Shown: positions 1 to 64,000 of the stretch, piece after piece | Position numbering within the stretch: position 1 is the stretch's first letter | Layout of the letters: the number at the start of each line of letters is the position of its first letter | NCBI GenBank assembly: GCA_023898465.1 | Contig: CP060223.1 | Location: 864,001 to 928,000 of the forward strand | Reading direction: 5' to 3' | Length of the DNA stretch: 64,000 nt | From: Candidatus Nomurabacteria bacterium | Lineage (GTDB): Bacteria > Patescibacteriota > Patescibacteriia > HK-STAS-PATE-3 | Made by a program: the position numbers and the translations under genes | The notes under the pieces: generated by a model | The model's input: the letters and a program-made list of their open reading frames with translations, nothing else | Told to the model about the DNA's origin: nothing | The model's database searches: none

Positions 1-1704
1 CGGCTGCACTACTCCTGACTCATCTCCCTTTTCAGGCGCCGACGAAGCTTCCTGGGGCGCCTCTCCTTGTTGCTCGAAGAAGCGTTCACCTTTCTCCGTC
101 AGCTCAAAGTGCGGACCGCATGAGATGGTATCGTTCTCATCCACTGCGACCCAAGCGTGCTCAACTAGGCAGTCGAACACATGAGCTCCGGCCGGATCAC
201 CGAGATGGTCATTCAGCGCTCCGCGACCATCGTAAGGCTCAGTCTCCCGAACCTTCGCTAGATGCAGGAAGCACTCCAGATACTCGCCAGTCAACTCAGT
301 CGCACTGATCTGACCTTCGATCTCAGGAGCAACTTCTCCACCAGGCGCGCCTTGATCTGGCTGAACGTCTCCTTGGTGATCTCGCAACCACCTGAGAGCT
401 GCTTCAGCCTTCTCGGTGAGAAAAAAGCGAGGAGCCGATGAGTTTGGACTCCTGTCCTCGCGATCGTACCTGACGTAATGATGCAGCTGCGTCAACCACT
501 GTTGCGGCCCAGTCCCTCCTCCTTGCTGTGCCGACTTAACTATCCCAATAGCACCATAGCGTTCTGACTCAGGAACAAGCGCCATAGCAACGAGACCGCG
601 CAGTCGGTCGCCTACTAAGCCAGGATGACCAGGCACTTCCCTGTCGTAGTCGACCCTGCGTGGATCAAGTCCAGGCTCAGTTGCCGCTCCAGAAGCCTCC
701 TTCTCTAAGTCCTTCAACCCAGCGCACTGCAGGCTGAGTAGAAGGTCGTTGATCTGTGCACACAGCTCGTCTTCCTTCACGCCAGACTCGATATCCAGCT
801 CGATAGACCAAACCAGTGCATCACGGTACACCCGCAACACCCAAGTGTCACCTTGCCGGCGAGCCAACTGCGAAGCAATCTCCGGCGTGAACTTTTCATC
901 ACGCAGCGTATTGCCTGTACTCGCCTCCCGCACTTGAAACAGATTCCCTACACGAGTGCAGAGATCTGCCAGAGTCAGTGCAGGGACTCCATCATGCTCT
1001 TCTCTTTTTCCACCTGGCACCATCTCCTCCTCTCCGGGTGTGTAGACGAATTCCCTGACGCTCTTTTGCAACTGCCGTTGCAGATCAACAGGACGCGAGG
1101 GCCGAGCTGCCTTCACCTGCATCGTCATGACAAAGCCGACGCCTTCTCGGACTACCCGAACGCCATGCTTTGTTTGCTGGAAGGTAGCCGGACTAGCTAC
1201 GGCTTTCAGACTAATCTCAGCAATTGGGTCGGCAGTAACCTTCTCTACCCCGGCCTGACGCTCCAACCACGCAGCGAAGGCGCGTGATTCGGCCTCCATC
1301 TGTTTGAGCGACGGCACCTCAGGCACCTCGACTGAAACGATGCCCTTCTTTGAGCGAGGCGGCCCTCCACGTGCGTGCTTCATCTTCGGACTCCTTTCCT
1401 CTTTGAGCGTTTGTGCAAAAGCTCTGATGGATTCGGAGCCCTGAAGCTCCTCGTAGTAACTCTGCCACATGAAACCATAGTCTCGTGCATACACCTCAAA
1501 ATCGATCGCCCAACCAGCCACATGCAAAGTGACGCACATCCTTGGGTATTTGGTTTCTAGATACAAACCATTCACCCTATCGCTTTTGAATGCATGCCAA
1601 TCCGTCGGTTGCACCCAGCCAACCCAAGGAAAAAGCCAGAGTAATTGATGCAATAACTCTGCATTTTCAATCATTTGAAGCGGGCATGACTCCGGAAATC
1701 GCAT
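1..1704 (-). CDS. Hypothetical protein, partial (3' end beyond window start); markedly GC-rich relative to the rest of the window
   Basis: By manual reverse-complement translation the frame is open from the ATG at 1704..1702 (MRFPESCPLQMIEN...) through position 1. AGGAGG lies 6 nt upstream of the ATG. The ORF is absent from the ORF track only because its stop lies outside the window. I recognise no family. Confidence 0.55.
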   Translation of the reverse strand, partial: MRFPESCPLQMIENAELLHQLLWLFPWVGWVQPTDWHAFKSDRVNGLYLETKYPRMCVTLHVAGWAIDFEVYARDYGFMWQSYYEELQGSESIRAFAQTLKEERSPKMKHARGGPPRSKKGIVSVEVPEVPSLKQMEAESRAFAAWLERQAGVEKVTADPIAEISLKAVASPATFQQTKHGVRVVREGVGFVMTMQVKAARPSRPVDLQRQLQKSVREFVYTPGEEEMVPGGKREEHDGVPALTLADLCTRVGNLFQVREASTGNTLRDEKFTPEIASQLARRQGDTWVLRVYRDALVWSIELDIESGVKEDELCAQINDLLLSLQCAGLKDLEKEASGAATEPGLDPRRVDYDREVPGHPGLVGDRLRGLVAMALVPESERYGAIGIVKSAQQGGGTGPQQWLTQLHHYVRYDREDRSPNSSAPRFFLTEKAEAALRWLRDHQGDVQPDQGAPGGEVAPEIEGQISATELTGEYLECFLHLAKVRETEPYDGRGALNDHLGDPAGAHVFDCLVEHAWVAVDENDTISCGPHFELTEKGERFFEQQGEAPQEASSAPEKGDESGVVQP

Positions 1705-1779
1705 ACCAGCCTCCTTGAATTGTAAAGGTGCCTAAAACCTGAGCTTACCCTAATAAGGAAAGTTCACTTCGTCAATATA

Positions 1780-2745
1780 TTATACAGCAAGCGTCGTAAT
1801 CGGGCGGCTTTGCGTCACATAAAATTTCTTCTTTTCCTTGGCCCACTCGACATCCACCGGGAAACCATAATGCCGCTCTATCAATACAATCAATTTCGCC
1901 AGGGAGATAATTTCTGCTTTTGTTAAGCACTGCTTCCCGCCCTTTGCTGCGCTGAGAGATTTCCAAGAATTTCCACCCTTACTTGAACGGGCCAGCATCT
2001 TTTCCTGCTCCACAACATTCACGTCCAACAGTTTGAAACCGCGCTTATCAACCACATAACTGTCCGGCGTAATCTGACCCGAAACAACTGCCTCGCCCAG
2101 TCCAAAGCCAGCTTCAATGATAAGCTGGTTCTTATCTTGCGTCACCGGATGTACGGAAAAAGCAGTGCCCGATACTTCGCTCTGTACCATCTTCTGCACG
2201 ACAACTGCAACGGAAATCTTTTTCTTATGCAACTTTTGCTCGAATCGATAAAAAATTGCCCTTGGGGTAAAAAGAGAAGCCCAGCAACGCTGTACGTTTT
2301 TGAGAAGCTGCGCTTTCGTCGTATTTAAATAAGTATCAAGCTGCCCTGCCCAGGCAGCCGACGCGCTGTCCTCAGCCGTCGCACTTGAACGCACGGCCAC
2401 ATAGGACGCCTGAAGACGTGCATGTGCCGCGCTAATTTCCCTAGCAATATCTTTTGGCATCTTTGCCTTGAGGATCAAGCCTTGAATAATTTCACTCGCC
2501 AAATCAATAGTGTGCATTTCCCTCTTATCAACCTTAGCGAGTTGTGCTTGAATCTCCACCCCTAAATCTGTCTCAGCTAAAAAGCGCTCAAAAGCCTCAG
2601 CTGCAATAACAAAACCTGGCGGGACTGGAATTCCTGCCTGTGTCATCTCACCTAAACTAGCCCCTTTACCACCTGCTAAGCCCGCATCTTTTTTACCAAT
2701 CTGCTTGAAAAAATGTATGCATTCCATAGAGAAAGTATAGCACAA
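1780..2745 (-). CDS. PEP-utilizing enzyme N-terminal (PPDK_N-like, ATP-grasp nucleotide-binding) domain protein, stand-alone
   Basis: GGKGASLGEM...GIPVPPGFVI... matches the N-terminal domain of PEP synthase / pyruvate phosphate dikinase. The phospho-His and PEP-binding domains are absent. The true start is probably the internal Met (MECIHFF..., about 2727). Confidence 0.7.
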   Translation of the reverse strand: MCYTFSMECIHFFKQIGKKDAGLAGGKGASLGEMTQAGIPVPPGFVIAAEAFERFLAETDLGVEIQAQLAKVDKREMHTIDLASEIIQGLILKAKMPKDIAREISAAHARLQASYVAVRSSATAEDSASAAWAGQLDTYLNTTKAQLLKNVQRCWASLFTPRAIFYRFEQKLHKKKISVAVVVQKMVQSEVSGTAFSVHPVTQDKNQLIIEAGFGLGEAVVSGQITPDSYVVDKRGFKLLDVNVVEQEKMLARSSKGGNSWKSLSAAKGGKQCLTKAEIISLAKLIVLIERHYGFPVDVEWAKEKKKFYVTQSRPITTLAV

Positions 2746-2782
2746 TGGAGTATGGGCGCTCTTTTTGGTAAACTACTAGCAT

Positions 2783-4885
2783 ATGATTATACGACGTGAA
2801 ACCTTAGTCACCCTGGCAGTCTCTTTTGGTATTATTATCCTCCTAAGTATTGGTGTGTACTACATTGGCACCTCGATCACACCTCAGAGCAGCAACACGA
2901 ATACGACAACGAATAGCAATCAGAATGTGGCTCCCGGACTGAAGCGTTTTGTGTCAGCTGAGGATTTCTCCCAATATCTGACAAGCGCAAGTCGACTCAA
3001 TACCCAGTATGGACTCCGTGATTCAGTTCTCAATGTAGTTACTCCTACTGCTTTTGAGCTAGAGTCAAGCGGTACTAAGAGCACAGCTGATCGCGTCTCA
3101 CAAACCAACGTGCAGGTAATGGGTATTGATGAGCCGGATATTGCCAAAACAGATGGGCAGCGTATCTACTACAGCCAAGATACCTACTACGGAGCATTGG
3201 AGTATCGAGGTATCAGCGATGAGTTATTAAAAACCTCACCTGCCTATACGCAGACTTCAAGCATTCTCAATGCCATACCAGCAAACGCACTCGCTGTCGC
3301 TGGCACATTACCCACTAGCGGACAGCTGCTCCTGACGGACAACGAAGTGCTTGTCCTGGGCTATGACGGCGTACATGCTTATCCGGCAAATACGAGCACG
3401 GTAAGTGAGGCGACTTGGGAGATGTCCTACGGAGATGCCACTTCATTAGTCACTGCGCGTTTACGAGAAGACACACTCTATCTTGTCACCAGCACCTCAC
3501 TGAATACCACCCAGCCATGCCCGATCACGCCACTACGAATTGCTGAAGGAGATGTGAGCATTGCCTGTACTGATATCTTCCACCCAGTGAATCCAACGCC
3601 AATCGATGTTGTCTACACTGTCTTTGCCATCGACCCAAGCAGTGGTGAAATAAAACAGGAATTAACCCTCAGTGGCCTCTCAGGACAATCTGTTGTCTAT
3701 GTTTCGCCCGAGACCCTCTACCTCACCTATACCTACACGAGTGATTGGGTCAATTCATTCCTAGATATTCTCATCACTGATACTGCTGATATTTTACCTA
3801 GTGAATTAATTGCAAAATTACAAAGACTCCGCACCTATGACTTGAGCGCTGAGGCACGCTTAACCGAGCTCGCCACCTTGCTTGGTGAATATGACGCAAG
3901 CATTTCAAATGAGGAGAAAGAAAACTTCCAAGAACAACTCACCACTGCAGTTGAACAAGGTGTGAAAGAGCGGCTGCGACAATGGGAACGAACTGGGATT
4001 ATTGCGGTTGATCTTGATCGACTGCAAGTGGCAGCGACCGGTGAAGTGCCTGGTCATCCCCTGAATCAATTTTCACTTGATGCTTATGCCGAGACCCTCC
4101 GTATTGCTACCTCCAGCGATGCTCGTTTTGTTGCCTCTTTCTCCGCCACCAGTCAAACAAATAATGACCTCTATATTCTCGACAAAGACTTGAAGCCCTT
4201 AGGCTCTATTCTCAATCTCGGGGAAGCAGGGGAAACTATCTATGGAGTACGCTTTGTCGAAGATACGGGCTACCTTGTTACCTTCCGTCAAACCGATCCC
4301 TTCTACGTCTTAGACCTGAGTGATCCGAAGAAGCCTATAGCTAGCGGCGAGTTAAAAATTCCTGGGTACTCTTCTTACCTGCATCCTATTGCGACGGATC
4401 GCATCCTCGGAGTAGGGCAGGATAATTTTCGTGTGAAGGTTTCTCTCTTTGATGTGAGCGATAAAAATGCGCCAAAGGAACTATCCACGCTTACATTAGA
4501 AAATGAGTACTGGTCTGACGTGCTTAATACTCATCACGCTTTTCTCCAAGATGCTGATCACTCCATCGTCTTTATCCCAGGATCGCAGGGAGGACATGTT
4601 ATCTCCTATACGAATGGAACTTTAAGCGAGGTGAAAAAGATTGAAGGCTTCGCTGTGCAGCGGGCACTCTACATTGATAATACGCTCTATGTCCTGGGCA
4701 GTAGTGAGGTGAGTGCAGTCGATGAAACGAGCTGGGAAACCATAAGCAGCGTAAGTCTCAACCAAAATAGGACAGGGGTTGAAGAGCCACAAAGCACGGA
4801 ACCAAGCGTTCCGATAGAGGACCTGCCAACTACTGAAGCAAATACTGGCGAAGGCACTAGTGCTACAGGCGATTCGACGGAATAG
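2783..4885 (+). CDS. Secreted/membrane-anchored beta-propeller domain protein (Beta_propel-like)
   Basis: N-terminal TM/signal anchor. The C-terminal region FYVLDLSDPKKPIASGELKIPGYSSYLHPI...VSLFDVSD resembles the archaeal/CPR 'beta propeller domain' family. C-terminal E/T/S-rich tail. Confidence 0.55.
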   Translation: MIIRRETLVTLAVSFGIIILLSIGVYYIGTSITPQSSNTNTTTNSNQNVAPGLKRFVSAEDFSQYLTSASRLNTQYGLRDSVLNVVTPTAFELESSGTKSTADRVSQTNVQVMGIDEPDIAKTDGQRIYYSQDTYYGALEYRGISDELLKTSPAYTQTSSILNAIPANALAVAGTLPTSGQLLLTDNEVLVLGYDGVHAYPANTSTVSEATWEMSYGDATSLVTARLREDTLYLVTSTSLNTTQPCPITPLRIAEGDVSIACTDIFHPVNPTPIDVVYTVFAIDPSSGEIKQELTLSGLSGQSVVYVSPETLYLTYTYTSDWVNSFLDILITDTADILPSELIAKLQRLRTYDLSAEARLTELATLLGEYDASISNEEKENFQEQLTTAVEQGVKERLRQWERTGIIAVDLDRLQVAATGEVPGHPLNQFSLDAYAETLRIATSSDARFVASFSATSQTNNDLYILDKDLKPLGSILNLGEAGETIYGVRFVEDTGYLVTFRQTDPFYVLDLSDPKKPIASGELKIPGYSSYLHPIATDRILGVGQDNFRVKVSLFDVSDKNAPKELSTLTLENEYWSDVLNTHHAFLQDADHSIVFIPGSQGGHVISYTNGTLSEVKKIEGFAVQRALYIDNTLYVLGSSEVSAVDETSWETISSVSLNQNRTGVEEPQSTEPSVPIEDLPTTEANTGEGTSATGDSTE

Positions 4886-6188
4886 TCTTTGCGCTCACTG
4901 AAGCCTTGTCCTCAGTGCAGCATTTTTTGCTGCAACCGTTTTGACAACAGCAGCAATCACACTTCCGCCGCCAAAACATAAGCAGAAGTATAAGCAGTAG
5001 CACCAGCAGGCCAAGCACTAGGATGCCAATGGCAATCCAGGAATAAAGCCAGAAGATTCCCGCAAACCAGAAACCACTCTCGGGTGCATATTTCACAACC
5101 TCAACACTGACGGAACTGCTCCGAATATTACCCGCATTGTCGATCGCTAATATGGTTATGGTGTGTGTTCCGTAGCTTAATTCCGGTAAGAGAAAAGGCT
5201 CCGTTGCTCCAGGTAGAGCAATAATGCGCTGCACATCATCAATCAATACTTCGTAGCGATCTATGCCTGACAGGGCGTCCTCAGTGCTGAAATCGATATT
5301 GGGTCGTAGATTGGTTGTTGGTTGATCACCCTCAACTCGGACTGAAAAAGGAAGTGGTGGGGTAGTATCAATCCGAACACGGAAATGGGTAGCCTCACTC
5401 CAGCCCGCTTCGTTTTTCGCTTTAATGTGGAAGTACCAAATACCATCTTCCTTGTCCTGATATTGGACGCTTAGCTCAGTGCCCTGCCCATCATCATTAG
5501 GAATCGTACCGGCACTTTGATCTAGGAGGTAACTAAAATCCTGCGCCTCACCATCAACACTCCAGGAAAGTAGTGGGTCAGCGTTGGCGTACCAAGAGTC
5601 CTGATTCGTGTGCGTATCAGACCAGACTGTTGGAGCAGGTAGTGGCTGCGGCTGAGGTGGTTCTTCTTCCGGTTGTTCTGGCTCAGTGCTTGGCCGTGAT
5701 GGTGGAGGAGCACTAATAACAAGAATGGCCGTGCCAGTTGATCCGAGTGCATCTGTGCCATAACCGTCGTTAAGCAAAACCCGAGCTCCCTCCATACTAA
5801 TAACTGCGGTTCCAGGCTGCTTGGCTTTAAACACTGCACGGAGAATAGTACCAGCCGGACCTGCATAGCCAGGCGTAGGTAAGCCCCCGGTGAAATCAAT
5901 CGTTCCACTGCCATTGTCATACACCGGGCCAATTGGCCAAAGTGTAAATAAGGAACCTCGATCAACTGATTCGAGTGTAACGAGGTCTTTAGGGAAATCA
6001 ATTCTGGCCTCCGCTGAGTTAACCGCCTCACCGCCCGAATTTACAACCAAAGTAACAGTCACTCGTTGTCCAACTGTTACATTTGAGCGAGCCGGGGAAA
6101 AGAATAAGGTTGCTTTAGCAAAAACAAAACTCGGCACCAAAAGTGCAAGTAATGTGAGTCCACTAATGCGAGCTAATCTCTTTTGCAT
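4863..6188 (-). CDS. Cell-surface protein with N-terminal signal peptide, cohesin-like domain, C-terminal TM anchor and Cys-rich cytoplasmic tail
   Basis: The start is chosen at MQKRLARISGLTLLALLVPSFVFA (signal peptide); the track ORF extends to 6236. TVGQRVTVTLVVNSGGEAVNSAEARIDFPKDLVTLESV is cohesin-like. The C-terminal hydrophobic segment is followed by WRRKCDCCCCQNGCSKKCC. It is paralogous to 6163..7308 (shared DQDTWY, QEDGI(W/Y)YF, RV(R/Q)ID(T/A)TPP motifs). Confidence 0.5.
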   Translation of the reverse strand: MQKRLARISGLTLLALLVPSFVFAKATLFFSPARSNVTVGQRVTVTLVVNSGGEAVNSAEARIDFPKDLVTLESVDRGSLFTLWPIGPVYDNGSGTIDFTGGLPTPGYAGPAGTILRAVFKAKQPGTAVISMEGARVLLNDGYGTDALGSTGTAILVISAPPPSRPSTEPEQPEEEPPQPQPLPAPTVWSDTHTNQDSWYANADPLLSWSVDGEAQDFSYLLDQSAGTIPNDDGQGTELSVQYQDKEDGIWYFHIKAKNEAGWSEATHFRVRIDTTPPLPFSVRVEGDQPTTNLRPNIDFSTEDALSGIDRYEVLIDDVQRIIALPGATEPFLLPELSYGTHTITILAIDNAGNIRSSSVSVEVVKYAPESGFWFAGIFWLYSWIAIGILVLGLLVLLLILLLMFWRRKCDCCCCQNGCSKKCCTEDKASVSAKTIPSNRL

Positions 6189-7308
6189 GTTTTTGCTTTC
6201 TGCGTAAACGATAGTGCCATAACAACAGTATAGCAACCAAGAGCAAAAGTACCCAGAAGTACCATGGCAGGACTTGATACCAGGCCTGCGGTAATGCGGC
6301 GAGCTCAGCGGTCTGAATATTACCAGCTAAATCATAGGCCTCGACCCGCACGACATCACTACGCTCCTGATCAACCAGCAAATATGGACTCCGCACATTG
6401 ATAGAACGCTGCCCGCCCTCTATCACGTCATAGCGATCTATACCTGAGGTCCGATCAATACTCTGGAATGAAATAACTGCTTTGCCAGAAAACTCATCTG
6501 CTTCCTTTGTGGAAATTATTTCAAAAGGTTCAGGTGGGGTAGCATCAATCTGCACCCGGTAACGAGCCACCTGACGCCAATCATCACCAGAAGTTCTTTC
6601 AAGGAGTGTAAAATAATAAATACCATCCTCTTGATTATCATACTCAACAAAACCACTCGCATCATCTGGTAATTCATCAGGCTGCTTTTCCGCATTTTGG
6701 GAAAAACTATAACTATATAACGCATTTGCTCGCGGCTCCCAAGTAAGCACCACATCACGTTCAGTGTACCAGGTATCTTGATCTGGATGCGTTGGCGAAT
6801 AAACAGTCACTTGATAGGCTGGCGACTGAATAACATTGATATCGAGTGCCTGCGTTGTTAAAGGAAGACGACTTCCCTCACCATTATGCATATACACTGC
6901 TGCTAGCTCCTTCGGTACAGTAAATCTAGCCTCACCGACTTTTATTGCTCGCAAAGTCATCTGCAATACTGTGGCATGAAAAGCATAGGTGCCGCCTGGA
7001 ATACCGCCAACAAAATGCACAGTGTGGGTTGCTGGCTGGTGAAGAGGAGGCTCAGGCCAAAGCTGTAAAAATGATTGCCCAATGCTAATATCCTCTAAGA
7101 CAAAAAGATCCCCGGGATAATGCACATCCGCTTCGATCGCGTTCATGGGTAAATGGTCACTATCAACCACTACGCTTACCAAAACGGTATCGCCTAAGCT
7201 AATGTTCTCCTGTGGTGCTTGAAGAGAAACTTGAGCAGCCTGAACTGCCTGGGCAAAGAAAATGCCGATACCAAAAAGGCTAAAAAATAGAAGTGAACGC
7301 TTCATCAT
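6163..7308 (-). CDS. Cell-surface protein, paralog of the downstream gene: signal peptide, cohesin-like domain, C-terminal TM anchor
   Basis: MMKRSLLFFSLFGIGIFFAQAVQA signal. GDTVLVSVVVDSDHLPMNAIEADVHYPGDLFVLEDISIGQSF is cohesin-like. The C-terminal TM is WYFWVLLLLVAILLLW followed by a basic tail. Confidence 0.5.
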   Translation of the reverse strand: MMKRSLLFFSLFGIGIFFAQAVQAAQVSLQAPQENISLGDTVLVSVVVDSDHLPMNAIEADVHYPGDLFVLEDISIGQSFLQLWPEPPLHQPATHTVHFVGGIPGGTYAFHATVLQMTLRAIKVGEARFTVPKELAAVYMHNGEGSRLPLTTQALDINVIQSPAYQVTVYSPTHPDQDTWYTERDVVLTWEPRANALYSYSFSQNAEKQPDELPDDASGFVEYDNQEDGIYYFTLLERTSGDDWRQVARYRVQIDATPPEPFEIISTKEADEFSGKAVISFQSIDRTSGIDRYDVIEGGQRSINVRSPYLLVDQERSDVVRVEAYDLAGNIQTAELAALPQAWYQVLPWYFWVLLLLVAILLLWHYRLRRKQKHAKEISSH

Positions 7309-7309
7309 A

Positions 7310-8185
7310 TTAGCCAGTCCAATGGAACATCATAATGCTAAAATCAACCACATCAACTAAGCCACTCTTATCAATATCAGCCCTAGTGTTGGCCGGGTGT
7401 GTATCAAGCCAGTAATAAAGCAAAATACTGAAGTCGACTAAATCAACTGAGCCGTCACAGTTTAAATCAGCAATGTTTGCGTAGCTGCAAGGATCTGGTT
7501 CAGTTGCCTCACTTACTACAAAGGTGAGTGTAGAGCTGTATTCAGAAATGCTGCTATCTGTTGCAACTGCACGAGCTCGAATACTATAGGTTCCAATACT
7601 GCTCAGCTCTTGCCCGCCCTGTAACGTATAAGACCATCGTCCGTCGGTATGAGCCGTTGCAGAAAAACTTTGATCACCATCTGGACCCGAGAGATAAAGT
7701 GTAAGCTGACTATTTGGCGCGGTATAACCTTGAATTTGGACACCTTCATCTAATCGAATACTGCTTGCACTGCCTTGTATGGTGGGGCCGAGAAAAATAC
7801 CACTCGCGCTTACCGTGGTGCCCTCTGCTATAGTAACCGACAAGGATAAACTAGGACCAAGCACGCCGTCTATATCAGTTCCCTGAATAGTGAAAGTGTA
7901 GGTGCCGGCTAAAATTTCGCTCTGAGTAGCAAAAGCAGCTGTACTAGTTGCAGTCGTACTCAACCAGGTACTTCCATTTTTCAATATTTGAATACTTGCT
8001 GAGGGGTAGGCGAGGCCCTGAAACTGTACAATGGTTTTTGGTTCTTCAGGCGGAGGCGGCGCTTCAACCACCGCACTCACCGAGAGTGTGTGCTGATCTG
8101 TCACTGTAGCGGCAAAGGCGCTAAGCAAAAAAAGCGGCAGAATGCTTAGCATGCTGACGACGGCAACGATGCTCCGTGTCTTCAC
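7310..8185 (-). CDS. Secreted dockerin-containing protein (Ig-like T/S-rich body + C-terminal type-I dockerin)
   Basis: Signal peptide. The C-terminus holds two 12-residue Ca-binding loop repeats with exact dockerin spacing, DLNCDGSVDLVDF and DIDKSGLVDVVDF, each followed by a hydrophobic helix. Confidence 0.7.
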   Translation of the reverse strand: MKTRSIVAVVSMLSILPLFLLSAFAATVTDQHTLSVSAVVEAPPPPEEPKTIVQFQGLAYPSASIQILKNGSTWLSTTATSTAAFATQSEILAGTYTFTIQGTDIDGVLGPSLSLSVTIAEGTTVSASGIFLGPTIQGSASSIRLDEGVQIQGYTAPNSQLTLYLSGPDGDQSFSATAHTDGRWSYTLQGGQELSSIGTYSIRARAVATDSSISEYSSTLTFVVSEATEPDPCSYANIADLNCDGSVDLVDFSILLYYWLDTHPANTRADIDKSGLVDVVDFSIMMFHWTG

Positions 8186-8202
8186 AGGTACTCCTATCTT
8201 AC

Positions 8203-9237
8203 TTATTGCTGGTTGGCGCGAGTAAGGATCCAGTGGTTATAGCGCTTGATGCCAAAGATGACTGCAAGCACTACTACAACCAAGATGAGGAACATGAGCG
8301 TTAAGACGCGCCATGGCCACACCCAGAAGGTTAAGGTTGCGCTATCTTTTACCAAATCACCAGTACCAGCTGTCAGACTCACGCTGGCTTGATAGCGACC
8401 AAGCGCAAAGTTGTTCCATTCGTTACGGAATTCGGCCCAAAAGTTACCCCAGATATTACCTGGCGTTTCTTCTACTGTTGATTTTTCCCAGGTCGTTTCA
8501 TAGCGACGGATCGAGTCTGGTAAGGTTGCTCCGCCATTCTGATTCATGACAAGCTCAGCGCTAGTGCTGCCAAATAGATTTTTCACTACAACGCTTCCGG
8601 TTGGACGAAGGTGAATATTTCCCTCGTTTTGGAAACGAGTTGCAAAAGTCGCTGGTAAACGATTTAGACTCGAACCTTCATCTACAGTAAATTCAACGAT
8701 GCTGCCCTTTTCCTCTACGTCACCAAAAACACGGAGTAAGAAAAGCGAGCCAAGTTTGGTGCCAAGTGACACGCTGCCGGGCTCGGAATTTTCTGGTGGC
8801 TCAGTTGAGAAGAAGACAGTAGCATAATGACCACCTGGCTCGGCATCATTTGGTGGGGTGATGGTAATCGGTACCACGCGACGTTCGCCAGCTTCTAGGT
8901 GGACTGAACCATTTGGCAAAGAAAACCAAGAGGCAATATCAGGTACCTCACCGCTGAAATCATAGGTTGGAGTACCATCTTCACCAGAAGCAGTAAAGGT
9001 AGTTACCTCAGGGTAGAGGTCTACTGCGCTCTGTGTTTCATTAAATAGCTTAATTTGCGTATCAAACGGCACACCTGGATCAACCGAGGCCTCAAAAGAA
9101 GGAGGAATAAGGGTTAAGGCTTGCGCATTTGGAGTTTGCACAAAGGCAAAGCTAAAAGCAGCAACGAGCACAAATAGGCCCAGGATCGCTGTTTTTTGCA
9201 AAATGTTACTTTGTTTTCCCCCTTGATTCATCTTCAA
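8203..9237 (-). CDS. Secreted protein with N-terminal signal peptide and C-terminal TM anchor, unknown family
   Basis: N-terminal ILGLFVLVAAFSFAFV and C-terminal VLTLMFLILVVVVLAVIFGI hydrophobic segments. The architecture is reminiscent of membrane-anchored components of Gram-positive surface-complex loci. No motif is recognised with confidence. Confidence 0.4.
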   Translation of the reverse strand: MKMNQGGKQSNILQKTAILGLFVLVAAFSFAFVQTPNAQALTLIPPSFEASVDPGVPFDTQIKLFNETQSAVDLYPEVTTFTASGEDGTPTYDFSGEVPDIASWFSLPNGSVHLEAGERRVVPITITPPNDAEPGGHYATVFFSTEPPENSEPGSVSLGTKLGSLFLLRVFGDVEEKGSIVEFTVDEGSSLNRLPATFATRFQNEGNIHLRPTGSVVVKNLFGSTSAELVMNQNGGATLPDSIRRYETTWEKSTVEETPGNIWGNFWAEFRNEWNNFALGRYQASVSLTAGTGDLVKDSATLTFWVWPWRVLTLMFLILVVVVLAVIFGIKRYNHWILTRANQQ

Positions 9238-9272
9238 TAAAAATTCAACAATACCTGTGGATTACTTTACCA

Positions 9273-10343
9273 CTAAAATGTTGCAGTGGCAATATAGGTA
9301 ATGTCAGTGGTATAAAGTCCAGCTTCTGTATTGGCCGCAATGTTTGCAATATAGAAAGCGCTAATGTTTTCTGTTGCCGTTGGGCCAGTCTCCGAGGCAA
9401 AAGTTGTGGTCGTACTTGCCACAAAGGCCCAGTCTCGGTTACCCGGAGTTGCATTATGATCATATCCTGATGCGATGGTGGCATCACCGTCAGTTGAGTA
9501 ACTTACTCCAAACTCTTCAGTTCCAGGGGTGCCGTCAGCATCATTTGTTATTGAAGCTACATTGATGGTATCACCGCCGCTTGTTAGGGTTGCGCCGTTA
9601 TAGGTAACGATGTAGCCATCAGTAGCATTTGTACCAACGCTAATGGTATGAGCAGCAGCTGAATCGCTTGCTGAACCGTTTGTATCACCTGTTGCCCAGC
9701 GTGCATTTGAGGCACTCAAGGTACCGAAGCCAATAGTCGTGTCGGAGAGAGAAAAAGTAATAGATGCATCAACTGTGGCAGTAACATTCACACTGTCATC
9801 AGTAACGAAATCAAGTGCAAATTTACCAGAATCACCAAAGTTACCAGCTAATTCAATCACATGTGTGCTCGTATCATTTGGGCTAGTAAGCTGAGCATTT
9901 CCGCTCGCAGCGTTATTACCGATCTGCACCTGCACACAGCGATCTGCGGTAATTTCTCCGCTCGTAGCATCTGTCGGAGGAGTCAAGGTAAGCACGCTCG
10001 AGGCAAATGCAGCACCCCAAGTGCCCGCAGATGCAGTAGCCGCTAGGGTTTTATCTGAGAAAGTGCCATCACAAGCGTTATCATCATCAACCGCCAAGTC
10101 GATATCCGTGAAATCAACCGAACCTACCGTGAAATCAGTAAAGTCGATAGTAATGGTATCGGTTGAAGCGTCAACTCCGGTAGGAGTCACAAAAAGAATG
10201 GTGTGATCAGCTCCAACATTTTGCGTTAACGTATCTAAAGTATCAGAAACACTGGTTAAACCAGCAGCTTTCACCTCATACACTGGCAGTGAAAAGGCGG
10301 AGATAATGACGAGGATGAGAGCGAAAATTCCGTACTTTTGCAT
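9273..10343 (-). CDS. Secreted Thr/Ser/Asp/Gly-rich protein, paralog 1 of three, with C-terminal domain shared with the giant protein
   Basis: Signal peptide. The sequence aligns along its whole length with the next two ORFs. The C-terminal ~170 aa (ITFSLSDTTIGFGTL...AGLYTTDITYIATATF) aligns with the C-terminus of 12669..22625. Confidence 0.6.
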   Translation of the reverse strand: MQKYGIFALILVIISAFSLPVYEVKAAGLTSVSDTLDTLTQNVGADHTILFVTPTGVDASTDTITIDFTDFTVGSVDFTDIDLAVDDDNACDGTFSDKTLAATASAGTWGAAFASSVLTLTPPTDATSGEITADRCVQVQIGNNAASGNAQLTSPNDTSTHVIELAGNFGDSGKFALDFVTDDSVNVTATVDASITFSLSDTTIGFGTLSASNARWATGDTNGSASDSAAAHTISVGTNATDGYIVTYNGATLTSGGDTINVASITNDADGTPGTEEFGVSYSTDGDATIASGYDHNATPGNRDWAFVASTTTTFASETGPTATENISAFYIANIAANTEAGLYTTDITYIATATF

Positions 10344-10353
10344 AGTCTATTGA

Positions 10354-11424
10354 TTAAAAAGTCGCGGTGGCAATATATGTTATGTCGGTCGTGTACAAAC
10401 CCGCTTCAGTAATCGCGGCAATATTTGCGAGATATCGTACACCAATAGTTTCGGTGTTGGTCGGCACAGTTTCAGAAATAATTGTTGTCGTGGTGCTAGC
10501 TACAAAGGTCCAATCAGGATCACCGTGAGCATAGCCCGTGGCAATGGTTGCATCTCCGTCGGTAGTAATGCTCAATCCAAACTCTTCTGAGCCTGGTGTA
10601 CCATTCGCGTCATTATTAATTGAAGCCACGCTTATGGTATCAGAACCACTCGTTAACGTCGCACCATTATAGGTAATTGCCCAGCCATCAGTCGCGTTGG
10701 TGCTAACTGCTAGCGTATGAGCATCGGCTGAATCAGATGAAGAACCATTAGTATCGCCGGTCGCATACGTTGCTGCGCTTGAACTCAAAGTACCAAATCC
10801 TACCGTGGTGTCAGAAATAGCAAAGGTAATGGAAGGATCAACAGTCGCGGTTACGTTAACACTGTCATCGCCAACAAAATCAAGTGCAAACTTACCAGAA
10901 TCACCAAAGTTACCAGCGATTTCTACTACATGAGTACTGGTATCGTTTGGGTTATTGATCTGGTTAGAGCCACCTGAGGCGTTGCTACCAATCTGAATCT
11001 GCACACAACGTCCAGCAGTAATTTCTCCTGAGCTTGCATCAGTAGGAGGGGTCAGCGTTAACACATCAGAGGCAATCGCTGCGCCCCAAGTACCAGCCGC
11101 CGCTGAAGCCGCTAATGTCTTATCACTCCAAGATCCATCACAAGCAGCATCATCATCAACAGCAAGGTCAATATCACCAAAGGCAACGCTCGTGGTAGTA
11201 AAGTCTGTGAAGTCGATGGTAATGGTATCAGTTGAAGCGTCGACACCAGTAGGAGTTACAAAGTAAATCTCATGGTTTGCGTCAACAGCTTGAGTTAAAG
11301 TATTCAGCGTGTCAGAAATACTCGTCAAATTGGCAGCAAAAACCGGTCGAGCTGGGAAGCTCAACACCGTTACAAAAACTGCTATGAGAATGGCTATTTG
11401 TATTTTTTGTAGCTTTCCGTACAT
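10354..11424 (-). CDS. Secreted Thr/Ser/Asp/Gly-rich protein, paralog 2
   Basis: Starts MYGKLQKIQIAILIAVFVTVLSFPARPVFA. The N-terminal ~40 codons and upstream DNA are near-identical to paralog 3. Same C-terminal ...AGLYTTDITYIATATF. Confidence 0.6.
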   Translation of the reverse strand: MYGKLQKIQIAILIAVFVTVLSFPARPVFAANLTSISDTLNTLTQAVDANHEIYFVTPTGVDASTDTITIDFTDFTTTSVAFGDIDLAVDDDAACDGSWSDKTLAASAAAGTWGAAIASDVLTLTPPTDASSGEITAGRCVQIQIGSNASGGSNQINNPNDTSTHVVEIAGNFGDSGKFALDFVGDDSVNVTATVDPSITFAISDTTVGFGTLSSSAATYATGDTNGSSSDSADAHTLAVSTNATDGWAITYNGATLTSGSDTISVASINNDANGTPGSEEFGLSITTDGDATIATGYAHGDPDWTFVASTTTTIISETVPTNTETIGVRYLANIAAITEAGLYTTDITYIATATF

Positions 11425-11427
11425 TCT
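11312..11427. repeat. 116-bp segment identical (1 mismatch) to 12497..12612: 5' coding end + upstream region of paralogs 2 and 3
   Basis: tcagaaatactcgtcaaattggcagcaaaaaccggtcgagctgggaa[g/a]ctcaacaccgttac...ccgtacattct is present at both sites. Confidence 0.7.
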
Positions 11428-11505
11428 GAAAGTAATATAGAGGCTAAAACTCTACAAAACAAGCTTTCTAGGTATTAGAATAGCATAAAATTGAGTTCTC
11501 GTCAA

Positions 11506-12609
11506 TTAGAAAACCGCAGTGGCAATATAAGTAATGTCGGTTTGATAAAGACCCGCTTCAGTTATAGATGCGATATTCGCAATATAATGCACAAAAATCG
11601 ATTCTGCATTAGTTGGCCCAGTTTCGCTTACAAATTCAGTTACCGTGCTCGCAACAAAATTCCAATCTGATAAACTCGGCAAAGTGCTGTTCCATTGATA
11701 GCCGGATGTGATAACTGCGTCGTCCGACTTATCTGCCGACAAAGCGAACTGCTCTGTTCCTGGTGTACCATTGCCATCATTACTAATAGTTGCAGGACTA
11801 ATGGTATCTGATCCACTTGTTAAAGTTGCTCCATAATATGTGATGGCATATCCGCTGGTAGCATTTGTGCTTACTGTTAAATTATGTGCCGGTGAACTAT
11901 TCGTCCCTGTACCGTTGCCATCACTAGTAGCATAACGAGCCGCGCTTGAACTCAAGGTGCCAAATCCTACCGTGGTGTCAGAAATAGCAAAGGTAATGGA
12001 AGGATCAACCGTTGCAGTTACGTTGACGCTATCGTCAGCAACAAAATCAAGTGCAAATTTGCCGAAGTCATCAATTGCTCCCAAATTTCCAAAAATATCA
12101 ACTACATGGGTATTGGTATCATTCGGGTTAACTAATTGAGCATTCCCTCCTGATGCATTTGTACCAATCTGAATTTGCACACATCGTCCTGCTGGAATTT
12201 CTCCACTTGTGGCATCTGTTGGCGCATCAAATATTATATATTCAGAGGAAAGCTGGTTCACCGAAACTCCCCATACACCTGCAGCATCTGAACTCGCTAG
12301 TGTTTTTTCTGTCCAAGACCCATCACATCCCCCATCATCATCAACGGCTAAATCAATGTCGGTATAATCAAGAGTTGAAAAACCAAAATTAGCGAAATCA
12401 AACCGATAATAGTCTGCGTCAGCATCTACACCAACTGAAGTAATAAAATAAATCTCATGATTTGCAGCAGTATTTTGAGTAAGCGAGCTTAACGTATCAG
12501 AAATACTCGTCAAATTGGCAGCAAAAACCGGTCGAGCTGGGAAACTCAACACCGTTACAAAAACTGCTATGAGAATGGCTATTTGTATTTTTTGTAGCTT
12601 TCCGTACAT
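11506..12609 (-). CDS. Secreted Thr/Ser/Asp/Gly-rich protein, paralog 3
   Basis: The start is set at MYGKLQK by analogy with paralog 2; the track ORF begins 6 codons upstream at 12627. The C-terminus is ...AGLYQTDITYIATAVF. Confidence 0.55.
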   Translation of the reverse strand: MYGKLQKIQIAILIAVFVTVLSFPARPVFAANLTSISDTLSSLTQNTAANHEIYFITSVGVDADADYYRFDFANFGFSTLDYTDIDLAVDDDGGCDGSWTEKTLASSDAAGVWGVSVNQLSSEYIIFDAPTDATSGEIPAGRCVQIQIGTNASGGNAQLVNPNDTNTHVVDIFGNLGAIDDFGKFALDFVADDSVNVTATVDPSITFAISDTTVGFGTLSSSAARYATSDGNGTGTNSSPAHNLTVSTNATSGYAITYYGATLTSGSDTISPATISNDGNGTPGTEQFALSADKSDDAVITSGYQWNSTLPSLSDWNFVASTVTEFVSETGPTNAESIFVHYIANIASITEAGLYQTDITYIATAVF

Positions 12610-12612
12610 TCT
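12497..12612. repeat. Second copy of the 116-bp repeat (see 11312..11427)
   Basis: See the first copy. Confidence 0.7.
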
Positions 12613-12668
12613 AGAAATCGAAAACATCCTAATGAATAAAACACTATAGAACTTAAGACGTCAACTGA

Positions 12669-15600
12669 CTAGAATTTGCCAGTTACCACGTAAGTGATAT
12701 CGGTTGAGTAACTTCCAGCTGGGGTCGTACCAGCCGCATTAGCAATGTAATATATGCTGAAATTCTCAGTGGCCGTGCTACCAGCTTCTGAGGCAATGGT
12801 TGTGGTGGTATTTGCTACAAAGGAATAATCAGCTGGCGAAGTAGCATCATAACCAGAGGCGATGGTTGCGTCACCGTCTGTGGTACACGCAATGCCAAAC
12901 TGCTCACTCCCAGGTGCGCCATCATCATCATTGGAAATAGTGGCCGCATTAATATCATCAGACCCACTGGTAAGTAATGGTCCATAATAGGTAAGCGCAT
13001 ATCCATCATCCGCTGAGGTACGGACTGAAATAGTATGCGCCGAGGTTTTTGTACCCGTGCCTGATGCATCGCCGGTCGCGTATCTGGCGCCAGAGGTACT
13101 TAGAGGACCAAAGCCAACGCTGGTGTCAGAAATACTGAATTGCACTGCGTCAAAATCCCAGTTAGTTGTGTTTTGGCAATCAATATTTGAAACATGACTT
13201 GAATCAATCAAGTCACCGCCAGAAGCATCAGACCGACCCACATTTACAAACTTCACTGTTTGCGCGCCACTCACGTCAAGCAACCAGGTACCTGAACCCA
13301 AGCTAGAATTACGGAAAATTATTTCACTGCCATATGTCTGCCCATCCCAGTTAATATCATTCATGGTATAGGTTGAGCCAGAGTTATACTCTACTTTTAC
13401 ATCACTCGTAGTAATAGTGTATTCACCTGCTGTAGTTGCTGCCGCCGCAAAATCAACTCCAGGGGTAAAGGAAGCTGAACAACCAGAATACGACCCACTA
13501 CTGTTTTCAATTGCTAAGTCATAAAATGACGAAGCGCTTGTCATTGTTCCGGATAACGTTTGTAGCGAGGAACCATCTAAAACAACTCGGCTATTACCAT
13601 GAGTAAAGGTGTCACTATTTGCCCAATCACCGGCCAAAGTCAGCTCAGGTGAAAAGGCTGTAGAATTTACTTTTTGCTTTGTGCCACCTTCGTTTACACG
13701 TAAGGCAACCTGAGTTGGACTTGATCCTCCGCAAGAAGGAATAGCCAACCATATGGCAAACTCTACATAAAGCACTTGATTAGTAAGCGTTTCTTCTGGG
13801 ATGCCAGTAATAAAAATGGCATAGTCATTCGTTCCTGTGCTTATATTCACATTTTTCCATCCTGAGATTGCAACCGGATTTGCTAAGTCAGCATCAGCCT
13901 TCCATAATCTTGCGTTCACTTGACGTCGTCCGTATGAGCACGATCCGGCAGTATAGACCGTTGTGATATCTACCGACCAGGTACCAGCAGCGAAGGTTCC
14001 AGTAATTGGCTGACCATTGTTAAGCATCCATCCGGTATTAGTGATAGCACTCGGAATGCTTCCATCCCATGTGGTACTTGTATTCCCTGGCACAAAAGTA
14101 CAATATCCACTTTGACCTGTGCCGGTATCGTCGCATTTCGTCGTATCATTCGATGAGCCACTCGGGTCAACCGGCTTCATGCGCCAGCTCGAACCATAAC
14201 CACTCGTGTCACTGGTCAAATACCACGCTGTAGGACCACTCAGATCAAAGGTTCCGCCAGTAATGTTTACATCTCCGTTTATATCAAGAGGATAAATGGT
14301 TTTATAGGTAGCGCTCCCCCCAGCATCGTTAAGCTCAAGGTTATTTAAATTAGTTGCCGCTAGAGATGACGCTTCACTAGTGTCGATATATTGCGTGCCG
14401 CTTGTAGCATTCAATACTAAGTTACCAGTCGACTCAATAATAGTATCATTGTTGGTAAAGTTGCCAGCAACATACAAAGTATTTGCTCCATTAAAATCAA
14501 AGGTGCCGCCATAAATAGTGAGGTATCCATTGACATCCATGTCAGTCAGGAGATTCCACTCAGCCCCACCGCCGCTATCATTAAACTCAACATTATTAAA
14601 GAAGTCACTCCCTGTTCCATCTGCATCTATATCATAGGTACCGCTGCCCGCCTGGAAAAGCACATAGCCCGATGTATGAGAGAATGTACCATCGTTGTTC
14701 CAACCTCCACCTAATATCACAAATGATGACCCCACACTCAGGGTACTATTATCAATATGTACATCAGCTGCCTGAGTGGTAATGTTGCCGGCTGGCGCAT
14801 AGGTATCACCATTCCAAATATGCAGCTCAAAACCCGAATCAAAGGTTGCCGCTGATCCTGAAACACTATATTTAATATCATCGTCACCACTATCGCCGGT
14901 ATTTAGATTGGCGTTACTGATTGATCCAGTATCAGCTCGAACAATGACTGTATTCTGATACAGATCTATATCTGTCTTTGCCACACCATCAGACACAAGC
15001 ACAGTTGTTGCCTCCTCTGTTTCGTCATCGAGATATACAGTGACAATGTCGGTTGAGTTTGCTGGCACGCTTGTAATAGACCAAGCGCCGCTGCTGTCGG
15101 TAATTTCATCAGTGTAACTACCACTACCATTCACTTTCAGTGTGACCGTTTTGTTTACACCGCTCCCATCAAGTGGTGTAGTCCCTTCATTAGTATAGGC
15201 AATACCCGAAAGGTTAATGCCAGCCGCAAAAAGCCAGTTGGTGTTGTTTAGACAGTCAGTGTTTGTACCATCAGAAGCATCAATCTGATCACCACTAGAA
15301 GCGTCAGATCGGCCAACATTCACATAGGAAACTGCAGTTTGAGTACCCGAAACATCCAGCAGCCAAGTACCTGAACTTAAATTAGAGTTTCGGAAGATAA
15401 TATCATTACCAGTAGAAGCGCTCCAGTTAATATTTGTAATTGTATAAGTGGATCCGGAATTATATTCCACCTTCACGTTATTAGTCGTGATGGTGTAGTT
15501 ATTGCTTACTGTTGCGCTGTCAGCAAAATCAATACCGGGAGTGAAAGAGGTTGAACAACCTGAGTAGCTACCTGAACTGTTGGTAATGCTAAGATTATAG

Positions 15601-18600
15601 AAAGATTCTCCATCAGAGGTTATTGTTTGCGTCGAGGACCCATCAAGAATAACAGTTGACTGATCCGCGGTGAAAGTAGCGCTCCCACCAAAAATCATGC
15701 TCCCAGCTACATTAATTGTTGTTTCATCAGTCTCAACATCATCAGTGGCATCAAGTGTCCCATTAATAGTGAAAGTACTGTTAATATCCATTTCATATCC
15801 ATTAGTGTATAGGGTATCACCGGCGGCGATCGTTAAACTCAAGTAAGTCATATCAGTACCTAAGTTCAAACTGTCAGGAGAGGTACCAACCTGGACATTA
15901 CCTTGATTCTGCTTTGTCGCATTATTATCGTAAGCAAAAACATCTGCATCAAAAATCATTGTTCCACTACCAGTCGGACCGGTAAAAAGACCTCCGCTCG
16001 CCAAAGTGAAATCGCCAGCGATATTCATATTGACATTAGCATCGGCAGTGAAGCTCCCTGCGCTAACATCAAAAGTGCCATTCACATCCATGGCATCGGT
16101 ATTACTAATACTGCCACCAGTCACATCAAAATTTTGCAGGGCGGTAGTCGCCGATGTGAGCGTCTTTGACGTGCCATCCATCTCAAGGATGTTACCTGTA
16201 GAAATAGTAGTGGTCCCATCACTTAAATCAATATTTCCCGAGACGGACCAAGTGCCTGCTCCAGTAACTATCTGACCGTTACTCGAACCAAGCTTCACAT
16301 AAGAGACATCACCTGTAATTGAAACATCAGGGTCATTGTTATCACCGGTTAATGCAACAACTTGATTGTCTTCAACGGTTACTATTAAGGATCCGCTAAT
16401 AGTATGCGTACCAGCGCCCATATCGACCAACACACTAGTGAAGGAGGTGCCATTTGTATACACTTCTACATCATTACCGTAGGTACGAGCCGGCATGGTC
16501 ATATTACCTCCAGCACCAGCATCAAAACGAACAACTGAGGAGAGGGTGCCGCCTGTTGGAATTGTTGTCGTTGTTGCTACGGTTAAGCGTCCCGCTCCAG
16601 TAATTGAACCTGATAAAGTAAAACTTGACCCGGACCAGGTAACGGTACGACCTGATGAAATGCTTAAGGTGTCACTACTAGAAACAACTAAACTATTCGT
16701 AATCTCCACATCGCTTGTCTGCACGGTGATCGTGCCTGTTGAGCTAGGATCAACTGTAAAATTATACAGACTGTTTCCACCACCGCTGAACGTTTCTGCT
16801 GTTCCAGTCATTTTTAAATCCGCTGTAGAAACGACACTATAGGTGCCGTCCTGAAAATCAATACTACCCGCCACACTCCATGCGCCAGTGCCTGGCTCAA
16901 GGTCCTCGGTGCCTGTACCAACACCTGTGAAATCAATATCTCCTCCAATAGTAACAGTTGGGTTATTTGTTGAACCGTAAAAGTGAATATCACTACCATT
17001 TGCCGCGTTTAGAGTGAAATTATCTGATACAATAATACTGCCGGATCCACCAGTCACACTCGTCGTGCCGCCAAAAGGAGCGTTATTGTAAAGTTCCACA
17101 TAGCCTCCGTAGGTCCTCGCTGACATTGTCTGGTTATTACTCGTGGCATCAAAGCGTAGATTTGCTGAAAAGGTTCCAGTCGTGGGGAAGGCGGTAGTAG
17201 ATGTATAGATAAGTAAGCCAGCTCCTGAAATAATGCCTGATAAGGTTAAGGTGGATCCGCTATGTGTTAAGGTACGGCCGGTATCAATAACGAGTTGATC
17301 ATTTGATCCGACATCTAAAGTGCCACTCACTGTCAGGTCCGAAGTTTGCAAAGTGGTGGCTCCGCCAAATAGTGCATCAATGGTGAGATTATAAAGAGTG
17401 TTTCCGCCTCCAACTATAGTCACAGCGGTGCCGCTCATAACAACGGTTGAAGTTCCAGCTGTTACTGTTCCACCAGCCATATTAAGGTTGCCAGTTATGT
17501 TGTGACTTTCACTAGAAAGAGTAACAGTGCCTGAGAGCGTGAGATTTTTATATATGTTTCCTGCAATTGTTAGCGTCCCACTCCCATCCATCACTAGTGT
17601 ATTTGTACCTTCAATGGTATAGGTGCCGTTCGTAAAGTCAGCGCTACCTGAAACAGTCCAGGTCCCGGCCCCTGAGGTAATTGTTTCAGTTCCAGCCCCT
17701 GCTCCAGTGATAAAGTCTAGATCGCCTCCGATATTTACATCAGGATCATTGGTAGCCGCATCAACCGTAACAGAACAGTTACTGTATCCTTCGATTTCAA
17801 GATTTCCATCAATCGTAATGGTCTGACTACCCGCAGATCCAAAATTAACTTCTCGAGAACTCAGACCGCAGTCAGCCTGAATATAGATACTACCCCCAAA
17901 GGTTCTGCCTGGAATAGTATGGTCAGCGGTTGTTGGGTAAAAGAAAACATTCGCGTCCATGGTCCCGGTGGACGGAAAAGTTGCTGGGGTATAGTAATAG
18001 ACATACGCATTACCGCTGATGGTTCCGTTCAACACGAGTGAGGTGCCGGTATCATTATATAAATCAAAGTAAGACCCTGACTGAAGTGCTGCTTCATCAT
18101 TCGCGGCAACGGTTAAGGTATTATCAACAGCCACGCCATCATTAATAGTGATCGTCCCTGCCGAGCTGGGATCAATCTCTAAATCATAGAATGTGGCGCC
18201 ATTTGCCCAAATATTTCCACTAGTGCCAGTCATGACAAAGGTATGCCCAGTGGCAATATTTGTTGCCCCAGGGTCACGGAGATCAAGATTACCGCCGATC
18301 GACCAGGTACCACTACCGGTCGTAATATGTTCAAAAGAGCCTGGTCCATCTTCACGATCTAAATCGCCACCAATAACCAGATCGGGATTCCAAACCGAAC
18401 CATCTATAGTTGCCGATGAACTCTGCGCATAAATTAAAAAGCTTCCGTTAATAGTAATGGTTTGTGAGGCAGCACTCCCTAATATCAACTTATAAGAAGA
18501 AAGACCTCCTTGATAGTATTCCACATCACCCTGGTAGGTACGTGCAGTCATGGTTCGATCAGCAGATCCAGAATAGTACTGCAGTAACGCGCTAATAACT

Positions 18601-21600
18601 CCCGTTGTAGGGAAGAGTTCGCTTGTCTTATAAATAACTTTTCCAGATCCTGAAATTGTACCGTCGAGAGAGATCGCCGTTCCTGTTGTCCTAATTAAAT
18701 TAACAGTCCGGCCACTATCAATTACTAATTCACCATTACTCGAGACAGTTAATACCTCTGAGATTGAAAAATCAGAAGTCTGCATAGTAATTGTTCCTGC
18801 AGAGCTTGGACTAATACTAAGATTACGTAGGGTGCGATTATCTGCCACAATGGTATTACTCGTACCCGTCATAACAAAGAGATTTCCAGATGATGAGCTT
18901 AAATTACCATTGGAGAAATCAATATCCCCTCCAACAGTCCAAGTGCCACTGCCTGTTAAAATATATTCCTGCCCGGACCCAACCCCAATATACAAAAGAT
19001 CACCGCCTATGTTTACGGTAGGATTATAGGTGGTGCCATAAATATATTGGTAATTGGTACCTGCAGCATTTATCCATAAATCACCGTCGATGGTTACTGT
19101 TTGACCTGACGAACTGCCCATATACATCACACGAGCAGTGCTTCCACTGTTGTACGCTTCCACACTACCTCCATAGGTACGACCACTTAAACGAGGATTT
19201 CCGTTAGTTGTATCCATGCGAAGATTCACGCTGATAGTGCCTGTAGTAGGAAAGTTAGTTGTCGACGCATAGCTCACCCATCCACTACCACTTAAAATCC
19301 CGTTGAGCGTAAGCACGGTGCCTGTTGTCTTTGAGAGCGTTATAAATACAGCGCTATCTAAACTAAATGTGTCGCTGGTTTGGACGGTCAAAGCGTTGCT
19401 AATGGTGAAGTCATTAGTGTTCGCAGTGATAGTTCCAGTTGAGCTTGGATTAATAACCACATTATAGTGTTGCTGATCGGTATTGAAGGTATTGCTGGTG
19501 CCGGTCATTGTGAGCGTACTAGTATTACTCGTCAGCCCTCCACTGCTTGTCATGGTGTAATTTCCTCCTACGGAAATACTGGCCGAACCAGCATATACAA
19601 CCGCGCCGCTTGAAGTATGAGAGAAATTTCCACTGATTGTTACAGGTGTTTTAGTAATCGTGAGACTGCCGGACATGCTCGTCACTGAAATGCTTGCCAC
19701 GGTTGCAACCGCACTAGTATCCCAGTCCGAGTTATCATTACTGGTACCGTCAAAAATTATATCGTCACTGGTGCCTGGACATGTATCGTTATTCCAGTTT
19801 GCACATTCAGACCAGCTGGCAGTTGTTCCATCACCATCCCATGTCTTGGTTGCGTCAGCCGCGATCTGCCAGAGTCGAGCTTCAGTAAACGCAATGCTCT
19901 CATCTCTACGAGTAAACTGCAGCGGTCCCAACTGATAGAAGAATGGTGAAACATTTGGTGCATCAAAAGTGTAAGCAAGGGTATATTCCTCTCCTGCTAG
20001 CCAATCCACTTCCCATTGAATAATGCGATGTCCATCTTGCGGATCACTTACCGTGCCATCGCCACTGATAGCACTTATCGCAAAGGTATCCGGAACCTCT
20101 TCGGTAACTATTCCCTGAAAACCCTCGCTAGTTTGAACGGTAAACTGTACCGGGTATTGAGCGGGAGGATAAATGCGTGTAGGAAACTCTGTGCGCTGTA
20201 CTGAAAAAGGCACTACATCCGCCAGAGAAAAATGATCTTGAATTTGTCGCGTGCCATCCTTGGTAGTGGCTTGTACATCAACTTGATATTCACCTTCTTG
20301 AGTCCCAGTGTAGAAGAATGAATAATCCGGCTCGTTTGTCACGCTTTTATCTACACAATCAGGGTTCTTTTCAATCGTCGCGTCGCTGGTATGAAATACT
20401 GAGGCACTGCCTGATGGATCAGTTACGGTGACATCAATATTTGCATCGCAAACTGTTCGCCCTAAATCATCCACTACTGCTAAGTGCACTTTTTGTGCCG
20501 TGTTTGTCGGGGCTAAAGACTGTCGTACATTTACTGCTACTACGCCCCAATAAAAAGTTTGTGTAAGCACTTTATCTTCCCCTAAGGCAGTCGTCGCAAT
20601 CTCAACTTCATACTTACCTGGTCGCCCAAAATCAGCTTCACTGAAACGAAGCTCTAGCTCCCCCTCAGCAGTGAGTACTTCACTCGGATCAGATTGAATT
20701 TCTTCACCAACAGGCGTACGCAACTTCACCTCTTTAACTAAAACAGTTGAGACGGGTGATTGCTTTGTTGTCTCAACCGGGTGCATCGCTTTCAGTTTCA
20801 TCACCGGCTCTTCATCAGCTTGAATAACCTGTGTTTCAGTTTCCAAACTTAGATCATCGCTAGAAGGAAGTGGGATAAAGATGGGTGTTTCATTTGTCCT
20901 TTCATCTACGTGTAGCTGCCACGCGTGCTGCTCAGACCAGCTACTTCCATAGGTCTGATTATTTCGAAACTCGGCAAAGCCATCGGCACGAAGCGGACCA
21001 AGAACAAAAGATTGAGGTGTCTGCTCCGGGGCTTTCACGACATAGGAGAGGCTAGCTGATTCACCTTTTTTCCAAACTACAGACCACTGCAACTCATCGC
21101 CAATTTGCTTTCCCCCTTGCCCAACACTACTTATTTTTAAATTGGCAGGTATGGGCTCTACAACGGTGCCAATATAGTCGTCTCCAACCACAAATTCTAA
21201 AAAGACATCGTAACTCTGTTTAGGCACCAAGCGGGTTGGAGCGATTCGCGTCAGCTGCAAATTTGTCTGCTCAACAACCTCTAAAGTGCTTTGCGCTCGA
21301 TATGTGCCAGCGTATGAGGATGCATCTAAGCGTATTCGATACTCGCCAACTTCATCGAGAGGAAAGGAGGCCAAATAATCGGCCACGCTACTCACTACAT
21401 CAGGACTGCAGTCCTCTGAGCGCTGGATACCTTCAGTCAATGCATAGTCATTGTGCACACCTGATGGTGAAATCGTCTCAATATGCACATCCGCATTGCA
21501 AATTGTCCTACCATTATTATCAAGAAATCCTAGGGAAAGTTGCGCAGTATCATTTAATTGATAGACTGATCGAGCGTCGTTCATAATAACCACTCCCCAG

Positions 21601-22625
21601 TCAAAAGCCTTACGAATGGTTTGCACTACGTCATCTTGCTGCAATGTAAAGACGGCAATATAGCGACCGGGTGTATGAAAATTTTCCCTATCAAATGACA
21701 CTAGGGTTTGCTGACCCCCGCTCACTTTTTCTGCAGTAGTATGTACTGCGGGGTGATATTCCTTATCATCAGGATCGATGAGAGAAACGGATTGAATGTT
21801 GCGTTGGAGTGGCTTCACACCCAAGAAGCCAAACGATGAATTTTCTTCAGTTTGGATTTTTACTTGCGGAGTATCGAGTGAGAAAAAGGTTGTCGCGTCC
21901 ATTTGCACATATTCACCTAAGCGCAAGCTTGTCTTTGCTTCTCGTCGATAGGTGAGTTGGAGGCGAGCGCCATCAAAATAGGCTGTAGCTGAGTCAAGCG
22001 GCGGCTCTGGAATATATCGTACGCGCACCATAAAATCCTTCGCTTGGGTAAGTGCATCAATGCCATCGATGTGATAAGTCCAGTATCCACTGTGTCGTGC
22101 ATTACTTTGCTCTTCCAGAAGCGCAAAAGAGTCTAGGGAAATCCAATTAATTCCACCGTCAATTGAATACGCAAAAACTACAATATCCTCGTTATTTGCA
22201 TAAGTATTTGCCGCGAAAGAAAGATCAAGCATGGCATCAATATCAACTGCATCAGCTGGAATAGCATCAGAAAAAGCAAAATCCCCGCAGGTCAACCAAG
22301 CCTCGCCATTCTGTAAGGGCTGCGCATCTATGTTATCAGGACTGTTTTGAAACCAAGCCGCATTCTCACGCGTAAAATCGCCTGCATCAGCAGATCCAGG
22401 CAAATCAAGCTCCTGGGCTCCTTCGGTAAAATTCCATCCTTCGCAAGACCCGGGATTAAGTTGGACTGCACTTTCGCCAGCTACCAACATTTTTTGTCGG
22501 ACGTAGTAGGCGCTCTGAAAATCAACCGGCTGCAATGCGGGCAAAAGAAATAGTCCAGCCACAAGCAGGGTAAAAATACCAAGCAATCCTAGCGCTTGGC
22601 CGGTATGAACTACCTGCGTATGCAT
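12669..22625 (-). CDS. Giant (~3,318 aa) secreted surface protein: signal anchor, duplicated N-terminal domains, ~5 tandem ~180-aa beta-helix-like T/S/G-rich modules, and a C-terminal domain homologous to the three small paralogs
   Basis: A single uninterrupted minus-strand ORF. The ATG start is chosen at MHTQVVHTGQALGLLGIFTLLVAGLFLLPA; the track start at 22697 is a TTG. Recurring module ...L(T/S)L(N/D/S)G(T/I)ISG(S/A)G...Y...T..FPTTGT(I/F)S(A/V)NLRFD.... A ~110-aa segment (CS(T/A)SFTPG(I/V)DFA...NVGRSDAS) is duplicated. The last ~170 aa align to the paralogs at 9273-12609. Confidence 0.7.
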   Translation of the reverse strand: MHTQVVHTGQALGLLGIFTLLVAGLFLLPALQPVDFQSAYYVRQKMLVAGESAVQLNPGSCEGWNFTEGAQELDLPGSADAGDFTRENAAWFQNSPDNIDAQPLQNGEAWLTCGDFAFSDAIPADAVDIDAMLDLSFAANTYANNEDIVVFAYSIDGGINWISLDSFALLEEQSNARHSGYWTYHIDGIDALTQAKDFMVRVRYIPEPPLDSATAYFDGARLQLTYRREAKTSLRLGEYVQMDATTFFSLDTPQVKIQTEENSSFGFLGVKPLQRNIQSVSLIDPDDKEYHPAVHTTAEKVSGGQQTLVSFDRENFHTPGRYIAVFTLQQDDVVQTIRKAFDWGVVIMNDARSVYQLNDTAQLSLGFLDNNGRTICNADVHIETISPSGVHNDYALTEGIQRSEDCSPDVVSSVADYLASFPLDEVGEYRIRLDASSYAGTYRAQSTLEVVEQTNLQLTRIAPTRLVPKQSYDVFLEFVVGDDYIGTVVEPIPANLKISSVGQGGKQIGDELQWSVVWKKGESASLSYVVKAPEQTPQSFVLGPLRADGFAEFRNNQTYGSSWSEQHAWQLHVDERTNETPIFIPLPSSDDLSLETETQVIQADEEPVMKLKAMHPVETTKQSPVSTVLVKEVKLRTPVGEEIQSDPSEVLTAEGELELRFSEADFGRPGKYEVEIATTALGEDKVLTQTFYWGVVAVNVRQSLAPTNTAQKVHLAVVDDLGRTVCDANIDVTVTDPSGSASVFHTSDATIEKNPDCVDKSVTNEPDYSFFYTGTQEGEYQVDVQATTKDGTRQIQDHFSLADVVPFSVQRTEFPTRIYPPAQYPVQFTVQTSEGFQGIVTEEVPDTFAISAISGDGTVSDPQDGHRIIQWEVDWLAGEEYTLAYTFDAPNVSPFFYQLGPLQFTRRDESIAFTEARLWQIAADATKTWDGDGTTASWSECANWNNDTCPGTSDDIIFDGTSNDNSDWDTSAVATVASISVTSMSGSLTITKTPVTISGNFSHTSSGAVVYAGSASISVGGNYTMTSSGGLTSNTSTLTMTGTSNTFNTDQQHYNVVINPSSTGTITANTNDFTISNALTVQTSDTFSLDSAVFITLSKTTGTVLTLNGILSGSGWVSYASTTNFPTTGTISVNLRMDTTNGNPRLSGRTYGGSVEAYNSGSTARVMYMGSSSGQTVTIDGDLWINAAGTNYQYIYGTTYNPTVNIGGDLLYIGVGSGQEYILTGSGTWTVGGDIDFSNGNLSSSSGNLFVMTGTSNTIVADNRTLRNLSISPSSAGTITMQTSDFSISEVLTVSSNGELVIDSGRTVNLIRTTGTAISLDGTISGSGKVIYKTSELFPTTGVISALLQYYSGSADRTMTARTYQGDVEYYQGGLSSYKLILGSAASQTITINGSFLIYAQSSSATIDGSVWNPDLVIGGDLDREDGPGSFEHITTGSGTWSIGGNLDLRDPGATNIATGHTFVMTGTSGNIWANGATFYDLEIDPSSAGTITINDGVAVDNTLTVAANDEAALQSGSYFDLYNDTGTSLVLNGTISGNAYVYYYTPATFPSTGTMDANVFFYPTTADHTIPGRTFGGSIYIQADCGLSSREVNFGSAGSQTITIDGNLEIEGYSNCSVTVDAATNDPDVNIGGDLDFITGAGAGTETITSGAGTWTVSGSADFTNGTYTIEGTNTLVMDGSGTLTIAGNIYKNLTLSGTVTLSSESHNITGNLNMAGGTVTAGTSTVVMSGTAVTIVGGGNTLYNLTIDALFGGATTLQTSDLTVSGTLDVGSNDQLVIDTGRTLTHSGSTLTLSGIISGAGLLIYTSTTAFPTTGTFSANLRFDATSNNQTMSARTYGGYVELYNNAPFGGTTSVTGGSGSIIVSDNFTLNAANGSDIHFYGSTNNPTVTIGGDIDFTGVGTGTEDLEPGTGAWSVAGSIDFQDGTYSVVSTADLKMTGTAETFSGGGNSLYNFTVDPSSTGTITVQTSDVEITNSLVVSSSDTLSISSGRTVTWSGSSFTLSGSITGAGRLTVATTTTIPTGGTLSSVVRFDAGAGGNMTMPARTYGNDVEVYTNGTSFTSVLVDMGAGTHTISGSLIVTVEDNQVVALTGDNNDPDVSITGDVSYVKLGSSNGQIVTGAGTWSVSGNIDLSDGTTTISTGNILEMDGTSKTLTSATTALQNFDVTGGSISNTDAMDVNGTFDVSAGSFTADANVNMNIAGDFTLASGGLFTGPTGSGTMIFDADVFAYDNNATKQNQGNVQVGTSPDSLNLGTDMTYLSLTIAAGDTLYTNGYEMDINSTFTINGTLDATDDVETDETTINVAGSMIFGGSATFTADQSTVILDGSSTQTITSDGESFYNLSITNSSGSYSGCSTSFTPGIDFADSATVSNNYTITTNNVKVEYNSGSTYTITNINWSASTGNDIIFRNSNLSSGTWLLDVSGTQTAVSYVNVGRSDASSGDQIDASDGTNTDCLNNTNWLFAAGINLSGIAYTNEGTTPLDGSGVNKTVTLKVNGSGSYTDEITDSSGAWSITSVPANSTDIVTVYLDDETEEATTVLVSDGVAKTDIDLYQNTVIVRADTGSISNANLNTGDSGDDDIKYSVSGSAATFDSGFELHIWNGDTYAPAGNITTQAADVHIDNSTLSVGSSFVILGGGWNNDGTFSHTSGYVLFQAGSGTYDIDADGTGSDFFNNVEFNDSGGGAEWNLLTDMDVNGYLTIYGGTFDFNGANTLYVAGNFTNNDTIIESTGNLVLNATSGTQYIDTSEASSLAATNLNNLELNDAGGSATYKTIYPLDINGDVNITGGTFDLSGPTAWYLTSDTSGYGSSWRMKPVDPSGSSNDTTKCDDTGTGQSGYCTFVPGNTSTTWDGSIPSAITNTGWMLNNGQPITGTFAAGTWSVDITTVYTAGSCSYGRRQVNARLWKADADLANPVAISGWKNVNISTGTNDYAIFITGIPEETLTNQVLYVEFAIWLAIPSCGGSSPTQVALRVNEGGTKQKVNSTAFSPELTLAGDWANSDTFTHGNSRVVLDGSSLQTLSGTMTSASSFYDLAIENSSGSYSGCSASFTPGVDFAAAATTAGEYTITTSDVKVEYNSGSTYTMNDINWDGQTYGSEIIFRNSSLGSGTWLLDVSGAQTVKFVNVGRSDASGGDLIDSSHVSNIDCQNTTNWDFDAVQFSISDTSVGFGPLSTSGARYATGDASGTGTKTSAHTISVRTSADDGYALTYYGPLLTSGSDDINAATISNDDDGAPGSEQFGIACTTDGDATIASGYDATSPADYSFVANTTTTIASEAGSTATENFSIYYIANAAGTTPAGSYSTDITYVVTGKF

Positions 22626-22710
22626 CTGCAATTGTGCCTTCGGATTTTTCTTTGTTCTTTGACGTGGTGTCGGCACCGAAGCCCCCTCGAAAAGCAAAAA
22701 AAGTTGTTAC

Positions 22711-22719
22711 ATTATACCA
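22711..22719 (-). promoter_or_regulatory. Extended -10 element (TGgTATAAT) upstream of the giant surface-protein gene
   Basis: The minus strand reads aaaaaaTGGTATAATgtaacaac, about 85 nt upstream of the proposed ATG at 22625. Confidence 0.4.
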
Positions 22720-22825
22720 TTTTTTGCCTGTAACGTCGATTAAAGAAAAAGGGAATATAGCACCGTACTATCACAAGACAGCCATGCGGTCATGGAAGAG
22801 ATAATTTAAACAAAGTTCCTTTGTG

Positions 22826-23218
22826 CTATTTTTTCTCCTGGAAGTCTAGGGCCAGAGAATTAATGCAATAGCGTAAACCGGTTTTATCGCTCGGCCCATC
22901 GTTAAAGACGTGACCAAGGTGTGCACCGCATTGTGCACAAAGCACCTCAGTGCGACGCATACCCATACTCATATCCTCTTCTTCTTTTATCGCACCGGGT
23001 TTAGCCATTTCCCAAAAGCTTGGCCAGCCAGTGCCTGAATCAAACTTGGTGTCCGAGGCAAAAAGCTCATTACCGCATACTGCGCAATGATACATACCGG
23101 CAGACTTATTATGTAAATACTTCCCACTACCAGGTGCTTCTGTTCCTTTTAGGAAGCAAACATTGTACTGCTCGGGTGTAAGTTTTTCCTTTGCTTTTTC
23201 AATCTCTGGCTGATCCAT
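22826..23218 (-). CDS. msrB: Peptide-methionine (R)-S-oxide reductase MsrB
   Basis: Two CxxC pairs ([21 protein letters not shown]) and the GWPSF motif. Confidence 0.9.
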
Positions 23219-23222
23219 AGCT

Positions 23223-23675
23223 TTACTTTACTACAGCGCACCATCTCTGAAAAGTACTGTCTCCACTATGCCAGCGAAGTGAAAAATCACCTAATTTCAT
23301 TACAAATGGTTTACGATAAAGCGGATCAAGAAGAATAATCTCCTGCTGAGTAATTTTTTTTACAATAGCGTAATGACCAACATTATCAACGGGCTCAGTA
23401 AAATTAACAATGACCACGACGTCTTGTCGTAACGCTTTTTGAAGCTGAGGAAGGCTCATGCGTTGCCGCACCCTTGCCTTTGGAAAGTATTTTTTTAGAA
23501 AAGTGCGCATGTCACTCTGTGCGGTTCCGTCTTTCTTGGTGGTATGTACTTGCCTGGCAATTTCGACCTGAGTCATGCCAATACGAAATGCGGCCAAAGT
23601 CATTTGCAAAACAGCTGGTCCACAATAATAGTCATTTGGCTGCAAAAAATGAGGGATTTGTCTGGGCATAGACAC
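23223..23675 (-). CDS. Stand-alone peptidase C39-like domain protein
   Basis: [15 protein letters not shown] and a later conserved His region (VGHYAIV) are typical of C39 / C39-like cysteine peptidase domains. Confidence 0.5.
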
Positions 23676-23708
23676 ACCCTACGGCTTCTCTTGTTTTTTT
23701 GCAACTGG

Positions 23709-24512
23709 CTAAGAAATATCCCGACGACGGAAGCGCCAAACTCCGAGCAAAGCACTGCTGATACTTATTGCACCAAAAAACCAGTACGCCTCTGCAAGGA
23801 TTTGACCCTTCACTAAGGCTAAGTTAGCGTCGAAGTAGTAGAAGAATGAAAAATATTTTACCCAATCAAATGTGTCAGGATTTATCTGCGCAACAATATT
23901 CAACACATACATCCCAACCAGACTCACTCCTAAGAGCATGTACACCCGACTTCGTTCAGAAAACCAAGCAGAAAGGGCAAAGCCGACGCCAAGTGTTGCT
24001 AGCCCAAATAAAAATCCTAGCACGGAAATAAGGATAAGCTTATCCAGTTGATAAGCCACTCCGTGCAACAGCGCAAAAGGAATCACGGTGAAGTTTGAAA
24101 AAATGACAAAGAGAAAGAGAGTAGAAACCGCGGTTAGATAACGCGACCAATAAATTTTTATCCGCGACAAACGACGAGCAAGGAGAATATCGGCCGTGCC
24201 ACGTTCTATTTCCCCAGCTAAGGCAGGGCCAGCCATGGTGGCCATAAGAAACAATACCAGCATCGGCCAGGTGAAAGAGTACTGCTCTGCTGCGAGATAA
24301 TTCTCTAGCTTGCTAAGATTGAGCTCATCAATACCAAAGGCCTGTAAAAACTCTTTTGGATAGCTAGAGAAGGCCTCATTGAGTTGATCGGCTTGCGCCT
24401 CAATCGAGGGATAGAGCGCGACAAACATCCACACAAGCAACGCGGCGGAGACAGAGAACCAGAATATTGTCCGACGTCGATCTTTTAAGGTTTGTAAAAA
24501 GAGAGTCCACAT
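23709..24512 (-). CDS. ABC-2 type transporter permease
   Basis: About 6 TM helices. Its stop overlaps the start of the upstream ATPase gene (24512/24514). Confidence 0.6.
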   Translation of the reverse strand: MWTLFLQTLKDRRRTIFWFSVSAALLVWMFVALYPSIEAQADQLNEAFSSYPKEFLQAFGIDELNLSKLENYLAAEQYSFTWPMLVLFLMATMAGPALAGEIERGTADILLARRLSRIKIYWSRYLTAVSTLFLFVIFSNFTVIPFALLHGVAYQLDKLILISVLGFLFGLATLGVGFALSAWFSERSRVYMLLGVSLVGMYVLNIVAQINPDTFDWVKYFSFFYYFDANLALVKGQILAEAYWFFGAISISSALLGVWRFRRRDIS

Positions 24513-24513
24513 A

Positions 24514-25389
24514 TTACGCCTCGTAATACTTCATAAAAATTTCTTCCAGCGTGGCATGAGAGATAACAATGTCACGTAAAGGCAGCTGCTGCATACGCGC
24601 CAAGAAAGGACGAATATCGCCACTGATATCGACCACATAGCCATGACTCGACTCACTATGCAAAGTTACCCCATCACCAAGCACTGCTGACTTATCCGGC
24701 TTCTCGCTAAACTGCAGTTCAACCTTATAGAGCTGTTTGGCCTTTAAGGCATCAATACGCTCGACGGCCACCATCTTGCCTTTACGGATGATCCCCACAC
24801 GATCGCAAACTCGCTCCACCTCAGCTAAATTATGCGAGGACATAAATATCGTTGCGCCCCGAGCAGAGGCTTCGCGAAGGAGTTCATATACTTCATGTTG
24901 CAGCAGAGGATCAAGCGCATTCGTTGGCTCATCTAGTATGAACAGGTCTGGCTTGCGCATAAAGGCCATAATAATCGCCAGCTTTTGACGATTGCCGGAA
25001 GAAAGCTGCTTTGCTTTGCGTTTCGGATCAAATTGCAAACGTTCACATAGGTCCTTCGCAATATCATGATCTCCATCCATGCGACGAACAAAAGAAAAAT
25101 GCTCTTCGCCTGTCCATCGATCATAGAGCCTGACTGATCCAGAAAGGTAACCAATGCGCTCCTTTAAGGCAACGCTATCCTTAACACTGTGTTTACCTAA
25201 AATGTGAATACTCCCCTCGGTTGGACGCAAAAAGTCCATCATAGTGCGGATAGTGGTAGTTTTTCCGGCGCCATTTGGCCCGAGAAACCCAAATAACTCG
25301 CCCTCCTGAACACTAAAGCTAATACCATCCACTGCTTTTACTGGACCATAGTGCTTTTTGAAATCTGAAAACACGAGTGCTTCTGCCAT
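24514..25389 (-). CDS. ABC transporter ATP-binding protein
   Basis: Walker A GPNGAGKTTT, signature LSSGNRQKLAI, Walker B ILDEPTNALD. Confidence 0.9.
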   Translation of the reverse strand: MAEALVFSDFKKHYGPVKAVDGISFSVQEGELFGFLGPNGAGKTTTIRTMMDFLRPTEGSIHILGKHSVKDSVALKERIGYLSGSVRLYDRWTGEEHFSFVRRMDGDHDIAKDLCERLQFDPKRKAKQLSSGNRQKLAIIMAFMRKPDLFILDEPTNALDPLLQHEVYELLREASARGATIFMSSHNLAEVERVCDRVGIIRKGKMVAVERIDALKAKQLYKVELQFSEKPDKSAVLGDGVTLHSESSHGYVVDISGDIRPFLARMQQLPLRDIVISHATLEEIFMKYYEA

Positions 25390-25580
25390 GACTTATACAG
25401 TAGCACTGCGGTAGGCAAAGCTCAATGCTTTGCCTACATAATATACAAAACGTAGCCCAGGAATTCATCCTGGGCGAAATGTGCAAAAAGAAAAGCCGCC
25501 TAGCACAAAAATATCAGGTATTACCCTTAGATCATGATAGCTCCAGTGCCGTCTTTGCATATTGCGAACACGTTGCTTGT

Positions 25581-26120
25581 CTAGTCCTTCAAATACTCCG
25601 CAAATTTCTGTCGTAACTTGGCAATCTTCGGATCAATCACTATTTGGCAATAAGGCTTATTCGGATTGCGGTCGTAAAAATCCTGGTGCTCGGCCTCGGC
25701 CGGATAAAACTTCTGAGCTGGCTCAATCGAAGTAACGATGGGATTCGCAAAAACTTTTTCCTGCTCCAACTTTTGTATCATTCCTTCGGCTGCGGCTTTC
25801 TGTTCTTCACTATGATAAAAAATAACTGAACGATACTCCTCGCCAATATCATTCCCTTGTCGATTCAGTGTAGTGGGGTCATGCGTTGCAAAAAAAACAT
25901 CGAGGAGACGCTCGTAAGGAATAACACTTGGATCAAATTCTACTTGTACTGCTTCAGCATGACCAGTACGCGATTGATGGAGAGCTGCATAATTTGGATG
26001 CTCCGTCGTGCCGCCAGTATAGCCTGATCCCACCTTTAGAACACCGCGCAAACGCTTAAAGACCGCTTCGGTACACCAGAAGCAACCAGAGGCAAATGTA
26101 GCTAATGCAGATGATTTCAT
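25581..26120 (-). CDS. msrA: Peptide-methionine (S)-S-oxide reductase MsrA
   Basis: GCFWC active site, GHAEAVQVEFDP, HDPTTLNRQGNDIGEEYRS. Confidence 0.9.
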   Translation of the reverse strand: MKSSALATFASGCFWCTEAVFKRLRGVLKVGSGYTGGTTEHPNYAALHQSRTGHAEAVQVEFDPSVIPYERLLDVFFATHDPTTLNRQGNDIGEEYRSVIFYHSEEQKAAAEGMIQKLEQEKVFANPIVTSIEPAQKFYPAEAEHQDFYDRNPNKPYCQIVIDPKIAKLRQKFAEYLKD

Positions 26121-26148
26121 ATGTATAGTCTACGACAGCTCGGTTATT

Positions 26149-26185
26149 CAAACAAGGAAAAGCCGGATTGACTATGCAATCCGGC
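26149..26185 (-). terminator. Rho-independent terminator (minus strand)
   Basis: 9-bp stem gccggattg/caatccggc with a 6-nt loop, followed on the minus strand by TTTTCCTTGTT. Confidence 0.45.
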
Positions 26186-26411
26186 CTGTAGGTCCGTTTC
26201 CTCCTCCAAAGAAACGTCTGATTTCATCCCACAACTCATAGAGCTGCATCTGGATACGTTCCCAGAGCGTCTCCTGCCTTGGCTCCGATTCAGGAAGATT
26301 ATGCCATCGCATGATTACCCCTCCACAATCCTCGAGGACTCGAAACGCATCTGCACACTGGCATCTTAATTTCTTTTGTGCAAGTCCGGATAAAAAGAAA
26401 GAGCGCCCCAA
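26172..26411 (-). CDS. Hypothetical small protein (79 aa)
   Basis: The ORF ends at the terminator hairpin. No family is recognised. Confidence 0.3.
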   Translation of the reverse strand: MGRSFFLSGLAQKKLRCQCADAFRVLEDCGGVIMRWHNLPESEPRQETLWERIQMQLYELWDEIRRFFGGGNGPTGRIA

Positions 26412-26480
26412 CCTGAGTTAGGGCGCTTCGATGCCGAAGCTACGAGGTGCTGTCCCTGATCCGGGTCATGTTGACCTCCG

Positions 26481-26600
26481 TCACCGCGTCTGGGCCGTCT
26501 TCACCTTGGCCTTCGTCGACTGGGCCGTCGTCATCCGGGTCGTCGTCCGCGACTTCTTGTTCGACTGCTCGCCGTGCTGGATCTGGGTGGACACACGCAT
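26481..26600 (-). CDS. Possible 39-aa highly basic small ORF inside a ~200-bp GC-rich island
   Basis: MRVSTQIQHGEQSNKKSRTTTRMTTAQSTKAKVKTAQTR. GGAGG lies 9 nt upstream of the ATG. Local GC is far above its surroundings. Below the ORF-track size cut-off. Confidence 0.25.
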   Translation of the reverse strand: MRVSTQIQHGEQSNKKSRTTTRMTTAQSTKAKVKTAQTR

Positions 26601-26706
26601 TTTGCGGTACCTCCTTGGACTCCGTCCATATCCCCCTAAACGCCGAGTGCGTCAGTGGGACATAAAAAGCCTAGCACAAGTCTCTTTTACCTGTCTATAT
26701 GGAAGA

Positions 26707-28008
26707 TTAGTAAGAAAACTCTTCGGAATGAATGCGGGAATTCTCAATCCCGAGCGCACGCAACTGTTTTCGTAACGCACGAATCATGGGCGGTGGCGCA
26801 CAAATGAAAATGTCTCTACCCTCTAGAGAACTGAGAAGCTGTTGTATCTGTGCACCAGTGACCAGGCCCTTTTCCTCCGAGCACCACATCTGTACACGCA
26901 ATTGCTCGTGAGTGGATTTGCTTAAACTTTCTAAGTCTTGTGCTAACACCGCATCGGCACTACTGCGCGTGCAATATAATAAATCAATCGAGTAGCCTTG
27001 TTCGTGGACTAAGGCTTGCGCCATGCTCAAGAAAGGGGTAATACCAATCCCACCAGCAATCCATACCTGTTCTTTTGCTTGGGCAAGTTGATGAGAAAAA
27101 GTGCCATAAGGTCCTTCAATCTCTGCAGTCGCTCCTAGGGCCAGTCGATGCAGCCCGTTAGTAAAATCACCCGAACGCTTGATATGCAAACTCAGTTCAC
27201 TTGCTTGTGGATCTGCAGTGATGCTAAAAGGATGCACTTCGCCACTCACCTGTGCGTCTCGAAAACTAATGAAGATAAACTGTCCGGGTAAAAAGTGCAT
27301 TTCTTTTTCCTGAGGACGCAGGACAAGGTGCGTCACCATATCACGCAAATTTTCTACATGCGTTACCACATACGTATAGCGATGAATAAGCCAGCGACCC
27401 AGCAACGTGTGGTAAAGATAAGCGAGTAATCCTAGGCCAGACAGGATCAACATATACCAACGCAAGGGCGCATAGGCAGCTACATCACTTGGAATGAAAT
27501 AGACATGCAAACTTGCTAAGAAAAATGCCAGACCCATAAACCGATGCGTCCATCGCCAAATATGATACTTGGGTCGAAAGTATATAGTGAGAGCAATAAG
27601 AACGACAAAAGTGAGCAAAGCCAACTTGCCCCACAGACGAGAAATAGGCTCAATGGAAAAAATAAAATGCACAATGCTGGAAAAATCCCAGCCAGCATAT
27701 TGTGGTATGAGTAGGATCGGGTGTAAGAGAAGAAGATAAAATCCATAGCGCCCGAGCTTACCGTGTTTTTCATAAAGCACGTGTAGTCCTCGTAGACCAC
27801 GAATGAGGAAAGGAATACGCGCACTCAAGATTAAGTTAATGGCAAACATGCTTGTGCCAATCAAGGCGAGTAGCCGCGAAAGGTCAGTGCTTACTCCCTC
27901 CACCCCGCCACTAAAACGGGGTAGAAAGGTGGGCGCCATAAACCAAAGCACAACAGGTACTAATGTGAGAACAATGATTCCATACCAAACTCTTTGCGCT
28001 TTTCCCAT
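26707..28008 (-). CDS. Membrane flavocytochrome: ferric-reductase-like (YedZ/NOX-type) transmembrane domain fused to FAD/NAD(P)-binding oxidoreductase domain
   Basis: N-terminal ~6 TM helices with conserved His. HPFSITADP is an FAD-binding HPFT-type motif. GGIGITPF is NAD(P)-binding. Confidence 0.7.
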   Translation of the reverse strand: MGKAQRVWYGIIVLTLVPVVLWFMAPTFLPRFSGGVEGVSTDLSRLLALIGTSMFAINLILSARIPFLIRGLRGLHVLYEKHGKLGRYGFYLLLLHPILLIPQYAGWDFSSIVHFIFSIEPISRLWGKLALLTFVVLIALTIYFRPKYHIWRWTHRFMGLAFFLASLHVYFIPSDVAAYAPLRWYMLILSGLGLLAYLYHTLLGRWLIHRYTYVVTHVENLRDMVTHLVLRPQEKEMHFLPGQFIFISFRDAQVSGEVHPFSITADPQASELSLHIKRSGDFTNGLHRLALGATAEIEGPYGTFSHQLAQAKEQVWIAGGIGITPFLSMAQALVHEQGYSIDLLYCTRSSADAVLAQDLESLSKSTHEQLRVQMWCSEEKGLVTGAQIQQLLSSLEGRDIFICAPPPMIRALRKQLRALGIENSRIHSEEFSY

Positions 28009-28238
28009 ATCTGTAATACTCCTTTGAAATACTATTACTTCCCTACTAGTATATCACGTAAAGGTAGGCGGGACTCGATTGAATCCCGCCTCACAATCCC
28101 TTGTGTCGATTGAGCGAACTAAGCGACTGCCCTCATCACCCTCCGATCGTTCCGGGTCTGCCATCAATGTATACAATGACTACGACTATCGTAGCCAAAA
28201 ACAGTATAGCAATACTTTATTGATAATAAAAATGAAGC

Positions 28239-28709
28239 TTACTTTTTAAATTTTTTCTTTTTAGCGCGAGACTTTTCGTGCATGTCAATCATCTGCTGCA
28301 CGCTCACTCGGCTAACTGCTTGTCCAATCACCTCAAGTGGCAAATCCTCTAAATGCTTAAAGCGGATACAACTCCCACCCATGTCGAGCTTCTTACCGGC
28401 TTTTCGAAACTCCGCTTCAATCCACTTCTTGCCCTTAGGGTCACCATAGAGTCCCATATGATAGAGTGCCATGTGATTTTTCTGCGAGGCAAGAGAGATA
28501 TATGGCAGTGGAGTTTTTTCATCGTACAGATAACCAGCCGGATAGAGCTTCAGGGGAACGCCGTACGTGATCATCCCGTATTGCATTCCTTCTTGATAGC
28601 CCTTAGGTAAATACTTACGGATGATATTTCGAACAGAGGCAATCGCTGCCCTTCGTTCAGCTGGTAGCTCTTTCAGATATGCATCAACTGTTTTTGCTTG
28701 AGATTGCAT
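28239..28709 (-). CDS. DUF1801 (YdhG-like) domain protein
   Basis: The N-terminus TVDAYLKELPAERRAAIASVRNII is typical of the family. Confidence 0.55.
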   Translation of the reverse strand: MQSQAKTVDAYLKELPAERRAAIASVRNIIRKYLPKGYQEGMQYGMITYGVPLKLYPAGYLYDEKTPLPYISLASQKNHMALYHMGLYGDPKGKKWIEAEFRKAGKKLDMGGSCIRFKHLEDLPLEVIGQAVSRVSVQQMIDMHEKSRAKKKKFKK

Positions 28710-28710
28710 G

Positions 28711-29367
28711 TTAGCAACCGAGGGCCGCTAAACATGAAGTCTTTGCTTCACCTTCTAGGGAATCACAGCTTGAGCACTGTGCTTGCATGGTCTCTTCCAT
28801 AGCATCATGCATTGCTTCCATCTGTGCGGTCAGATCAGTAAATTCTACATTTGAGGGAAGCTCAAATTTTGCGGCATCAACTGTCCACGGATGGCAATCA
28901 AAATCATATTGGTTATCGTAGTTGACCGAAGGAGCGGCATTTGTGTCTGTGGTATCTGTCTCGTTGGTGTCAGCTTCAGTGTCGAAATCTTCTAATTTAA
29001 TTTTTGTGCCTATCTCCTGACCGTCGTACATCCCCCAATTGTAATGATAGGTATCATCTCGGATGATGTGCGATTCAGTTTCTGCGCCATCATTTGCCAC
29101 CATCATAAAATCACCACGAACCATGTTGTTATGCATATACACTACACCTTCTTGTGATCCATACTCGTCGCTGTACGTGTAGTCACAAGTGAGATCATCA
29201 TTCTGCCCAAAGAGACTAGTGAGGGAACTAGACTCCATCATGGTGTGGGAATCGGAATTGCTTGTGGTGTCACTTGTTTCGTCTGAACCACTTTGGGATT
29301 GCCATACAAAATATCCACCGCCCAGGACCAGGACACCTATAATAATAGCTATCAGTGCTTTTGACAT
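28711..29367 (-). CDS. Secreted acidic protein, unknown function
   Basis: N-terminal signal/TM (ALIAIIIGVLVLGGG). D/E/T-rich. C-terminal Cys pairs. Confidence 0.4.
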   Translation of the reverse strand: MSKALIAIIIGVLVLGGGYFVWQSQSGSDETSDTTSNSDSHTMMESSSLTSLFGQNDDLTCDYTYSDEYGSQEGVVYMHNNMVRGDFMMVANDGAETESHIIRDDTYHYNWGMYDGQEIGTKIKLEDFDTEADTNETDTTDTNAAPSVNYDNQYDFDCHPWTVDAAKFELPSNVEFTDLTAQMEAMHDAMEETMQAQCSSCDSLEGEAKTSCLAALGC

Positions 29368-29408
29368 AAAGAATAGGTTAAGAAAAAGTATCTATAGTAT
29401 ACCACAGA

Positions 29409-29963
29409 CTAGGCTCGTTTCCGCAGTATCCTTGCCTGATATATTGTGGCGATTGTCTGGATACTCCCCATGACAATGAAGAGTGTTTGGAAAGAATATT
29501 GAGTTACAACAACGCCTCCCAAAATAATTGCTGCGCCGGTGACAATCAAGGCTGTACCCTCGGAAATACCCCACTCATAAGTATCGTGTTTACGATCTTC
29601 ATATTTGGCGTACAGCGCATCCCAAGTTGGTGTCGCAAGTGCCGCGGCAACTCCTAAGCCTGCTTGCACAATGAGGAGATGGAGAGGTGAACTCACAAAG
29701 AGATACCCGAAGGTGAATAGCGCATTCAGCGCGTAGCCAAGCATCATCATTTTTTCCTTTGAGTAGCCTTGGTCAATTATTTTACCAAAGAGGATATGAA
29801 GCACGCCGCCGACAATAAGATAGGTTGCCCAGGCCCAAGTGATCTCTAAAACGTCGCCGCCTACTTGCTCAGCAAAAACAGCGAAGAGTGGCCCAAGCAT
29901 GCCTTCGCCTAAATACCAGATGTTTGAACCGTAGAGTAAAATAGCTCGTTGTTCTTTCCCCAT
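29409..29963 (-). CDS. Small polytopic membrane protein (half-size MFS-like)
   Basis: Hydrophobicity only: about 6 TM helices in 184 aa. Confidence 0.35.
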   Translation of the reverse strand: MGKEQRAILLYGSNIWYLGEGMLGPLFAVFAEQVGGDVLEITWAWATYLIVGGVLHILFGKIIDQGYSKEKMMMLGYALNALFTFGYLFVSSPLHLLIVQAGLGVAAALATPTWDALYAKYEDRKHDTYEWGISEGTALIVTGAAIILGGVVVTQYSFQTLFIVMGSIQTIATIYQARILRKRA

Positions 29964-30055
29964 GCCGATAGTATACGGGTTTCTTAGCTATGCGACTAGC
30001 GAATAAGCCCTTTGAAGGACTCAAGTAATCTTGGCGGATATTATAAAACTAAAAC

Positions 30056-30146
30056 TGGCGGTGGGAGAGGGATTTGAACCCCCGATACCCTTTCGGGTAT
30101 ACCGCATTTCGAGTGCGGCCCATTCGACCACTCTGGCATCCCACCG
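30056..30146 (-). tRNA. tRNA-Ser (anticodon CGA), CCA encoded
   Basis: Cloverleaf with acceptor ggtggga/tcccacc, anticodon loop cuCGAaa, long variable arm, T-loop ttcaaat. Confidence 0.8.
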
Positions 30147-30153
30147 TGAATAG

Positions 30154-30429
30154 TTAGCGAATTGTATTTTGGAGTAAAAATTTCAGACGCTCACGTCCCT
30201 TTCCCGTCTTCAAAAATCTTTCCTCAAGTACTGCATCATTTTTGTTTGAGAACACCTCATAGTAAACGAGTGACCAATCTTGCGACCGGGATGTATAGCG
30301 CGATCTGCCGGACTTATGTTCGCTTACCCTCTTTTTTAAATCACTTGTACTGCCGATATACTTCTTTTTTAGATGAATACTATACAATATGTATACATAA
30401 TACATATTTCTCCTTGTATCGATCACCAC
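30154..30429 (-). CDS. GIY-YIG nuclease family protein (91 aa)
   Basis: YVYILYS...KYIGSTSDLKKRVSEH...N. Lies immediately 5' of tRNA-Ser on the same strand. Confidence 0.7.
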   Translation of the reverse strand: MVIDTRRNMYYVYILYSIHLKKKYIGSTSDLKKRVSEHKSGRSRYTSRSQDWSLVYYEVFSNKNDAVLEERFLKTGKGRERLKFLLQNTIR

Positions 30430-30490
30430 CTATCCCGCCCGAGGCGGGTCCGCCTTGGGCGGACGACCACTCTGGCACCTCTCCAAAACG
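30430..30490 (-). repeat. Partial duplicate of the tRNA-Ser 5' end (acceptor + D-arm, ~21 nt) plus two GC-rich hairpins, upstream of the GIY-YIG ORF
   Basis: On the minus strand ggagaggtgccagagtggtcg aligns with the tRNA 5' end ggtgggatgccagagtggtcg. It is followed by hairpins tccgcc-caa-ggcgga and cccgcc-tcg-ggcggg. Confidence 0.5.
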
Positions 30491-30523
30491 CCGCCTGGAG
30501 TGTAGCGAGATACGCCGACTTAA

Positions 30524-31063
30524 TCAAGCACGATACACCCACAAACTACTATGACCTCGCGGGCGAGGATTTCGTATTTCTTCCGAAGCCTGCCAATCTG
30601 GGAAACGAAATCCATAAGAATAGACTGACGCTCCCTTCTTCAACTGTTTCCGAAGTAGGGTTTCGGTATCTGCCATAACCGCATCAAGTAGGAAACAAAA
30701 AATCAAATCAGCATCATGCAGGTCAGCAGTAAAATAACTTACGTGACGGATTTCTACACCAGTACCGCGCGACCTCCAACGAGCCAAGAGGTAGGGCCAC
30801 CAGGCAATCTCATACCCAATCGCTCGAATGCTTGGATGCGCTTTCTTCAAAGCACGGAGCACTCGGGCATCACCGCAACCAAGATCATACACCACTGCAT
30901 CTTCGATTAAATCTACATGCTTTGCCATCCACTCCACTGCCCAGCGTGAGGTGGGTACATAGGGCACCTTATTTCGAAGAACGCTCCATAGCGCATTCAA
31001 AGCAAAGGCTAAAGCCACCAAGGCTGCTACCAGGATGAGAAGGAGTATACTAATAAGAAGCAT
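30524..31063 (-). CDS. Class I SAM-dependent methyltransferase with N-terminal TM helix
   Basis: Motif I VYDLGCGDARVL. N-terminal hydrophobic segment. Confidence 0.55.
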   Translation of the reverse strand: MLLISILLLILVAALVALAFALNALWSVLRNKVPYVPTSRWAVEWMAKHVDLIEDAVVYDLGCGDARVLRALKKAHPSIRAIGYEIAWWPYLLARWRSRGTGVEIRHVSYFTADLHDADLIFCFLLDAVMADTETLLRKQLKKGASVYSYGFRFPDWQASEEIRNPRPRGHSSLWVYRA

Positions 31064-31069
31064 GGTCGC

Positions 31070-32443
31070 TTAAAAAAGTGATGACTGACTTAAACGCTTC
31101 CGATCACTGTCAGACAAGAGAGTGATATGACCGTACTCGCCGTCGTAGCCTGGCTCTACTTCTACTTTACCTTCGCGTAATCGCTGAATAGCCTCAACTA
31201 TTGGCGCCTCGGTCATTTTTTTCAGCTGCTCAATCGGCACTTCGCTCAACACTTTTAACTCACCGCCACCCTGAGAAACGAGAGGCCAATAAAGCGCTTC
31301 AACTTTTTTTGTGGCGCGCCCGCGCACACCAAGCGCCTGGGCAATTACCTTATCCAGCTCCACGAGCGAGAGGAAGTCAGGCGCGCCTTCTGGTCGTCGT
31401 CCTTCAGCTTCAGTTGTTAACTCTTCTACTCGATTTAATACGCCGATGGTCAGTGGTCGTCCGCACTTTGGACACATGCCTTTTAACTTCCGAGATTCAG
31501 CAGGAGAGAGGCAGACTTTGTGATCCCGATGTCCATCATAATGATAGCGACCCTCGTCTGGAAAAAATTCTAAAGTCTTACGTAGAGTGAGTTTTTCTTT
31601 TATAGGTTTCTTACGCGCCTCGGGCGATGCATTACGAATAGCCGTAAAGATATTGTCATAGCTCAACTCTTCACCTTCAAAAACTGTGGCTTCACGTCCG
31701 AGGTTAGGAAGCGAATGCGCATCAGAGCTAGAAACAAGCGCAACTTTATCCAATCCTTTGACTCGCCAGTTCATTGCCGGATCGGAAGATAAGCCTGTCT
31801 CGATTGCAAAAATTTCCGGCGCCAGCTCCTCGAAACACTCCTCGATTGAATCATAACCTGACTTAGAACCAAAAATAGCAAACCAGGGTGTCCATGCGTG
31901 CGCAGGGATAATATGACAACGAGGATCTACTTTGCGGATAAGCAAGAGTAAATCTTTAGAGGAGATGCCGAGTATTGGTCGACCGTCTCCGCCTAACTTA
32001 CCTCCTCGCTTCATTAATGCCGCGTTGATACCGGCGACTGCTTCAATCGAGGGAGCAAAAACCGTGTGATGTACACGGCGCACCTTACCGCCGTGCGAGT
32101 AAATACACGACAACTCTGTGGCGCAAATAAAGTGTACTTCCTCATCGCTCTTTTCGGTGAAGCGCGCATCTTTGACTCGATACTCTGGCTTCAAACGGTA
32201 GAGACCATCCAGGCTGGGTTCTAGCTTCTCTTGTAACTCTGGAAACCACTTGGGATGCGTAAAATCGCCGGTCGCCATTAAATGCAAACCTTTAATGCGT
32301 GCCCATAAATCGATATTCTCTAAAGTAAGCTGAGGGGAACAAGCTCGAGCGTATTTGGAATGAATATGGAGGTCAGCAATGATTTGCATACTTGGGTATG
32401 GTAGCGCATACCAAGGCGTCTGGAAAGAAAACAGCGCACTCAT
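31070..32443 (-). CDS. Endonuclease Q (EndoQ) homolog: PHP-domain endonuclease with C-terminal Zn finger
   Basis: IADLHIHSKYARACS...KGLHLMATGDFTHPKW, RVHHTVFAP, IPAHAWTPW, SSSDAHSLPNLGRE, CPKCG. All are collinear with archaeal EndoQ (Pyrococcus PF1551-type). Confidence 0.8.
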   Translation of the reverse strand: MSALFSFQTPWYALPYPSMQIIADLHIHSKYARACSPQLTLENIDLWARIKGLHLMATGDFTHPKWFPELQEKLEPSLDGLYRLKPEYRVKDARFTEKSDEEVHFICATELSCIYSHGGKVRRVHHTVFAPSIEAVAGINAALMKRGGKLGGDGRPILGISSKDLLLLIRKVDPRCHIIPAHAWTPWFAIFGSKSGYDSIEECFEELAPEIFAIETGLSSDPAMNWRVKGLDKVALVSSSDAHSLPNLGREATVFEGEELSYDNIFTAIRNASPEARKKPIKEKLTLRKTLEFFPDEGRYHYDGHRDHKVCLSPAESRKLKGMCPKCGRPLTIGVLNRVEELTTEAEGRRPEGAPDFLSLVELDKVIAQALGVRGRATKKVEALYWPLVSQGGGELKVLSEVPIEQLKKMTEAPIVEAIQRLREGKVEVEPGYDGEYGHITLLSDSDRKRLSQSSLF

Positions 32444-32466
32444 GGAAAAGTACGCTGTAGAACAAG

Positions 32467-32796
32467 CTAGTGAATGTCATCAACCAGACTCCAAGGACTC
32501 GCTCGATCAAGGCAAGTCTGTGGCGCGCCACCAACATTCCTTATGCGAATCCAGACCATTCGCTGCCACAGTCCCTTGGCACCAGTCCGCTGACTGCGCT
32601 TTCGACGAACAGCCACACAGGCATCTCCATCTTCCAGCACTATGAGTATATGGTCATCGTCTGGAGTTGCCTCCTGGCCGGCTCGTAAAATCTGATAGGA
32701 GACCTTGCCTTGCAGCACACCGATGCAGCCCTCTGACACCAGGATTCGTGAGTCATCCGGGACAAGCACCACTTTCGTTACATCCCCTTTACTCAT
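32467..32796 (-). CDS. Cupin-fold small protein
   Basis: The start is chosen at MSKGD. The beta-rich VVLVPDDSRILVSEGCIGVLQGKVSYQ...DDHILIVLEDGDACV resembles a cupin barrel. GC-rich. Confidence 0.35.
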   Translation of the reverse strand: MSKGDVTKVVLVPDDSRILVSEGCIGVLQGKVSYQILRAGQEATPDDDHILIVLEDGDACVAVRRKRSQRTGAKGLWQRMVWIRIRNVGGAPQTCLDRASPWSLVDDIH

Positions 32797-32858
32797 GCTC
32801 CCACCTCTAAAGTAAGAGAGAGCAGCGTACCCTCGAAAGAATACGCTGCCTATCAATG

Positions 32859-33869
32859 TCAGGCGTCAACAGCTGCCTCGATAGCAGCCAACAAACGACC
32901 TGAACTGTGAGTGAGCAAATGCGTCCACTTGGCAAAGTTGCCAGCTCGATCGCCATTCCCTGAGAACTGCGAAGGAACCAAGTCAAGCTCCACGAAGCGA
33001 ACTTGCGGGAAATGCTGACGGGCACCGTTGAAGATCACTGGCCGAGAGCCGAGTGCTCCATAGTGCTGCAACACTTCCTCGGGAATAGAACCCGAATTGA
33101 CAATGACCACATCCGGCTCGCGTCCGCAATACGGATGAAGCTGTCGAACGTGCTGCTCCGCATCCCAGTCATCGGTCAATCCCGGCTGTGTCATCAAGTT
33201 AATGACCTGAATCACTTGCGCTTGTGAAGCATGAAATGCTTCGCGCATCCCAGCTGGCAGCAAGGCGCTCACCAAACCGGTATGAAATGATCCAGGGGCA
33301 ATAATGATGACATCAGCTTGTCGAATCGCTTCCAGACTACCAGAGTAGGCCGGCGCATCAACAGACAAGCTCATCTGCTTGATTGGAATGCGAGGATCAC
33401 GCTTGATGATCTCCCACTCTCCAGTCACGATGCTTCCGTCCTCCAGGCTTGCCCGGATGTGCACATTCGATTCGGTCGCAGGCAACACCTGACCCTGACA
33501 ACCCAGATCAACCCTGAAGATGTCAAAGGCTCGGGCGATCCCGTGCTGATTAGTGAGTCGTGCCAAACGTGTGTTGGCTGGCGATGTGCCATCAGAATTG
33601 CGCGTTGCGAGACGATCTCGCTCAGCACTCTCTGGAGCCAAGGCCAACAAACACTGCTTCCCGTCACCTACCTGTGGGATATGGAACTCAGTACGAAGCA
33701 CTCCACTATGCCCACCATTGTCAGTGACTGATACGATGCCAATGAGGCCCTCCAGCTGCTTTCCGCCGCTGGCGAGCGCTCTCAAGATGTTCGCCTGTCC
33801 GGTTCCTGCACCGATGCAGACGACGCGCTTGCCGCTCAAGGCGGAAACTTGCTGAATCATGAACCTCAC
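32859..33869 (-). CDS. YvcK/CofD family (UPF0052; gluconeogenesis factor / 2-phospho-L-lactate transferase-like) protein
   Basis: VVCIGAGTGQANILRALA...IVSVTDNGGHSG and overall fold-family architecture. GC-rich relative to neighbours. Confidence 0.6.
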   Translation of the reverse strand: MRFMIQQVSALSGKRVVCIGAGTGQANILRALASGGKQLEGLIGIVSVTDNGGHSGVLRTEFHIPQVGDGKQCLLALAPESAERDRLATRNSDGTSPANTRLARLTNQHGIARAFDIFRVDLGCQGQVLPATESNVHIRASLEDGSIVTGEWEIIKRDPRIPIKQMSLSVDAPAYSGSLEAIRQADVIIIAPGSFHTGLVSALLPAGMREAFHASQAQVIQVINLMTQPGLTDDWDAEQHVRQLHPYCGREPDVVIVNSGSIPEEVLQHYGALGSRPVIFNGARQHFPQVRFVELDLVPSQFSGNGDRAGNFAKWTHLLTHSSGRLLAAIEAAVDA

Positions 33870-33948
33870 TCCTTCTTGGTGATCTCGTCCCTAAAAAGAA
33901 CATCTGCACTGTACCAATGGTCACAGTCCAGATGACTGCTTACGGATG

Positions 33949-34692
33949 CTACTGCAATGTTTTCCATAATGCAGAAAAGATATTCTGCTGAGTTGAAGTA
34001 ATGGCCTGATCTTCAATAATTATCCCGCGTGGCTCTTTATTCTCCCCCACGGTAATCATGGCAATCTTTGCACCATAGAGTATGGTATAGGTTGGCGCTC
34101 CTTCCTCTTTGCGTAACCAACGACGCTGATCAAGTCCGTGCAGCTCGCCACCTTCACCAATAGCAATGACCTTCACTCGAATACCAGCGGCGATACGCTG
34201 TTTGGTAAAATCAGGCCATGCTCGGTGAAGATAAGGACGGATGGTGGAAGAGGAATACACCGCGTACTCTTTCACATCCTGCTGAGCAACCACAGCAATA
34301 AGATCTTCGAGCACCGTTTTCACCCCTCGATAAGCTTCATAGTAGCGAACTACCGGCTTCTCATCACCCCGAGCATACATTGAACGCAGCTCCGGCAACG
34401 CTTCAGCTAGTTCTTCACTTGTGGTAATGAGCGACTGACGTTGTTCAGCGAGCACTTTTTCTAATACTATCGGATCCTCGCAGACAAAATGCTTATGCTG
34501 ATCCTGATGGAAGTAGCTCACCACACCCAACTGAAGCAAGCCCTTCAGGATGTCATAGGTTGTACCACGATTAATTTTTGCGTCAAGAGCAATCTTTCGG
34601 ACAGGTGCTGGCCCTGACTTCAATAAGGCAAGGTAGATGGCAATTTCCTTTTCATCCAGGCCGATTTTTTCTAATAATGTTCCGATTTGCAT
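33949..34692 (-). CDS. TrmB family transcriptional regulator
   Basis: Winged HTH (LLEKIGLDEKEIAIYLALLKSGPAPVRKIALDAKINRGTTYDILKGLLQLGVVSY) plus a C-terminal sugar-binding-type domain. The start is chosen at the internal Met; the track ORF reaches 34800. Confidence 0.6.
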   Translation of the reverse strand: MQIGTLLEKIGLDEKEIAIYLALLKSGPAPVRKIALDAKINRGTTYDILKGLLQLGVVSYFHQDQHKHFVCEDPIVLEKVLAEQRQSLITTSEELAEALPELRSMYARGDEKPVVRYYEAYRGVKTVLEDLIAVVAQQDVKEYAVYSSSTIRPYLHRAWPDFTKQRIAAGIRVKVIAIGEGGELHGLDQRRWLRKEEGAPTYTILYGAKIAMITVGENKEPRGIIIEDQAITSTQQNIFSALWKTLQ

Positions 34693-34870
34693 AATACAGA
34701 GATTGATTGAGTAGCGGGGACATTGTGGCTGAATCAATATATTTGTCAAGCAAAAAAATACTGACAAGTGTTTTGCTAAATATTTAGCCCTGTTTTTCAA
34801 TATTATCCTGTGTTTCTTTTGTCAATTTTTTGCCAACAGCTACTTTATTACGATTGACGACCAGGATAAA

Positions 34871-36052
34871 TTGCGCGATACTTCGCATATTATGACGCAT
34901 AAAAAAACAATTCTCGTTCTTACTGGTGGAGGCATTACTCCAGCCCTCAACGCCACCTTGTACGGAGTTATCACTAGTGCCCAAAAAAGTGGGCATACTA
35001 TACTCGGAGGTATCTCAGGATGGAAATCTGTGCTTCAAGGTGGAAAACACATTGATCTCAGCACAGTAGACGTATCATCAATCCAAAAAATCGGTGGTAC
35101 TATTCTACGCTCAAGTCGCACAAATCTTTTTGCTATTGAGAATGGTGTTGCGCAAGTGAAGCAAACGATTGCCAACAATAACATTGATGTCATCATTGCG
35201 ATCGGTGGAGATGATACGCTTGGCGCCTGCGAACGTTTAGTGCGCGAGCATAATATTCAAGCTATCGGCATCCCAAAAACAATTGATAACGATCTCTACG
35301 GCACTTATTGGTCGCCGGGTTATCCTAGCGCCGCTTCGCATGTTGCCCATATTGCTGAACACATTCGCCGTGACGCTGCCTATGCGCTTCGTCGTGCCTT
35401 TGTTATCGAAACCTATGGCATGAAATCCGGCTGGCTCACTGCCGCGGCTGGACTAGGAAAGGCTGATGTAATTCTTACACCTGAAAGGGAAGTTAACACT
35501 GAGCATGTGTTAAATACTATTTACGAGCGCTACGAAGCAAACGGTAGCTACGCCGTAATCGCGGTTGCTGAAAACACCCAATTCTCTGACTCAGTGGAAG
35601 GCGAGGAATATGATGCGGCTGACACCTTTGGACATAAACGACAAAACCATATTTCTATTGCGCTGCGCCGTATTATTAAGAAGCAGCTTAACATCGACTC
35701 TCGCGTCATTATGCCAGGCAACATCGTACAGTCTGGTGAACCTACTCCGATTGATGGAGAAACTGCTACCGCACTTGGACGACAGGCGATCGCTATGATT
35801 GAAAATGAAGACTACGGGCATATCCCGAGCATTGAAGTTGATCAGAAAAACCTTGCGGTCACCATTGGGAAACGACCACTTTCCGAAGTAGTCAGTCATG
35901 AGGGCCCGAGAAAAATAGACGATGAAATGTTTGACTTTGCAAACTATCAAGTGAAGCCTGCCTTCCTCGAATACCTTAAGCCAATGCAAATTCATCCTCA
36001 TACACCAGAGGAATACATTGCCTTGCAAGAAAAGATTCGGGCGATTGAATAA
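34871..36052 (+). CDS. pfk: 6-phosphofructokinase (PfkA family; ATP- or PPi-dependent)
   Basis: GGGITPALNA, IAIGGDDTLG, GIPKTIDNDL. Confidence 0.8.
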   Translation: MRDTSHIMTHKKTILVLTGGGITPALNATLYGVITSAQKSGHTILGGISGWKSVLQGGKHIDLSTVDVSSIQKIGGTILRSSRTNLFAIENGVAQVKQTIANNNIDVIIAIGGDDTLGACERLVREHNIQAIGIPKTIDNDLYGTYWSPGYPSAASHVAHIAEHIRRDAAYALRRAFVIETYGMKSGWLTAAAGLGKADVILTPEREVNTEHVLNTIYERYEANGSYAVIAVAENTQFSDSVEGEEYDAADTFGHKRQNHISIALRRIIKKQLNIDSRVIMPGNIVQSGEPTPIDGETATALGRQAIAMIENEDYGHIPSIEVDQKNLAVTIGKRPLSEVVSHEGPRKIDDEMFDFANYQVKPAFLEYLKPMQIHPHTPEEYIALQEKIRAIE

Positions 36053-36083
36053 AAAAACGGTGGCCAGAGAGTTCTGACCACCG
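36051..36083. terminator. Bidirectional rho-independent terminator between convergent pfk and PfkB-kinase genes
   Basis: Stem ggtggccaga/tctgaccacc (1 mismatch). It is preceded by AAAAAAA on the plus strand, which is a TTTTTTT tail on the minus strand. Confidence 0.55.
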
Positions 36084-36100
36084 GTGAAGGTGCGAATTGA

Positions 36101-37138
36101 CTAGGCAACGGTTTCCCGCTGCGCAAGGAACTGCGTGATTTCGTCACGCGAAGGGACCGAGGATCCCCCGAGACGACTGATCGTAATAGCTGCTCCAGCC
36201 GCGGCCCAACGCAGGGCTTCTGACTTGGACTTGCCATCGAGCAGTGCCCCGATGTAACAGGACAGGAAGGTGTCACCGGCGCCGGTCAAATCCTTGATCG
36301 GCGTATCAGCAAACACTTCGCCGTTGATGCTCTGTTCTCCACCGTTGTACAGAGTGGCACCTTTGGGGCCTCGAGTAACCAAGACCTCCATATGCCGGCC
36401 CTGCCCAATGGCTTGGAGCTCGCTCACCGTACTGAAGCCGAAGCCTCGGAGCAAATGCGCTTCTTCTTCCTCGTTCACGGCCAAGAGGTCGGTGCAAGAG
36501 AGAAGCTGACGCAGGGCTGTGTGGCGACGACGTTCTTCGAGCTCATTACTGAGCTCATACACCAGACTGATCCCGGGATTCAGAATGTTCATCGACGGAG
36601 CAGCTTGACGACCACCCGCTTCAAACATCGCCAGCACCAGAGGCGCATCTGCGATCTGGACACCCGTACCCACAGTCATGTGAGGACGAACTTGATCCAC
36701 CTGTCGGCGAATCAACTCCGCACCACGCTCCATCGCGTCCGGAAGATAGTTGCCCTTTCCAGCGATGATGCGTTGTGCACCGTCCTTGGCTGAGAGACTG
36801 ACCGTGATGTTCGTCCTTTCCCGCAAAGGGAGAGGAAAAGCATCCAACTCCAGCCTACGCAGCTCGGCTTCGAGGTAGCCGGCGTAGCGATCATCACCGA
36901 CCGTACACAGCAGCTTGACCAACTGCCCGCTACGAAGCAGTGCGCGCGCGACGTTGAACGAAGAACCTGCTGCAATCAAGTCAAAGTCACTTGCTGCAAC
37001 CTGTTGCTTCACCACGTCGCTTGTCCCATCAAAACCAGAGACCGCCATTTCCATGTTGGCACTAAAGCCAACCAAAACAGTTCGAGACATGCTGTTCCCC
37101 CAGCGTTTCGTAAGCGCTCCCTGTGCTCCCGTGAACAC
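36101..37138 (-). CDS. PfkB-family carbohydrate/ribokinase-like kinase
   Basis: C-terminal signature DLTGAGDTFLSCYIGALL. N-terminal GG-type motif region. High GC. Confidence 0.75.
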   Translation of the reverse strand: MFTGAQGALTKRWGNSMSRTVLVGFSANMEMAVSGFDGTSDVVKQQVAASDFDLIAAGSSFNVARALLRSGQLVKLLCTVGDDRYAGYLEAELRRLELDAFPLPLRERTNITVSLSAKDGAQRIIAGKGNYLPDAMERGAELIRRQVDQVRPHMTVGTGVQIADAPLVLAMFEAGGRQAAPSMNILNPGISLVYELSNELEERRRHTALRQLLSCTDLLAVNEEEEAHLLRGFGFSTVSELQAIGQGRHMEVLVTRGPKGATLYNGGEQSINGEVFADTPIKDLTGAGDTFLSCYIGALLDGKSKSEALRWAAAGAAITISRLGGSSVPSRDEITQFLAQRETVA

Positions 37139-37219
37139 GTTGTAAAGATCATTCAGCGTATGAGCTGATCAGGCATCGCTCGCCTTAACCTGTTGCGATG
37201 ACTGATGACTCAGTCTGAA

Positions 37220-38095
37220 TTACTTTTTCACTGGCCACTCTTTTAGGGCTTGCTCGTACACCTCTGGGGTTCCAATATCGAACCACTGTCCTTCAAATAA
37301 ATATCCGACGAGTTTCTTTTCCTTGGCGAGCTGCGGAAACACGTCCGCCTCTAGCATACTTGACCCGCTGGCCGGTACATAGTCAAGCACTTTTGGCTGC
37401 ATGACTGACACACCGGTAAAAATGAGGTGTGACAAGCGACTTGATCGTTCTGGCTTCTGCAGGAATTCGACAATCTTGCTTCCGTGCATCTTTACCACAC
37501 CATACTCTGATGGCTGACTCACGCTAGTAATTGCCAATGTGGCTAATGCCTTACTCTCCAGGTGGTAATCAACAAACTCGTTAAAGTCGACATCAATGAG
37601 CACGTCACCATAGAGCATAAGGAAGGGACTATCTTTCAGAAGGTGTGCGGCTGCACGCAATGGTGTCGCAGTACCCTCGGACTTACCTTCTTCCACATAC
37701 TGAATGGAAACGCCAAAGCCAGATCCGTCACCAAAATGTTCTTTGATGCGTTCGCCTAAGTGTCCAATGTAAATGATCAGGTTGCGGATGCCACTATCAC
37801 GCAGCGACGTCACGGTGTGTTCCAAGATCGGCTTGCCATGCACTGGAATCATCGCCTTTGGCATCTCATACGTGAATGGACGCATATTCACGCCTCGTCC
37901 ACCAGCCAAGATCAATGCCTTCTGAATACGTGAGCCGAGGACCTTGCCCAGGTGATATTCAATCGCATGGGAACGGTTTCGGATACGCGCACCATCAATG
38001 GTGGCATCGAGCTTATCGAGAATGTCTTGTTTTAAGGTGATAGTGAGGCGTTGTCGTTCCATAAGACTGGGCTTCCGCCTTTCATATACCATCAT
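37220..38095 (-). CDS. Sugar-phosphate nucleotidyltransferase with N-terminal CopG-like ribbon-helix-helix domain
   Basis: The N-terminal RQRLTITLKQDILDKLDATIDGARIRNRSHAIEYHL parallels CopG KKRLTITLSESVLENLEKMA.... It is followed by KALILAGGRGVNMRPFTYEMPKAMIPVHGKPIL (NTP-transferase G-loop) and a left-handed beta-helix-free C-terminus. Confidence 0.65.
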   Translation of the reverse strand: MMVYERRKPSLMERQRLTITLKQDILDKLDATIDGARIRNRSHAIEYHLGKVLGSRIQKALILAGGRGVNMRPFTYEMPKAMIPVHGKPILEHTVTSLRDSGIRNLIIYIGHLGERIKEHFGDGSGFGVSIQYVEEGKSEGTATPLRAAAHLLKDSPFLMLYGDVLIDVDFNEFVDYHLESKALATLAITSVSQPSEYGVVKMHGSKIVEFLQKPERSSRLSHLIFTGVSVMQPKVLDYVPASGSSMLEADVFPQLAKEKKLVGYLFEGQWFDIGTPEVYEQALKEWPVKK

Positions 38096-38151
38096 ACTCT
38101 AGTGGTATTTGAAAGAAATGTCAATAATATAGGGACTAAATTATGCTAATA

Positions 38152-38910
38152 TTAGCCTTTTTTCTCTTTTTTCTGAGCAAAAAATACTAGCCTTTCTAGA
38201 TCTTCTGGGGTGTTATACCCCATAGCTGATAAGGCGTCTTGTGTTTTGAGGACTTTATAAGGCAACTTATCTTCTGCAGCTATTTTCAGCACATCAGGCA
38301 GGAAATACTCTCCATTTGGATGTTTCGGGATTCGAGCTAACGCGTTCCACACCCATGGGGCATTCATTAAGTAGAGCGCGGGATTCACTTCCCGTATTCG
38401 GAGCTGGGCTGGGCTACACTCATGCGCCTCTCGTATCTCAAGAACACGATTCCGCTTATCTCGAATGATGCGGCCGAATGACTTACACCCTTCATATATT
38501 CCTCGATAGCTTGGCACTTCAACTGTCATCATGGTAAGCACTTCGCCATGATTACGATGAAAGCGAATAAGCTGTTTCAAAGTATTTGCCTGAATAAAAG
38601 GATGATCGCCGTACAAGGGAAGAATATGTTTTGCCTTGGCAGCAGTTTTTTGAGCTGCGCGTACTGCGTATCCCGTGCCCTTGGCTGAAGCGGTAATAAT
38701 CTTTGCCCGCTTGCTAAATTTTTCTTGATATATTTTTTTTGTATCAGGACGGACGACAAGTATAGGCGTAAGAATATCTGACCCGAGCTTATCCAGAGTA
38801 TCTAAAATCCGCTCAAGGGTTGTTTTCCCATTAATCTCATAGAGAGGTTTCAAAGATTTTGTCCCCATTCGCCTATTGCGTCCGGCAGCCAGAACTACGG
38901 GTTGGATCAT
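38152..38910 (-). CDS. Nucleotidyltransferase family protein (MobA/IspD/GlmU-N-like)
   Basis: MIQPVVLAAGRNRRMG... G-loop. About 250 aa single domain. Confidence 0.55.
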   Translation of the reverse strand: MIQPVVLAAGRNRRMGTKSLKPLYEINGKTTLERILDTLDKLGSDILTPILVVRPDTKKIYQEKFSKRAKIITASAKGTGYAVRAAQKTAAKAKHILPLYGDHPFIQANTLKQLIRFHRNHGEVLTMMTVEVPSYRGIYEGCKSFGRIIRDKRNRVLEIREAHECSPAQLRIREVNPALYLMNAPWVWNALARIPKHPNGEYFLPDVLKIAAEDKLPYKVLKTQDALSAMGYNTPEDLERLVFFAQKKEKKG

Positions 38911-38996
38911 AAAAAACCGCTAAGCGAAGTTAAGGGAAAACCTGATAAGGTGTACACATATGCTACTGAAAAATACCCTCTCTGGCAAGGCTAGTT

Positions 38997-40157
38997 TTAC
39001 CCAGCCCACTGCCAGTGGGTAAAAGCAAATGTGGTCAGCCCACCGAAGAAAAGCAGAAGAAATAAAAGTAGTGAGCGGATCCAAGCGCTCTGAATCTTCA
39101 ACGCAGCGAAGTAAGCAAGGGGGAATGCTAGCAGGATGTATCGAGTGAATGAATAAAGATGTCCTCCAAGCATTGGTAAGAGCACAACAAAAAAACTATA
39201 AAGTGTAAGTGCAAAGGGTATGCGCTTTTCTCTCAACCCCCACAGGGCAAAAAGAAGTGTAGGTATACTCAGGAGAGTAGCGATAAGCAATTCTCCGCGG
39301 CCGAAAATATCTGCTTGGGTAATGAGTGCATATGCACTTCTCAGCATGCTAGTAATCGGATCGCTTAGTCGATGTCCCCACCACCCCTGACTATGAAGAA
39401 AAGCAAATCCATCACCGCTCACTATATAGTAAAACAGAATTAATAAAGTGCTAGCGATAAAAACACTAGCAATCCAAAGCACATCGCCTAAAGTGATTCG
39501 TCTGCGCTTCACCCACGCTACAATTTCAATAATACAAAGAGTGGCAACTAAGCCTACCCCTACCGGCCGAGCAAAAAGCGCGAGCACAGCAAAAAAAATA
39601 GCTAGCCATCGGTGATGACGCAAGTGAGCAAGGAGGGCGGCGGCGGATACGCAAAAGAAGAGCGACTCGGTGTACCAAGCTGAATAGAAAAAAGCAGCTG
39701 GAAAAAAACTAATCAGTACAAGTGCAAATAGCGCATCTCTTTTTTGTAAGAAGTTACGGGCAATCAAATAACTCAATACTCCTCCAATGAAAAATGAGAG
39801 GTAGGAGACGAGTAAGCCGGCCACCCAAACATTTTGCCATGCATTTCCTATTACGCGAGATAAGACAGGATAGAGGGGAAAGAAGGCTGTCCGATAAAGC
39901 GCATCGCTCTGATACCCACGCACTGCAACATCATAGAGATGATAGCTATCCCATCGAATAAAACTGCTCCACACCTGGCTCTGTGAAAACGCGTCCGGGT
40001 GCGGTTTCACCGATTGCTCAGTATTCACTTGCAAACCAAGCCATGCAACACCAAAGAAAAAAACCCGCGATAAAAAAAGAACCAGCAAAACTATGCCGAT
40101 CTCTCTCTGAAAAAGAAAATGTGTACTTGGGGCTATAGCCCTCGGAGCAATTGCCAC
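38997..40157 (-). CDS. Polytopic membrane protein, possible GT-C-type glycosyltransferase
   Basis: At least 10 predicted TM helices. The assignment is weak. Confidence 0.3.
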   Translation of the reverse strand: MAIAPRAIAPSTHFLFQREIGIVLLVLFLSRVFFFGVAWLGLQVNTEQSVKPHPDAFSQSQVWSSFIRWDSYHLYDVAVRGYQSDALYRTAFFPLYPVLSRVIGNAWQNVWVAGLLVSYLSFFIGGVLSYLIARNFLQKRDALFALVLISFFPAAFFYSAWYTESLFFCVSAAALLAHLRHHRWLAIFFAVLALFARPVGVGLVATLCIIEIVAWVKRRRITLGDVLWIASVFIASTLLILFYYIVSGDGFAFLHSQGWWGHRLSDPITSMLRSAYALITQADIFGRGELLIATLLSIPTLLFALWGLREKRIPFALTLYSFFVVLLPMLGGHLYSFTRYILLAFPLAYFAALKIQSAWIRSLLLFLLLFFGGLTTFAFTHWQWAG

Positions 40158-40639
40158 AAAAACAATCCAATCATGGCCACACCAACGGCAAACTTAATAA
40201 TCATGCCGCCCATGTAGCCGATAATAATGTAATGCTTCGTTTCCACGGCAAAGACTCGATCACGACCAACTACCAACTGACTAACCACTGCTCCAAAAAA
40301 AGGCCCAACTACAAAAGCAAAAAGTAAACCAAAGAAGGAACCAATTATTCCTCCAATAACCGCGCCCAAAACGCCCCACAAACTTGCGCGAAATTGTTTA
40401 CCGCCCCAAAGGTAGGCTACGAAGTCTAGCAGCACTACTACTAATCCTAGTACGGAAATAATAAGCAGGAAGGACGGAGTAACTAGTGAAAAGTCTGTAG
40501 CGATCCCATACAATAAAATACCAAACCAAATAAGTGGAATGCTCGGCACTATAGGGAAAGCGATACCAACGAAACCAACGAGTACGATAATGAAGCAGAG
40601 TGTCAGAATGATGAGATGTCCAGCCCCCGTGCTAAACAT
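40133..40639 (-). CDS. DUF456-like small membrane protein
   Basis: Four TM helices. The start is set at the internal Met (MFSTGAGH) so that it abuts rather than overlaps rnc. Confidence 0.45.
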   Translation of the reverse strand: MFSTGAGHLIILTLCFIIVLVGFVGIAFPIVPSIPLIWFGILLYGIATDFSLVTPSFLLIISVLGLVVVLLDFVAYLWGGKQFRASLWGVLGAVIGGIIGSFFGLLFAFVVGPFFGAVVSQLVVGRDRVFAVETKHYIIIGYMGGMIIKFAVGVAMIGLFLWQLLRGL

Positions 40640-40640
40640 A

Positions 40641-41330
40641 TTACCATCCCCGGGCGAGTATCCCGGCCTCCGCTGCGCTGACCTGCGCCTCTTGTTTAGA
40701 TGCACCCTCGCCGGTAGCCACCTCTTCATCACCAAAGTAGACTGCTACGCGGAAGTGTTTATTGTGATCTGGACCCCACTCCTCAAGTACTTTGTAGGCA
40801 GGGGTAACGCCTAGCTTTTCCTGACTCGCTTCTTGCAAACGACTCTTTGGGTCGAGATAAAGTTTGTGCTCGATAATGTAGGGGAGTTTAGGAAGCACGG
40901 TTCGCCCAATAAAATCCTTTGCTACTTCAAAACCCTGGTCGAGATAAATTGCTCCGACAATTGCTTCAAAGGCATTTGCTAAAATTGAATGACGTGCTTT
41001 GGCATTTGCGTCTTTTGCTTCACCCCGGCTTAAGAAGATAAACTGATGCACTTCTAATTCTTCCGCGATACTGCCCAGACTTTTTGCGTTCACAAGAGCC
41101 GCTCGCCAGTTTGTCAGATCTCCTTCTGGATTTTCATATTTAGTATAGAGATGTTCAGTGACAGCTAATTCCAAAACAGCGTCGCCGAGAAACTCCAGAC
41201 GTTCGTTATGACCTAAGCGAAAACTAGGGTGTTCGTTCACATATGAACGATGCACTAGTGCTTGATGAAGGTATTCAGTTTTAGTGAAGTGAACGCCGAG
41301 ACGTTCTTCGAGTGCGGTGAATTCAGACAT
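40641..41330 (-). CDS. rnc: Ribonuclease III
   Basis: ERLEFLGDAVLELAV signature plus a C-terminal dsRBD. Confidence 0.9.
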   Translation of the reverse strand: MSEFTALEERLGVHFTKTEYLHQALVHRSYVNEHPSFRLGHNERLEFLGDAVLELAVTEHLYTKYENPEGDLTNWRAALVNAKSLGSIAEELEVHQFIFLSRGEAKDANAKARHSILANAFEAIVGAIYLDQGFEVAKDFIGRTVLPKLPYIIEHKLYLDPKSRLQEASQEKLGVTPAYKVLEEWGPDHNKHFRVAVYFGDEEVATGEGASKQEAQVSAAEAGILARGW

Positions 41331-41392
41331 ATGATGAGAGCAACTCGCTTCTCATGGCGACATCGCACCACGACAAGCCAATCGCAAATTAA

Positions 41393-41860
41393 TTATGAAC
41401 TTGCTTGAGGAGGAGTTTCTGTTTTTGTGCTCGGGGCGGTTTCTTGTACATCCATATCTTTAAAGATCGCTCCAAGCACCCCGTTTACGAAGCGGCCAGA
41501 TGATTCTCCACCAAAGCTCTTGGCTAATTCAATTGCTTCATTAATCGCCACCTTTGGAGGAATGTCAGGAGCAAACTTCAGCTCATAGATGCCAATGCGA
41601 AGAATGTTGCGATCAACAATAGTGATTTGATCGAGCGGCCACTCAGGTGCATATTTCACGATCAAGGCATCAATATCTTTTTGATTCTTCTCAATGCCAT
41701 GCACGATGCTGCGTGAAAAATCAGCGTCGCTAAAGTCAGGAGCAAACTCCTTCAGATTCGTTTCGACCATCTCAGAGAGTTCCGTGTTTGATTTGCCGGT
41801 AAAATCCCACTCGTAGAGTGTTTGCATTGCAATCGTTCTGGCAAGGTGGCGATTCGACAT
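41393..41860 (-). CDS. nusB: Transcription antitermination factor NusB
   Basis: [14 protein letters not shown]...[12 protein letters not shown]. Confidence 0.8.
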
Positions 41861-41900
41861 AGTGGGAAATCAGTGAAACCTTGAGATGGACAAATGAACT

Positions 41901-42140
41901 TTATTCTTTACTTGCTTCGGCCGGCTCTTGTTTCTGTCGCTTTTTCGCTCGCTTATCGAGCTTTGTTTCCATCTTGAGCACGTCCCGACCGCGGTAATAT
42001 CCGCAATTCGTACAGGCCCGATGGGGCATAATAGCCGACTGACAGCGCGGGCAGGTCGTTAATGACCGACCCTGCAGCGCAAAGTGTGACGCGCGGCGCA
42101 AGCGTGACCCCTTTGATCTTCGTTGTGCGGGAAGTCCCAT
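41901..42140 (-). CDS. rpmF: 50S ribosomal protein L32
   Basis: Basic N-terminus, CPRC...CTNCGYYRGRDV zinc ribbon, Lys-rich C-terminal extension. Confidence 0.7.
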   Translation of the reverse strand: MGLPAQRRSKGSRLRRASHFALQGRSLTTCPRCQSAIMPHRACTNCGYYRGRDVLKMETKLDKRAKKRQKQEPAEASKE

Positions 42141-42225
42141 ATCCGTTTCAGATAACAGTAAAACAGTTGCACGATACCAAAAGAAGCCGGAATAAGCAAG
42201 CGCGGCTTAGAAAGGAAATAGTAGA

Positions 42226-44700
42226 CTAGACAAAGGCTACTGTAGCGACCTTATCTCCGCCGTCGGCTAATCGCATAATACGGACACCCTGCGTGTCACG
42301 ACCTAAGACCGATACTGACTTCAAAGGTAGGCGAATAACCTGACCTTTTTGAGACATACAGATGAGGTCGTTTTGCTCTAGTTTCGCATTTACGATAAAG
42401 GCTGACACGATTTGACCGGTCTTTGGGGTGATCTTGGCAGTACGAATGCCGCTACCGCCGCGACCCTGCACCTTGTAATTCCCTAGCTGGGTGCGTTTGC
42501 CATAACCGTTATCCATGACCACTAAGACCTGCTCATTACTCGACGCCTTGCCATCGTGAATGACATCCATGCCAGCTACTTCATCACCTGACTTCAATCG
42601 CATACCGCGAACACCAGCGGCAGTGCGTCCCATTGGCCGAACTCCAGCTTCTTTGAAGCGAATCGCCTGGCCCTTCGCCGTCACGATAAGAATATCATCA
42701 CTACCGGTTGAAGGTTTGGTCCATTGCAAGCGATCGTCATCTTTCACCGTGATGGCAATTAAACCGGATCGACGTACTTTCAGGAATTGCTCAATCGCCA
42801 CTTTCTTAATCAGGCCCTTCTTAGTAACCATGATAAGGTATTTGCAACCTTCGAAATTCGGCGTTGCCAGCACATCAGAAATTCGCTCTTCGCCACGCAG
42901 CTGCAGGAAGTTTACAATCGCCTGGCCCTTGGCAGTACGAGAGGCAACCGGGATATCATAGGCCTTTAATTGGAAAACGCGACCAGTCGTAGTGAAGAAG
43001 AGAATGTCGGCATGCGTCATGGTAGAGAAGAATTCCTGCACCAGGTCTTCTTCTTTGGTGGTTAATCCAATCACGCCTTTGCCGCCGCGGCTCTGTGTCT
43101 TGAAGGTGTCAGGAGCAAGTCGCTTAATATAACCATCGCGCGTCATCATCACAATGGTCGCTTCGTTCGGGATGAGATCCTCTTGACTGAAGCTACCAAC
43201 AGCCTGCGGCACAATTTGTGTGCGTCGCTCGTCGCCAAACTTTTCTCGCAGGGCAAGTAATTCATCCTTAATAATGCCAAGCATTTTCTGCTTTGATTTC
43301 AGGATAGATTCAAACTCTTTAATAAGCTTCTGCTTTTCCTTATACTCGTCTTCAATCTTTTGTCGCTCCAGGTTGGCTAACTGCTGCAACTTCATTTCCA
43401 AAATTGCGACAGCTTGAATTTCTGTCAGCTTGAATTTCTTAATTAAATTAATCTTCGCCTCATCCTTATCTTTTGATTTCTTGATCGTCGCAATAACTGG
43501 ATCAAGTTTGGCGAGAGCGATGCGTAAACCTTCTAAAATGTGAGCGCGCTTCTTTGCCACATCGAGATCAAATGCAGTACGACGTCGCACAACTTCCTGA
43601 CGATGCTTCAGATACTCTTCCAGGATCATCTTTAAGGTCAGCACGCGTGGCTGAATACCATCGACCAAAGCAAGCATATTGAAGTGGAAGGAGCTCTGCA
43701 GGCCGCTAAGCTGGAAAAGGCGATTCAACACCTTCTTTGGATACGCGTCGCGCTTCAACTCAATCACAACGCGAATGCCATCCTTATCTGACTCATCACG
43801 CAAATCGCGAATACCCTCAATACGCTTGTTTGTAACTAACTCGGCAATATCTTTGAGAAGTTGCGCTTTGTTCAGCTGATAAGGAAGCTCAGTCACAATG
43901 ATCTTAAACTGACCGCCATTATCTTCTACAATCTCCGTCTTGGCGCGCACCACAATCGAACCTTTACCTGTAGCGTAGGCTTGCTTCAGCGATTCAATGT
44001 CATACAGGATACCGCCGGTTGGGAAGTCAGGGCCTTTCACAAATTCCATGAGGTCTTCGATCGTGGCGTCTGGATTGGCAATCAGGTGAATAACCGCATC
44101 GATCAATTCGGTCAAATTATGCGGGGGCACGCTGGTTGCCATACCCACCGCAATTCCAACTGCACCATTTAAAAGCAAGTTAGGCAGTTTTGCTGGGAGC
44201 ACCCTTGGCTCTTGCTGTGATCCATCGTAGTTTGGCAGGAAATCAACCGTCTTCTTTTCAATGTCCAGCATCATTTCTTCAGCAATGCGGTCGAGCTTGG
44301 CCTCGGTATAACGCATAGCAGCCGGAGCATCACCATCAACAGATCCAAAGTTACCTTGGCCATCGACCAAGGTATATCGCATAGAGAAATCCTGAGCCAA
44401 GCGTACCATTGCTTCATATACTGGCGCATCACCATGCGGGTGATATTTACCAAGCACCTCACCAACCACCGTAGCTGATTTGCGATACTTCGCCCCAGGG
44501 CGCAAGCCAATATCCCACATAGCGTAGAGAATACGGCGGTGCACTGGCTTCATGCCATCACGTACATCAGGCAAGGCACGCGAAACAATAACCGACATAG
44601 CATAGTCGAGGTAGGAGGTTTCCATTTCCTCGACAATTGGTCGCGGTTGAATTGATCCGATAGAAAAGGTTGGAGTAATTTTTTGCTTCTTGCTTGCCAT
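42226..44700 (-). CDS. gyrA: DNA gyrase subunit A
   Basis: [32 protein letters not shown]-terminal beta-pinwheel repeats. Confidence 0.95.
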
Positions 44701-44702
44701 AC

Positions 44703-45107
44703 TTATTCAGGAAGGGTACGGAAACTGCCGGAGTCTTGAGCATCACTCGGGAATACCCGCTGCTCTAAATCTTGCAGCTCTTCATCACTTAAATTTGCAT
44801 TATTCGTATTAGCCGCTTGTGAGTTTGTGCCAAAGACGCGACTTACTTCGGACTTAATCCGATCATAGAGAGATTCATCACCGCCGCCGGTTCGACTTAA
44901 GTTCAATCCAATCAAAGCGACCCAGAGTACGGCGATAACGAGCGTGGCACCTGCTACAGAGACCCAAAGCTTTTTACTTGCATTCACTGTTGGAGCACTA
45001 GCCTGTAATGGCGCCTTTACTTCTGCTACTGAGCTAGGTGAGGTCTTCGCCTTGCTTGTTCGGGCACTTACTCGCTTACGGGTTGGAACAGTGCGTCGCG
45101 TTGGCAT
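44703..45107 (-). CDS. Hypothetical membrane-anchored protein
   Basis: Basic N-terminus, a single TM, low-complexity C-terminus. The reading frame is tightly packed with its neighbours. Confidence 0.4.
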
Positions 45108-45733
45108 TATGATTGCACGATTACGACGCGAGTAGCATCTTGAGGAAGTTCCTTTGGCGTGATTTTCAATTTATCTACCTTCTCCGCATCTTGCGCACCG
45201 TATTCTTTCAAGAATGCATCAACCGGGTCCAGCTTCATTTTCACGCCTGGGGTTTTATACATCATTGGAATAATGATGCGTGGCTCGATTTCGCTGACCA
45301 AAGCGCTTGCCTTCTTTGCATCCAAGACATCATTTCCACCAACCGGCAAACAGAGGATGTCGACACCCTCTAAACGGTCAAGTTGATTTTCAGTCAAAAC
45401 TGTTGAGAGATCACCGAGGTGAGCAATAGTTAACCCCTCTGCCTCAATAACATAAAGCGTGGTGCGTCGTTTCTTGTCACCGTTGTGTTGCACGCCATGG
45501 CCCCACACAAAAACATTCTTCACCTCGTACTCACCTGGACCAGTAATGCGGAAAGGATCGCCACCGCCAGCAGTAATATTCCCGTGCTCTGGTCGATCGC
45601 TCGTAGCTAATACTAAATCCGATGCAAAGCGGGGCGGTTTCAAACCGACCGAGGCATCATAGGGATCAATTAATATGCTCAGATCGCGGAGCACCAAGCG
45701 GAAGCAGGCGAGACCGTGCCAATAAATATGCAT
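45107..45733 (-). CDS. MBL-fold metallo-hydrolase (UPF0173-like)
   Basis: HIYWHGLACFRL...IDPY... and later Asp/His metal ligands. Confidence 0.7.
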   Translation of the reverse strand: MHIYWHGLACFRLVLRDLSILIDPYDASVGLKPPRFASDLVLATSDRPEHGNITAGGGDPFRITGPGEYEVKNVFVWGHGVQHNGDKKRRTTLYVIEAEGLTIAHLGDLSTVLTENQLDRLEGVDILCLPVGGNDVLDAKKASALVSEIEPRIIIPMMYKTPGVKMKLDPVDAFLKEYGAQDAEKVDKLKITPKELPQDATRVVIVQS

Positions 45734-45811
45734 AGCAAAAGTTTCAGCTGAAAGACAAAATTACCCTACCACATTTAGTGCTAAAGGTAAAGCAATACTT
45801 TGCCTAAAAAT

Positions 45812-46591
45812 TTAGTCGATCGGCAAGTCTGGTAAGGACTCCTCATCCCCTGAGGAGACCGGACTTACCAAGCTATCCCGGTGTAAGGGATCTGGAGCAT
45901 CTTCCTCACCATCTTCAGGGTCCGTACTTGGCGCCTCGGTAGTACCTAGTCTCCCTGAGTCACCGAAATGCATGCGAGTATCTTGCTGAGGTACTGAGGG
46001 GGCGACGGTTTTTGGGGTCTCAGTTTTTGATGTGTCTTTATCAAAATCAACCAATATCTTGCGACGGCCAAGCATAGCCTCCTCTCGCTTCTCATCAAGC
46101 TGATCAAGAGTACTTTTGCCAATTTTTTCATCAATGCGTTGGGTTGGGCCGAGATTATTTTTCACACGGGTAATATATTTTTTCCGACGTGCCAGTCGAT
46201 CTAGCCACGACTCTTCAGCCTTCTTTTCAGTCGGAGCTGTAGTAGAGCTAGCTTTTTCAATAAAAGCCTTTGGATATTCTCGAGCAGCCGAAGCGCTTAA
46301 TCGCAGACTTTGGCCGGTTTTGTCTAATTTTAGCGTACGTCGAGGGCCAAAAGTTTGCTTCAGTGCTTTTACAAATTTTTCCCCTCGTTCAGCACTTATG
46401 GCGCCTTTACCACTGGCAACCGCCCGAAGTATTGCTCTAGGTCGGGCAATACCCTGCTTACGCAAAGCACTCTCCAACTCTGGATGCTGGAGGGCTTTTT
46501 GCAGGGTTTCCTTTGGTAAGCGTCCGCCACCTTGGCTCAATATCGAGCGTCCAAGGGCTTTTTGCAGATCTGCTCCTTGTATTTTTGCCAT
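45812..46591 (-). CDS. Hypothetical charged/low-complexity protein
   Basis: No recognisable domain. Confidence 0.4.
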   Translation of the reverse strand: MAKIQGADLQKALGRSILSQGGGRLPKETLQKALQHPELESALRKQGIARPRAILRAVASGKGAISAERGEKFVKALKQTFGPRRTLKLDKTGQSLRLSASAAREYPKAFIEKASSTTAPTEKKAEESWLDRLARRKKYITRVKNNLGPTQRIDEKIGKSTLDQLDEKREEAMLGRRKILVDFDKDTSKTETPKTVAPSVPQQDTRMHFGDSGRLGTTEAPSTDPEDGEEDAPDPLHRDSLVSPVSSGDEESLPDLPID

Positions 46592-46668
46592 ATTTTTTAC
46601 CTACAATTACTATTATACACTTTTTTAATGTTTTTGTCAATATATATCCCTTTTTATACCTTTGAGAC

Positions 46669-46697
46669 TTGCCAAAACAGAGGAGTCAGCGTACAAT
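46669..46697 (+). promoter_or_regulatory. Sigma70-type promoter for rpsA (TTGCCA-17-TACAAT) followed by ~100-nt structured leader
   Basis: -35 ttgcca, 17-nt spacer, -10 tacaat. The leader has GC stems (gggcactgccg...cggcagccggg). Confidence 0.45.
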
Positions 46698-46802
46698 TGC
46701 GGGCACTGCCGAATTACTCTCCCCCGGTTTCGTAGAGGGCTACGATACGGCAGCCGGGACTTTCCGCCCTAGGCGTAAGGTTAAACAATATATGTAGTAA
46801 AG

Positions 46803-48035
46803 ATGAACACGGTTACCAAATCTCCCGTGGATCTTCAATCGTCAGCAATGGCAAAATTGCTAGCTGAAGAAGACCAACAACCTCGATTACCAAAGGTTGG
46901 TGATTTAGTTGAAGGGAAAGTATTAAGCGTTTCCAAGAGCGAAGTACACTTGGATATTGATGGCATTACCACGGGCGTTGTCCGAGGTCGCGAATTATTC
47001 GACGAATCAGGTGATTCAGCGGATTTGAAAATTAGCGATCTTGCCCAAGCTACTATTCTCGAGCTTGAAAATGAAAACGGTGAAATGGAATTATCCTTCC
47101 GACACGCCGGACACCAAAAAGCCTGGAATGAATTAGAGGATCTCCAATCAAATGCGAAACCAATTGACGTACCAATCATTGAAGCCAATCGTGGTGGACT
47201 CATGGTCCGCGTCGGTCGCGTAGAAGGATTCTTGCCTGTCTCTCAACTTACTACCGAGCACTATCCTCGCGTAGAAGGTGGCGACAAAAATAAGATTCTT
47301 GAAAAACTACAAAGCTATGTCGGTAGCAGCTTCAAGGTAAAAGTAATTGACGTTGATGAAACTGACAGCAAGCTGATTGTTTCAGAAAAAGCAGCTTGGG
47401 AAGAGCAACATCAAGAAAAGCTTTCTCAGTACGAAGTTGGTCAAAGCGTCAAAGGTAAAGTTACCGGCGTAGTTGACTTCGGTGCTTTTGTAGAATTTGA
47501 TTCTGGGCTCGAGGGTCTAGTCCACATTTCTGAAATGGCATGGCAGCGAGTTGACGACCCACACGACCTCGTCAAGGTTGGCGATGAAATTGAAGTGAAG
47601 ATTATCGGCATTGAGGGAAATAAAATTTCTCTCTCCATGAAGCAACTCACTGAAGATCCTTGGATGCAGGCGGTTGAGAAATATAAGGTTGGCGATGTCG
47701 TGAAAGGAAAAGTAACAAAGCTCAATCCATTTGGCGCCTTTGTAGAACTGGATGAAGAGATTCATGGCTTAGCCCACATCTCTGAACTCTCTGAGAAAAA
47801 TATCAGCCATCCGGGTGAAGTGTTGAAAGTTGACGAAAGCTACGACTTCAAAATTCTCTCCATCGAACCAAAGAGTCACCGCCTCGGTCTCTCCATTAAG
47901 GCTATTAATCAGCCGGATGAGCCAGCAGCAGAAGAGACAAAAGATGAAGAGGAAAAGAGCGTACCAAGTGACGAAAGCTCAGAAGAAAATACAGAGGAAG
48001 AAGTAGATAACGATTCATCAAAGGAACAATCCTAA
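46803..48035 (+). CDS. rpsA: 30S ribosomal protein S1 (four S1 domains)
   Basis: Repeated S1 motifs (GDLVEGKVLSV, GQSVKGKVTGVVDFGAFVEF, GDVVKGKVTKLNPFGAFVEL). Acidic C-terminus. Confidence 0.85.
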   Translation: MNTVTKSPVDLQSSAMAKLLAEEDQQPRLPKVGDLVEGKVLSVSKSEVHLDIDGITTGVVRGRELFDESGDSADLKISDLAQATILELENENGEMELSFRHAGHQKAWNELEDLQSNAKPIDVPIIEANRGGLMVRVGRVEGFLPVSQLTTEHYPRVEGGDKNKILEKLQSYVGSSFKVKVIDVDETDSKLIVSEKAAWEEQHQEKLSQYEVGQSVKGKVTGVVDFGAFVEFDSGLEGLVHISEMAWQRVDDPHDLVKVGDEIEVKIIGIEGNKISLSMKQLTEDPWMQAVEKYKVGDVVKGKVTKLNPFGAFVELDEEIHGLAHISELSEKNISHPGEVLKVDESYDFKILSIEPKSHRLGLSIKAINQPDEPAAEETKDEEEKSVPSDESSEENTEEEVDNDSSKEQS

Positions 48036-48039
48036 GCCT

Positions 48040-49908
48040 ATGCGTTCACTCTTCAAAAACTTCATCATCTTCGCGTTTATTTTCCTGGTTATTGCCGGGG
48101 TATTAAGCGTACTTAATAGTCCTCTTGGCTCTAGTCAAGAAGTGCCACTCAGTGATGCGCTGGCAAAAGTAAAAGCAGGTGAAGTAAAGGAAGTGGTGGT
48201 TGATGGAGCAAAACTGTCTCTGACACTGCAGGACGATCAGACCATTACCACGAAGAAAGAGGAAAGTGAATCATTCACCGAGCTCGCCCAGAACTATGGC
48301 ATCACCACTGAGCAATTAGATGCAGTGAAACTCAGCGTGAAGGTTGATTCAACTTCCGTTTGGCTCACCCCACTTCTCACTTTCCTGGTTCCATTCCTAC
48401 TCATTGGTGGATTCATTTGGTTCACCTTCCGACAAGTGCAAGGACAAAATAGTCGAGCGCTTTCTTTCGGACGGAGCAACCCTCGCCAGCAAGAACCACA
48501 AAAGCAAAGAAAGCGTGTGCTATTCAAGGACGTGGCTGGTGCCCAAGAATCCAAAGAAGAACTGAAAGAGGTGGTTGAATTCCTTAAGAGTCCGAAGAAG
48601 TTCCTGAGCCTAGGCGCGCGCATACCGCGTGGCGTCCTCCTCGTTGGCTCACCAGGAACAGGTAAGACACTACTCGCTAAAGCTATTGCTGGCGAGGCAG
48701 ACGTACCCTTCTTCAACATCTCTGGATCGGAATTCGTTGAAATGTTTGTTGGTGTGGGAGCTTCTCGCGTACGTGATCTTTTCCGCCGAGCGAAGAAAAG
48801 CGCTCCTTGCATTATCTTCATTGATGAAATTGACGCAGTCGGACGCCAACGCGGTGCCGGCATTGGCGGCAGCCATGATGAGCGTGAACAGACCCTGAAC
48901 CAAATCCTGGTGGAGATGGACGGCTTTGACACTGACACAAACGTGATTGTTATTGCCGCAACCAACCGACCTGACATTCTCGATCCAGCCTTGCTGCGCC
49001 CTGGTCGTTTTGACCGACGTGTTGTCATTGACCTGCCGGATCTGAACGATCGTGAGGCTATCTTAAAGGTACACGCGGATAAAAAGCCATTAGCTCCATC
49101 AGTAAACCTTCGCACCGTTGCTGAGCGCACCCCTGGTTTCTCTGGTGCTGATCTCGCAAACCTGTTGAATGAAGCGGCTATCCTGGCTGCGCGCGCCAAT
49201 CGCAAAAGCGTAGAAATGGATGACTGTCTGCAGGCAATCGAAAAAGTTATCCTGGGACCCGAGCGACGAAGCCGTGTTATCTCAGACAAGGAAAAGAAGA
49301 TTACCGCCTATCACGAAGGCGGACACGCTTTAGTCGGTCACGTGCTTCCAAATGTAGACCCAGTGCGCAAAATCTCAATCATTTCCCGAGGCATGGCTGG
49401 AGGCTACACATTAAAACTACCTTCTGAAGATAAACATTATCGCAGCAAGTCGGAATTCCTCGACGAGCTAGCTATGATGCTCGGTGGCTGGACAGCAGAA
49501 CGACTGATCTTCCATGACATTACGACCGGCGCTTCTAATGACTTAAAGGAAGCGACCGCCCTAGCTCGTCGGATTGTGACGCAATACGGTATGAGTGACG
49601 CATTAGGACCACGCACCTTTGGTCAAAAAGAAGAAATGGTCTTCTTGGGCCGTGAAATCCACGAACGTCGTGATTACTCAGAAAAAATTGCCCAGCAAAT
49701 CGACGAGGAAGTAAGCACAATCATCAAAGACGCGCAGCATCGAGCTGAAAAGATTCTCAATGAGCAGCGCGATATGCTCGAAAACATTGCTGCGTATCTC
49801 ATCGCTCACGAGACTATTGAACAAGAAGAGTTTGAAAAGCTCGTTGGCGCAAAAGAAGCAGCTACCCCAACTGAACACAAGACTGCTGAAGAAACAGTAC
49901 AGACATAG
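48040..49908 (+). CDS. ftsH: ATP-dependent zinc metalloprotease FtsH
   Basis: N-terminal TM pair, AAA Walker [17 protein letters not shown] zinc site. Confidence 0.95.
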
Positions 49909-49961
49909 TTGCGACGCTTGGGGTAAAAGTGGTATACTCTCGATAGGGGAAAACAGAATTC

Positions 49962-50888
49962 ATGCATTTCTATCGAGATATTCTCAAGCGCGCCTGGCAA
50001 GTAACCTACCGAAATCCATTCTTATGGTTCTTCGGGGTTTTTGCCGCACTCGCGGGTAACGGAGAGCAATACGACAGCTTCTTTGACAACGTGAGCTTTG
50101 TAGGAAACCTGCAGTTCAACATGGATCAACTGCGCGAAGCTCACATGGATGGTAAGCTAAATGAATTCTGGTCCAACTTTACCGTTTCCTTCGGTGATAA
50201 TGTTGGCTCCATGCTTCTACTGCTTTTTGTAGCTCTGGTGATCCTCTTCCTTTTCTTCTGGCTCGTCACTATTAGCCAGGCTGCGCTTATTCGCAGTGCC
50301 CAAAACTCATCTGAGAATAAACCGATTGCCTTTCTCGATATTTTTGGAGCTGCTATTCACCGATTCTGGCCACTCTTCCGCCTCAACCTCATTGTCGTAC
50401 TCTTTATCTACGGTCCGCTTGTGCTGCTTGGCTTACCAGCCCTGATTATTTATCTTGATTCTGGTAGCTTAGTTTGGTCAGTGGGACTTAGCCTGCTTGC
50501 CTTCCTTTTCCTTATTCCGATCGGCATCGTCCTCGCCTTCTTAACTAAGTTTGCCAGCGCCTACATAGTGCTTGAAGGACAATCCGCCCTCCAGGGTATT
50601 CGAAGTGCTCTTCAGCTCTTCCGAAAGAACTGGTTAGTGGCTGTTGAAACTGGTCTCCTCCTCCTCATCATCAACTTCATCTACGCTTTTGTTGCGGTGA
50701 GCATTATGACTATGCTGGGCTTCCCTCTCACCCAGGCTGGCGTGGTTGCCTTCACCGTAGTAATGATAATTCTGGGCTCAATCTACGCGGTATTCCGTTA
50801 TACGACCTGGACTATGCTTTGGCGAGAACTAGTGAATGACAAAGGCACTGCTAAGCTTGTTCGCCTCTTTCAAAACAAGGAACAATAA
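49962..50888 (+). CDS. Polytopic membrane protein, unknown function
   Basis: About 6 TM helices. No motif recognised. Confidence 0.45.
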   Translation: MHFYRDILKRAWQVTYRNPFLWFFGVFAALAGNGEQYDSFFDNVSFVGNLQFNMDQLREAHMDGKLNEFWSNFTVSFGDNVGSMLLLLFVALVILFLFFWLVTISQAALIRSAQNSSENKPIAFLDIFGAAIHRFWPLFRLNLIVVLFIYGPLVLLGLPALIIYLDSGSLVWSVGLSLLAFLFLIPIGIVLAFLTKFASAYIVLEGQSALQGIRSALQLFRKNWLVAVETGLLLLIINFIYAFVAVSIMTMLGFPLTQAGVVAFTVVMIILGSIYAVFRYTTWTMLWRELVNDKGTAKLVRLFQNKEQ

Positions 50889-50912
50889 GAAGGACTACGG
50901 AGCATACAGGCA

Positions 50913-50936
50913 CAACGGGCTTCTTGCCCGTTTTTT
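50913..50936 (+). terminator. Rho-independent terminator
   Basis: aacgggc-ttctt-gcccgtt followed by TTTTTT. Confidence 0.7.
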
Positions 50937-50955
50937 AGACTTGGCGAAAGAGGTA

Positions 50956-50984
50956 TTGCCTGCTAGAATCGAAACCGCTTTACT
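50956..50984 (+). promoter_or_regulatory. Putative promoter of tRNA-Ile(TAT) (TTGCCT-17-TTTACT)
   Basis: The spacing is 17 nt. The -10 ends 8 nt before the mature tRNA 5' end. Confidence 0.35.
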
Positions 50985-50992
50985 ACATACAT

Positions 50993-51068
50993 GCGCGCCT
51001 AGCTCAATGGTTAGAGCAGTCGGCTTATATCCGACCGGTTCCAGGTTCGAGCCCTGGGGCGCGCACCA
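50993..51068 (+). tRNA. tRNA with anticodon TAT (Ile, AUA-reading), CCA encoded
   Basis: Acceptor gcgcgcc/ggcgcgc, anticodon stem gtcgg/ccgac, loop cuUAUau, T-loop ttcgagc. Confidence 0.7.
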
Positions 51069-51117
51069 GGCTTAAAATGAAAACGACCGTAGCGAATTGC
51101 TGCGGCCGTCTTAGTGT

Positions 51118-51531
51118 TCATTCCTCCTGCCTTGGTGGAGCAACGGGCTCATCTTCAAGGAAACGAGCTTCCGGAAAAGCCACCTCCAGGACACCTAAGA
51201 GATCCTTTGTAGACTGTCCTCTCTTAGGTCCAACATAGAACGCCTGCTCGGCAGTTTCACCATCAGACTCCACCCTCACTACCAAGCGAGGTTGAGTGCC
51301 CTTATGCACGCGCACACCAGCTGGATCCGACCCATTTACCCGATGTAAACCTCCCTCCCGACGTACAGCGAGATCAAGTCGACCAAGTTGAACACGAAAG
51401 TCATGGGCTTTCCTGCGGAGCTCCGGATGCGTACAAGTAGACGTAAGCGGCGCTTCATTTGGCCTGGGTAGATGCCCAAAGTCCACGTGCATGCTTCCTC
51501 TTCTACTTCCCATGGAATACCTCCATAACAA
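51118..51531 (-). CDS. Hypothetical protein, GC-rich (weak Hsp20-like resemblance only)
   Basis: ORF present. ...GVLEVAFPEARF faintly recalls an alpha-crystallin C-terminus. The assignment is not secure. Confidence 0.35.
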   Translation of the reverse strand: MLWRYSMGSRRGSMHVDFGHLPRPNEAPLTSTCTHPELRRKAHDFRVQLGRLDLAVRREGGLHRVNGSDPAGVRVHKGTQPRLVVRVESDGETAEQAFYVGPKRGQSTKDLLGVLEVAFPEARFLEDEPVAPPRQEE

Positions 51532-51636
51532 AAACTCAAAGAGCCGCCCTCAAAGTACCCTAGGAACATGTCATCGTCAAATGTGGCGTCCGCTTGACCA
51601 GAAGCCCTGTTCTCGCTACACTCTACGGCGTTATAT

Positions 51637-51713
51637 GGGCGGTTAGCTCAGTTGGTTAGAGCGCTACCTCGACACGGTAGAGGTCAGAGGTTCGACTCCT
51701 CTACCGCCCACCA
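51637..51713 (+). tRNA. tRNA-Val (anticodon GAC), CCA encoded; unusual C at position 33
   Basis: Identical to tRNA-Val(TAC) at 57204 except in the anticodon stem-loop. The loop reads tcGACac. Confidence 0.7.
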
Positions 51714-51734
51714 CCATTAATGAGACCTGTCAGT

Positions 51735-52478
51735 CTACATAAAAGTAAACTGGCGGCCTTTTGCTTTTTTCACTAAGCGCAATACCTCATCCATGTCATC
51801 AGTGATGGTATATAACTGTGCGTCTTTTTTGCTAATTGCACCATCTTGCAACATTCGCTTGCGAATAAATGCATCAAGATCACACCAATACTCGCACCCA
51901 AAAAGAATGAGTGGGCGTTTATCAATCTTCCCATTCTGAATAAGAGTAGCAATGGTAAAAAACTCATCGAGTGTTCCAAAACCTCCTGGAAAAAATACAT
52001 AGGCGCGCGATGAGGTAGACATCATAGTCTTACGCGAGAAGAAATAGTAAAACCCAATGCCCCGCTGCACCCACTTATTCATGCGTTGCTCGTACGGTAA
52101 TTGAATGTTAAGACCAATCGATTCAGCCTTTACCTCGACAGCGCCCCGATTTGCAGCCTCCATAATACCTGGCCCGCCGCCGGTCACAATAGTATACCCA
52201 GCCTTACCTAACTTCTTAGCAAGCAAGCGTGCCTGCTTATATTCTTTTTCATTTTCTCCAGTTCGAGCTGAGCCAAAAATAGTCACGGGATGCTTCAACT
52301 CCGAGATAAATTCAAAGCCATCAATAAACTCGGACAGAATGCGAAAAATCCGCCAAGAAATATTATTTTTAAAATCAAAAGGTTGCACATGTCGCTCTGG
52401 CTTCGCCTTTGGACTGAGCTGGGAGGGATGAGTAATGTGCTCCTCTACTGTATTCATGTCTGTTTTTTTGCTTGGCAT
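51735..52478 (-). CDS. LOG family protein (TIGR00730; cytokinin riboside 5'-monophosphate phosphoribohydrolase-like)
   Basis: VTGGGPGIMEAANRGA and PGGFGTLDE motifs. Confidence 0.85.
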   Translation of the reverse strand: MPSKKTDMNTVEEHITHPSQLSPKAKPERHVQPFDFKNNISWRIFRILSEFIDGFEFISELKHPVTIFGSARTGENEKEYKQARLLAKKLGKAGYTIVTGGGPGIMEAANRGAVEVKAESIGLNIQLPYEQRMNKWVQRGIGFYYFFSRKTMMSTSSRAYVFFPGGFGTLDEFFTIATLIQNGKIDKRPLILFGCEYWCDLDAFIRKRMLQDGAISKKDAQLYTITDDMDEVLRLVKKAKGRQFTFM

Positions 52479-52585
52479 GGGTACTCAATGAAAAGATAAA
52501 CTCCTTACAGCATAGCAGAGCCTGGCCTGAGCGTCACTGCCATAAGCATTGCTGTCTCGACGCTCATTTGCTAGGCTATAGCTAT

Positions 52586-53137
52586 ATGGCACCAATCGAA
52601 TCAACCCAAGCAAAACTAGGCAGCGAATTACCCGATTTCAATCTCATCGGTACAGGCGGAGGTATGAATGCGCCTCGTGATTTCGCAGATTATAAAGTGT
52701 TGGTGGTTGCCTTTATTTGTAATCACTGTCCATACGCCAAGGCAGCTATTCCGCGCCTTATTAAGCTGCAAGAGGAATATCTAGAGAAGAGCGTCATGTT
52801 TGTCGGTATCAATGCCAATGATCCAAAGGAATACCCTGAGGATGACATGGAACACATGACAAAGTACGCCCAAGAATGGGGCATGAACTTCCCTTACCTG
52901 GTAGACGATACCCAGGAAGTTGCCAAGGCTTTTGGCGCGGTTTGCACTCCGGATATCTTCGTCTATGACCGTGACCGTAAGCTTGCCTACCATGGACGAA
53001 TTGATGATAACTGGCAGGATGAGGAACAGGTAAGCACCTATGATCTCAAGGAAGCGTTGGAAGCACTGATTATTGGTGCGGATGTGAATCCAGAACAGCA
53101 TCCATCCATGGGCTGCTCGATTAAGTGGAAGCAGTAG
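52586..53137 (+). CDS. Thioredoxin-fold (redoxin/TlpA-like) protein
   Basis: CNHCPY active-site motif in a Trx-fold context. The start is set at the internal Met; the track ORF begins at 52472. Confidence 0.55.
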   Translation: MAPIESTQAKLGSELPDFNLIGTGGGMNAPRDFADYKVLVVAFICNHCPYAKAAIPRLIKLQEEYLEKSVMFVGINANDPKEYPEDDMEHMTKYAQEWGMNFPYLVDDTQEVAKAFGAVCTPDIFVYDRDRKLAYHGRIDDNWQDEEQVSTYDLKEALEALIIGADVNPEQHPSMGCSIKWKQ

Positions 53138-53229
53138 ATAGGATTTCGCTAAGCTTACCAAGATAGTAAAGATGCAATCGAATATGAGTTTATTCGATAT
53201 TTTGGAATTGGCATTCGTGCTACAATAGT

Positions 53230-54714
53230 GTGGCTATGACGCATTCAGTACTTAGCTCTCGACTTACTCAAGTTCCCATTCTTCCAGCACTTCGAAACCT
53301 GCAGAAGGCCTATGCATCTGCCGAGGTATATGTTGTTGGTGGAGCAATACGCGATGCCCTACTCAAACGAAAGGGTGGAGATATTGACTATCTTATTCGA
53401 AATGTTTCTTATGCAAATCTCGCGCGCCATTTGCAAAAGAGTGGCAGCGCTCAACTTGTTGGCAAACATTTTGGTGTTATCAAATATTCTCCACGTGGAA
53501 CAAAAGAGATATACGATATTGCCCTGCCTCGCTTAGAGCACTCTTTGCACATGAGTGGGGCCTATCATGACTTTGCGGTGCAGTCAGATCCTAAACTCCC
53601 AGTTGCTGAGGATCTCAAGCGACGCGACTTCACTATTAACGCCATGGCCTGGAATATTCATAGCGGCGAATTTGTAGATCCAAGCAATGGTCTGGCTGAC
53701 CTCGTCGCAAAAAAAATCCGGACTGTAGGTAACCCGAAGCAACGCTTCCAAGAAGACTACACTCGTCTACTTCGCGCTCTACGTTTTGCAGTTGAGCTAG
53801 ATTTTCAAATTGAGGATTCTAGCTGGCGCATTTTGAAACAACTGATTGGTAACCTTAGTAACCGCGTACTCCCACGTGAAGCAATTGCGGCTGAGCTAGT
53901 AAAAATGTTTGCTCGAGCGCCCCTGGCTACGGTTGACGCACTAGAAAATTCGGGTGCGCTACGCGTGCTCATGCCTGAAGCGCATGAAATGAAACGAGTT
54001 GTCCAGCCCGTGCTTCATCATCGCGAAGGATCAGTCTGGCAGCATGCCCACCTCAGCTTAGAAGCGTACACACACCCTGAATTCCGTCGGCGTTTCCCTA
54101 AATTCAAACCTGATGCTGAGCTCTACTTCGCAACCTGGATGCACGACATTGCCAAATCCGTCACTATGAAGCATGTCGGTTCGCACAGCACAAAGCCGCA
54201 CTACAAAAATCATGCTTCTGTAGGCGCGCATATGGCCGTCCGTATTGCTGAACGATTAAAGCTATCTTCAGCCGGTGGTCAAATTCTTCCACGCCGACTC
54301 GATTGGCTGTTGAGAAACCACCTTGTCCGCCTCAAAGTACATGAGCTAGATTTAGATGAAGTAGAACATCTTTTTTGCAACCCCAATCTACCAGGCGAAA
54401 AATTACTCGCTTTAAATTTTGCAGATGCCTGGGCATCAATTCCAGAAGAGGGCGGGCATGACCTCCGTGACCTTGATGCACTAATGAAAAAAATTGCTCT
54501 AGTAAAAAAACGTGGATTCAAAAAAGGTAAGCCGTATCACCTACTAAGCGGAAAAGACGTCATGAAAGGCATGCAAGTTTCTGCTGGACCTCAGGTCGGT
54601 AGTTTCCTCAGCCTGGTTCGCTATCAGCAACTAGAGGGCAAGTTGCTAAGTAAAGCGGCCGCGCTAAAATATCTTGCGCAATATTACCAATCAAAGCTAA
54701 AGAAATCCTCATGA
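53230..54714 (+). CDS. cca: CCA-adding enzyme / poly(A) polymerase family nucleotidyltransferase with HD domain
   Basis: GGAIRDALL...GDIDY head motif. RRDFTINAMAW. A later HD region. Confidence 0.75.
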   Translation: MAMTHSVLSSRLTQVPILPALRNLQKAYASAEVYVVGGAIRDALLKRKGGDIDYLIRNVSYANLARHLQKSGSAQLVGKHFGVIKYSPRGTKEIYDIALPRLEHSLHMSGAYHDFAVQSDPKLPVAEDLKRRDFTINAMAWNIHSGEFVDPSNGLADLVAKKIRTVGNPKQRFQEDYTRLLRALRFAVELDFQIEDSSWRILKQLIGNLSNRVLPREAIAAELVKMFARAPLATVDALENSGALRVLMPEAHEMKRVVQPVLHHREGSVWQHAHLSLEAYTHPEFRRRFPKFKPDAELYFATWMHDIAKSVTMKHVGSHSTKPHYKNHASVGAHMAVRIAERLKLSSAGGQILPRRLDWLLRNHLVRLKVHELDLDEVEHLFCNPNLPGEKLLALNFADAWASIPEEGGHDLRDLDALMKKIALVKKRGFKKGKPYHLLSGKDVMKGMQVSAGPQVGSFLSLVRYQQLEGKLLSKAAALKYLAQYYQSKLKKSS

Positions 54715-55649
54715 ACATTGCCGCTATAGAAAAAGATATCGAAGTAGACGCCGCACATGACGGGGCGCGTTTAGATCGCTTCCTGGTTGATCATATTGAG
54801 GGCATTTCACGCGCTGAGCTGCAACGTTGGATTAAGCAAGGTGAGGTTCGAGTGAATGGGAAAAATGCTATTCCTCATCAAGCGCTGAAAGTTTGCGATC
54901 GCATTCACATCGAGCACCAAGCATCCGAACAACACACGCCGGATGCTCTAGCTGCTATTCAAGTGCTAGCCGAAGAAAAAGATTTCCTCATCATCTCAAA
55001 ACCTTCTGGCGTCCTCATGCACGCCACACCAAATTCGCACGAACAAACTTTAGCTGACTGGCTACTCGCGCACTACCCCGAGTTGCATGGTGTCGGCGAA
55101 GATCCTACACGACCTGGCATTGTGCATCGCCTTGATCGTGACGTATCCGGCCTCCTGCTCGTTGCCCGCACTCCAGACGCATTCATCTATTATAAAAATC
55201 TTTTTCAGGAACGGGCAATGGAAAAAGTATATATTGCCTTAGCTCACGGGAGCGTTGAAGAAGATGGAATGATTGAACTGCCCATCTCCCGTTCTCAATC
55301 AAACCGCCGGAGGATGGCAGCCCGAGCTGATGGTATAGGACGTCCGGCAATTACCGCCTATCATATTTTGAAGCGCTATCCTCATCTGACCTTACTTGAG
55401 GTGAAGCCAAAGACTGGACGCATGCATCAAATCCGCGTCCATCTCAATGCCATTGGCCACCCGATTGTGGGCGACCGTCTCTATGTAAAAAAGGCCAGCA
55501 AGGCCACCCAACTGCGACGACCCTTCCTCCATGCCCATAAACTAGCCTTTGTCGACCAAGAGGGCAAAGAAAGGGCCTATACTCTAGCAATACCCCAGGA
55601 ATTACAGGAGTATCTGGATACGCTTGACGAGAAACACGAAAATAGCTAG
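54711..55649 (+). CDS. rluD: RluA-family pseudouridine synthase (RluD-like, with S4 domain)
   Basis: S4 RNA-binding N-terminus. Catalytic [15 protein letters not shown]. Confidence 0.8.
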
Positions 55650-55689
55650 ACTGAGGGCCGATTTACATTTTCATTACTTTAGAAAAAAC

Positions 55690-56025
55690 ATGTCAGAAAC
55701 ACTAGCTCCGCTGCATGACAGCCTTCCTGAAGTGAAGTCAGGTCAGCAGGTCCGAGTCCATCAAAAAATCAGCGAGGGGGACAAGGAACGCAATCAGGTT
55801 TTTGAAGGCGTTGTCTTAAAGCGCAGTGGCGGCAAAGGCCCATCAGCCAGTATTACTGTTCGCAAAATTGGTGCTGGTGGCATTGGTGTAGAACGCATCT
55901 TCCCTCTTCATTCACCTGTCATCACCAAGGTTGAAGTAGTGGGTGAAGCAAAGACACGACGAGCAAATCTCAGCTATCTCCGTAAGCCTCGCGCCAAGCA
56001 GCTGAAGATGAAGTCAGTCAAATAA
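55690..56025 (+). CDS. rplS: 50S ribosomal protein L19
   Basis: [33 protein letters not shown]...[21 protein letters not shown]. The start is set at MSETLAP. Confidence 0.85.
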
Positions 56026-56028
56026 GTT

Positions 56029-56112
56029 CCTGCGCGGGTGGCGGAACCCCGAACCACGCAGGGTTCGGGAGTCCTGCACCTCACAAGGTGCAGGGTGGGA
56101 GTAAACATTATG
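56029..56112 (+). repeat. Partial duplicate of the tRNA-Leu(GAG) 5' end (17 nt) plus two GC-rich hairpins preceding the GIY-YIG ORF
   Basis: ctgcgcgggtggcggaa is identical at 56030 and 56386. It is followed by cccgaacc-acgca-ggttcggg and cctgcacc-tcacaa-ggtgcagg. Confidence 0.55.
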
Positions 56113-56122
56113 TACTCTTACT

Positions 56123-56371
56123 ATGTCATTCGTTTATATCCTGCTACTTAATAATCAAGAGCTCTACGTCGGATTTACTGCCGACCTTAATCGACGACTT
56201 GAAGAGCATCAACTAGGTAGGAGTGGTTACACAAGTAAGTACCTACCAGTAAAACTACTTTTTTATGAAGCCTTTACCAGCGAAGTGGATGCGCGGCGAA
56301 GAGAGAAATATTTAAAAACGAGTAAAGGTAAATCAACGATACGGATGATGCTCCGTACTACACTGCAGTAA
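56123..56371 (+). CDS. GIY-YIG nuclease family protein (82 aa)
   Basis: FVYILL...LYVGFTADLNRRLEEH...Y. Paralog of 30154..30429. Lies immediately 5' of tRNA-Leu. Confidence 0.7.
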   Translation: MSFVYILLLNNQELYVGFTADLNRRLEEHQLGRSGYTSKYLPVKLLFYEAFTSEVDARRREKYLKTSKGKSTIRMMLRTTLQ

Positions 56372-56388
56372 TATATCTGCGCGGGTGG

Positions 56389-56474
56389 CGGAATGGTATA
56401 CGCGCTAGCTTGAGGTGCTAGTGGCCGCAAGGCCTTGGAGGTTCAAGTCCTCTCCCGCGCACCACGTGAAGCGT
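56389..56474 (+). tRNA. tRNA-Leu (anticodon GAG), CCA encoded
   Basis: Acceptor gcgcggg/cccgcgc, loop uuGAGgu, long variable arm. Confidence 0.75.
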
Positions 56475-56575
56475 GGTGCTAAATAGCTGAGCAAAATTAG
56501 ACATACCACCGTAGCAAAAGCTGCGTTGCTTTTAAATTGGATAGACTCTTCACTGCTTAAACTCAAATGGTCTTC

Positions 56576-56797
56576 TCAGATGAGTATTAGCAAAACACAC
56601 ACAAGAATTTGCCCTAGGAGAAGTCCTGCACCAACCTGACGACGACCATCAATAATCCGTGCAAATCCAAGTGCAAAGAAAACTATAAAACCGCCTGATA
56701 CAAAAACTAAACTAGCAGGCGCTTGCATGAGCGCTATGTTCCATGCAAAAAACTGATAGAGAAAACTGAGAACGCAAAAAATTATTACTTTTTTCAT
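56576..56797 (-). CDS. Small two-TM membrane protein (73 aa)
   Basis: Hydrophobicity only. Confidence 0.3.
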   Translation of the reverse strand: MKKVIIFCVLSFLYQFFAWNIALMQAPASLVFVSGGFIVFFALGFARIIDGRRQVGAGLLLGQILVCVLLILI

Positions 56798-56923
56798 AAA
56801 AGGAAATGGACATCGTATTTGTATATATTTAATCGCACGCCTAGCTCTTTTGTTTCATGAAAGCTCGCTGTATTAATTCCAAAATCATGCTACTATGCTA
56901 GCAAGTAATTTTACTCTACCTCT

Positions 56924-57163
56924 ATGAAAAAAATTCTCGCTACCTTTTCATTCATACTTTTAGCCAGTCCATCCATTGCCTCAGCCCACACTGGCGTAGA
57001 ACACACAGGGACTTTTTGGCATATTTTTCTCCACCTGCTTAGCGAACCAGATCACATCTTCATAATAGGATCTATCGTTATCCTGGGTTATGGCGTACTG
57101 CTTCATACGAAACCACAGAGGAGTTTATCTCGTGTTCCACGTGGAAGCATTGCTAAGTATTGA
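56924..57163 (+). CDS. Small secreted/membrane protein (79 aa) with His-rich motif
   Basis: Signal peptide MKKILATFSFILLASPSIASA, HTGVEHTGTFWH, then a TM segment. Confidence 0.3.
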   Translation: MKKILATFSFILLASPSIASAHTGVEHTGTFWHIFLHLLSEPDHIFIIGSIVILGYGVLLHTKPQRSLSRVPRGSIAKY

Positions 57164-57203
57164 CTTCCCTAGGCTAATCGCGTAATAATCAGGCCTGTCC
57201 CAT

Positions 57204-57280
57204 GGGCGGTTAGCTCAGTTGGTTAGAGCGCCTCGTTTACACCGAGGAGGTCGGGGGTTCGACTCCCTCACCGCCCACCA
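57204..57280 (+). tRNA. tRNA-Val (anticodon TAC), CCA encoded
   Basis: Anticodon stem cctcg/cgagg, loop uuUACac. Confidence 0.8.
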
Positions 57281-57355
57281 CACTTAGCGTGGCCGACCAT
57301 ACAAACCATGGCTAGTAATTGAGGACGCGCTCTATAGATGTAAGTAGTGACTTTT

Positions 57356-57364
57356 TGCTATACT
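57356..57364 (+). promoter_or_regulatory. Extended -10 (TGcTATACT) upstream of ugd
   Basis: Located 32 nt upstream of the ATG at 57396. Confidence 0.35.
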
Positions 57365-57395
57365 CATCAGGTACTAACTCCTAACTTTTTATTTC

Positions 57396-58682
57396 ATGAA
57401 AATATCTGTAATTGGCGCCACCGGCTACGTCGGTCTCGTCTCAGCAACCTGCCTTGCCGAAATTGGCCATACGGTAACTTGTTTTGGTAGAAACGCAGAA
57501 GCGATAAATAAATTACAGCGTGGCAATATTCCTATTTATGAACCCGGCTTGAACGAACTAGTCAAAAAGAATATAAAGGCAAAGCGTCTTCGCTTCACCA
57601 CGAATTTTGATCTAGCAGTAAAAGAAAGTCTCGCAATCTTTATTGCCGTAGGAACACCTCCGCTACCAAACGGTAAAGCAGACCTACGCGCCGTATTTGA
57701 AGTTGCACAACGTATCGGGCAAAGCATGACCGACTATAAGGTTATTGTTGATAAAAGCACTGTGCCAGTTGGAACGGGCCAAGAGGTGAAGCACATTATT
57801 GCAAAGGAATACTCAGGAAGATTTGATGTTGCTTCATGTCCAGAATTTTTGCGCGAGGGTTCAGCTATTGAAGACTTCATGCATCCAGATCGAGTGGTTA
57901 TTGGTACTGATTCTGAAAAAGCAAAAAGGGTTATGCTTGATATTTTCAAACCCCAGAAGACTACTAAGCTCACTACAAATATTGAAAGTGCCGAACTTAT
58001 TAAGTATGCTTCCAATGCTTTCTTGGCCACCAAAATTTCATTTATCAATGAGATATCCAACCTTTGCGATTTAGTCCGGGCTGATGTTGAGGAAGTCGCT
58101 CGAGGTATGGGCCTAGATAAGCGTATTGGACAAAGTTTCTTAAAGGCTGGAGTGGGATACGGCGGCAGCTGTTTCCCTAAGGATGTGAGTGCCTTAAAAG
58201 AACTTGCGGGATCTAGTGGCTATGACTTTCAGTTACTTAAGGCTGTCATTGAGGTAAACAATACACAACGATCAGTCGTCATTGCAAAAGCAAAACAACT
58301 ACTTGGTTCCTTGCGGAACAAACACATCGGCGTACTTGGACTGGCTTTTAAGCAAAATACTGATGATGTACGGGAGTCTGCTGCCATAGACATTATTAAA
58401 CTGCTGCAAAAGGCTGGTGCAAAAATTACTGCTTTTGACCCAGTGGCTACAGAAAAAGCAAAAAGTAAGCTTACTCGCGTAAAGTATGCCAAGTCAGCCA
58501 AGGAAGCATGTAAGCAGACTGATCTCCTTGTCATTGTGACTGAGTGGCCTGAATTCGCTCAGCTTGATTGGAAAAAAATCCGTCCAACTATGAGACAAGC
58601 AAAAATTGTTGATGGACGTAACCTGCTTGATCCAATAAAGATGCGAGAGTTGGGGTATCAATATCTCAGCGTAGGTCGATAG
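57396..58682 (+). CDS. ugd: Nucleotide-sugar dehydrogenase (UDP-glucose 6-dehydrogenase family)
   Basis: N-terminal Rossmann fold MKISVIGATGYVGLVSA. Catalytic GGSCFPKD. Confidence 0.85.
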   Translation: MKISVIGATGYVGLVSATCLAEIGHTVTCFGRNAEAINKLQRGNIPIYEPGLNELVKKNIKAKRLRFTTNFDLAVKESLAIFIAVGTPPLPNGKADLRAVFEVAQRIGQSMTDYKVIVDKSTVPVGTGQEVKHIIAKEYSGRFDVASCPEFLREGSAIEDFMHPDRVVIGTDSEKAKRVMLDIFKPQKTTKLTTNIESAELIKYASNAFLATKISFINEISNLCDLVRADVEEVARGMGLDKRIGQSFLKAGVGYGGSCFPKDVSALKELAGSSGYDFQLLKAVIEVNNTQRSVVIAKAKQLLGSLRNKHIGVLGLAFKQNTDDVRESAAIDIIKLLQKAGAKITAFDPVATEKAKSKLTRVKYAKSAKEACKQTDLLVIVTEWPEFAQLDWKKIRPTMRQAKIVDGRNLLDPIKMRELGYQYLSVGR

Positions 58683-58744
58683 TAAAAACCCTGCCACTTC
58701 ACTCAAAGAGATAAAGAGACAGGGTTTCAACAGATCACAACTGC

Positions 58745-58960
58745 CTACGCAGTTGATTTGTCGTCGGCGACTTCGTCGCCACTGCTCACGATCTTAGGCT
58801 CATCCATCTTCTGCACCAGCTTTGGCCTGGGCTTTGGCACATACGCCGGAAACTCCCTCTTGCCACGACGATTGGCTATCAGCATAGCGCCGAGCACAAT
58901 CGCTCCTGCCCCCAGGATCGCCAAGAAGAAAAGTACCGGGTTCTGAAGTAGAGACGACAT
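58745..58960 (-). CDS. Small single-TM protein (71 aa)
   Basis: Hydrophobic N-terminus. No family recognised. Confidence 0.3.
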   Translation of the reverse strand: MSSLLQNPVLFFLAILGAGAIVLGAMLIANRRGKREFPAYVPKPRPKLVQKMDEPKIVSSGDEVADDKSTA

Positions 58961-59073
58961 GATTCCTCCTCACCTCGATTGTTAACCCCCGCATTTACTC
59001 TAGCCTAAAACGACTTTGCTCCTACGTCAAATACCCGCTGCCGACGGGCTATGAAAAATGCAGCAAAGCAATT

Positions 59074-59241
59074 TTAGCGTTTATCTTTTAAGCGCCCTCG
59101 TTTCTTCAACGCTTCACGGAGCACCCACTCGATTTGACCATTCAGGCTGCGCAATTCATCACTAGCCCACCTTTCGAGTGCCTCTAGGGTTGTGCTATCA
59201 ACACGGAGCAAAAATGGCTTTGTCCTCCTTTGTACCGCCAT
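59074..59241 (-). CDS. Arc/MetJ-type ribbon-helix-helix DNA-binding protein (55 aa), not in ORF track
   Basis: Manual translation gives MAVQRRTKPFLLRVDSTTLEALERWASDELRSLNGQIEWVLREALKKRGRLKDKR. AAGGAGG lies 8 nt upstream. The ATG sits 2 nt after the SPFH stop codon. Confidence 0.5.
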   Translation of the reverse strand: MAVQRRTKPFLLRVDSTTLEALERWASDELRSLNGQIEWVLREALKKRGRLKDKR

Positions 59242-59243
59242 GC

Positions 59244-60113
59244 TTATTGGTACAAGCTTCCGGTATTCACCACCGGTTGCGCATGACGATCACTGCAAAG
59301 CACAACCAAGAGATTGCTCACCATGGCAGCCTTTCGCTCCTCATCTAATTTTACAACGTCTTTTTTTGAAAGCTCTTCAAGCGCCATCTCTACCATGCCC
59401 ACCGCACCTTCAACTATTCTCGTTCGGGCGGCTACCACCGCACTTGCCTGCTGGCGCTGGAGCATTGCACTGGCAATCTCTGGTGCATAAGCTAAGTGAC
59501 TAATTCGCGCTTCAATAACCTCAACACCTGCTTTTGCCAAACGGTCCTGCACTTCAGCTTTTAGTTTTTCAGCTACGTCATTTGTGTTCCCACGCAATGA
59601 GACCACACCTTCTTGATGAGCGTCATAGGGATATGAGGTAGCCATGTTACGGAGAGCAGCTTCGCTCTGTACATGGACAAAATTTTCATAGTCATCAACA
59701 TTGAACATTGCCTCAGCAGTATCGACAACCTTCCAAACTATGACTGCAGCAATCTCGATGGGGTTACCATCAGAATCATTTACTTTTAACTTTCCGCTTT
59801 CAAAGTTTCGTATGCGAAGAGAAATTCTTCGTCGACTTGTAAAAGGATTCATCCAACGAAAGCCTGACTGTTTTTCTGAACCTATATACTTACCAAACAA
59901 CTGCGCAACTGCAGCCTCATTTGGATTTACAATAAAAAAACCACTTGTACAAAAAAGAACAGCTATCCCTAGGAGTATGGAAACAATTACTAGCCAGATG
60001 GTATTCGCAGTTGCGGCATAAATAAAACCAAACGCCGCCAGACACAAGAGCACAAATAAGGAAGGAGCAGCAACAAAGCCATTAGTCGAACGAACAGCTT
60101 TTTCTTTAATCAT
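59244..60113 (-). CDS. SPFH/band-7 (stomatin/HflC-like) domain membrane protein
   Basis: N-terminal [18 protein letters not shown]...[11 protein letters not shown] core. Confidence 0.8.
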
Positions 60114-60174
60114 AGTAAAAAGGTAAATGATATCAAACTGATATCAGTGAACCTCTTATCTGTACATTTGTCAA

Positions 60175-60205
60175 GTTAAAAAAAACTACTACGCAGATGT
60201 AGTAT
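60175..60205 (-). terminator. Rho-independent terminator downstream of tRNA-Ala(TGC)
   Basis: Minus strand: tactac-atctgc-gtagta followed by gTTTTTTT. Confidence 0.5.
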
Positions 60206-60262
60206 GTTTTCTCTGGTGGACCCTACCCCGCTGGGCGGGGTCAGCTCTGTATGTTGAGATCT

Positions 60263-60338
60263 TGGTGGACCCTACCGGGCTCGAACCGGTCACCTCCGCG
60301 TTGCAAACGCGGCGCTCTACCAAATGAGCTAAGGGCCC
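60263..60338 (-). tRNA. tRNA-Ala (anticodon TGC), CCA encoded, G3:U70 present
   Basis: Loop uuUGCaa. Acceptor gggccct/agggtcc with a G3·U70 wobble. Confidence 0.8.
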
Positions 60339-60626
60339 TTAATTCAGACTATTCGAAACAGGTGAAAAAATATCCCGTAGAAGAGATGGAACAAATCCAG
60401 TCAGTGTAAGAAAAACAATGAAAATCATGAGGATACCGAGAAGCTTTAAAAAAATTCTCGTACCACCCTCGGTACCGAGATGCTGCTCAGCCCATTCGAT
60501 CCGACCAAACCAGTTCATGAAAAAATCAGTCTTGATCACAAGTAGCGCACCTATCAGTATAACGATTCCACCAATTAAATATCGCATAACTCTTCTCGTA
60601 TTATTAACGCCCCCCCCTAGCACCAT
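60339..60626 (-). CDS. Small membrane protein (95 aa)
   Basis: Two TM helices. Confidence 0.35.
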   Translation of the reverse strand: MVLGGGVNNTRRVMRYLIGGIVILIGALLVIKTDFFMNWFGRIEWAEQHLGTEGGTRIFLKLLGILMIFIVFLTLTGFVPSLLRDIFSPVSNSLN

Positions 60627-60730
60627 CGAGTACTTGAGCTTGAAAAGCTAAGTACGAGATGAAAAGCGGCACGTTTGCAAAGGGCGCAGTCCGGCTTGGC
60701 CGGGCAAAGCCTGGAGCAAACGATGACGTG

Positions 60731-60807
60731 TGGTGGGCGATCCAGGAATCGAACCTGGGACCTCGTCATTATCAGTGACGCGCTCTAACCAACTGAGCTA
60801 ATCGCCC
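60731..60807 (-). tRNA. tRNA-Ile (anticodon GAT), CCA encoded
   Basis: Loop cuGAUaa. Acceptor gggcgat/atcgccc. Confidence 0.8.
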
Positions 60808-60854
60808 ATGTTTGTTCCCCGTGGAACATGATGTAAAACTACATAACAACGCGG

Positions 60855-60940
60855 TGGTGCCGCCGGTCGGACTTGAACCGACATGAGGTTACCCTCAAGG
60901 GATTTTAAGTCCCTCGTGTCTACCATTCCACCACGGCGGC
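60855..60940 (-). tRNA. tRNA-Leu (anticodon TAA), CCA encoded
   Basis: Loop cuUAAaa. Long variable arm. Confidence 0.75.
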
Positions 60941-61043
60941 AAGCATTCAAAGCGAATACATGCCATATTTCAACACAAGAATGTCATTCATGCAAGACCA
61001 GCAGGAACCACATGCTAACACGAGTATTTCGGAAAAACAAGAC

Positions 61044-61721
61044 TTACTCGGGTTTATTAAACTCAATCTGCGAAGTAGACTCTTTGCTTCTGCGACTTTT
61101 AATAAACTCCCAGAGGGCGGGCAATAATGAAATAGCAATGATAGCAACTACGACAAAACTAAAATTCTCCTGGATAAAAGGAAGCCTGCCAAAAAAATAT
61201 CCTCCGAACAAGAAAATGCTGACCCAGAGGAATGCTCCAAGCACATTATAAGTGAAAAAGTGACGATATCGCATTAAGCCAACACCTGCAACAAAGGGAG
61301 CTATGGTACGAACAATTGGAACAAATCTCGCAATGACAATTGTCTTTGCTCCATACCTTTCATAAAAACGATGGGTACGGTCAAGATGCTCCTTCCTTAG
61401 CCAACGAGAATTTCTCAACTCATATACTCTTCGACCAAGGTGCTTCCCTATCCAATAGTTTAATCCATCGCCTAACACAGCCGCAGTAAACAGCAAGGCA
61501 AAGAGAAGTATAATATTTAGTGACCCTGCATCAGACAGCGCTCCAGCGGCAAAAAGAAGCGAATCCCCTGGCAAGAAGGGCATAATCACAATGCCCGTCT
61601 CAAGGAAGACAATACCAAAAAGAAGCGCATAGACCCAGGTGCCGTATGTGCTTATAGCTATTCCAAGGCTTTCATCTAAGTGGAGAAAGTATTGAGAAAT
61701 AGTGTGTAATAGCTCGTTCAA
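61044..61721 (-). CDS. DedA/SNARE-associated family membrane protein
   Basis: VYALLFGIVFLETGIVIMPFLPGDSLLFAAGAL core motif. Confidence 0.8.
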   Translation of the reverse strand: MNELLHTISQYFLHLDESLGIAISTYGTWVYALLFGIVFLETGIVIMPFLPGDSLLFAAGALSDAGSLNIILLFALLFTAAVLGDGLNYWIGKHLGRRVYELRNSRWLRKEHLDRTHRFYERYGAKTIVIARFVPIVRTIAPFVAGVGLMRYRHFFTYNVLGAFLWVSIFLFGGYFFGRLPFIQENFSFVVVAIIAISLLPALWEFIKSRRSKESTSQIEFNKPE

Positions 61722-61820
61722 CTTGAATTAGATAATTGTTTCAGTATTTAGTCAAAATGTTATTTTATTTTTTTTGGCTAACTTTAGTGAGGCGATGTTC
61801 CTCGAGGAACTTTTTAATTG

Positions 61821-61895
61821 TGGTGGACCAGAGGGGAGTTGAACCCCTGACCCCTGCAATGCGAATGCAGTGCTCTACCACTGAGCTACTGGCCC
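61821..61895 (-). tRNA. tRNA-Ala (anticodon CGC), CCA encoded, G3:U70
   Basis: Loop uuCGCau. Confidence 0.8.
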
Positions 61896-61945
61896 TAGTG
61901 TGTTCCTCGTGGAACAAACGGATGGGAGGCCTAAATTATCTAACG

Positions 61946-62021
61946 TGGTGGACCCTACCGGGCTCGAACCGGTCACCTCTTCCATGCCATGGAAGCGCTC
62001 TACCAAATGAGCTAAGGGCCC
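61946..62021 (-). tRNA. tRNA-Ala (anticodon GGC), CCA encoded
   Basis: Identical to Ala(TGC) outside the anticodon arm. Loop auGGCau. Confidence 0.75.
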
Positions 62022-62073
62022 ATGTGAACTACGGATATTTTAAGCTTCTTTTCTCCGTACCTGCCTCAGCCTT

Positions 62074-62145
62074 TGCCCCCACCATGAATCGAACATGGAT
62101 CCAGGGCTTAGGAGTCCCTTGTTCTATCCTTTGAACTATGGGGGC
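62074..62145 (-). tRNA. tRNA-Arg (anticodon CCT); CCA not encoded
   Basis: Acceptor gccccca/tgggggc. Loop cuCCUaa. There is an A31·G39 mismatch at the base of the anticodon stem. Confidence 0.65.
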
Positions 62146-62325
62146 AGGGGCGGCGGCAGGCAATTTTCTTTTACCCGAGATTTTGTAACTTTTGTAAAAA
62201 GTTATTTTTTTGCTAGCCTTTGCAAAAAATAAGCGTCGTAGAATATTATGTTAAAAATGCATCTAAGTTACGAGCCATTATTACACCAAGTGGCCATTTT
62301 CGCAATGCCTAAAGAGCCAGATCGA

Positions 62326-62354
62326 TTGACACAGTAGCATCAACAACTTATTGT
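62326..62354 (+). promoter_or_regulatory. Sigma70-type promoter (TTGACA-17-TATTGT) upstream of bactofilin gene
   Basis: Consensus -35, 17-nt spacer, 4/6 match at -10. About 25 nt to the ATG. Confidence 0.45.
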
Positions 62355-62379
62355 TACCACGTTTACCACTCATATACAT

Positions 62380-62784
62380 ATGGCACTACTTAATAGAGAA
62401 GAAAAACAATCACAACACATCGATACCGTTATTGGCCGAAACGTTCAGGTTGAGGGCAATTTTAATGGTGAAGGCAATGTAACCGTAGAGGGTACGGTTT
62501 CAGGTACCTTAAAGACAGCTAAAGATCTCATCGTTGGATCAGCCGCAAAGATTAAAGCTGATGTTGAAGCTGAAAACATAAGCGTTGCGGGTGAAATTCA
62601 AGGAAACGTTATCGCACGCGGTAAACTTGAGCTAAGTTCAAGCGCAAAAATAATTGGCAATGTAAAAACCTCAACTTTGTCGGTAGAGTCAGGCGCAGTT
62701 TTGCACGGCAAATGCACTATGAACGAAACGAAAGACAAGCTTGCAACTGATGAAGCGATTGAAATGCCCGCTAAGCTAAAATAA
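62380..62784 (+). CDS. Bactofilin (polymer-forming cytoskeletal protein)
   Basis: Beta-helical repeat pattern NVxVEGxxxGxV.... Confidence 0.75.
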   Translation: MALLNREEKQSQHIDTVIGRNVQVEGNFNGEGNVTVEGTVSGTLKTAKDLIVGSAAKIKADVEAENISVAGEIQGNVIARGKLELSSSAKIIGNVKTSTLSVESGAVLHGKCTMNETKDKLATDEAIEMPAKLK

Positions 62785-62796
62785 GCAGGGCATTGT

Positions 62797-63567
62797 ATGT
62801 ATTGTTACCTGTTTGACACCTTTCTCCGTGAAAGGCAGTACGAAAAAAGCGTACATCGCGTTGAAGCGCGAATCGCTGAGCTTGGCTTACAAGGAAAAAC
62901 TGAGCGGCTCAGCATTCTAAAAAACGCAGGTGAAATAGTTCGCGATGCAGTTAAAAAAGGTGTACAAACTTTTGTTATTGTTGGCGACGATAGCACGATT
63001 CAGAAAGTATTAACCTATGTAGCCGAAGAAAAGGTTACCTTGGGAATTATTCCTCTCGGTACAAAATTAGAAATAGCTGACATGCTTGGTATTCCGCACG
63101 GAGAGGCTGCTTGCGATACACTTTCGAAACGAGTTATTCAATCACTCGATCTCGGCCGAATAAACTCTCAATACTTTTTACGCTCACTCGATATTCAGAG
63201 CAATGCGGTGCAACTTGAAAGTGATCAAGGGTACACAATCTCTCTTCAAGACCCGGAAGCTAAAATTCAAATTGCTAACTTTCTTCCTATGCAAGATGAA
63301 AGGGGAAAAGCAGGCGACCCATCAGATGGAACGCTTGAGGCAATTGTTTCAGCCTCGCCGAAAAAAGGTTTCTTTACCTCGCTTCGTGGACAGTCTGATC
63401 ACCCTAGCATTTTCCCATTCCGCAAAGTAAAAGTGACGTGTCGCGATGCCAGCGTCCCTCTGGTAGTGGACGGGGAAGGGATAGTAAAAACTCCAGCCCA
63501 AATAGAAGTAGTACCACATTGTTTGCGGGTGATCGTCGGAAGAGCGCGGCATTTTGCTCAGGCATAA
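62797..63567 (+). CDS. Diacylglycerol-kinase catalytic-domain (YegS/BmrU-like) lipid kinase
   Basis: TFVIVGDDSTIQKVL...LGIIPLGT (DAGK_cat GGDGT/ PxGTxN variants). Confidence 0.6.
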   Translation: MYCYLFDTFLRERQYEKSVHRVEARIAELGLQGKTERLSILKNAGEIVRDAVKKGVQTFVIVGDDSTIQKVLTYVAEEKVTLGIIPLGTKLEIADMLGIPHGEAACDTLSKRVIQSLDLGRINSQYFLRSLDIQSNAVQLESDQGYTISLQDPEAKIQIANFLPMQDERGKAGDPSDGTLEAIVSASPKKGFFTSLRGQSDHPSIFPFRKVKVTCRDASVPLVVDGEGIVKTPAQIEVVPHCLRVIVGRARHFAQA

Positions 63568-63656
63568 GCTCTAGGAAAAAAAACTTTCGCCTAGCCCGTG
63601 TGAACATGGCATTCACATTGTCTTTTCTTAAAATATCTTGTATAATATTCGCGTAA

Positions 63657-64000
63657 TGAAAGCAAACGGAACAAAAAAACTTGTACGAAAAGCAGTGATT
63701 CTGGTGGCCGGGTATGGTACCCGATTTTTGCCTGCCACCAAAGCACAGCCAAAAGAAATGCTTCCAGTTATTGACACGCCAGCTGTTCAGCTAAGTGTTG
63801 AGGAAGCCATTAATGCCGGTATTGAAGATATTGTGCTCATTACGGGATCCAGCAAAAGAGCAATTGAGGATCACTTTGATGCAAATACTGACCTGGAAAA
63901 TCGATTACGCCAGCAAAAGAAACATGCGCAACTAGAGAGCATTACACGGATTCAACGTCTGGCAAATTTTATTTACGTTCGACAACCTCAGCCGCTCGGA
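63657..64000 (+). CDS. galU: UTP--glucose-1-phosphate uridylyltransferase (GalU), partial at window end
   Basis: KAVILVAGYGTRFLPATKAQPKEMLPVID.... Confidence 0.85.

Follow-up and report, generated by a model that had tools for sequence, protein, structure and literature searches.

A probably catalytically intact endonuclease Q with a clamp-type tail in a Patescibacteria chromosome

Does an endonuclease Q (EndoQ) gene found in a bacterial genome represent an archaeal enzyme in a foreign setting, or a bacterial gene in its usual place, and would its product still act on damaged DNA? The question arises from an open reading frame (ORF) in a 64-kb window (i.e., the whole stretch of DNA analysed here), which the first-pass annotation had described as an archaeal-type EndoQ, collinear with the Pyrococcus enzyme and only sporadic in bacteria. 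Taken together, our analyses point to a likely reading in which the ORF encodes a catalytically intact, clamp-tethered bacterial EndoQ in a Patescibacteria (CPR) chromosome.

Gene limits, sequence matches and predicted fold

In the ORF listing of the window, a 457-aa ORF spans exactly 31070..32443 on the minus strand. The true start is probably Met19 of this ORF (ATG at 32389, MQIIADLHIHS...), because homologs of 439-442 aa have N-termini coinciding with this residue, and a 97% identical homolog (P0001) diverges completely upstream of it. The probable EndoQ coding sequence is thus 31070..32389 (minus strand), which corresponds to a protein of 439 aa plus the stop codon, while the mechanical ORF reaches 32443.

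Searched against all PDB sequences with phmmer, the ORF matched the Pyrococcus enzyme (PfuEndoQ; 5zb8, 7k30-33) at an E-value of 2.3e-43, with an alignment running end to end (query residues 21-444 to chain residues 3-384), and the sole other match had an E-value of 0.25. The NCBIfam profile TIGR00375 was covered over positions 2-374 of 374 (E-value 2e-43), yet despite this whole-profile match the score stayed below the equivalog cutoff (149 vs. 326.6 bits). On these profile scores, the window protein is a member of the TIGR00375 family that lies outside the trusted range of the equivalog. The Pfam copy used detected PHP_C alone in the ORF, and homologs bear a precomputed PF27218 assignment.

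A three-dimensional model of the window protein, built with AlphaFold2 from an input alignment of 44 sequences, reached a pLDDT of 93.7 and a pTM of 0.91, with the Zn-binding domain confident throughout. Foldseek matched this model to the apo and DNA-bound structures of PfuEndoQ (5zb8 and 7k30) with E-values from 1e-33 to 2e-36, superposing ~435 columns at an rmsd of 2.3-3.1 Å (TMq 0.80-0.82, TMt 0.89-0.90). The runners-up were PHP-only phosphoesterases, with TMq values of at most 0.34. [quoted passage not shown] The identification of this ORF as an EndoQ collinear with that of Pyrococcus therefore stands, on the phmmer E-value, the end-to-end alignment and Foldseek TM-scores of 0.80-0.90.

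Active site, lesion pocket and zinc knuckle

The residues that define EndoQ function were taken from Miyazono et al. 2018 (PMC5961232) and from a review of the DNA complexes (PMC8307549), and are compared here with the window protein in Met19 numbering. The N-terminal PHP nuclease domain (31562..32389, minus strand; ~aa 1-276) has approximate limits mapped from the Pfu domain limits. It contains counterparts of all seven PfuEndoQ metal ligands, H8, H10, E76, H84, H139, D193 and H195, at H8, H10, E92, H107, H164, D223 and H225, respectively. An alignment of 121 sequences (120 best homologs and the window protein) shows no variation at these ligands, apart from four N-terminally truncated sequences that lack the HxH block; the loss of metal-binding PHP residues, named by the first-pass annotation as evidence against its assignment, was thus not seen.

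Beyond the metal centre, mutagenesis of PfuEndoQ has identified R114, W144, G169, L170, Y244, K243 and R201 as essential non-ligand residues (PMC5961232). Six PfuEndoQ residues, R114, W144, G169, L170, S171 and Y244, are identical in the window protein (R137, the wedge residue W169, G199, L200, S201 and Y282), and the DNA-contacting K243 is replaced by R281. Overall, wherever a mutation abolished or strongly lowered the activity of PfuEndoQ, the residue concerned is conserved, with the sole exception of R201, a DNA-backbone contact. Backbone contacts are changed at three positions (R201 to N229, R251 to D289 and K276 to T314).

The pocket itself is similarly conserved. All the residues forming the lesion pocket that excludes T and A in PfuEndoQ (H139, G169 and S171, with T142, E167 and L170) are identical in the window protein, and H139, G169 and S171 are the base-discriminating residues in the EndoQ-DNA complexes (PMC8307549). 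Pocket positions in the window PHP domain comprise T167, E197, T198, G199, L200, S201 and S221, among which T198 and S221 are changes in the pocket wall (from L168 and N191). Position 191 varies within the clade, where it is H, N, S or F.

The zinc knuckle departs further from the archaeal enzyme. It lies at 31463..31531 (minus strand), within a Zn-binding domain (31367..31561, minus strand; ~aa 277-341, approximate limits) that is collinear with Pfu residues 239-303. Here H287 and H290 (H305 and H308 in ORF numbering) stand at Pyrococcus C249 and C252, and C306 and C309 at C268 and C271, so that the knuckle reads HxxH...CxxC and only its second half is Cys-x2-Cys. The first-pass annotation had listed all signature blocks of EndoQ, including CPKCG: the CPKCG motif is indeed there, but the first half of the knuckle is HxxH, not Cys. 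The first ligand is His in 121 of the 121 sequences; at the second, Cys predominates (112 sequences), nine others carrying His, among them the window protein and the closely related P0003, and the commonest knuckle in the clade is HxxC...CxxC. By comparison, Pyrococcus EndoQ and its Brevibacillus (Bacillales-type) homolog both carry a C4 knuckle (C-x2-C...C-x2-C). All four aligned residues of the window protein are potential Zn ligands, and Zn binding by this H2C2 set is plausible.

Could these substitutions have given an EndoQ fold a different specificity, making the protein mainly an AP endonuclease or an enzyme with another lesion spectrum? The altered pocket wall, the variability of position 191, the three changed DNA contacts and the H2C2 knuckle would all be compatible with such a shift. 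However, the residues responsible for base discrimination (H139, G169 and S171) are invariant, as are L170 and W144, and the two residues replaced in the pocket wall, L168 and N191, supply main-chain atoms to the PfuEndoQ pocket (PMC5961232). We thus regard a shifted specificity as improbable, and, judging from the conserved residues, the encoded EndoQ is likely to be catalytically intact.

The C-terminal tail and a proposed role in repair

The C-terminal helical domain (31112..31366, minus strand; ~aa 342-426, approximate limits) closes with the conserved GYDGEYG block, and is followed by a variable linker (aa 427-434) and a pentapeptide, QSSLF (31073..31087, minus strand), at the extreme C-terminus of the protein (...RKRLSQSSLF). 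Following a variable linker, a motif of the form Q-x-x-[L/M/I/F/V]-[F/L/M/I/W] lies no more than three residues from the C-terminus in 116 of the 121 sequences, against a background of one in the 49 other ORFs of the window. In the AlphaFold2 model, the linker preceding the motif is helical at moderate confidence (last block pLDDT 72), and there is no clearly disordered tail.

Motifs of this type also occur in EndoQ-helicase fusions. Among the 150 most similar cluster representatives (50% identity), 122 exceed 900 aa, with the EndoQ module forming the first ~425 residues, and the remainder held a UvrD/PcrA SF1 helicase in six of the six long representatives scanned. In such fusions the motif is internal; it was present in 94 of 136 proteins, and in 87 of these 94 it follows the first G of GYDGxYG at a distance of exactly 22 residues (background rate 4.6% per 27-residue window). 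In addition, the C-terminus itself is formed by such a motif in 101 of 122 fusions, in many cases the textbook QLSLF or QLDLF.

The window tail does not match the archaeal PIP box (Qxxhxxaa), having no aromatic pair at +7/+8, and fits instead a bacterial beta-clamp-binding pentapeptide of the QL[SD]LF type. QSSLF occupies the position held by the PIP box in archaeal EndoQ, and TkoEndoQ depends on that box both to bind PCNA (Kd 55 nM) and to be stimulated (Shiraishi 2016, PMC4858679). A beta-clamp consensus in bacterial EndoQ homologs has already been remarked (PMC4858679), so that our result extends a known idea, itself not new, to Patescibacteria and to the helicase-fusion lineage. Going by this short motif, we lean toward an interaction of the window protein with the DnaN clamp. 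No dnaN gene was seen in the 64-kb window.

By homology with the Pyrococcus, Thermococcus, Methanosarcina and Bacillus enzymes, the window protein is expected, with good though not full confidence, to be a functional lesion-specific EndoQ. A deaminated or missing base (dU, dI, dX or an AP site) would be flipped into the pocket beside the Zn centre, and Zn-dependent hydrolysis would break the strand at the phosphodiester bond directly 5' of the lesion, to give a 3'-OH and a 5'-phosphate. The nick would then be processed by strand-displacement or 5'-3' exonuclease synthesis, followed by ligation. QSSLF may tether the enzyme to the DnaN beta sliding clamp, as a bacterial counterpart of the archaeal interaction between PCNA and the PIP box.

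Several observations weigh against this explanation, namely the sub-cutoff TIGR00375 score, the low similarity to the Bacillales-type homolog from Brevibacillus (53 bits, 25% identity), the changes in backbone contacts and pocket wall, and the replacement of two knuckle Cys by His. As regards the clamp, the shortness of the motif, the lack of dnaN in the window and the helical linker of the model count on the same side.

All 78 complete EndoQ ORFs in the 80 related loci are standalone, and a UvrD-like helicase is absent from the 64-kb window and from the vicinity of EndoQ in 77 of the 80. The three loci with a helicase near EndoQ are all titled Nitrospirae or Nitrospirota, and none is a CPR locus; the UvrD-like gene starts ~35 bp after EndoQ in two Nitrospirota loci and lies ~5 kb downstream in the other (L074). 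One might speculate, tentatively, that the EndoQ lineage defines a widespread pathway in which deaminated bases are removed by a beta-clamp-coupled "nick and unwind" mechanism, with the enzyme standalone in Patescibacteria and UvrD/PcrA fused or adjacent elsewhere, e.g., in Nitrospirota. The fused proteins, each with two clamp motifs, would combine an EndoQ cut on the 5' side of the lesion with removal of the damaged strand by the attached helicase. On the same speculative reading, the standalone His-knuckle enzyme of streamlined CPR genomes might be their principal repair route for uracil and hypoxanthine.

Genomic context, lineage and known relatives

The window is an ordinary stretch of bacterial chromosome, carrying gyrA, nusB, RNase III (rnc), S1, ftsH, the CCA-adding enzyme, rluD and msrB. 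Downstream of EndoQ, and on the same (minus) strand, lie a class-I SAM methyltransferase-like ORF of 179 aa with weak matches (30524..31063), a GIY-YIG ORF of 91 aa (30154..30429; PF01541, 59.7 bits) and a tRNA-Ser(CGA) (30056..30145). These neighbours, to which the first-pass annotation had drawn attention, are real; they are not, however, conserved partners. When the window neighbours were searched in the 80 related loci (tblastn), a GIY-YIG gene was within ~3 kb of EndoQ in three, and the methyltransferase adjoined EndoQ in a single locus (L001). A CofD-like gene was within 300 bp of EndoQ in four loci, and a TrmB-like gene within 6 kb in 11. The window and L001, whose EndoQ is 68% identical, have in common the order CofD-like / EndoQ / methyltransferase / tRNA-Ser(CGA). 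A functional module uniting EndoQ with the methyltransferase, GIY-YIG, CofD-like and TrmB-like genes was rejected, since across the 80 loci these are shared only with the closest relatives. The sharing is synteny by descent among close relatives, with no functional coupling of EndoQ to the methyltransferase, the GIY-YIG gene or the tRNA.

The GIY-YIG ORF corresponds to a ~283-nt ORF-only insertion in the spacer between methyltransferase and tRNA-Ser, and is absent from L001. A 21-nt direct repeat flanking it was considered as a target-site duplication and rejected, as an identical 20-mer is found in L001, which has no GIY-YIG. An Rfam scan of the tRNA/GIY-YIG spacer (E ≤ 1) returned the tRNA alone at a convincing score. 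Neighbouring genes also include a TrmB-type regulator, and the methyltransferase is weakly similar to an archaeal lysine methyltransferase.

The methyltransferase gave a weak, partial match to the PADLOC model mad2 (39 bits), and EndoQ itself matched no PADLOC model. A defence-island reading of the locus was rejected on this null result for EndoQ and on the mad2 match being generic similarity of the methyltransferase fold.

An anti-phage function might still be envisaged for the enzyme itself, acting mainly on uracil-containing phage DNA rather than in genome repair: a possible antiviral role of bacterial EndoQ has been cited, and the B. subtilis enzyme is insensitive to inhibition by the phage protein Ugi (PMC8307549). 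The adjoining mad2-like methyltransferase would go in the same direction, but its match is a generic one. The 80 loci have no conserved defence-type neighbourhood, a tblastn search of phage records detected no phage-encoded homolog, and the conservation of a clamp motif suggests that the enzyme acts on cellular DNA, in association with replication or repair. A mainly anti-phage nuclease is thus unlikely, and repair of the host genome remains our preferred reading.

Turning to the lineage, the 120 best homologs are 53-97% identical to the window protein, and those with a named source come from Patescibacteria/CPR or unclassified "bacterium" MAGs (Kerfeld-, Uhr-, Magasanik- and Colwellbacteria). 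NCBI already labels several of them "endonuclease Q family protein", and in older records the name is "DNA helicase UvrD". Six exact peptide patterns, run against a set with a single representative genome for each GTDB species, detected relatives in at least 475 genomes. Most of the best 80 of these 475 bear a Patescibacteria title; a few Nitrospirota, Elusimicrobia and Caldisericia (48-51% identity) are also among them. Others of the 80 are titled "uncultured Gammaproteobacteria", which we suspect to be a placeholder label. On a larger scale, HMMER against 1.84 billion cluster representatives (50% identity) retrieved 3550 matches at E ≤ 1e-3 and 923 at E ≤ 1e-30.

The composition of the gene (GC 0.48, GC3 0.44) resembles that of its neighbours, in a window of GC 0.468. 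The sole plasmid match (tblastn) was a copy on a Brevibacillus megaplasmid, in a chromosomal-type context (NUDIX-endoQ-spoIIM-fur-xerD). An origin from a mobile element was rejected, given the lack of a phage match and the chromosomal-type context of this single plasmid match. The gene is thus at home in a large bacterial lineage, mostly Patescibacteria/CPR, within which it is most probably inherited vertically, with no recent import from archaea.

The weakest alternative is precisely such an import, an archaeal-type EndoQ recently gained by horizontal transfer: although the bit score is nearer PfuEndoQ (151 bits, 32% identity) than Bacillales-type EndoQ, i.e., that of Brevibacillus (53 bits, 25% identity), and the neighbours include the TrmB-type regulator and the methyltransferase of weak archaeal likeness, transfer is very improbable given hundreds of bacterial homologs (50-97% identity) standing between the window protein and any archaeal sequence, the host-like composition, the gene order shared with L001, a tail with a beta-clamp motif and no PIP box, and clade-specific changes (L168T and C249H) common to the bacterial helicase fusions.

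The description of the gene as archaeal-type and sporadic in bacteria is accordingly not upheld, considering the 475 genomes, the 923 clusters, the clade of Patescibacteria already named by NCBI, the native composition and the bacterial clamp tail. That framing reflects the published literature rather than current databases: the published view is one of "limited distribution" for EndoQ, which lags behind the sequence databases. In the literature library searched, nothing relevant turned up on EndoQ in connection with Patescibacteria, CPR or UvrD. The window gene is an ordinary member of a known, already annotated family and not an archaeal oddity, with minor variant features visible in its sequence (the H2C2 knuckle, the tail of beta-clamp type and, when compared with PfuEndoQ, three insertions).

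The locus itself therefore matters very little, its DNA-repair gene being one that can be recognised correctly and is already named by automatic annotation. The broader lineage, with its clamp motifs and helicase fusions, is a more interesting lead. Its members are numerous in Patescibacteria, occur in further bacterial phyla as well and are often fused to a UvrD-like helicase. They offer a reasonable, if unsurprising, target for work on clamp-coupled alternative excision repair in bacteria.

Among known systems, PfuEndoQ and Brevibacillus EndoQ score higher against each other (137 bits, 34% identity) than the window protein does against Brevibacillus EndoQ. From these pairwise scores, the window protein and the Bacillales type appear to form two separate bacterial lineages, each nearer to the archaeal enzyme, a picture consistent with the three EndoQ families proposed by Shiraishi et al., as cited in PMC5961232.

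With PfuEndoQ and TkoEndoQ ("family 1"; 5zb8, 7k30-7k33), the window protein has in common the three-domain architecture, the fold, the metal ligands, the wedge Trp, the G169/L170/S171 pocket, a GYDGEYG-type C-terminal block and a clamp-interaction motif on the C-terminal tail. It differs from PfuEndoQ in being only ~32% identical, with insertions at aa 68-83, 95-101 and 258-266, and from archaeal EndoQ in its HxxH...CxxC rather than C4 knuckle, and in its tail, the beta-clamp-type QSSLF replacing a PIP box of sequence QRTLLQYI or QRSITEFL. In contrast to the hosts of PfuEndoQ and TkoEndoQ, that of the window gene is presumably mesophilic.

To our knowledge, the only characterised bacterial EndoQs are the Bacillus enzymes (Bacillus pumilus / B. 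subtilis), which were represented here by Brevibacillus laterosporus WP_031414379. This protein resembles that of the window in its bacterial host, PHP ligands, GLS pocket, Y244 and NCBI name, but carries a C4 knuckle, a His at the wedge position and a Gln at R114, and is without a QxxLF tail; BLAST aligns only the C-terminal 60%.

The EndoQ-UvrD/PcrA helicase fusions (~1000-1250 aa) are closer, with 45-53% identity over the whole EndoQ module. They have, like the window protein, T at position 168, His at the first Zn ligand (H249) and QxxLF at the same offset after GYDGxYG, and are distinguished from the standalone window enzyme by the attached helicase and by ending in a further, canonical QL[SD]LF.

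A possible mobile gene and a tRNA-like block downstream of EndoQ

Between the methyltransferase gene downstream of EndoQ and tRNA-Ser(CGA) lies a 91-aa GIY-YIG ORF (30154..30429, minus strand), carried on a compact insertion of ~283 nt that hardly exceeds the length of the ORF. The corresponding interval of L001 (9859..9965), the syntenic relative whose EndoQ is 68% identical, lacks this ORF between the same flanking genes. This combination of a compact insertion and its absence from a syntenic locus suggests that the ORF is a free-standing, homing-endonuclease-like mobile gene.

Directly after the methyltransferase stop, we also found a 20-nt block, GGAGAGGTGCCAGAGTGGTC (30465..30484, minus strand), with similarity to a class-II tRNA in its 5′ acceptor and D arm; two GC hairpins come after it. 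The copy of the block in L001 (9894..9913, plus strand) is 100% identical, within flanks that have diverged between the two loci. Neither ARAGORN nor Rfam made a call on the block at 30465..30484, which may be left over from a tRNA or act as a signal for processing.

Upstream spacer and base composition

Upstream of EndoQ, a 415-bp spacer (32444..32858) contains a palindrome (32509..32542) and a 129-aa ORF, for which we obtained neither a Pfam match nor a tblastn match across the 80 related loci. The spacer is probably non-coding, and may include a promoter or regulatory region. In terms of base composition, the nearby CofD/YvcK-like gene (32859..33869, minus strand; GC 0.55, GC3 0.57) and PfkB-family kinase gene (36101..37138, minus strand; GC 0.57, GC3 0.61) clearly exceed the window average GC of 0.47, whereas the EndoQ gene does not.

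Fused, split and interrupted EndoQ homologs

Among the nearest 50%-identity cluster representatives (P0122-P0270), the majority are fusions of EndoQ with a UvrD/PcrA helicase (~1000-1250 aa). These fusions carry two clamp-type motifs, one internal and located after the EndoQ module, the other at the extreme C-terminus and frequently of the canonical form QL[SD]LF. Two Nitrospirota genomes instead encode the EndoQ and helicase halves as neighbouring genes (L067 9307.., L075 9310..). Separately, the PHP domain of some EndoQ homologs is split by a LAGLIDADG-containing insert (P0125, 794 aa; P0134, 834 aa), with P0134 also matching an intein splicing domain.

Other features of the window

ARAGORN predicted a tRNA-Ile with anticodon TAT (50993..51068, plus strand), which is unusual among bacteria. 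Elsewhere, a single 3342-aa ORF (12669..22697, minus strand) lies beside the regions 8203..12627 and 4863..8185; it is adjoined by four ORFs of 344-373 aa without Pfam match, beyond which cohesin, dockerin or Big_13 domains occur in two further proteins. Together, the 3342-aa ORF and its neighbours may be a gene cluster for a giant surface protein, of the kind found in CPR genomes.

Follow-up and report, generated by a model that had tools for sequence, protein, structure and literature searches.

The window analysed here is a 64-kb stretch of DNA from a Candidate Phyla Radiation (CPR) bacterium in which the host gene rplS, for ribosomal protein L19 (55690..56025, + strand; an ORF whose homologues have PF01245), is followed on the same strand by a compact arrangement that leads up to an intact tRNA-Leu(GAG) gene at 56379..56464 (ARAGORN; Rfam, 55 bits). 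The exact 17-mer CTGCGCGGGTGGCGGAA lies on the + strand at 56030-56046 and again at 56377-56393, and these are its only two matches, even at 2 mismatches, where 0.01 matches would be expected by chance. By exact repeat and alignment, the second copy consists of 2 nt of leader followed by nt 1-15 of the tRNA-Leu, which it restores to an intact gene. The first copy has the same content, and its end falls in the D loop. The original prediction had recognized both the duplication and its 2-nt reach into the leader, but its distance of 360 nt between the copies has to give way to a spacing of 347 nt.

Between the copies lie the two GC hairpins and the 82-aa GIY-YIG ORF that had also been predicted. 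Hairpin 1, CCCGAACC ACGCAG GGTTCGGG (56048..56069, +), and hairpin 2, CCTGCACC TCACAA GGTGCAGG (56073..56094, +), are defined by their folds and by covariation, and together they form a double-hairpin module. The 5' untranslated spacer that follows (56095..56122, +) is poorly conserved, with ~14 of 32 positions matching the related locus L081, and holds an ATG at 56110 that is not in frame, as well as a third, predicted hairpin. The GIY-YIG gene itself (56123..56371, +) is intact and encodes a putative nuclease of 82 aa that comprises the catalytic domain only (PF01541, 53.3 bits against a cut-off of 22.6 bits).

A further hairpin, GCACCACG TGAAG CGTGGTGC (56459..56479, +), covers the 3' end of the tRNA. 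In a fold comparison, a hairpin occupies this position in L081 and L082, which carry the element, and none does in L084, which lacks it; the cassette may have its right-hand border at this hairpin. Farther downstream, a terminator-like hairpin with a T run (56510..56525, +), identified by a consensus match only, is likely the end of the transcription unit. A consensus scan found no promoter-like site between rplS and the tRNA, and an own promoter of the element was discarded on the same scan; the rplS transcript probably carries the element. No displaced 3' half of tRNA-Leu or tRNA-Ser was detected downstream in the window (z below 1), and no tRNA remnant is detectable directly 3' of the hairpins at the window's two loci (3 and 2 nt).

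The second of these loci lies on the - strand at tRNA-Ser(CGA). Here a 5' fragment of tRNA-Ser, GGAGAGGTGCCAGAGTGGTCG, which was recognized by sequence comparison and ends in the D loop (30464..30484, -), is followed by two GC hairpins, TCCGCC CAA GGCGGA and CCCGCC TCG GGCGGG (30434..30463, -; fold), by a GIY-YIG ORF of 83 aa (30154..30405, -; 60.1 bits for PF01541) and by an intact tRNA-Ser(CGA) with the acceptor stem GGTGGGA/TCCCACC (30056..30145, -; ARAGORN and Rfam). The two ORFs are the only GIY-YIG copies in the 64-kb window and are paralogous, as had been proposed, at 40% identity (E 3e-17). The acceptor strand of the Ser fragment differs from that of the functional tRNA-Ser downstream, and fragment and functional tRNA appear to be different alleles. 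The GGAGAGG fragment is common to the window's Ser locus and L087, the intact tRNAs downstream being different, and L087 and L088 have an identical 20-mer of the Ser fragment at their orthologous sites.

Orthologous sites, encoded protein and double hairpin

Downstream of rplS, the site is filled in the window, L081, and L082 and empty in L083 and L084. In the two empty sites, tRNA-Leu(GAG) starts 8-18 nt past the rplS stop with neither an ORF nor hairpins, and the position of this start is the position that the upstream 17-mer occupies in the window. It follows from these empty orthologous sites that the upstream 17-mer is the 5' end of the resident tRNA-Leu(GAG), displaced when that gene was split in its D loop. 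The genomes with empty sites are distant relatives (L19 ~65% identical), and it is at this distance that presence and absence at an otherwise conserved site, a mark of homing genes, is observed. Identity to L081 is 84% for the element and 83% for rplS, and the tRNA-Leu(GAG) is identical at 86 of 86 positions in L081 and L082; the insertion at the Leu locus is old and has been vertically inherited in this lineage. Metagenome scans with the predicted empty junction of the Leu locus (AAGTTCCTGCGCGGGTGGCGGAATGGTA) and with the tRNA-Leu 5' half gave no match in a collection that seems to be without this lineage.

An assembly artefact or a chance repeat is almost certainly not what produced this arrangement. 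The duplication, whose absence from the reads would have pointed to misassembly, is also present in the independent assemblies L081 and L082, which have the same structure and come from other samples and other sequencing runs, and a chance repeat is ruled out by the 0.01 matches expected for the 17-mer.

In the encoded protein, residues Y5 (the Tyr of GIY), Y15 and G17 (the Tyr and Gly of YIG), R25, H29, and E61 (the metal-binding Glu), which we take to be the equivalents of the I-TevI catalytic residues, are invariant among 24 homologues. The AlphaFold model (pLDDT 94.2) has strands E2-8, E14-19, and E44-51 and helices H22-30 and H54-64 in the beta-beta-alpha-beta-alpha order of the GIY-YIG superfamily, and the top PDB matches to the predicted structure are all GIY-YIG domains. 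A profile search with the 82-aa protein matched 1zg2 (E 1.6e-13), 1ywl (3.3e-11), and SLX1 (5e-5) and gave no match to I-TevI, while Foldseek aligned the model with Slx1 at TM 0.69-0.70 versus 0.46-0.51 for I-TevI. Taking sequence and model together, the protein is nearest to UPF0213 and SLX1, structure-specific nucleases, and not to I-TevI-type homing enzymes. Family members are 76 to ~100 aa long; the protein of 82 aa has no C-terminal DNA-binding domain, and its match to TIGR01453 is weak and confined to the first 30 residues (22 bits against a cut-off of 56). We therefore do not place it among the SegB- or I-TevI-type homing endonucleases; SegB exceeds it several-fold in length and carries a DNA-binding region at its C terminus. 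Nuclease activity would be predicted from the sequence of the protein. The ORF has a dN/dS of 0.097 relative to L081, at a dS of ~1, and shows 7 synonymous and 0 non-synonymous changes relative to L082; it is under purifying selection. Carriage by phages was considered and rejected, as the sole relative among ~2.9 million viral contigs has no tRNA nearby.

The 100-nt leader folds far better than its shuffles (z = -5.4). Compared with L081, the fragment is identical at 17/17 positions and the hairpin stems at 32/33, against 65% at third codon positions, and in hairpin 1 the conserved stems enclose a variable loop. Across the family, 10 of 18 pairs within the hairpins are compensatory, and the covariation score of 0.418 compares with 0.158 in shuffles, none of 500 of which scored as high. 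The double hairpin is a conserved, covarying module at the tRNA break point, with stems that are under selection. Read on the opposite strand, the pair has almost the same sequence, loop nt 3-4 are present on both of its flanks, and the 2-nt repeat at the hairpin borders is the only regular repeat. The hairpin region matched no known RNA family, either at gathering thresholds in a scan of the whole window or in a search of 55950-56520 with E up to 1, in which tRNA was the only family found. A group I intron, which would have a ribozyme core and lie in the anticodon loop, was excluded by the ~100 nt of non-coding sequence, the restriction of Rfam matches to tRNA, and the D-loop insertion.

Recurrence at other tRNA genes

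The family comparison covered 80 related loci with 86 ORF copies. A tRNA on the same strand lies within ~40 nt downstream of 32 of the 86 ORF copies, where 0.18 would be expected, and most such loci have an upstream copy of the tRNA 5' part, with exact matches of 12-51 nt (controls, at most 11 nt), usually along with the conserved double hairpin. The order fragment-hairpins-ORF-tRNA was found again in dozens of genomes, which bears out the earlier claim that the two loci of the window reflect a real element family and not chance. The tRNAs linked to a cassette are those for Ser, Leu, Gln, Tyr, Asn, Glu, Gly, Arg, Ala, and Lys, and all but the first two rule out a restriction to class II tRNAs.

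Break points fall in the D, anticodon, or T loops in 24 of 31 cases. Where the loop has 7 nt, the break comes after loop nt 4 in 13 of 15, and the sequence directly after the hairpin pair takes the tRNA up again for 6 nt or more at 17 of 28 loci. Fragment or repeat length ranges from 7 to ~90 nt across the family, which excludes a fixed staggered-cut target-site duplication as the source of the 17-mer. Some copies have a mirror layout (intact tRNA-hairpins-ORF); because only 2 of 29 of these have a 3' duplication, the mirror layout appears to be a related but different insertion mode. The family is large, apparently undescribed and, from the loci compared, seems to invade tRNA genes in many uncultured bacteria. 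We found no description of this element in the openly accessible literature on GIY-YIG with tRNA, CPR, Patescibacteria, or UPF0213, and no report of a tRNA linkage of UPF0213 or SLX1 in the literature searched.

Several loci are informative about the origin of the intact tRNA. At L002, a valid tRNA-Leu(CAA), unlike the intact tRNA, results when the pseudo-half upstream is joined to the one downstream; at L054, the cassette separates the two parts of a resident tRNA-Arg, and the same hairpin pair is present on each side; and at L011, the interrupted copy and the intact tRNA differ by compensatory changes. Foreign flanking tRNA sequence, a mark of co-conversion, is found at L002, L011, L018, and L054 and is likely also present at the window's Ser locus. 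At the Leu locus, fragment and tRNA are identical. Intact and split resident tRNA thus differ at several of the related loci, where the cassette brought a replacement tRNA.

Explanations of the locus

We consider it probable that the locus is a selfish, homing-type tRNA-gene cassette inserted in the D loop of tRNA-Leu(GAG) after rplS. Window positions 56030-56479 would then hold an old insertion of a small cassette made up of the double hairpin, a short leader, the 82-residue GIY-YIG gene, and a fresh tRNA 5' part, which at the Leu locus may have been the leader and the first 15 nt or, originally, the whole tRNA. The tRNA would stay intact, with the resident 5' end remaining upstream as the 17-nt fragment. 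During spread, the nuclease would break a naive tRNA gene at a stem-loop, and the broken left end would pair with the displaced fragment of the filled allele, which would in this way provide homology on the left side. Hairpins, ORF, and tRNA would be copied and the broken right end would anneal inside the intact tRNA, giving the fragment-hairpins-ORF-tRNA layout as the outcome. The double hairpin at the exact break point would destroy the target site in the left arm. Both the break-repair copying and the structure-based choice of target are steps that we infer from comparing sequences. Transcription from the rplS promoter would most likely take in hairpins, ORF, and tRNA together, and normal processing would then free the tRNA.

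Some observations do not sit easily with homing, among them the age and vertical inheritance of the insertion at the Leu locus. Decay after fixation would be expected of a homing gene that is selfish and nothing else, but ORF and hairpins have stayed conserved at a dS of ~1, and this conservation could reflect a host-beneficial or addictive role. The 82-aa catalytic domain comes without a DNA-binding domain that would account for target choice, and the presumed target is still present in the intact tRNA of the filled allele.

The double hairpin could itself be the mobile unit, REPIN- or MITE-like, landing in stem-loop apices with the GIY-YIG gene as a trans-acting mobilizer, in the role that a RAYT has for REPINs, and the tRNA duplications as the only survivable context. 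Such a unit would suit the ORF-less hairpin pairs of the same families in pseudo-tRNA loops (a tandem array at L023, a pseudo-Ser(TGA) at L024, and L087), the pseudo-tRNA at L001 with hairpins in its D, anticodon, and T loops, and a nested insertion within one hairpin at L054, as well as the doubling of loop nt 3-4 around a pair that is nearly its own reverse complement. The ORF-less copies are explained equally well by ORF loss or short conversion tracts, however, and hairpins are enriched ~10-fold in the 260 nt upstream of ORFs, with no similar pair elsewhere in the 64-kb window. We regard this explanation, which overlaps the homing reading with the selfish unit moved to the hairpins, as unlikely. 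Strong purifying selection over a long vertical history could also be taken to indicate a domesticated host nuclease (acting in repair or defence, for example) in tRNA operons, with the fragments as relics of local tandem duplication. The lineage yielded no recent polymorphism, in a metagenome collection that seems to be without it, and this too would agree with domestication. Such an origin is distinctly improbable, as it leaves unaccounted for the dozens of precise loop splits in different tRNAs, the foreign tRNA alleles beside displaced resident halves, the tandem re-insertion at L027, and the related hairpin sequences that are common to Patescibacteria and Lentisphaerae.

A very improbable explanation is an RNA-level system in which the nuclease is brought to tRNA genes or tRNAs by the transcript of fragment and hairpins, acting as a guide-plus-scaffold, a decoy, or a regulator. 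An RNA-guided version can be likened to OMEGA systems, whose guide is derived from the element's border. The covarying hairpins, the conservation of fragment and stems amid drifting surroundings, and the placement of a guide-like fragment 5' of a structured module would be in keeping with it, as would a Ser fragment that is identical in the window and L087 although the neighbouring tRNAs differ. We know of no RNA-guided GIY-YIG enzyme, which counts against such a system, and a protein of 82 aa is far too small for both RNA and target DNA. One review includes no such enzyme among the systems it covers (PMC13565253). The fragment varies in length from 7 to ~90 nt, the hairpin region has no Rfam match, the hairpin pair has a dyad symmetry that suggests a role at the DNA level, and gene conversion with the tRNA 347 nt away can maintain the identity of the fragment. 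It is hardly credible, in our view, that a mini-circle integrated site-specifically, as phages and genomic islands do in tRNA genes, with the 17-nt repeat as att core. A direct repeat of a tRNA part at both insert ends is the classic att signature, and the L002 layout can be drawn as a Campbell-type integration, but the 347-nt unit has no integrase or recombinase, its sole ORF with a family match is the GIY-YIG gene, and the repeat length again spans 7 to ~90 nt. Integrases, moreover, normally use the 3' end of tRNA genes. An integrase-mediated tRNA-gene island was rejected because the element holds no tyrosine or serine recombinase gene.

If the homing reading is correct, the tRNA genes of CPR and some other phyla would be a habitual target of a minimal selfish cassette, which would provide a concrete route for horizontal tRNA-gene turnover and a source of nearby pseudo-tRNA debris. 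It would also give a testable function to the widespread ~80-residue UPF0213-like GIY-YIG proteins, for which structures have been solved since 2005 and, to our knowledge, no role is known. The loop-apex rule would suggest a nuclease that reads DNA shape and not sequence, which would be of mechanistic and possibly practical interest. For annotation, partial tRNA matches and small GIY-YIG ORFs beside tRNAs would be treated as one element. More tentatively, and with more doubt than confidence, we propose that the locus represents a new class of mobile element, a ~350-nt tRNA-gene replacement cassette whose UPF0213-type nuclease reads stem-loop geometry and cuts arm apices. Cutting in the D, anticodon, or T arm would then give access to any tRNA gene, the self-complementary double hairpin would be a cis-acting border, horizontal tRNA-gene replacement would reach across Patescibacteria and other phyla, and UPF0213 would gain its first role.

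Likeness to known systems

The locus is probably best read as a small nuclease cassette with analogues in phage T4 SegB and in the mobile ORFs of fungal mitochondria, for both of which there is experimental precedent. T4 SegB, a homing enzyme of the GIY-YIG type, cleaves tRNA genes at a T-loop motif and drives recombination-dependent tRNA-gene amplification (PMC2330249, PMC13096335). As with the ORFs described here, the SegB gene of phages T4 and T6 is free-standing and adjoins tRNA genes, in its case in a phage tRNA gene cluster. Its motif RAWTSGAAC (reverse complement GTTCSAWTY) corresponds to the site in the T loop, GGTTCG^AATCC, at which family-A hairpin pairs interrupt pseudo-tRNAs, and the 2-nt 3' overhangs left by SegB fit the 2-nt junction repeats here. 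SegB also spreads with neighbouring tRNA genes by recombination and yields tRNA-containing repeats. It differs in being a phage protein with a 27-bp site (PMC2330249), whereas the protein here is chromosomal, has 82 aa, and is closer to UPF0213/Slx1 than to I-TevI-type enzymes; the split-tRNA and double-hairpin architecture has not been reported for SegB loci.

Fungal mitochondrial mobile ORFs come with a substitute for one end of the gene and displace its native counterpart, as in atp6 of Allomyces and in atp6, atp9, cox2, and nad3 of Glomus (PMC3630166). In common with the element, an endonuclease ORF (LAGLIDADG or GIY-YIG) interrupts an essential gene and is accompanied by a foreign version of the displaced part; the gene stays functional, the native piece is left as a fragment, and the foreign and native sequences can differ. 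The fungal ORFs reside in mitochondria, affect protein-coding genes, replace the 3' (C-terminal) end, and encode full-size endonucleases. The element, in contrast, lies in a bacterial chromosome and in tRNA genes, replaces the 5' end or the whole tRNA, and combines a minimal nuclease with a conserved double hairpin at the junction.

The best sequence and fold matches, the UPF0213 proteins (BH0048, EF2693; YhbQ-like) and the SLX1 domain, have the same catalytic motif residues. SLX1 differs in needing its partner SLX4 and a RING domain and in resolving branched DNA in eukaryotes, and neither UPF0213 nor SLX1 is known from a mobile element. With regard to the hairpins, Allomyces mitochondrial double-hairpin elements and REPINs are likewise short GC-rich two-hairpin units that constitute mobile or amplifiable DNA, and REPINs consist of two inverted palindromes associated with a single, dedicated enzyme gene. 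Neither the Allomyces elements nor REPIN/RAYT have a sequence relationship to the hairpins here, RAYTs are HUH/Y1 transposases and not GIY-YIG nucleases, and we know of no specific landing in tRNA loop apices for either system.

Islands and prophages in tRNA genes resemble the element in that a part of the tRNA is duplicated at both insert ends and one intact tRNA is kept. They depend on a tyrosine or serine recombinase, are kilobases long, use mostly the tRNA 3' end, and have a fixed core, whereas the element has no recombinase, spans ~350 nt, lies on the 5' side of the tRNA, and has a repeat of variable length.

The tRNA-Leu(GAG) locus and its empty counterparts

The 17-mer CTGCGCGGGTGGCGGAA occurs twice on the + strand, at 56030-56046 and 56377-56393, and nowhere else in the window with two or fewer mismatches (0.01 matches expected by chance). 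This confirms the duplicated fragment of the original prediction, although its spacing of 360 nt was approximate and measures 347 nt. The downstream copy consists of 2 nt of leader and nt 1-15 of tRNA-Leu(GAG) (56379-56464). Both predicted GC hairpins (56048-56069 and 56073-56094, + strand) lie between the copies, as does the predicted 82-aa GIY-YIG ORF (56123-56371, + strand), whose Pfam GIY-YIG match is well over threshold. The 100 nt 5' of its start codon fold far more strongly than shuffled sequences (z = -5.4). No promoter-like site of the element's own was found at the locus and a terminator-like site follows the tRNA, so that joint transcription with rplS is likely. The GIY-YIG start codon (56123) lacks a well-placed Shine-Dalgarno motif; an out-of-frame ATG, 8 nt 3' of a Shine-Dalgarno-like GGGAG, opens a 13-codon ORF (56110-56151) that overlaps this start.

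The prediction had named an assembly artefact as the outcome that would undermine it. The same duplicated structure is present in L082 (96.6% nucleotide identity) and L081 (84%), two cassette-bearing orthologous loci in independent assemblies from other sequencing runs, and an artefact is therefore excluded. The host is a Candidatus Nomurabacteria bacterium (Patescibacteria), and the ORF's exact protein is found on a 1.08-Mb contig. The overlapping 13-codon arrangement is not kept in L081. An 8-bp hairpin, GCACCACG TGAAG CGTGGTGC (56459-56479), overlaps the tRNA-Leu 3' end; a hairpin occupies this position in L081 and L082 and is absent from L084, which lacks the cassette, and it may represent a right-hand cassette border or a processing signal.

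Orthologous Leu loci were found via the neighbouring rplS gene. In L083 and L084 (L19 about 65% identical), tRNA-Leu(GAG) begins 8-18 nt past the rplS stop, with neither ORF nor hairpins between the two genes; these loci are empty sites. The window's fragment begins 4 nt past the rplS stop and its tRNA-derived part 6 nt past, which is where the resident tRNA should begin, and the insertion therefore comprises the hairpins, leader, ORF and new leader with tRNA nt 1-15. It enters the D loop after loop nt 3 of 10 (GGCGGAA^TGGTATAC). Compared with L081, the element (84%) is about as diverged as rplS (83%); the insertion is thus old and was inherited vertically in this lineage. At 56393/56394 the D loop reads GGAA|TGG in all three filled alleles, whereas each of the two empty alleles has an additional T precisely where the break lies (G[G/T]AAT|TGG); with just two such alleles to compare, this could be a target-site difference protecting filled alleles or lineage divergence. 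A seven-tRNA cluster at 60263-62146 on the - strand (Ala x3, Ile, Leu-UAA, Arg and others) contains no GIY-YIG ORF, fragment or hairpin pair, and its tRNA-Leu(UAA) has the D-loop core GGAATGG, as in the invaded tRNA-Leu(GAG).

Between the window and L081 the ORF has a dN/dS of 0.097 (dS about 1.0) and 65% identical third codon positions; against L082 it shows 7 synonymous and 0 non-synonymous changes. In the same comparison with L081, identity is 17/17 in the fragment, 32/33 in the hairpin stems, 7/12 in the hairpin loops and about 14/32 in the spacer before the ATG. Constraint therefore acts on both the protein and the non-coding module, although the identity of the fragment could alternatively reflect gene conversion by the tRNA 347 nt away.

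Recurrence of the layout

The Leu-locus ORF shares 40% identity (E 3e-17) with an 83-aa ORF at 30405-30154 on the - strand, in keeping with the predicted paralogy, and the window contains no further copy. The 83-aa ORF has a tRNA-Ser-like 5' fragment plus two GC hairpins on one side and an intact tRNA-Ser(CGA) on the other. This fragment, GGAGAGGTGCCAGAGTGGTCG, cannot pair with the functional tRNA's 3' end (acceptor GGTGGGA/TCCCACC). The orthologous loci L087 and L088, whose flanking methyltransferase has only 58% identity, carry the identical 20-mer and a related hairpin 5' of yet another tRNA-Ser(CGA) allele, without any ORF. Across the loci, tRNA-Ser most often has the acceptor strand GGAGAGG. 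The pattern is compatible with a conserved resident tRNA having been displaced independently; alternatively, the fragment may be under selection or may be carried by the element. ORF-less relics at the orthologous tRNA-Ser(CGA) locus lie at L087/L088:2555-2645, where the 20-nt fragment and one hairpin are kept, and at L089:3037-3180, where the tRNA 3' end recurs as a 21-nt repeat some 95 nt downstream, again without an ORF.

Scanning one genome per species recovered at least 578 relatives, and we studied the best 80 loci. These are mostly from Patescibacteria, with some from bins labelled Lentisphaerae, Kiritimatiellae, Verrucomicrobiota, Nitrospirae, Auribacterota and others. Within these 80 loci, a same-strand tRNA (Ser, Leu, Gln, Tyr, Asn, Glu, Gly, Arg, Ala or Lys) lies within about 40 nt 3' of the ORF in 32 of 86 copies, against 0.18 expected. 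For most tRNA-adjoining ORFs the 5' part of the tRNA is repeated 60-160 nt 5' of the ATG, with exact matches of 12-51 nt (51 being the probe limit) versus at most 11 nt in controls, and two adjacent GC hairpins follow the fragment in almost all cases. This recurrence bears out the prediction of a real element family over chance. Bins labelled "uncultured Gammaproteobacteria" or "Pseudomonadales" (L003, L021, L029, L035, L040, L059, L065, L073, L077) have Patescibacteria-like elements and gene content; these labels may be wrong, which bears on any claim of spread between phyla.

Hairpin 2 approximates the reverse complement of hairpin 1, which makes the pair as a whole almost identical to its reverse complement. 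Hairpins whose stems reach 7 bp or more are enriched about 10-fold in the 260 nt 5' of ORFs. Pairing is kept in 96% of cells of the Leu-clade hairpin family, which includes the window's Leu copy, and compensatory double changes occur at 10 of 18 pairs. This family's covariation score of 0.418 (0.158 in shuffles) was reached by 0 of 500 shuffles, and the signal is lost on sliding the register.

Two further clades of the protein family differ in layout. The second is a mirror image, with an intact tRNA, hairpins from the CCA end and then the ORF (L005, L007, L019, L026, L029, L034, L039, L042, L049-L051, L057, L059, L062, L063, L065, L070, L077-L080); a short 3' tRNA repeat past the ORF occurs in only 2 of 29 copies (L050, L072), and the layout looks like non-disruptive insertion at the tRNA 3' end. 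The third (L033, L035, L037, L048, L052, L055, L061, L067-L069, L071, L074, L075) has no tRNA, and an inverted repeat such as CCAGGTAGTGAAAATTCGA ... TCGAATTTCTACTACCTGG brackets the ORF, in several instances directly at the stop codon of an upstream protein gene.

Breakpoints and displaced tRNAs

When fragment ends were placed on ARAGORN secondary structures, breaks fell in the D loop (9), anticodon loop (8), T loop (7) and elsewhere (7). In 7-nt loops, 13 of 15 breaks directly follow loop nt 4 (TTCG^AAT, CTCG^AAA, CTTA^AAA, CTCA^AAA). In 17 of 28 loci the hairpin pair is immediately followed by 6 nt or more of resumed tRNA sequence (mean resumed length 6.3 nt, versus 2.7 in controls), which places the pair exactly at the break. 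Loop nt 3-4 appear on both sides of the pair, with their complement between the hairpins (CG/CG/CG, TA/TA/TA, CA/TG/CA). The window's Leu and Ser loci are both broken in the D loop, per the loop rule, with no detectable tRNA remnant past their hairpins.

Displaced 3' remnants are kept in 8 of about 33 loci. In one of these, L002, a pseudo-5' half lies upstream and a pseudo-3' half downstream of an intact tRNA, and each ends at a hairpin pair placed in the anticodon loop; joined, the halves form a valid tRNA-Leu(CAA) whose acceptor stem is unlike that of the intact tRNA. In L054, resident tRNA-Arg nt 1-7, the hairpin pair, the ORF and an intact tRNA-Arg with terminator are followed by resident nt ~7-14, the same hairpin pair again and resident nt 15-77. 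Compensatory changes affecting both the acceptor stem and the variable arm distinguish the interrupted copy in L011 from the intact tRNA-Ser(CGA); the interrupted copy was therefore once a different functional allele. L027 has two tandem units 5' of one tRNA, so an intact tRNA is open to renewed invasion. For ORF-less hairpin pairs within pseudo-tRNAs (the L023 array, L024, L087), our reading is loss of the ORF or a short conversion tract.

The nuclease and its proposed spread

All GIY-YIG catalytic residues are invariant, and the structure model is confident (pLDDT 94). By sequence and fold, the closest solved relatives are the uncharacterised UPF0213 proteins BH0048 and EF2693, with the Slx1 nuclease domain next (Slx1 cleaves branched DNA) and the catalytic domain of I-TevI clearly more distant. 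The 82-aa protein is without a DNA-binding domain, and the family is essentially absent from viral contigs. Protein clusters follow context and, inside the fragment-ORF-tRNA clade, amino-acid family; the window's Leu copy clusters with Leu(CAA), Leu(TAA) and Leu(TAG) copies broken at different loops. Homology-based spread between related tRNAs would explain this clustering better than strict protein-encoded site specificity.

The predicted element family is thus supported and extended. The cassette, which we class with free-standing homing endonuclease genes, is well supported as a family and as an insertion, and we infer its enzymology and transfer mechanism from sequence comparison. A putative structure-reading nuclease would cut an uninvaded tRNA gene at the apex of a stem-loop. 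The broken left end would pair with the displaced fragment of a filled allele and copy the hairpins, ORF and tRNA; annealing of the right end in the intact tRNA would give the canonical layout, and its invasion of the remnant past the hairpins the L002 and L054 layouts. Short tracts would leave hairpin-only pseudo-tRNAs. The fragment would serve as a homology arm, within which the hairpin pair would disrupt the target. Long conservation despite a purely selfish reading possibly reflects addiction or host benefit. A group I intron and an integrase island were ruled out for the Leu element, and an RNA-guided system is unlikely because the protein is very small. The hairpin pair as the true mobile unit is a serious partial rival to a homing-type cassette; hairpin units seem able to land repeatedly, with separate insertions in the D, anticodon and T loops of a pseudo-tRNA 5' of the ORF (L001:2330-2500) and a nested insertion in one L054 hairpin.

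Our searches, which covered openly accessible literature, found no prior description of a tRNA-splitting GIY-YIG cassette. In its workings, the nearest analogue is SegB of phages T4/T6, a GIY-YIG homing enzyme in a tRNA cluster that recognises a TΨC stem-loop motif, cuts tRNA genes internally at RAWTSGAAC and drives recombination-dependent tRNA gene amplification (PMC2330249, PMC13096335). Its reported cut has a 2-nt stagger (PMC2330249), with which we consider the nt 3-4 repeats compatible. In architecture, the nearest analogue is the fungal mitochondrial mobile ORF, which supplies a new gene end in place of the native one that it displaces (PMC3630166). Unlike both, the cassette is bacterial and chromosomal with a minimal UPF0213/Slx1-like nuclease, is directed at tRNA loops in general, replaces either the 5' side of the tRNA or all of it, and carries a conserved self-complementary double hairpin. 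Arrays were also seen: at L023:2860-3040 a unit of T-arm half, hairpin pair, tRNA 3' end and 13-nt spacer is repeated at least three times after tRNA-Ser(GCT), and L007 and L019 have at least three direct repeats of one hairpin unit 5' of their ORFs. These look like repeat expansion, reminiscent of SegB-driven amplification.

Follow-up and report, generated by a model that had tools for sequence, protein, structure and literature searches.

Palindromes adjoining tRNA genes in a Candidatus Nomurabacteria genome are probably chromosomal parS sites

What is the short palindrome that recurs beside tRNA genes in the genome of a Candidatus Nomurabacteria bacterium? The stretch analysed here, which we call the window, covers 64,000 nucleotides (64 kb) of a 1.08-Mb genome. 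The initial annotation described in it four copies of a 14-nt palindrome, read either as the operator of a dimeric regulator of tRNA transcription or as a leader hairpin influencing RNase P processing. The four copies are there, with two of the reported positions (60815 and 61903) each off by one: three are exact matches to GTTCCNCGNGGAAC (60814-60827, 61797-61810 and 61902-61915) and one, GTTCCACGTGGAAG (57134-57147), carries a single mismatch. Allowing at most one mismatch, we found five matches to GTTCCNCGNGGAAC in the window where shuffling predicts 0.04, and not one of 100 shuffles gave five, so chance does not account for the set; the fifth match, GTTCCTTGCGGAAC at 58306 within the UDP-glucose dehydrogenase gene, lacks the CG centre and is probably a chance occurrence. 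When the 14-mer is extended by one flanking base per side to the 16-mer TGTTCCACGTGGAACA, the window holds five sites with 1-3 mismatches each, compared with 0.18 expected, and again five were reached in 0 of 100 shuffles. All five lie within 8.4 kb (53487-61916; approximate P = 1.3e-3), and the remaining 55 kb of the window has no such site. The belief that no further copy exists in the 64 kb had overlooked TTCTCCACGTGGAACA, a related site (53487-53502) that falls within the ORF of the CCA-adding enzyme (53230-54714, plus strand).

This intragenic site, about 1.8 kb from the nearest tRNA gene, departs from TGTTCCACGTGGAACA at two positions and preserves the CACGTG core along with one half-site in perfect form; neither it nor the other four sites are assigned a strand. 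The site TGTTCCACGTGGAAGC (57133-57148), whose two mismatches fall at the outer 3' end, likewise keeps the core and one perfect half-site; it falls within the 3' end of a small ORF starting at 56926 and lies 55 nt upstream of tRNA-Val(TAC) (57204-57280, plus strand). The site TGTTCCCCGTGGAACA (60813-60828, reverse complement TGTTCCACGGGGAACA), with one mismatch, occupies the spacer of a minus-strand tRNA pair at 60731-60940, between Leu(TAA) (60855-60940) and Ile(GAT) (60731-60807), and ends 5 nt short of the first base of tRNA-Ile. The last two sites are hosted by a minus-strand tRNA cluster at 61821-62146, composed of Arg(CCU) (62073-62146), Ala(GGC) (61946-62021) and Ala(CGC) (61821-61895). 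The site TGTTCCTCGTGGAACA (61901-61916, reverse complement TGTTCCACGAGGAACA), with one mismatch, lies between Ala(GGC) and Ala(CGC), ending 5 nt before the first base of the latter, while TGTTCCTCGAGGAACT (61796-61811), with three mismatches and a T at position 7 in both half-sites, lies 9 nt downstream of Ala(CGC) and 74 nt upstream of the start of a minus-strand gene for a DedA/VTT-domain membrane protein (61044-61721). One perfect TGTTCCAC half-site is kept in four of the five sites.

The 16-bp inverted repeat is the one found in chromosomal parS sites of the GTTCCAC subtype (P. aeruginosa parS1-10, P. putida, M. xanthus), the general parS consensus being tGTTNCACGTGAAACa, as in B. subtilis. 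Indeed, TGTTCCACGTGGAACA is identical to P. aeruginosa parS2/parS3 (PMC4368675) and to the parS consensus of M. xanthus and P. putida (PMC7022226). The functional parS sets of P. aeruginosa consist mostly of imperfect sites; those with 1-2 mismatches, including parS7 (TGTTCCACGAGGAACG), were all specifically bound by ParB in vitro, and affinity depends on an intact CACGTG core (PMC4368675). As in known parS sets, where 0-3 mismatches occur, the window copies are graded in their mismatches, clustered within a few kb, and both intergenic and intragenic, and the 61901 site differs from PAO1 parS7 in its last base alone. Unlike known GTTCCAC sites, they include no perfect copy (0 of 5), and core position 7 or 10 is altered in three of the five, which could mean that the window sites are weak or that the cognate ParB has relaxed specificity.

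The wider distribution of the palindrome points in the same direction. In a scan leaving two N positions free, about 85% of 39 matching loci carried A..T at these positions and so had the CACGTG core; the flanks were often T and A, and the contigs spanned 27% to 74% GC. Among unrelated metagenome contigs, some have the palindrome flanked by gidB and parA-parB, and others have it next to gidA: locus L098 reads gidB, two palindromes, parA and parB, the latter with Pfam domains ParB_N, HTH_ParB and ParB_C, and the neighbour is gidB in L099 and L125, parA in L108 and L119, and gidA in L101 and L102. A related 16-bp palindrome, the Noc-binding site (NBS, tATTTCCCGGGAAATa) of Firmicutes, is bound by a ParB paralogue and is scattered around the chromosome, whereas the window sites are clustered. 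We take the C at position 7 of the 60813 half-site TGTTCCCC to be NBS-like, and the G at position 2 of the window sites, where NBS has A, to be parS-like; to our knowledge, Noc is restricted to Firmicutes. We consider it very likely, from sequence comparison, that the palindromes are chromosomal parS sites. Seen directly are the match of the sequence to parS, the close grouping of the sites, their exact conservation where orthologous spacers were compared, and the occurrence of the same palindrome in a parAB/gidAB/dnaA context elsewhere; from these we infer that ParB binds the sites in this organism and that they lie near the origin, together with all steps that would follow binding.

The genes for ParB, ParA and DnaA are absent from the window according to Pfam searches of about 49 ORFs, and phmmer with ParB and ParA queries against all window ORFs of at least 70 aa returned no ParB or ParA gene. 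Moreover, there is no DnaA-box cluster and no GC-skew switch in or just beyond the window, so that proximity to the origin is conjectural here. The lack of cognate parAB and oriC in the window, together with the placement of three of the five sites in the spacers of two tRNA clusters (tRNA-tRNA or tRNA-gene), sets this locus apart from known parS regions.

Is this placement peculiar to one genome? We retrieved relatives (L248, L249, L251 and L252 among them) through the DAGK protein, independently of the motif, and found among them the gene order bactofilin-DAGK | tRNA-Arg(CCU), Ala(GGC), parS, Ala(CGC), parS, DedA. In the window the bactofilin (62380-62784) and DAGK-family lipid kinase (62797-63567) genes likewise lie on the plus strand (62380-63567), divergent from the tRNA/parS cluster, with DedA downstream of the 61796 site as in L248 and L249. 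Both orthologous spacers of L248 and L249 contain perfect 16-mers, the one corresponding to the 61796 site lying 79 nt upstream of DedA and the other corresponding to the 61901 site; L251 and L252 carry 0-1-mismatch sites within the same tRNA cluster. The 16-mer is the sole conserved block of the spacers (alignment A1). Amino-acid identity to the relatives is 56% for DAGK and 73% for UGDH, and the surrounding spacers are unalignable; despite this, the orthologous sites retain 15/16 and 13/16 bases. The three further window sites have no counterparts at the corresponding places in relatives, the 60813 site being absent from the same spacer of L248 and L249.

The same comparison bears on whether the sites are vestigial, ParB having been lost in the lineage and the sites decaying. 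Such decay would account for the lack of perfect copies here when relatives have them, since the L248 and L249 orthologues are perfect against one and three mismatches in the window, and it agrees with the window having no ParB gene. We nevertheless regard it as improbable: the two sites are retained while their spacers cannot be aligned, the three sites missing in relatives suggest gain rather than decay, and imperfection is the rule in the functional P. aeruginosa sets.

Beyond these relatives, the DAGK-side gene order is common to all checked relatives having the cluster and that flank, except the L092 group, where an Arg(CCU)-parS-Ala(CGC)-parS module lies 5.4 kb from rnpA-yidD-yidC | dnaA-dnaN. 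The association of parS with tRNA-Arg-Ala-Ala recurs in eight or more separate lineages (27-51% GC), the motif-independent relatives among them. Bactofilin is a conserved divergent neighbour of the cluster in the window, L248-L252, L110, L112, L115 and L122. In M. xanthus, whose parS is of the same subtype as that of the window (PMC7022226), a bactofilin/PadC scaffold positions ParB-parS complexes (PMC5703909); by comparison, the link here is known from gene order alone, with no PadC-like adaptor or ParB seen.

Does the tRNA adjacency instead reveal a function in tRNA expression? The reported proximity is borne out: for all four reported copies the gap to a tRNA gene is 6-56 nt. Just 1.7% of the window is so near a tRNA, and four of the five parS-like sites fall there (P ~4e-7). 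At the same time, 7 of the 11 tRNA genes in the window have no nearby copy. Three copies had been described as lying downstream of a plausible -10 element and ahead of the mature 5' end, an arrangement we could not support: at Val(TAC), 11-12 nt separate the copy from the downstream TTGACT -35 of the predicted promoter (57160-57189), and a consensus scan gave no promoter-like hit in the spacer between Leu(TAA) and Ile(GAT) or in that between Ala(GGC) and Ala(CGC). A palindrome of perfect symmetry adjoining tRNA genes would suit an operator bound by a dimeric transcription factor that is dedicated to tRNA control and distinct from ParB, and a TrmB-family regulator is encoded in the window (33949-34800). 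Yet this is very unlikely given the identity to parS across many phyla, at parAB/gidAB loci, the intragenic copy far from tRNAs, the tRNA genes lacking a copy and the inconsistent placement relative to promoters.

It is equally unlikely that the leader or spacer of the pre-tRNA forms a hairpin directing RNase P or a different processing nuclease. The two transcribed spacer copies have predicted 6-bp hairpins 4-5 nt before the tRNA that leave the cloverleaf undisturbed, and the 16-mer lies 3-5 nt from the tRNA 5' end in at least eight motif-seeded loci, a spacing partly imposed by the search pattern. However, hairpin stability did not differ from that of shuffled controls (z = -0.4 to -1.6), the 57133 copy is not predicted to adopt the fold, and Rfam has no family matching the motif. 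In no lineage did we see the stems change in a compensatory way, the degenerate copies at 53487 and 57133 break pairs uncompensated, and the invariant CG and usual CACGTG would fall in the loop. Furthermore, the distance between site and tRNA ranges overall from 3 to 59 nt (5 nt in the window; among relatives found independently of the motif, L248 has 37 nt and L251 has 28 and 59 nt), and some copies lie on the downstream side of tRNAs, within coding sequence or at par loci that have no tRNA.

An intrinsic terminator or a generic REP/MITE-like repeat can be practically dismissed. The 61797 copy does lie between tRNA-Ala(CGC) and DedA and resembles a terminator on the plus strand, a 5-bp stem followed by the TTTTT that had been noted, but no plus-strand gene ends upstream of it, the remaining copies lack a T-run, the region is not enriched in terminator-like matches (9 against 6.0 expected) and the flanks of the 16-mer differ between copies. 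Since the palindrome matches the parS consensus, recurs in par-locus context, has an intragenic copy and stands at variable distances from tRNAs, we favour a parS cluster over a tRNA operator or RNase P leader hairpin; of the original reading, a non-random, tRNA-associated and probably dimer-bound site stands, and the proposed functions do not.

As parS, the sites would be 16-bp inverted repeats of the tGTTCCACGTGGAACa type, acting as duplex DNA and bound by a ParB (Spo0J) dimer through its helix-turn-helix domain. If they work like the ParABS systems studied elsewhere, ParB loaded there would form CTP-dependent clamps sliding onto flanking DNA, giving a partition complex that ParA would move and that would load SMC condensin. 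Transcription of the sites within pre-tRNA spacers could produce a small hairpin, on which we saw no evidence of selection. The parS pair would have been inherited within the bactofilin-DAGK | tRNA-Arg(CCU)-Ala(GGC)-parS-Ala(CGC)-parS locus of this Patescibacteria lineage.

A centromere role alone leaves the adjacency unexplained. Such adjacency is not general to parS: of 123 perfect 16-mers drawn from viral contigs, not one had a tRNA within 150 nt. The position just upstream of tRNA genes might itself be selected, either with bound ParB as a roadblock or repressor tuning tRNA-Ala/Ile/Arg transcription, or with strong tRNA transcription keeping the sites accessible or setting limits to ParB clamp spreading and SMC loading. 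Besides the association within 60 nt in the window and its recurrence across lineages, this dual role is favoured by a TAnnnT hexamer, noticed by eye 5-6 nt upstream of the 16-mer in several AT-rich contigs, and by P. aeruginosa, where ParB represses the PA0011 and PA0013 promoters adjoining intergenic parS3 and parS4 (PMC5521831). In the window, parS similarly occupies short intergenic regions adjoining transcription units, so ParB bound there may, by analogy, have a side effect on how the neighbouring tRNA genes are transcribed; unlike parS3/parS4, these sites have tRNA genes as neighbours, and a predicted promoter is close by at the Val(TAC) site alone. We hold selection on the position to be a doubtful though not negligible possibility, as the spacing is not conserved and is 37 nt in the closest syntenic relatives, the two spacer sites have no upstream promoter-like site, chance TAnnnT is frequent at 27-31% GC, and one ancestral locus in gene-dense genomes with little non-coding DNA could explain the recurrence without coupling.

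We found no earlier description of parS among tRNA genes, for Patescibacteria or model organisms, in the literature searched. The tRNA adjacency of parS is real and is conserved as gene order in several Patescibacteria lineages. Most likely, parS itself is here an ordinary bacterial centromere, and the unusual point is that related bacteria hold it inside the same small tRNA cluster.

The palindrome found beside tRNA genes in the window, judged by its sequence and its neighbours in other genomes, is very probably part of a parS site, and the feature as a whole a cluster of five such sites, an element of a known kind in a little-studied phylum. Direct inspection of region 56800-62300 placed exact copies of the 14-nt palindrome GTTCCNCGNGGAAC at 60814-60827, 61797-61810 and 61902-61915, and a copy with one mismatch, GTTCCACGTGGAAG, at 57134-57147. 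The copies listed in the initial annotation are real and non-random, with two starts each off by one (60815 and 61903 for 60814 and 61902). A further one-mismatch match, GTTCCTTGCGGAAC at 58306-58319, lies within the UDP-glucose dehydrogenase gene, lacks the CG centre and is probably due to chance. Dinucleotide-preserving shuffles predicted 0.04 matches to the 14-mer, and none of 100 shuffles reached five. With one base added on either side, the palindrome becomes the 16-mer TGTTCCACGTGGAACA (also written tGTTNCACGTGAAACa, and TGTTCCNCGNGGAACA as a scan motif), which at up to three mismatches has five sites in the window against 0.18 expected: at 53487 (TTCTCCACGTGGAACA, two mismatches), 57133 (TGTTCCACGTGGAAGC, two), 60813 (TGTTCCCCGTGGAACA, one), 61796 (TGTTCCTCGAGGAACT, three) and 61901 (TGTTCCTCGTGGAACA, one). 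The first of these, spanning 53487-53502 inside the CCA-adding-enzyme gene, with the nearest tRNA about 1.8 kb away, had been overlooked, leaving the earlier list incomplete. None of the five is a perfect 16-mer and three are changed at core position 7 or 10; a perfect TGTTCCAC arm is retained at four. Towards the right end of the window, a stretch of 8.4 kb (53487-61916) holds all five (approximate P = 1.3e-3); no parS-like site was found in the remaining 55 kb, nor over 3.5 kb past the window on that side.

Viral and metagenome collections were scanned for GTTCCNCGNGGAAC, with its two N positions left free, followed by N3-9 and a tRNA-like start, G N6 TAGCTCA. Matches came from 4 viral and 35 metagenome loci, on contigs of 27%-74% GC. 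The free positions read GTTCCACGTGGAAC in about 85% of the matches, and T and A flanks in most of them complete the 16-mer. About half of the matches lacked any tRNA; these were parS sites that had chanced to precede the short tRNA-like string. One contig (L098) carries gidB, two palindromes 46 bp apart, parA and parB (Pfam ParB_N, HTH_ParB, ParB_C) in a row, and elsewhere the palindrome neighbours gidB (L099, L125), parA (L108, L119) or gidA (L101, L102). The last of these contigs, L102, holds three parS-like sites in 115 bp (8091-8206), with gidA/mnmG on one side and an ABC-F ATPase gene on the other; in them GTTCCAC half-sites are combined with the GTTTCAC half-sites of the B. subtilis form (TGTTCCACGTGAAACA).

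The 16-mer is identical to the perfect Pseudomonas aeruginosa sites parS2 and parS3 (PMC4368675), and it is also the P. putida consensus and, save for the last base, that of Myxococcus xanthus (PMC7022226). ParB of P. aeruginosa binds specifically to each of ten parS sites, which carry 0-2 mismatches, its affinity declining as mismatches increase, and it binds sites with one perfect arm better than those with both arms altered (PMC4368675). The window sites differ in carrying 1-3 mismatches; that at 61901, read as its reverse complement TGTTCCACGAGGAACA, departs from PAO1 parS7 in the last base only. What the initial annotation had observed is largely right and its interpretation largely wrong, the motif being very probably parS.

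The window contains 11 tRNA genes, by ARAGORN and Rfam alike, and the earlier claim of a motif adjacent to them is borne out, since four of the five sites lie within 60 nt of a tRNA, a class of sequence that makes up 1.7% of the window (P about 4e-7). The copies at 60814 and 61902, before Ile(GAT) and Ala(CGC), occupy the Leu(TAA)-Ile(GAT) and Ala(GGC)-Ala(CGC) spacers, and in both 6 nt separate the end of the 14-mer (5 nt for the 16-mer) from the mature tRNA 5' end. The 61797 copy begins 10 nt after Ala(CGC), counted from its CCA end, and precedes the DedA start by about 75 nt; the 57134 copy falls within a small ORF, at its 3' end. This proximity had been read as a candidate operator for a dimeric regulator of tRNA transcription, with three copies placed between a -10 element and the tRNA 5' end. 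We consider such an operator much less likely than parS, since its position relative to promoters is inconsistent: the 57134 copy is upstream of the -35 of the promoter-like site of Val(TAC), TTGACT-N18-AATAAT, and a consensus scan of the Leu-Ile and Ala-Ala spacers turned up nothing promoter-like. Moreover, 7 of the 11 tRNAs have no nearby site, and the site at 53487 is intragenic. Nor does parS in general go with tRNA genes, because none of 123 perfect 16-mers from viral contigs, sampled without a tRNA condition, lay within 150 nt of a tRNA and about half of the metagenome matches are at tRNA-free par loci. The adjacency does recur across Patescibacteria lineages, and the simplest reading is that one conserved locus has been inherited in gene-dense genomes, with no rule linking parS to tRNAs.

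Several other arrangements of tRNA genes were noted in the window and on the contigs recovered. Five contigs catalogued as viral (L088, L089, L090, L097, L104) carry the order Leu(TAA)-perfect parS-Met(CAU)-Arg(UCU), mirroring Leu(TAA)-parS-Ile(GAU) of the window. In this set, exemplified by the 121,814-bp contig Ga0164293_10000014 (IMGVR_UViG_3300013004_000031), ORFs of at least 100 aa cover 34-46% of the sequence under table 11 and about 75-81%, still low, under tables 4/15. A second, unrelated case of parS in a tRNA array is a 57% GC contig (L120 1-12197; also L109, L117) with 18 tRNA genes in 12 kb, where a perfect parS separates tRNA-Arg(GCG) from the tRNA-like sequence that comes after it. 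One tRNA-Ile bears the anticodon UAU, uncommon among bacteria; it occurs in the window (50993-51068) and on related or parS-bearing contigs (L251 18651-18726; L088 8089-8166), and may decode AUA without lysidine. Within the window, the 14-nt 3' end of tRNA-Ala(UGC) on the minus strand, TGGTGGACCCTACC (60214-60227), is duplicated 49 nt downstream of the tRNA (60263-60276), with a GC-rich hairpin between the two copies; the duplication looks like a scar or attachment-site remnant of an element integrated into the tRNA. Far from the tRNA cluster, a single 3,342-aa ORF (12669-22697, minus strand) adjoins genes with Big_13, cohesin and dockerin domains and probably encodes a giant surface protein.

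The initial annotation had also offered a hairpin in the pre-tRNA leader, acting on RNase P processing. For each of the two spacer copies the prediction is indeed a 6-bp stem closed by a tetraloop, at about -6 to -8 kcal/mol, immediately before a cloverleaf that stays undisturbed. Against shuffles the folds show no gain in stability (z = -0.4 to -1.6), and in the predicted fold of the 57133 copy the hairpin is not adopted. Most metagenome and viral copies were found by an exact pattern, so that their stems are invariant by design; the independent test of the stem comes from second copies and from loci reached through the neighbouring DAGK protein (L248-L252). None of the copies examined showed a compensatory substitution in the stem, the window variants 53487 and 57133 break stem pairs, and the sole symmetric double change (ACGT to TCGA, at 61796) falls in the would-be loop, to which the conserved CACGTG also belongs. 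Nor is the spacing to the tRNA constant: it is 5 nt in the window, 28 and 59 nt in L251 and 37 nt in L248. Some copies lie 3' of tRNAs, others within coding DNA or at par loci, and no Rfam family overlaps the motif. A leader RNA hairpin is therefore much less likely than parS. Other explanations of the palindrome were discarded as well: an ECF-sigma -35 (GGAAC) has no matching -10 at the proper distance, a LexA (Cheo) box would have its half-sites in the reverse order (GAAC-N4-GTTC), a restriction-site palindrome is at odds with the variable central four bases, and the terminator and REP readings were likewise rejected.

The closest UDP-glucose dehydrogenase among 5.8 billion proteins is only 73% identical, and there are therefore no close relatives for comparison. 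A search by motif would have been circular, so relatives were sought through the DAGK-family protein adjoining the tRNA cluster, and their contigs were then read. Two of them (L248, L249; DAGK 56% identity) have the gene order of the window, bactofilin-DAGK / Arg(CCU), Ala(GGC), parS, Ala(CGC), parS, DedA, Leu(TAA), Ile(GAT), and both orthologous spacers carry the perfect 16-mer. In an alignment of the spacers with those of the window, the 16-mer is the sole conserved block outside the tRNAs and the flanks are not alignable; sequence, not structure, has been kept at orthologous positions. Their upstream site is 37 nt from Ala(CGC), against 5 nt in the window, and their Leu-Ile spacer has no parS-like site. 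In L248, the nearest of the syntenic relatives, a direct repeat of about 145 nt (~8900-9085 and ~8620-8765; alignment columns 1-150 and 327-470) follows both Ala(GGC) and Ala(CGC); it is absent from the window and matches no Rfam family. In more distant relatives (L251, L252; DAGK 44% identity) a site with one mismatch precedes Arg(CCU) by 28 nt, and L251 has in addition a perfect one, 59 nt ahead of Ala(GGC).

Low-GC contigs recovered by motif (L092/L105/L123, L096, L110, L112, L115, L122) also contain the Arg(CCU)/Ala(GGC)/Ala(CGC) cluster, and each has two sites, perfect or nearly so, apart from the short L122, which has one; the second copies are outside selection by the search pattern. 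A bactofilin gene, usually with DAGK, is divergent from tRNA-Arg(CCU)/parS in the window (62380-63567), L248 (9571-10759), L251 (9602-10759), L110 (600-1773), L112 (1061-2201), L115 (1826-2969) and L122 (931-1317), DAGK being present too in L110, L112 and L115, and this neighbour is kept in Patescibacteria contigs of 27-51% GC. Since bactofilins position the ParB-parS complexes of M. xanthus (PMC5703909), the gene order may, by analogy, be meaningful. Among homologues of the UDP-glucose dehydrogenase, the syntenic L083 reaches no further than the Val(TAC) side, where the palindrome is absent, and L084 and L085 are not syntenic with the window. The palindrome was absent from 80 loci obtained with DedA (up to 59% identity, many phyla, no relative among them), which serve as negative background only. 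The DedA/VTT protein itself (61044-61721, minus strand) has its best genome-contig matches, up to 59%, in many unrelated phyla and not in Patescibacteria, a pattern suggestive of horizontal transfer or of a limitation in how the search works; in L248 and L249 the same position is taken by a VTT-domain homologue of 222 aa. In the searchable literature we found no description of parS or ParB in Patescibacteria, or of parS beside tRNA genes, and the locus of bactofilin-DAGK, tRNA-Arg/Ala/Ala and paired parS, which we did not find there either, is a small new descriptive point.

The imperfect sites of the window, compared with their perfect orthologues, could be weak sites, sites of a ParB relaxed at core position 7/10, or sites in early decay. 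Decay following loss of ParB seems unlikely, because 13-15 of 16 bases are kept while the flanks are unalignable; in addition, the window has three extra sites where relatives have none at the corresponding places. No gene for ParB, ParA or DnaA was found in the window (Pfam; phmmer), nor any DnaA-box cluster or GC-skew switch in the window or 3.5 kb beyond. GC skew is negative throughout, and in the left 46 kb most genes are on the minus strand, which suggests an origin to the right of the window. In the motif-recovered contig L092 the tRNA/parS module is 5.4 kb from rnpA-yidD-yidC / dnaA-dnaN, with the replication origin adjoining.

ParB bound at these parS sites might in addition affect neighbouring transcription, as it does at P. 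aeruginosa parS3 and parS4 (PMC5521831), an extra role that we regard as unlikely here. More doubtful still is a joint scheme for a broad group of Patescibacteria, in which the centromere would be a fixed conserved locus, with a parS pair inside a tRNA-Arg(CCU)/Ala(GGC)/Ala(CGC) unit facing bactofilin, and partition-complex assembly would be mechanically coupled to tRNA transcription. ParB could then act as a roadblock or regulator of the Arg/Ala/Ala tRNAs, or tRNA transcription could shape ParB/SMC loading, and bactofilin would anchor the partition complex in the cell, as in Myxococcus, with ParB possibly relaxed at core 7/10 in this organism.

For motif hunting, the case is a caution that a palindrome enriched at tRNAs in one window can have a different, genome-wide role. 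As parS sites, the five would be ordinary; they most likely mark the place where the segregation machinery of an uncultured, ultra-small bacterium assembles, and are probably a pointer to its replication origin. Bactofilin-DAGK and tRNA-Arg/Ala/Ala with paired parS, on contigs of 27-51% GC, offer a simple landmark of the partition locus in Patescibacteria genomes. The locus also hints that bactofilin and tRNA transcription might be tied to chromosome segregation in a type of cell that is without most known cell-cycle regulators.

Follow-up and report, generated by a model that had tools for sequence, protein, structure and literature searches.

An SPFH/Band-7 membrane scaffold gene paired with an Arc-like ribbon-helix-helix gene and a candidate operator across bacterial phyla

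In the classic operator of ribbon-helix-helix (RHH) proteins, a palindrome recurs at each helical turn across the core promoter, as exemplified by Arc of phage P22, two dimers of which bind operator subsites placed 11 bp apart. For bacterial SPFH proteins, function is a long-standing question, and we know of no partner or inducing condition for most of their subfamilies. A 2009 survey of prokaryotic SPFH operons assigned NfeD partners to subfamilies 1, 2 and 5 and found no recognisable conserved neighbours for its other SPFH subgroups (PMC2636767), and a 2026 study in Pseudomonas reported no SPFH partner of the RHH type (PMC13086221). Our own search of the full-text literature, which covered journals outside subscription, turned up no account of SPFH paired with RHH or of the operator TGATATCA. 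The parts of the module described here are known (an Arc-like autorepressor, an SPFH scaffold), while their combination, its breadth and a near-invariant operator appear to be new.

We analysed such a pair in a 64-kb stretch of DNA (the window, by which we mean the whole stretch), and the features of the locus are collected in Table 1. The TAA stop codon of the SPFH gene (59246..59244) is separated from the ATG of the RHH gene by a gap of only 2 nt (59243-59242), a spacing correctly given by the initial annotation, which had also named the small ORF as an Arc-type RHH protein. Recent horizontal transfer of the pair was set aside, since a composition test gives no signal of it (GC content of 44% for SPFH, 49% for RHH and 47% for the window).

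Table 1. Features of the SPFH-RHH locus and its flanking signals in the window
Feature	Position	Strand	Basis or remark
Hairpin GCCCGU-CGGCA-GCGGGU followed by AUUU	59033..59049	minus	RNA fold, z=-2.05; weak candidate operon terminator
Arc-family ribbon-helix-helix (RHH) gene, 55 aa	59074..59241	minus	Pfam Arc, family profile, AlphaFold, conserved position
SPFH/Band-7 gene, 289 aa	59244..60113	minus	Pfam Band_7 PF01145, E=1.4e-31
Candidate operator site 2, perfect palindrome TGATATCA	60128..60135		14 nt upstream of SPFH ATG
Candidate operator site 1, perfect palindrome TGATATCA	60139..60146		sequence
Candidate -10 TTCACT	60146..60151	minus	17 nt after TTGACA; predicted from sequence
-35-like hexamer TTGACA	60169..60174	minus	sequence
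Terminator-like hairpin UACUAC-AUCUGC-GUAGUA with U8 tract	60178..60204	minus	RNA fold; putative function
tRNA-Ala	60263..60338		upstream of hairpin 60178..60204

Judged by its sequence, the 55-aa ORF is a real Arc-like RHH protein, and its first assignment was borne out. The match to the Pfam Arc model (PF03869; residues 8-53 on model positions 5-50 of 50) scores 20.6 bits, barely above the gathering score of 20.4. When a family profile made from the window protein and 22 homologues was searched against solved structures, P22 Arc emerged as the best solved relative (1u9p, 4e-6; 1arq, 4.5e-3; Arc chains overall between 4e-6 and 5e-3), and in the profile alignment Arc residues F10, L12, R13, R31-S32-x-N34 and the C-terminal K-K-x-G-R are identical in the RHH protein. 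At E<=1e-10 the family spans 1606 representatives of 50%-identity clusters, and with this breadth and a conserved gene order the ORF goes far beyond a chance occurrence. Its members share 60-80% identity across phyla and an invariant R-S-L-N-G-x-I-E.

From its N-terminus onwards, the predicted elements of the protein are a beta-strand (K8-PFLLRVD-15), helices A (16-25) and B (28-47), and a C-terminal GR like that of Arc. In the AlphaFold monomer model (pLDDT 74), an extended N-terminus precedes helices at 16-25 and 28-47 that coincide with those named in the initial annotation, and the beta-strand is unformed, as expected of a fold that exists only as a dimer, though the model thereby lends the strand no positive support; a Foldseek comparison of this monomer with the PDB returned one meaningless match and, for a 55-aa dimer-only fold, is uninformative. 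Across 140 loci the beta-strand follows the pattern K-[PAS]-[FY]-[LAP]-L-R-[IVLM]-[DSN], with L12 and R13 invariant. Positions 9 and 11, which are predicted to face the DNA, hold P/A/S and L/A/P and are unusually apolar for base reading, so that R13 would be the only obvious base reader. The conserved part of the alignment stops at G49-R50, equivalent to the C-terminus of Arc, beyond which come tails of variable length and sequence. The window protein had no match among HicB models, consisting of the RHH alone in its 55 aa.

The initial annotation had also credited the RHH gene with a strong ribosome-binding site, and this did not hold: the AAGGAGG concerned lies within the ORF (59230..59224, codons 4-6) and precedes an in-frame TTG at 59211 by 12 nt, and 5' of the ATG there is only a GGAAG, 15 nt away. 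The internal AAGGAGG and TTG are probably the reason why the gene is poorly annotated, with one gene caller skipping it and another calling a 45-aa version from the TTG. Residues ahead of the TTG are conserved in homologues (consensus M-A-E-R-K-P-F-L-L-R-V-D, with a variant M/V start), and F10, within the beta-strand, is nearly invariant. Because homologues keep residues that a TTG start would remove, we prefer the ATG at 59241 as the likelier start, and with it translation of the RHH gene by coupling to SPFH termination is taken as the likelier mode. As a point for annotation more generally, the gene is missed or truncated by some callers and its homologues are inconsistently named, such as "hypothetical protein" in D. 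geothermalis (DGEO_RS00280), "HicB family antitoxin" in B. thuringiensis (WP_001085171, PGAP), "Arc family DNA-binding protein" in P. distasonis (WP_005854106) and "type II toxin-antitoxin system antitoxin" in one member of the Planctomycetota.

The upstream protein belongs to the SPFH/Band 7 family by its sequence domain, fold, N-terminal membrane anchor and C-terminal helical region, and is 100% identical to a protein that NCBI lists as "SPFH domain-containing protein" in a Candidatus Nomurabacteria MAG, which places the window in a Patescibacteria (CPR) genome. Its AlphaFold model comprises an N-terminal hydrophobic membrane hairpin of two helices (residues 12-36 and 39-58), the SPFH domain (59-209), a long 40-residue helix (211-250), a second helix (258-273) and a C-terminal tail that is disordered in the model and conserved in the family alignment, ending in PVVNTG(S/T)LYQ. 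The basic N-terminus and the hairpin suggest, by the positive-inside rule, that the SPFH domain would face the cytoplasm. Foldseek placed human stomatin first among the matches to this model (5e-15), followed by HflK, prohibitin and QmcA, with a probability of 1.0 for stomatin, HflK/C, prohibitin, QmcA, erlin and flotillin. The family is also very uniform, with most members 289 aa long and 65-71% identity among the top matches of a search that gave at least 8000. Neither the SPFH nor the RHH protein had a specific match in PADLOC or NCBIfam.

Sampling from both sides of the pair revealed that the two genes travel together. For the RHH side, we used a single family peptide pattern and one genome per species to retrieve 80 loci, all 80 of which carry an SPFH gene (52-75% identical) directly upstream on the same strand; for the SPFH side, an RHH gene lies downstream in 68 of the 72 metagenome contigs with enough 3' sequence. 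The conservation in relatives on which the initial annotation had made its proposal depend is thereby established. Its description of the pairing as unusual stands insofar as we found no published account, but the pair is common in nature, with the RHH family present in at least 595 species genomes (peptide-pattern matches confirmed). We verified the pair in twelve phyla (Patescibacteria, Acidobacteriota, Gemmatimonadota, Planctomycetota, Myxococcota, Pseudomonadota, Eisenbacteria, Zixibacteria, Chloroflexota, Deinococcota, Bacillota and Bacteroidota), and cultured species that share its architecture are Deinococcus geothermalis, Bacillus thuringiensis and Parabacteroides distasonis. Between the genes the gap has a median of 12 nt and is at most 20 nt in 103 of 153 cases. 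Clustering of ORFs from the 80 genome loci yielded no conserved third gene, as no cluster beyond SPFH occurs in more than 13 loci; the second-largest cluster is spurious, made up of ORFs antisense to SPFH in genomes of high GC content. By these comparisons, SPFH-RHH is a deeply conserved two-gene module.

The surroundings of the pair bear on whether it could instead form a toxin-antitoxin or abortive-infection module, in which the RHH protein would serve as antitoxin to a membrane toxin, either SPFH itself or, as the initial annotation had ventured, a 71-aa transmembrane (TM) ORF at 58745..58960. RHH proteins frequently serve as antitoxins that repress the operon encoding them, some toxin-antitoxin families are known with the toxin gene first, and database names label the homologue in B. 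thuringiensis and one in Planctomycetota as antitoxins. A tblastn search of 163 related loci, however, gave no homologue of the 71-aa ORF (best E=0.97), which also carries its own promoter-like site and ribosome-binding site, and the ORF downstream of RHH varies from locus to locus. The end of the RHH protein right after its Arc-like GR, with variable tails beyond, leaves it no conserved toxin-binding domain, and SPFH, which had no match among toxin or defence models (PADLOC included), has the fold of an ordinary stomatin/HflK-type scaffold. Moreover, the genes around the pair are housekeeping genes that differ between loci, and a search of IMG/VR gave only 3 matches. Taken together, these observations make an antitoxin role hardly credible, and the specific pairing with the 71-aa ORF can be dropped.

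An inverted-repeat operator upstream of SPFH, for which the initial annotation had advised a search, is present. Between TTGACA and the SPFH start the window reads TGATATCA-gtt-TGATATCA, two candidate sites 11 bp apart from centre to centre that are the only exact copies in the window; no further tandem operator-like sites occur in these 64 kb even at 3 mismatches, and no local regulon extends visibly past the operon. In 67 of 74 genome loci an exact TGATATCA lies in the 150 nt that precede the SPFH gene, with 68 occurrences in 11.1 kb of such upstream sequence vs. 6 in the other 825 kb, and three of these six are themselves operators at loci with misplaced gene starts. Extending the comparison to 140 loci (the genome sample, the metagenome sample and three cultured species), we found the exact core in 126 and an 11-bp tandem pair with at most 3 mismatches in 16 positions upstream of SPFH in 136. 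Alignment on the central site reveals degenerate flanking copies whose offsets are exactly -11 and +11; within the motif, G2 and C7 are conserved best, and loci often carry three sites rather than two. For instance, the operator reads TGATATAA-aag-TGATATCA-ttt-TTATATCA in Bacillus thuringiensis and TGATGTCA-atg-TGATATCA in Deinococcus geothermalis, with a variant, TAATATCA-aat-TAATATCA, in Parabacteroides distasonis. With an operator that stays identical across Patescibacteria, Bacillota and Acidobacteriota, regulator and site would represent an unusual case of joint conservation.

Loci that depart from the common arrangement are also informative. All four SPFH relatives that lack RHH and have adequate flanks (metagenome loci L147 and L151, Listeria L169 and Enterococcus L170) lack the TGATATCA motif as well. 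Three loci with a small TM ORF after SPFH keep the motif, on short contigs where an RHH gene may lie further downstream, and a few loci that do carry RHH (L087, L125, L148) have no recognisable operator site.

These data also bear on a reading in which the RHH protein acts mainly as a protein partner of the SPFH assembly, in the place of NfeD, with TGATATCA being a promoter element or the site of another factor. SPFH operons typically encode a dedicated partner in NfeD (PMC2636767), conservation across phyla is unusually high in both proteins (52-75% identity in SPFH, 60-80% in RHH), and a contact between them is conceivable with the SPFH domain predicted to face the cytoplasm. We nevertheless regard this reading as very unlikely: nearly all conserved RHH residues map to the Arc core or to DNA-backbone positions, so that no further surface stands out, repetition of a palindrome at 11-bp intervals marks an RHH operator and not an RNA-polymerase element, and the motif is lost together with RHH in the RHH-less relatives. 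Apparent natural SPFH-RHH fusions, which might have been a sign of interaction, are artefacts, with P0376 and P0266 being frameshifted read-throughs and the others mis-called extensions. Part of the conservation of the central motif could still come from promoter function itself, as the motif resembles an extended -10.

The promoter assignment in the window is ambiguous, since TTCACT, which overlaps operator site 1 by a single base (the last of the hexamer and the first of the site), makes a weak -10. The TGaTATCAT of operator site 2 is a second candidate -10. A third promoter, TTGATA-16-TATGAT from a consensus scan, overlaps the SPFH start codon and was rejected as implausible in favour of TTGACA-17-TTCACT or TGaTATCAT. 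The preferred layout of TTGACA, TTCACT and then the operator recurs in the patescibacterial relative L001, with TTGACA-16-TATGAT followed by the operator. Across loci TTGAC(A) is conserved at -20..-16 relative to the central site, from which the window layout is shifted, and in most phyla the central TGATATCA(t/c) makes a TGn-extended -10, 17 nt after the -35.

This arrangement weighs on the direction of control, as the RHH protein could bind its sites and yet activate the operon, or regulate it both ways with positive feedback. Some RHH regulators, such as AmrZ, activate as well as repress, and the weak candidate -10 in the window makes help from an activator conceivable. The sites, however, overlap the -35/-10 spacer, the -10 and the start region instead of lying upstream of the -35, and in most phyla the central site, a good extended -10 preceded by a consensus -35, belongs to a promoter with no need of an activator. 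Activation is in our judgement improbable.

At either end, candidate terminators delimit the unit. Upstream, RNA folding of 60175-60262 (minus strand) gives -30 kcal/mol (z=-4.7), and the hairpin with its U8 tract stands directly before the SPFH promoter, so that SPFH-RHH would form its own transcription unit, provided that the hairpin functions as predicted. Downstream, a weaker candidate hairpin that a simple terminator scan misses begins 25 nt after the RHH stop. On these signals, the SPFH-RHH operon looks like a self-contained transcription unit.

Collectively, we think it probable, with good confidence, that the Arc-like RHH protein binds phased operators over the promoter and negatively autoregulates the SPFH-RHH operon; the autoregulator role, one of two that the initial annotation had proposed, fits a conserved operator on the gene's own promoter. 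Both the identity of RHH as the binder of TGATATCA and repression as the effect are what we infer from the comparisons above. RHH would be co-transcribed with SPFH and translated just after it, and its dimers would bind the 8-bp palindrome TGATATCA, where the invariant Arg13 of each beta-strand probably reads the G/C pair placed symmetrically in the motif, at positions 2 and 7. We consider R13 the likely reader by analogy with Q9/N11/R13 of Arc, and the preferential retention of G2 and C7 in weaker sites fits this assignment. Because the 11-bp spacing of the sites matches that in the P22 Arc tetramer-operator complex, neighbouring dimers are expected to cooperate along one face of the DNA. The sites would cover the core promoter; in the window they start where the -10 ends and stop 14 nt short of the ATG, and their position over it would therefore block RNA polymerase and produce negative autoregulation, with SPFH output held in proportion to repressor output.

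As to what relieves repression, RHH is too small to contain a ligand-binding domain. Our working guess is that the circuit does no more than keep the dosage of a cage-forming membrane protein in balance, perhaps with some modulation by the SPFH assembly itself. The other option, control of the repressor by the SPFH assembly or by a protease, we think unlikely. We hold only tentatively, and likewise think unlikely, its bolder version, in which the SPFH assembly captures RHH, releases it or exposes it to proteolysis according to membrane state, such that SPFH would control its own repressor. If true, SPFH, RHH and TGATATCA would together form a minimal circuit that senses membrane state and feeds back on itself, conserved in at least 12 phyla with the genome-reduced Patescibacteria among them, and this circuit would be the first transcriptional read-out of what a bacterial SPFH scaffold senses.

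Apart from this feedback model, a large and highly conserved SPFH subfamily is now linked to a dedicated candidate repressor and an almost invariant operator. The subfamily is also made experimentally tractable, as the module occurs in the cultured Bacillus cereus group, Deinococcus geothermalis and Parabacteroides distasonis.

Compared with known systems, the module resembles RHH type II antitoxins (CopG/RelB/ParD-like, or the C-terminal RHH of HicB) in fold, in small size, in the names of some homologues and in autoregulation through promoter-overlapping repeats, the last being predicted for SPFH-RHH, but it differs from them in having neither a toxin-family neighbour nor a toxin-binding extension. 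Relative to HicB antitoxins in particular, RHH lacks the N-terminal HicB domain, and there is no HicA-like neighbour in the window or in B. thuringiensis. By functional analogy only, PspA-PspF likewise encodes a membrane-associated oligomeric scaffold together with a regulator of its own operon; the two systems are unrelated in sequence and in fold, PspF is an activator that PspA restrains, and the scaffold-regulator interaction that exists there enters SPFH-RHH only through the speculative feedback model.

SPFH-NfeD operons (QmcA-YbbJ, YqiK-YqiJ, FloT/YuaG-YuaF and PH1511-PH1510) are similar in being two-gene units in which the SPFH gene has a small, dedicated and co-conserved partner (PMC2636767). 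In the window, Pfam identified no NfeD-family gene beside SPFH among RHH, the 71-aa TM ORF and a 95-aa ORF at 60339..60626, and the partner is a soluble DNA-binding protein instead of the membrane protein NfeD.

A further likeness is with P22 Arc (and Mnt, in the immI region). Arc has 53 aa vs. 55 aa for RHH, with the same beta-alpha-alpha layout, and in both cases operator subsites stand 11 bp apart and overlap the promoter, with repression of the protein's own transcript known for Arc and predicted here. The operator half-site of Arc nonetheless has a different sequence, RHH loci often carry three sites against two for Arc, and the DNA-facing positions 9 and 11 are Gln and Asn in Arc in place of the apolar residues of RHH. 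Arc is a phage immunity gene, whereas the RHH gene of the window is chromosomal and its family pan-bacterial, and the gene that would be co-regulated beside it, unlike in P22, encodes a membrane scaffold.

Several further features lie in and around the module, which comprises an SPFH/Band-7 gene followed by a 55-aa Arc-type ribbon-helix-helix (RHH) ORF, and others were noted in related loci. The 71-aa transmembrane (TM) ORF downstream of RHH, which the initial annotation had put forward as a candidate toxin, is predicted by both public gene callers. A promoter-like TTGACG-N17-TAGAGT of its own lies upstream, and the RBS (GAGGAGGaatcATG) is strong. Its composition (56% GC, GC3 0.67) also sets it apart from its neighbours, whose GC is far lower (GC3 about 0.37). 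The ORF returned zero family matches, and we found no homologue of it in 163 related loci.

Features in and around the SPFH-RHH module
Feature	Coordinates	Strand	Description
71-aa ORF	58745..58960	minus	single N-terminal TM helix, then charged tail
Internal AAGGAGG + in-frame TTG	59209..59230	minus	within RHH ORF; spacing 12 nt
GC-rich hairpin GACCCCGCCCAGCGGGGUAGGGUC	60206..60245	minus	between tRNA-Ala and SPFH promoter
tRNA cluster	56379..62146		8 tRNA genes in 6 kb around module, out of 11 in the window

Gene callers either omit the RHH gene or begin it at the internal TTG, giving a 45-aa product. The AAGGAGG ahead of this codon might drive a truncated RHH isoform without half of the beta-strand, or might be a coincidence; it encodes R-R.

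On the other side of the module, the 88-nt spacer between tRNA-Ala and the SPFH promoter folds much more strongly than shuffled controls (z=-4.7). Its GC-rich hairpin lies directly 3' of tRNA-Ala, followed by a U-tract terminator-like hairpin, and may serve in tRNA 3' processing or in termination. The surrounding cluster comprises tRNA genes for Leu, Val, Ala-UGC, Ile, Leu, Ala-CGC, Ala-GGC and Arg-CCU, with all three Ala isoacceptors on the minus strand.

Among related loci, three (L117, L129 and L163) retain the tandem operator upstream of SPFH and carry a small multi-TM ORF, not RHH, after it; as these contigs stop shortly past that ORF, RHH may sit further 3', in third place within a longer operon. 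In two IMG/VR contigs (L164, L165) the module is more divergent, its SPFH being 45% and its RHH 42% identical, and it has two operator sites that match TGATATCA exactly. The 'UNVERIFIED_ORG' Listeria and Enterococcus phage records (L169, L170) contain a relative of SPFH, 47-51% identical, whose C-terminus differs and which has neither RHH nor operator beside it. These phage-labelled records may be host DNA instead of phage.

A single Gemmatimonadaceae MAG (MFD04944.bin.2.100) carries two SPFH-RHH modules on separate contigs (L059, L080), each with its own TGATATCA operator; their two predicted repressors could cross-regulate. Finally, the operator upstream of WP_211744627 in Parabacteroides distasonis (L168) reads TAATATCA-aat-TAATATCA, both sites having A in place of the motif's G2, and the RHH at this locus has the strand KSFILRVD and a helix B beginning RSTNGQIQ, suggesting a possible co-change of operator and reader in this Bacteroidota version.
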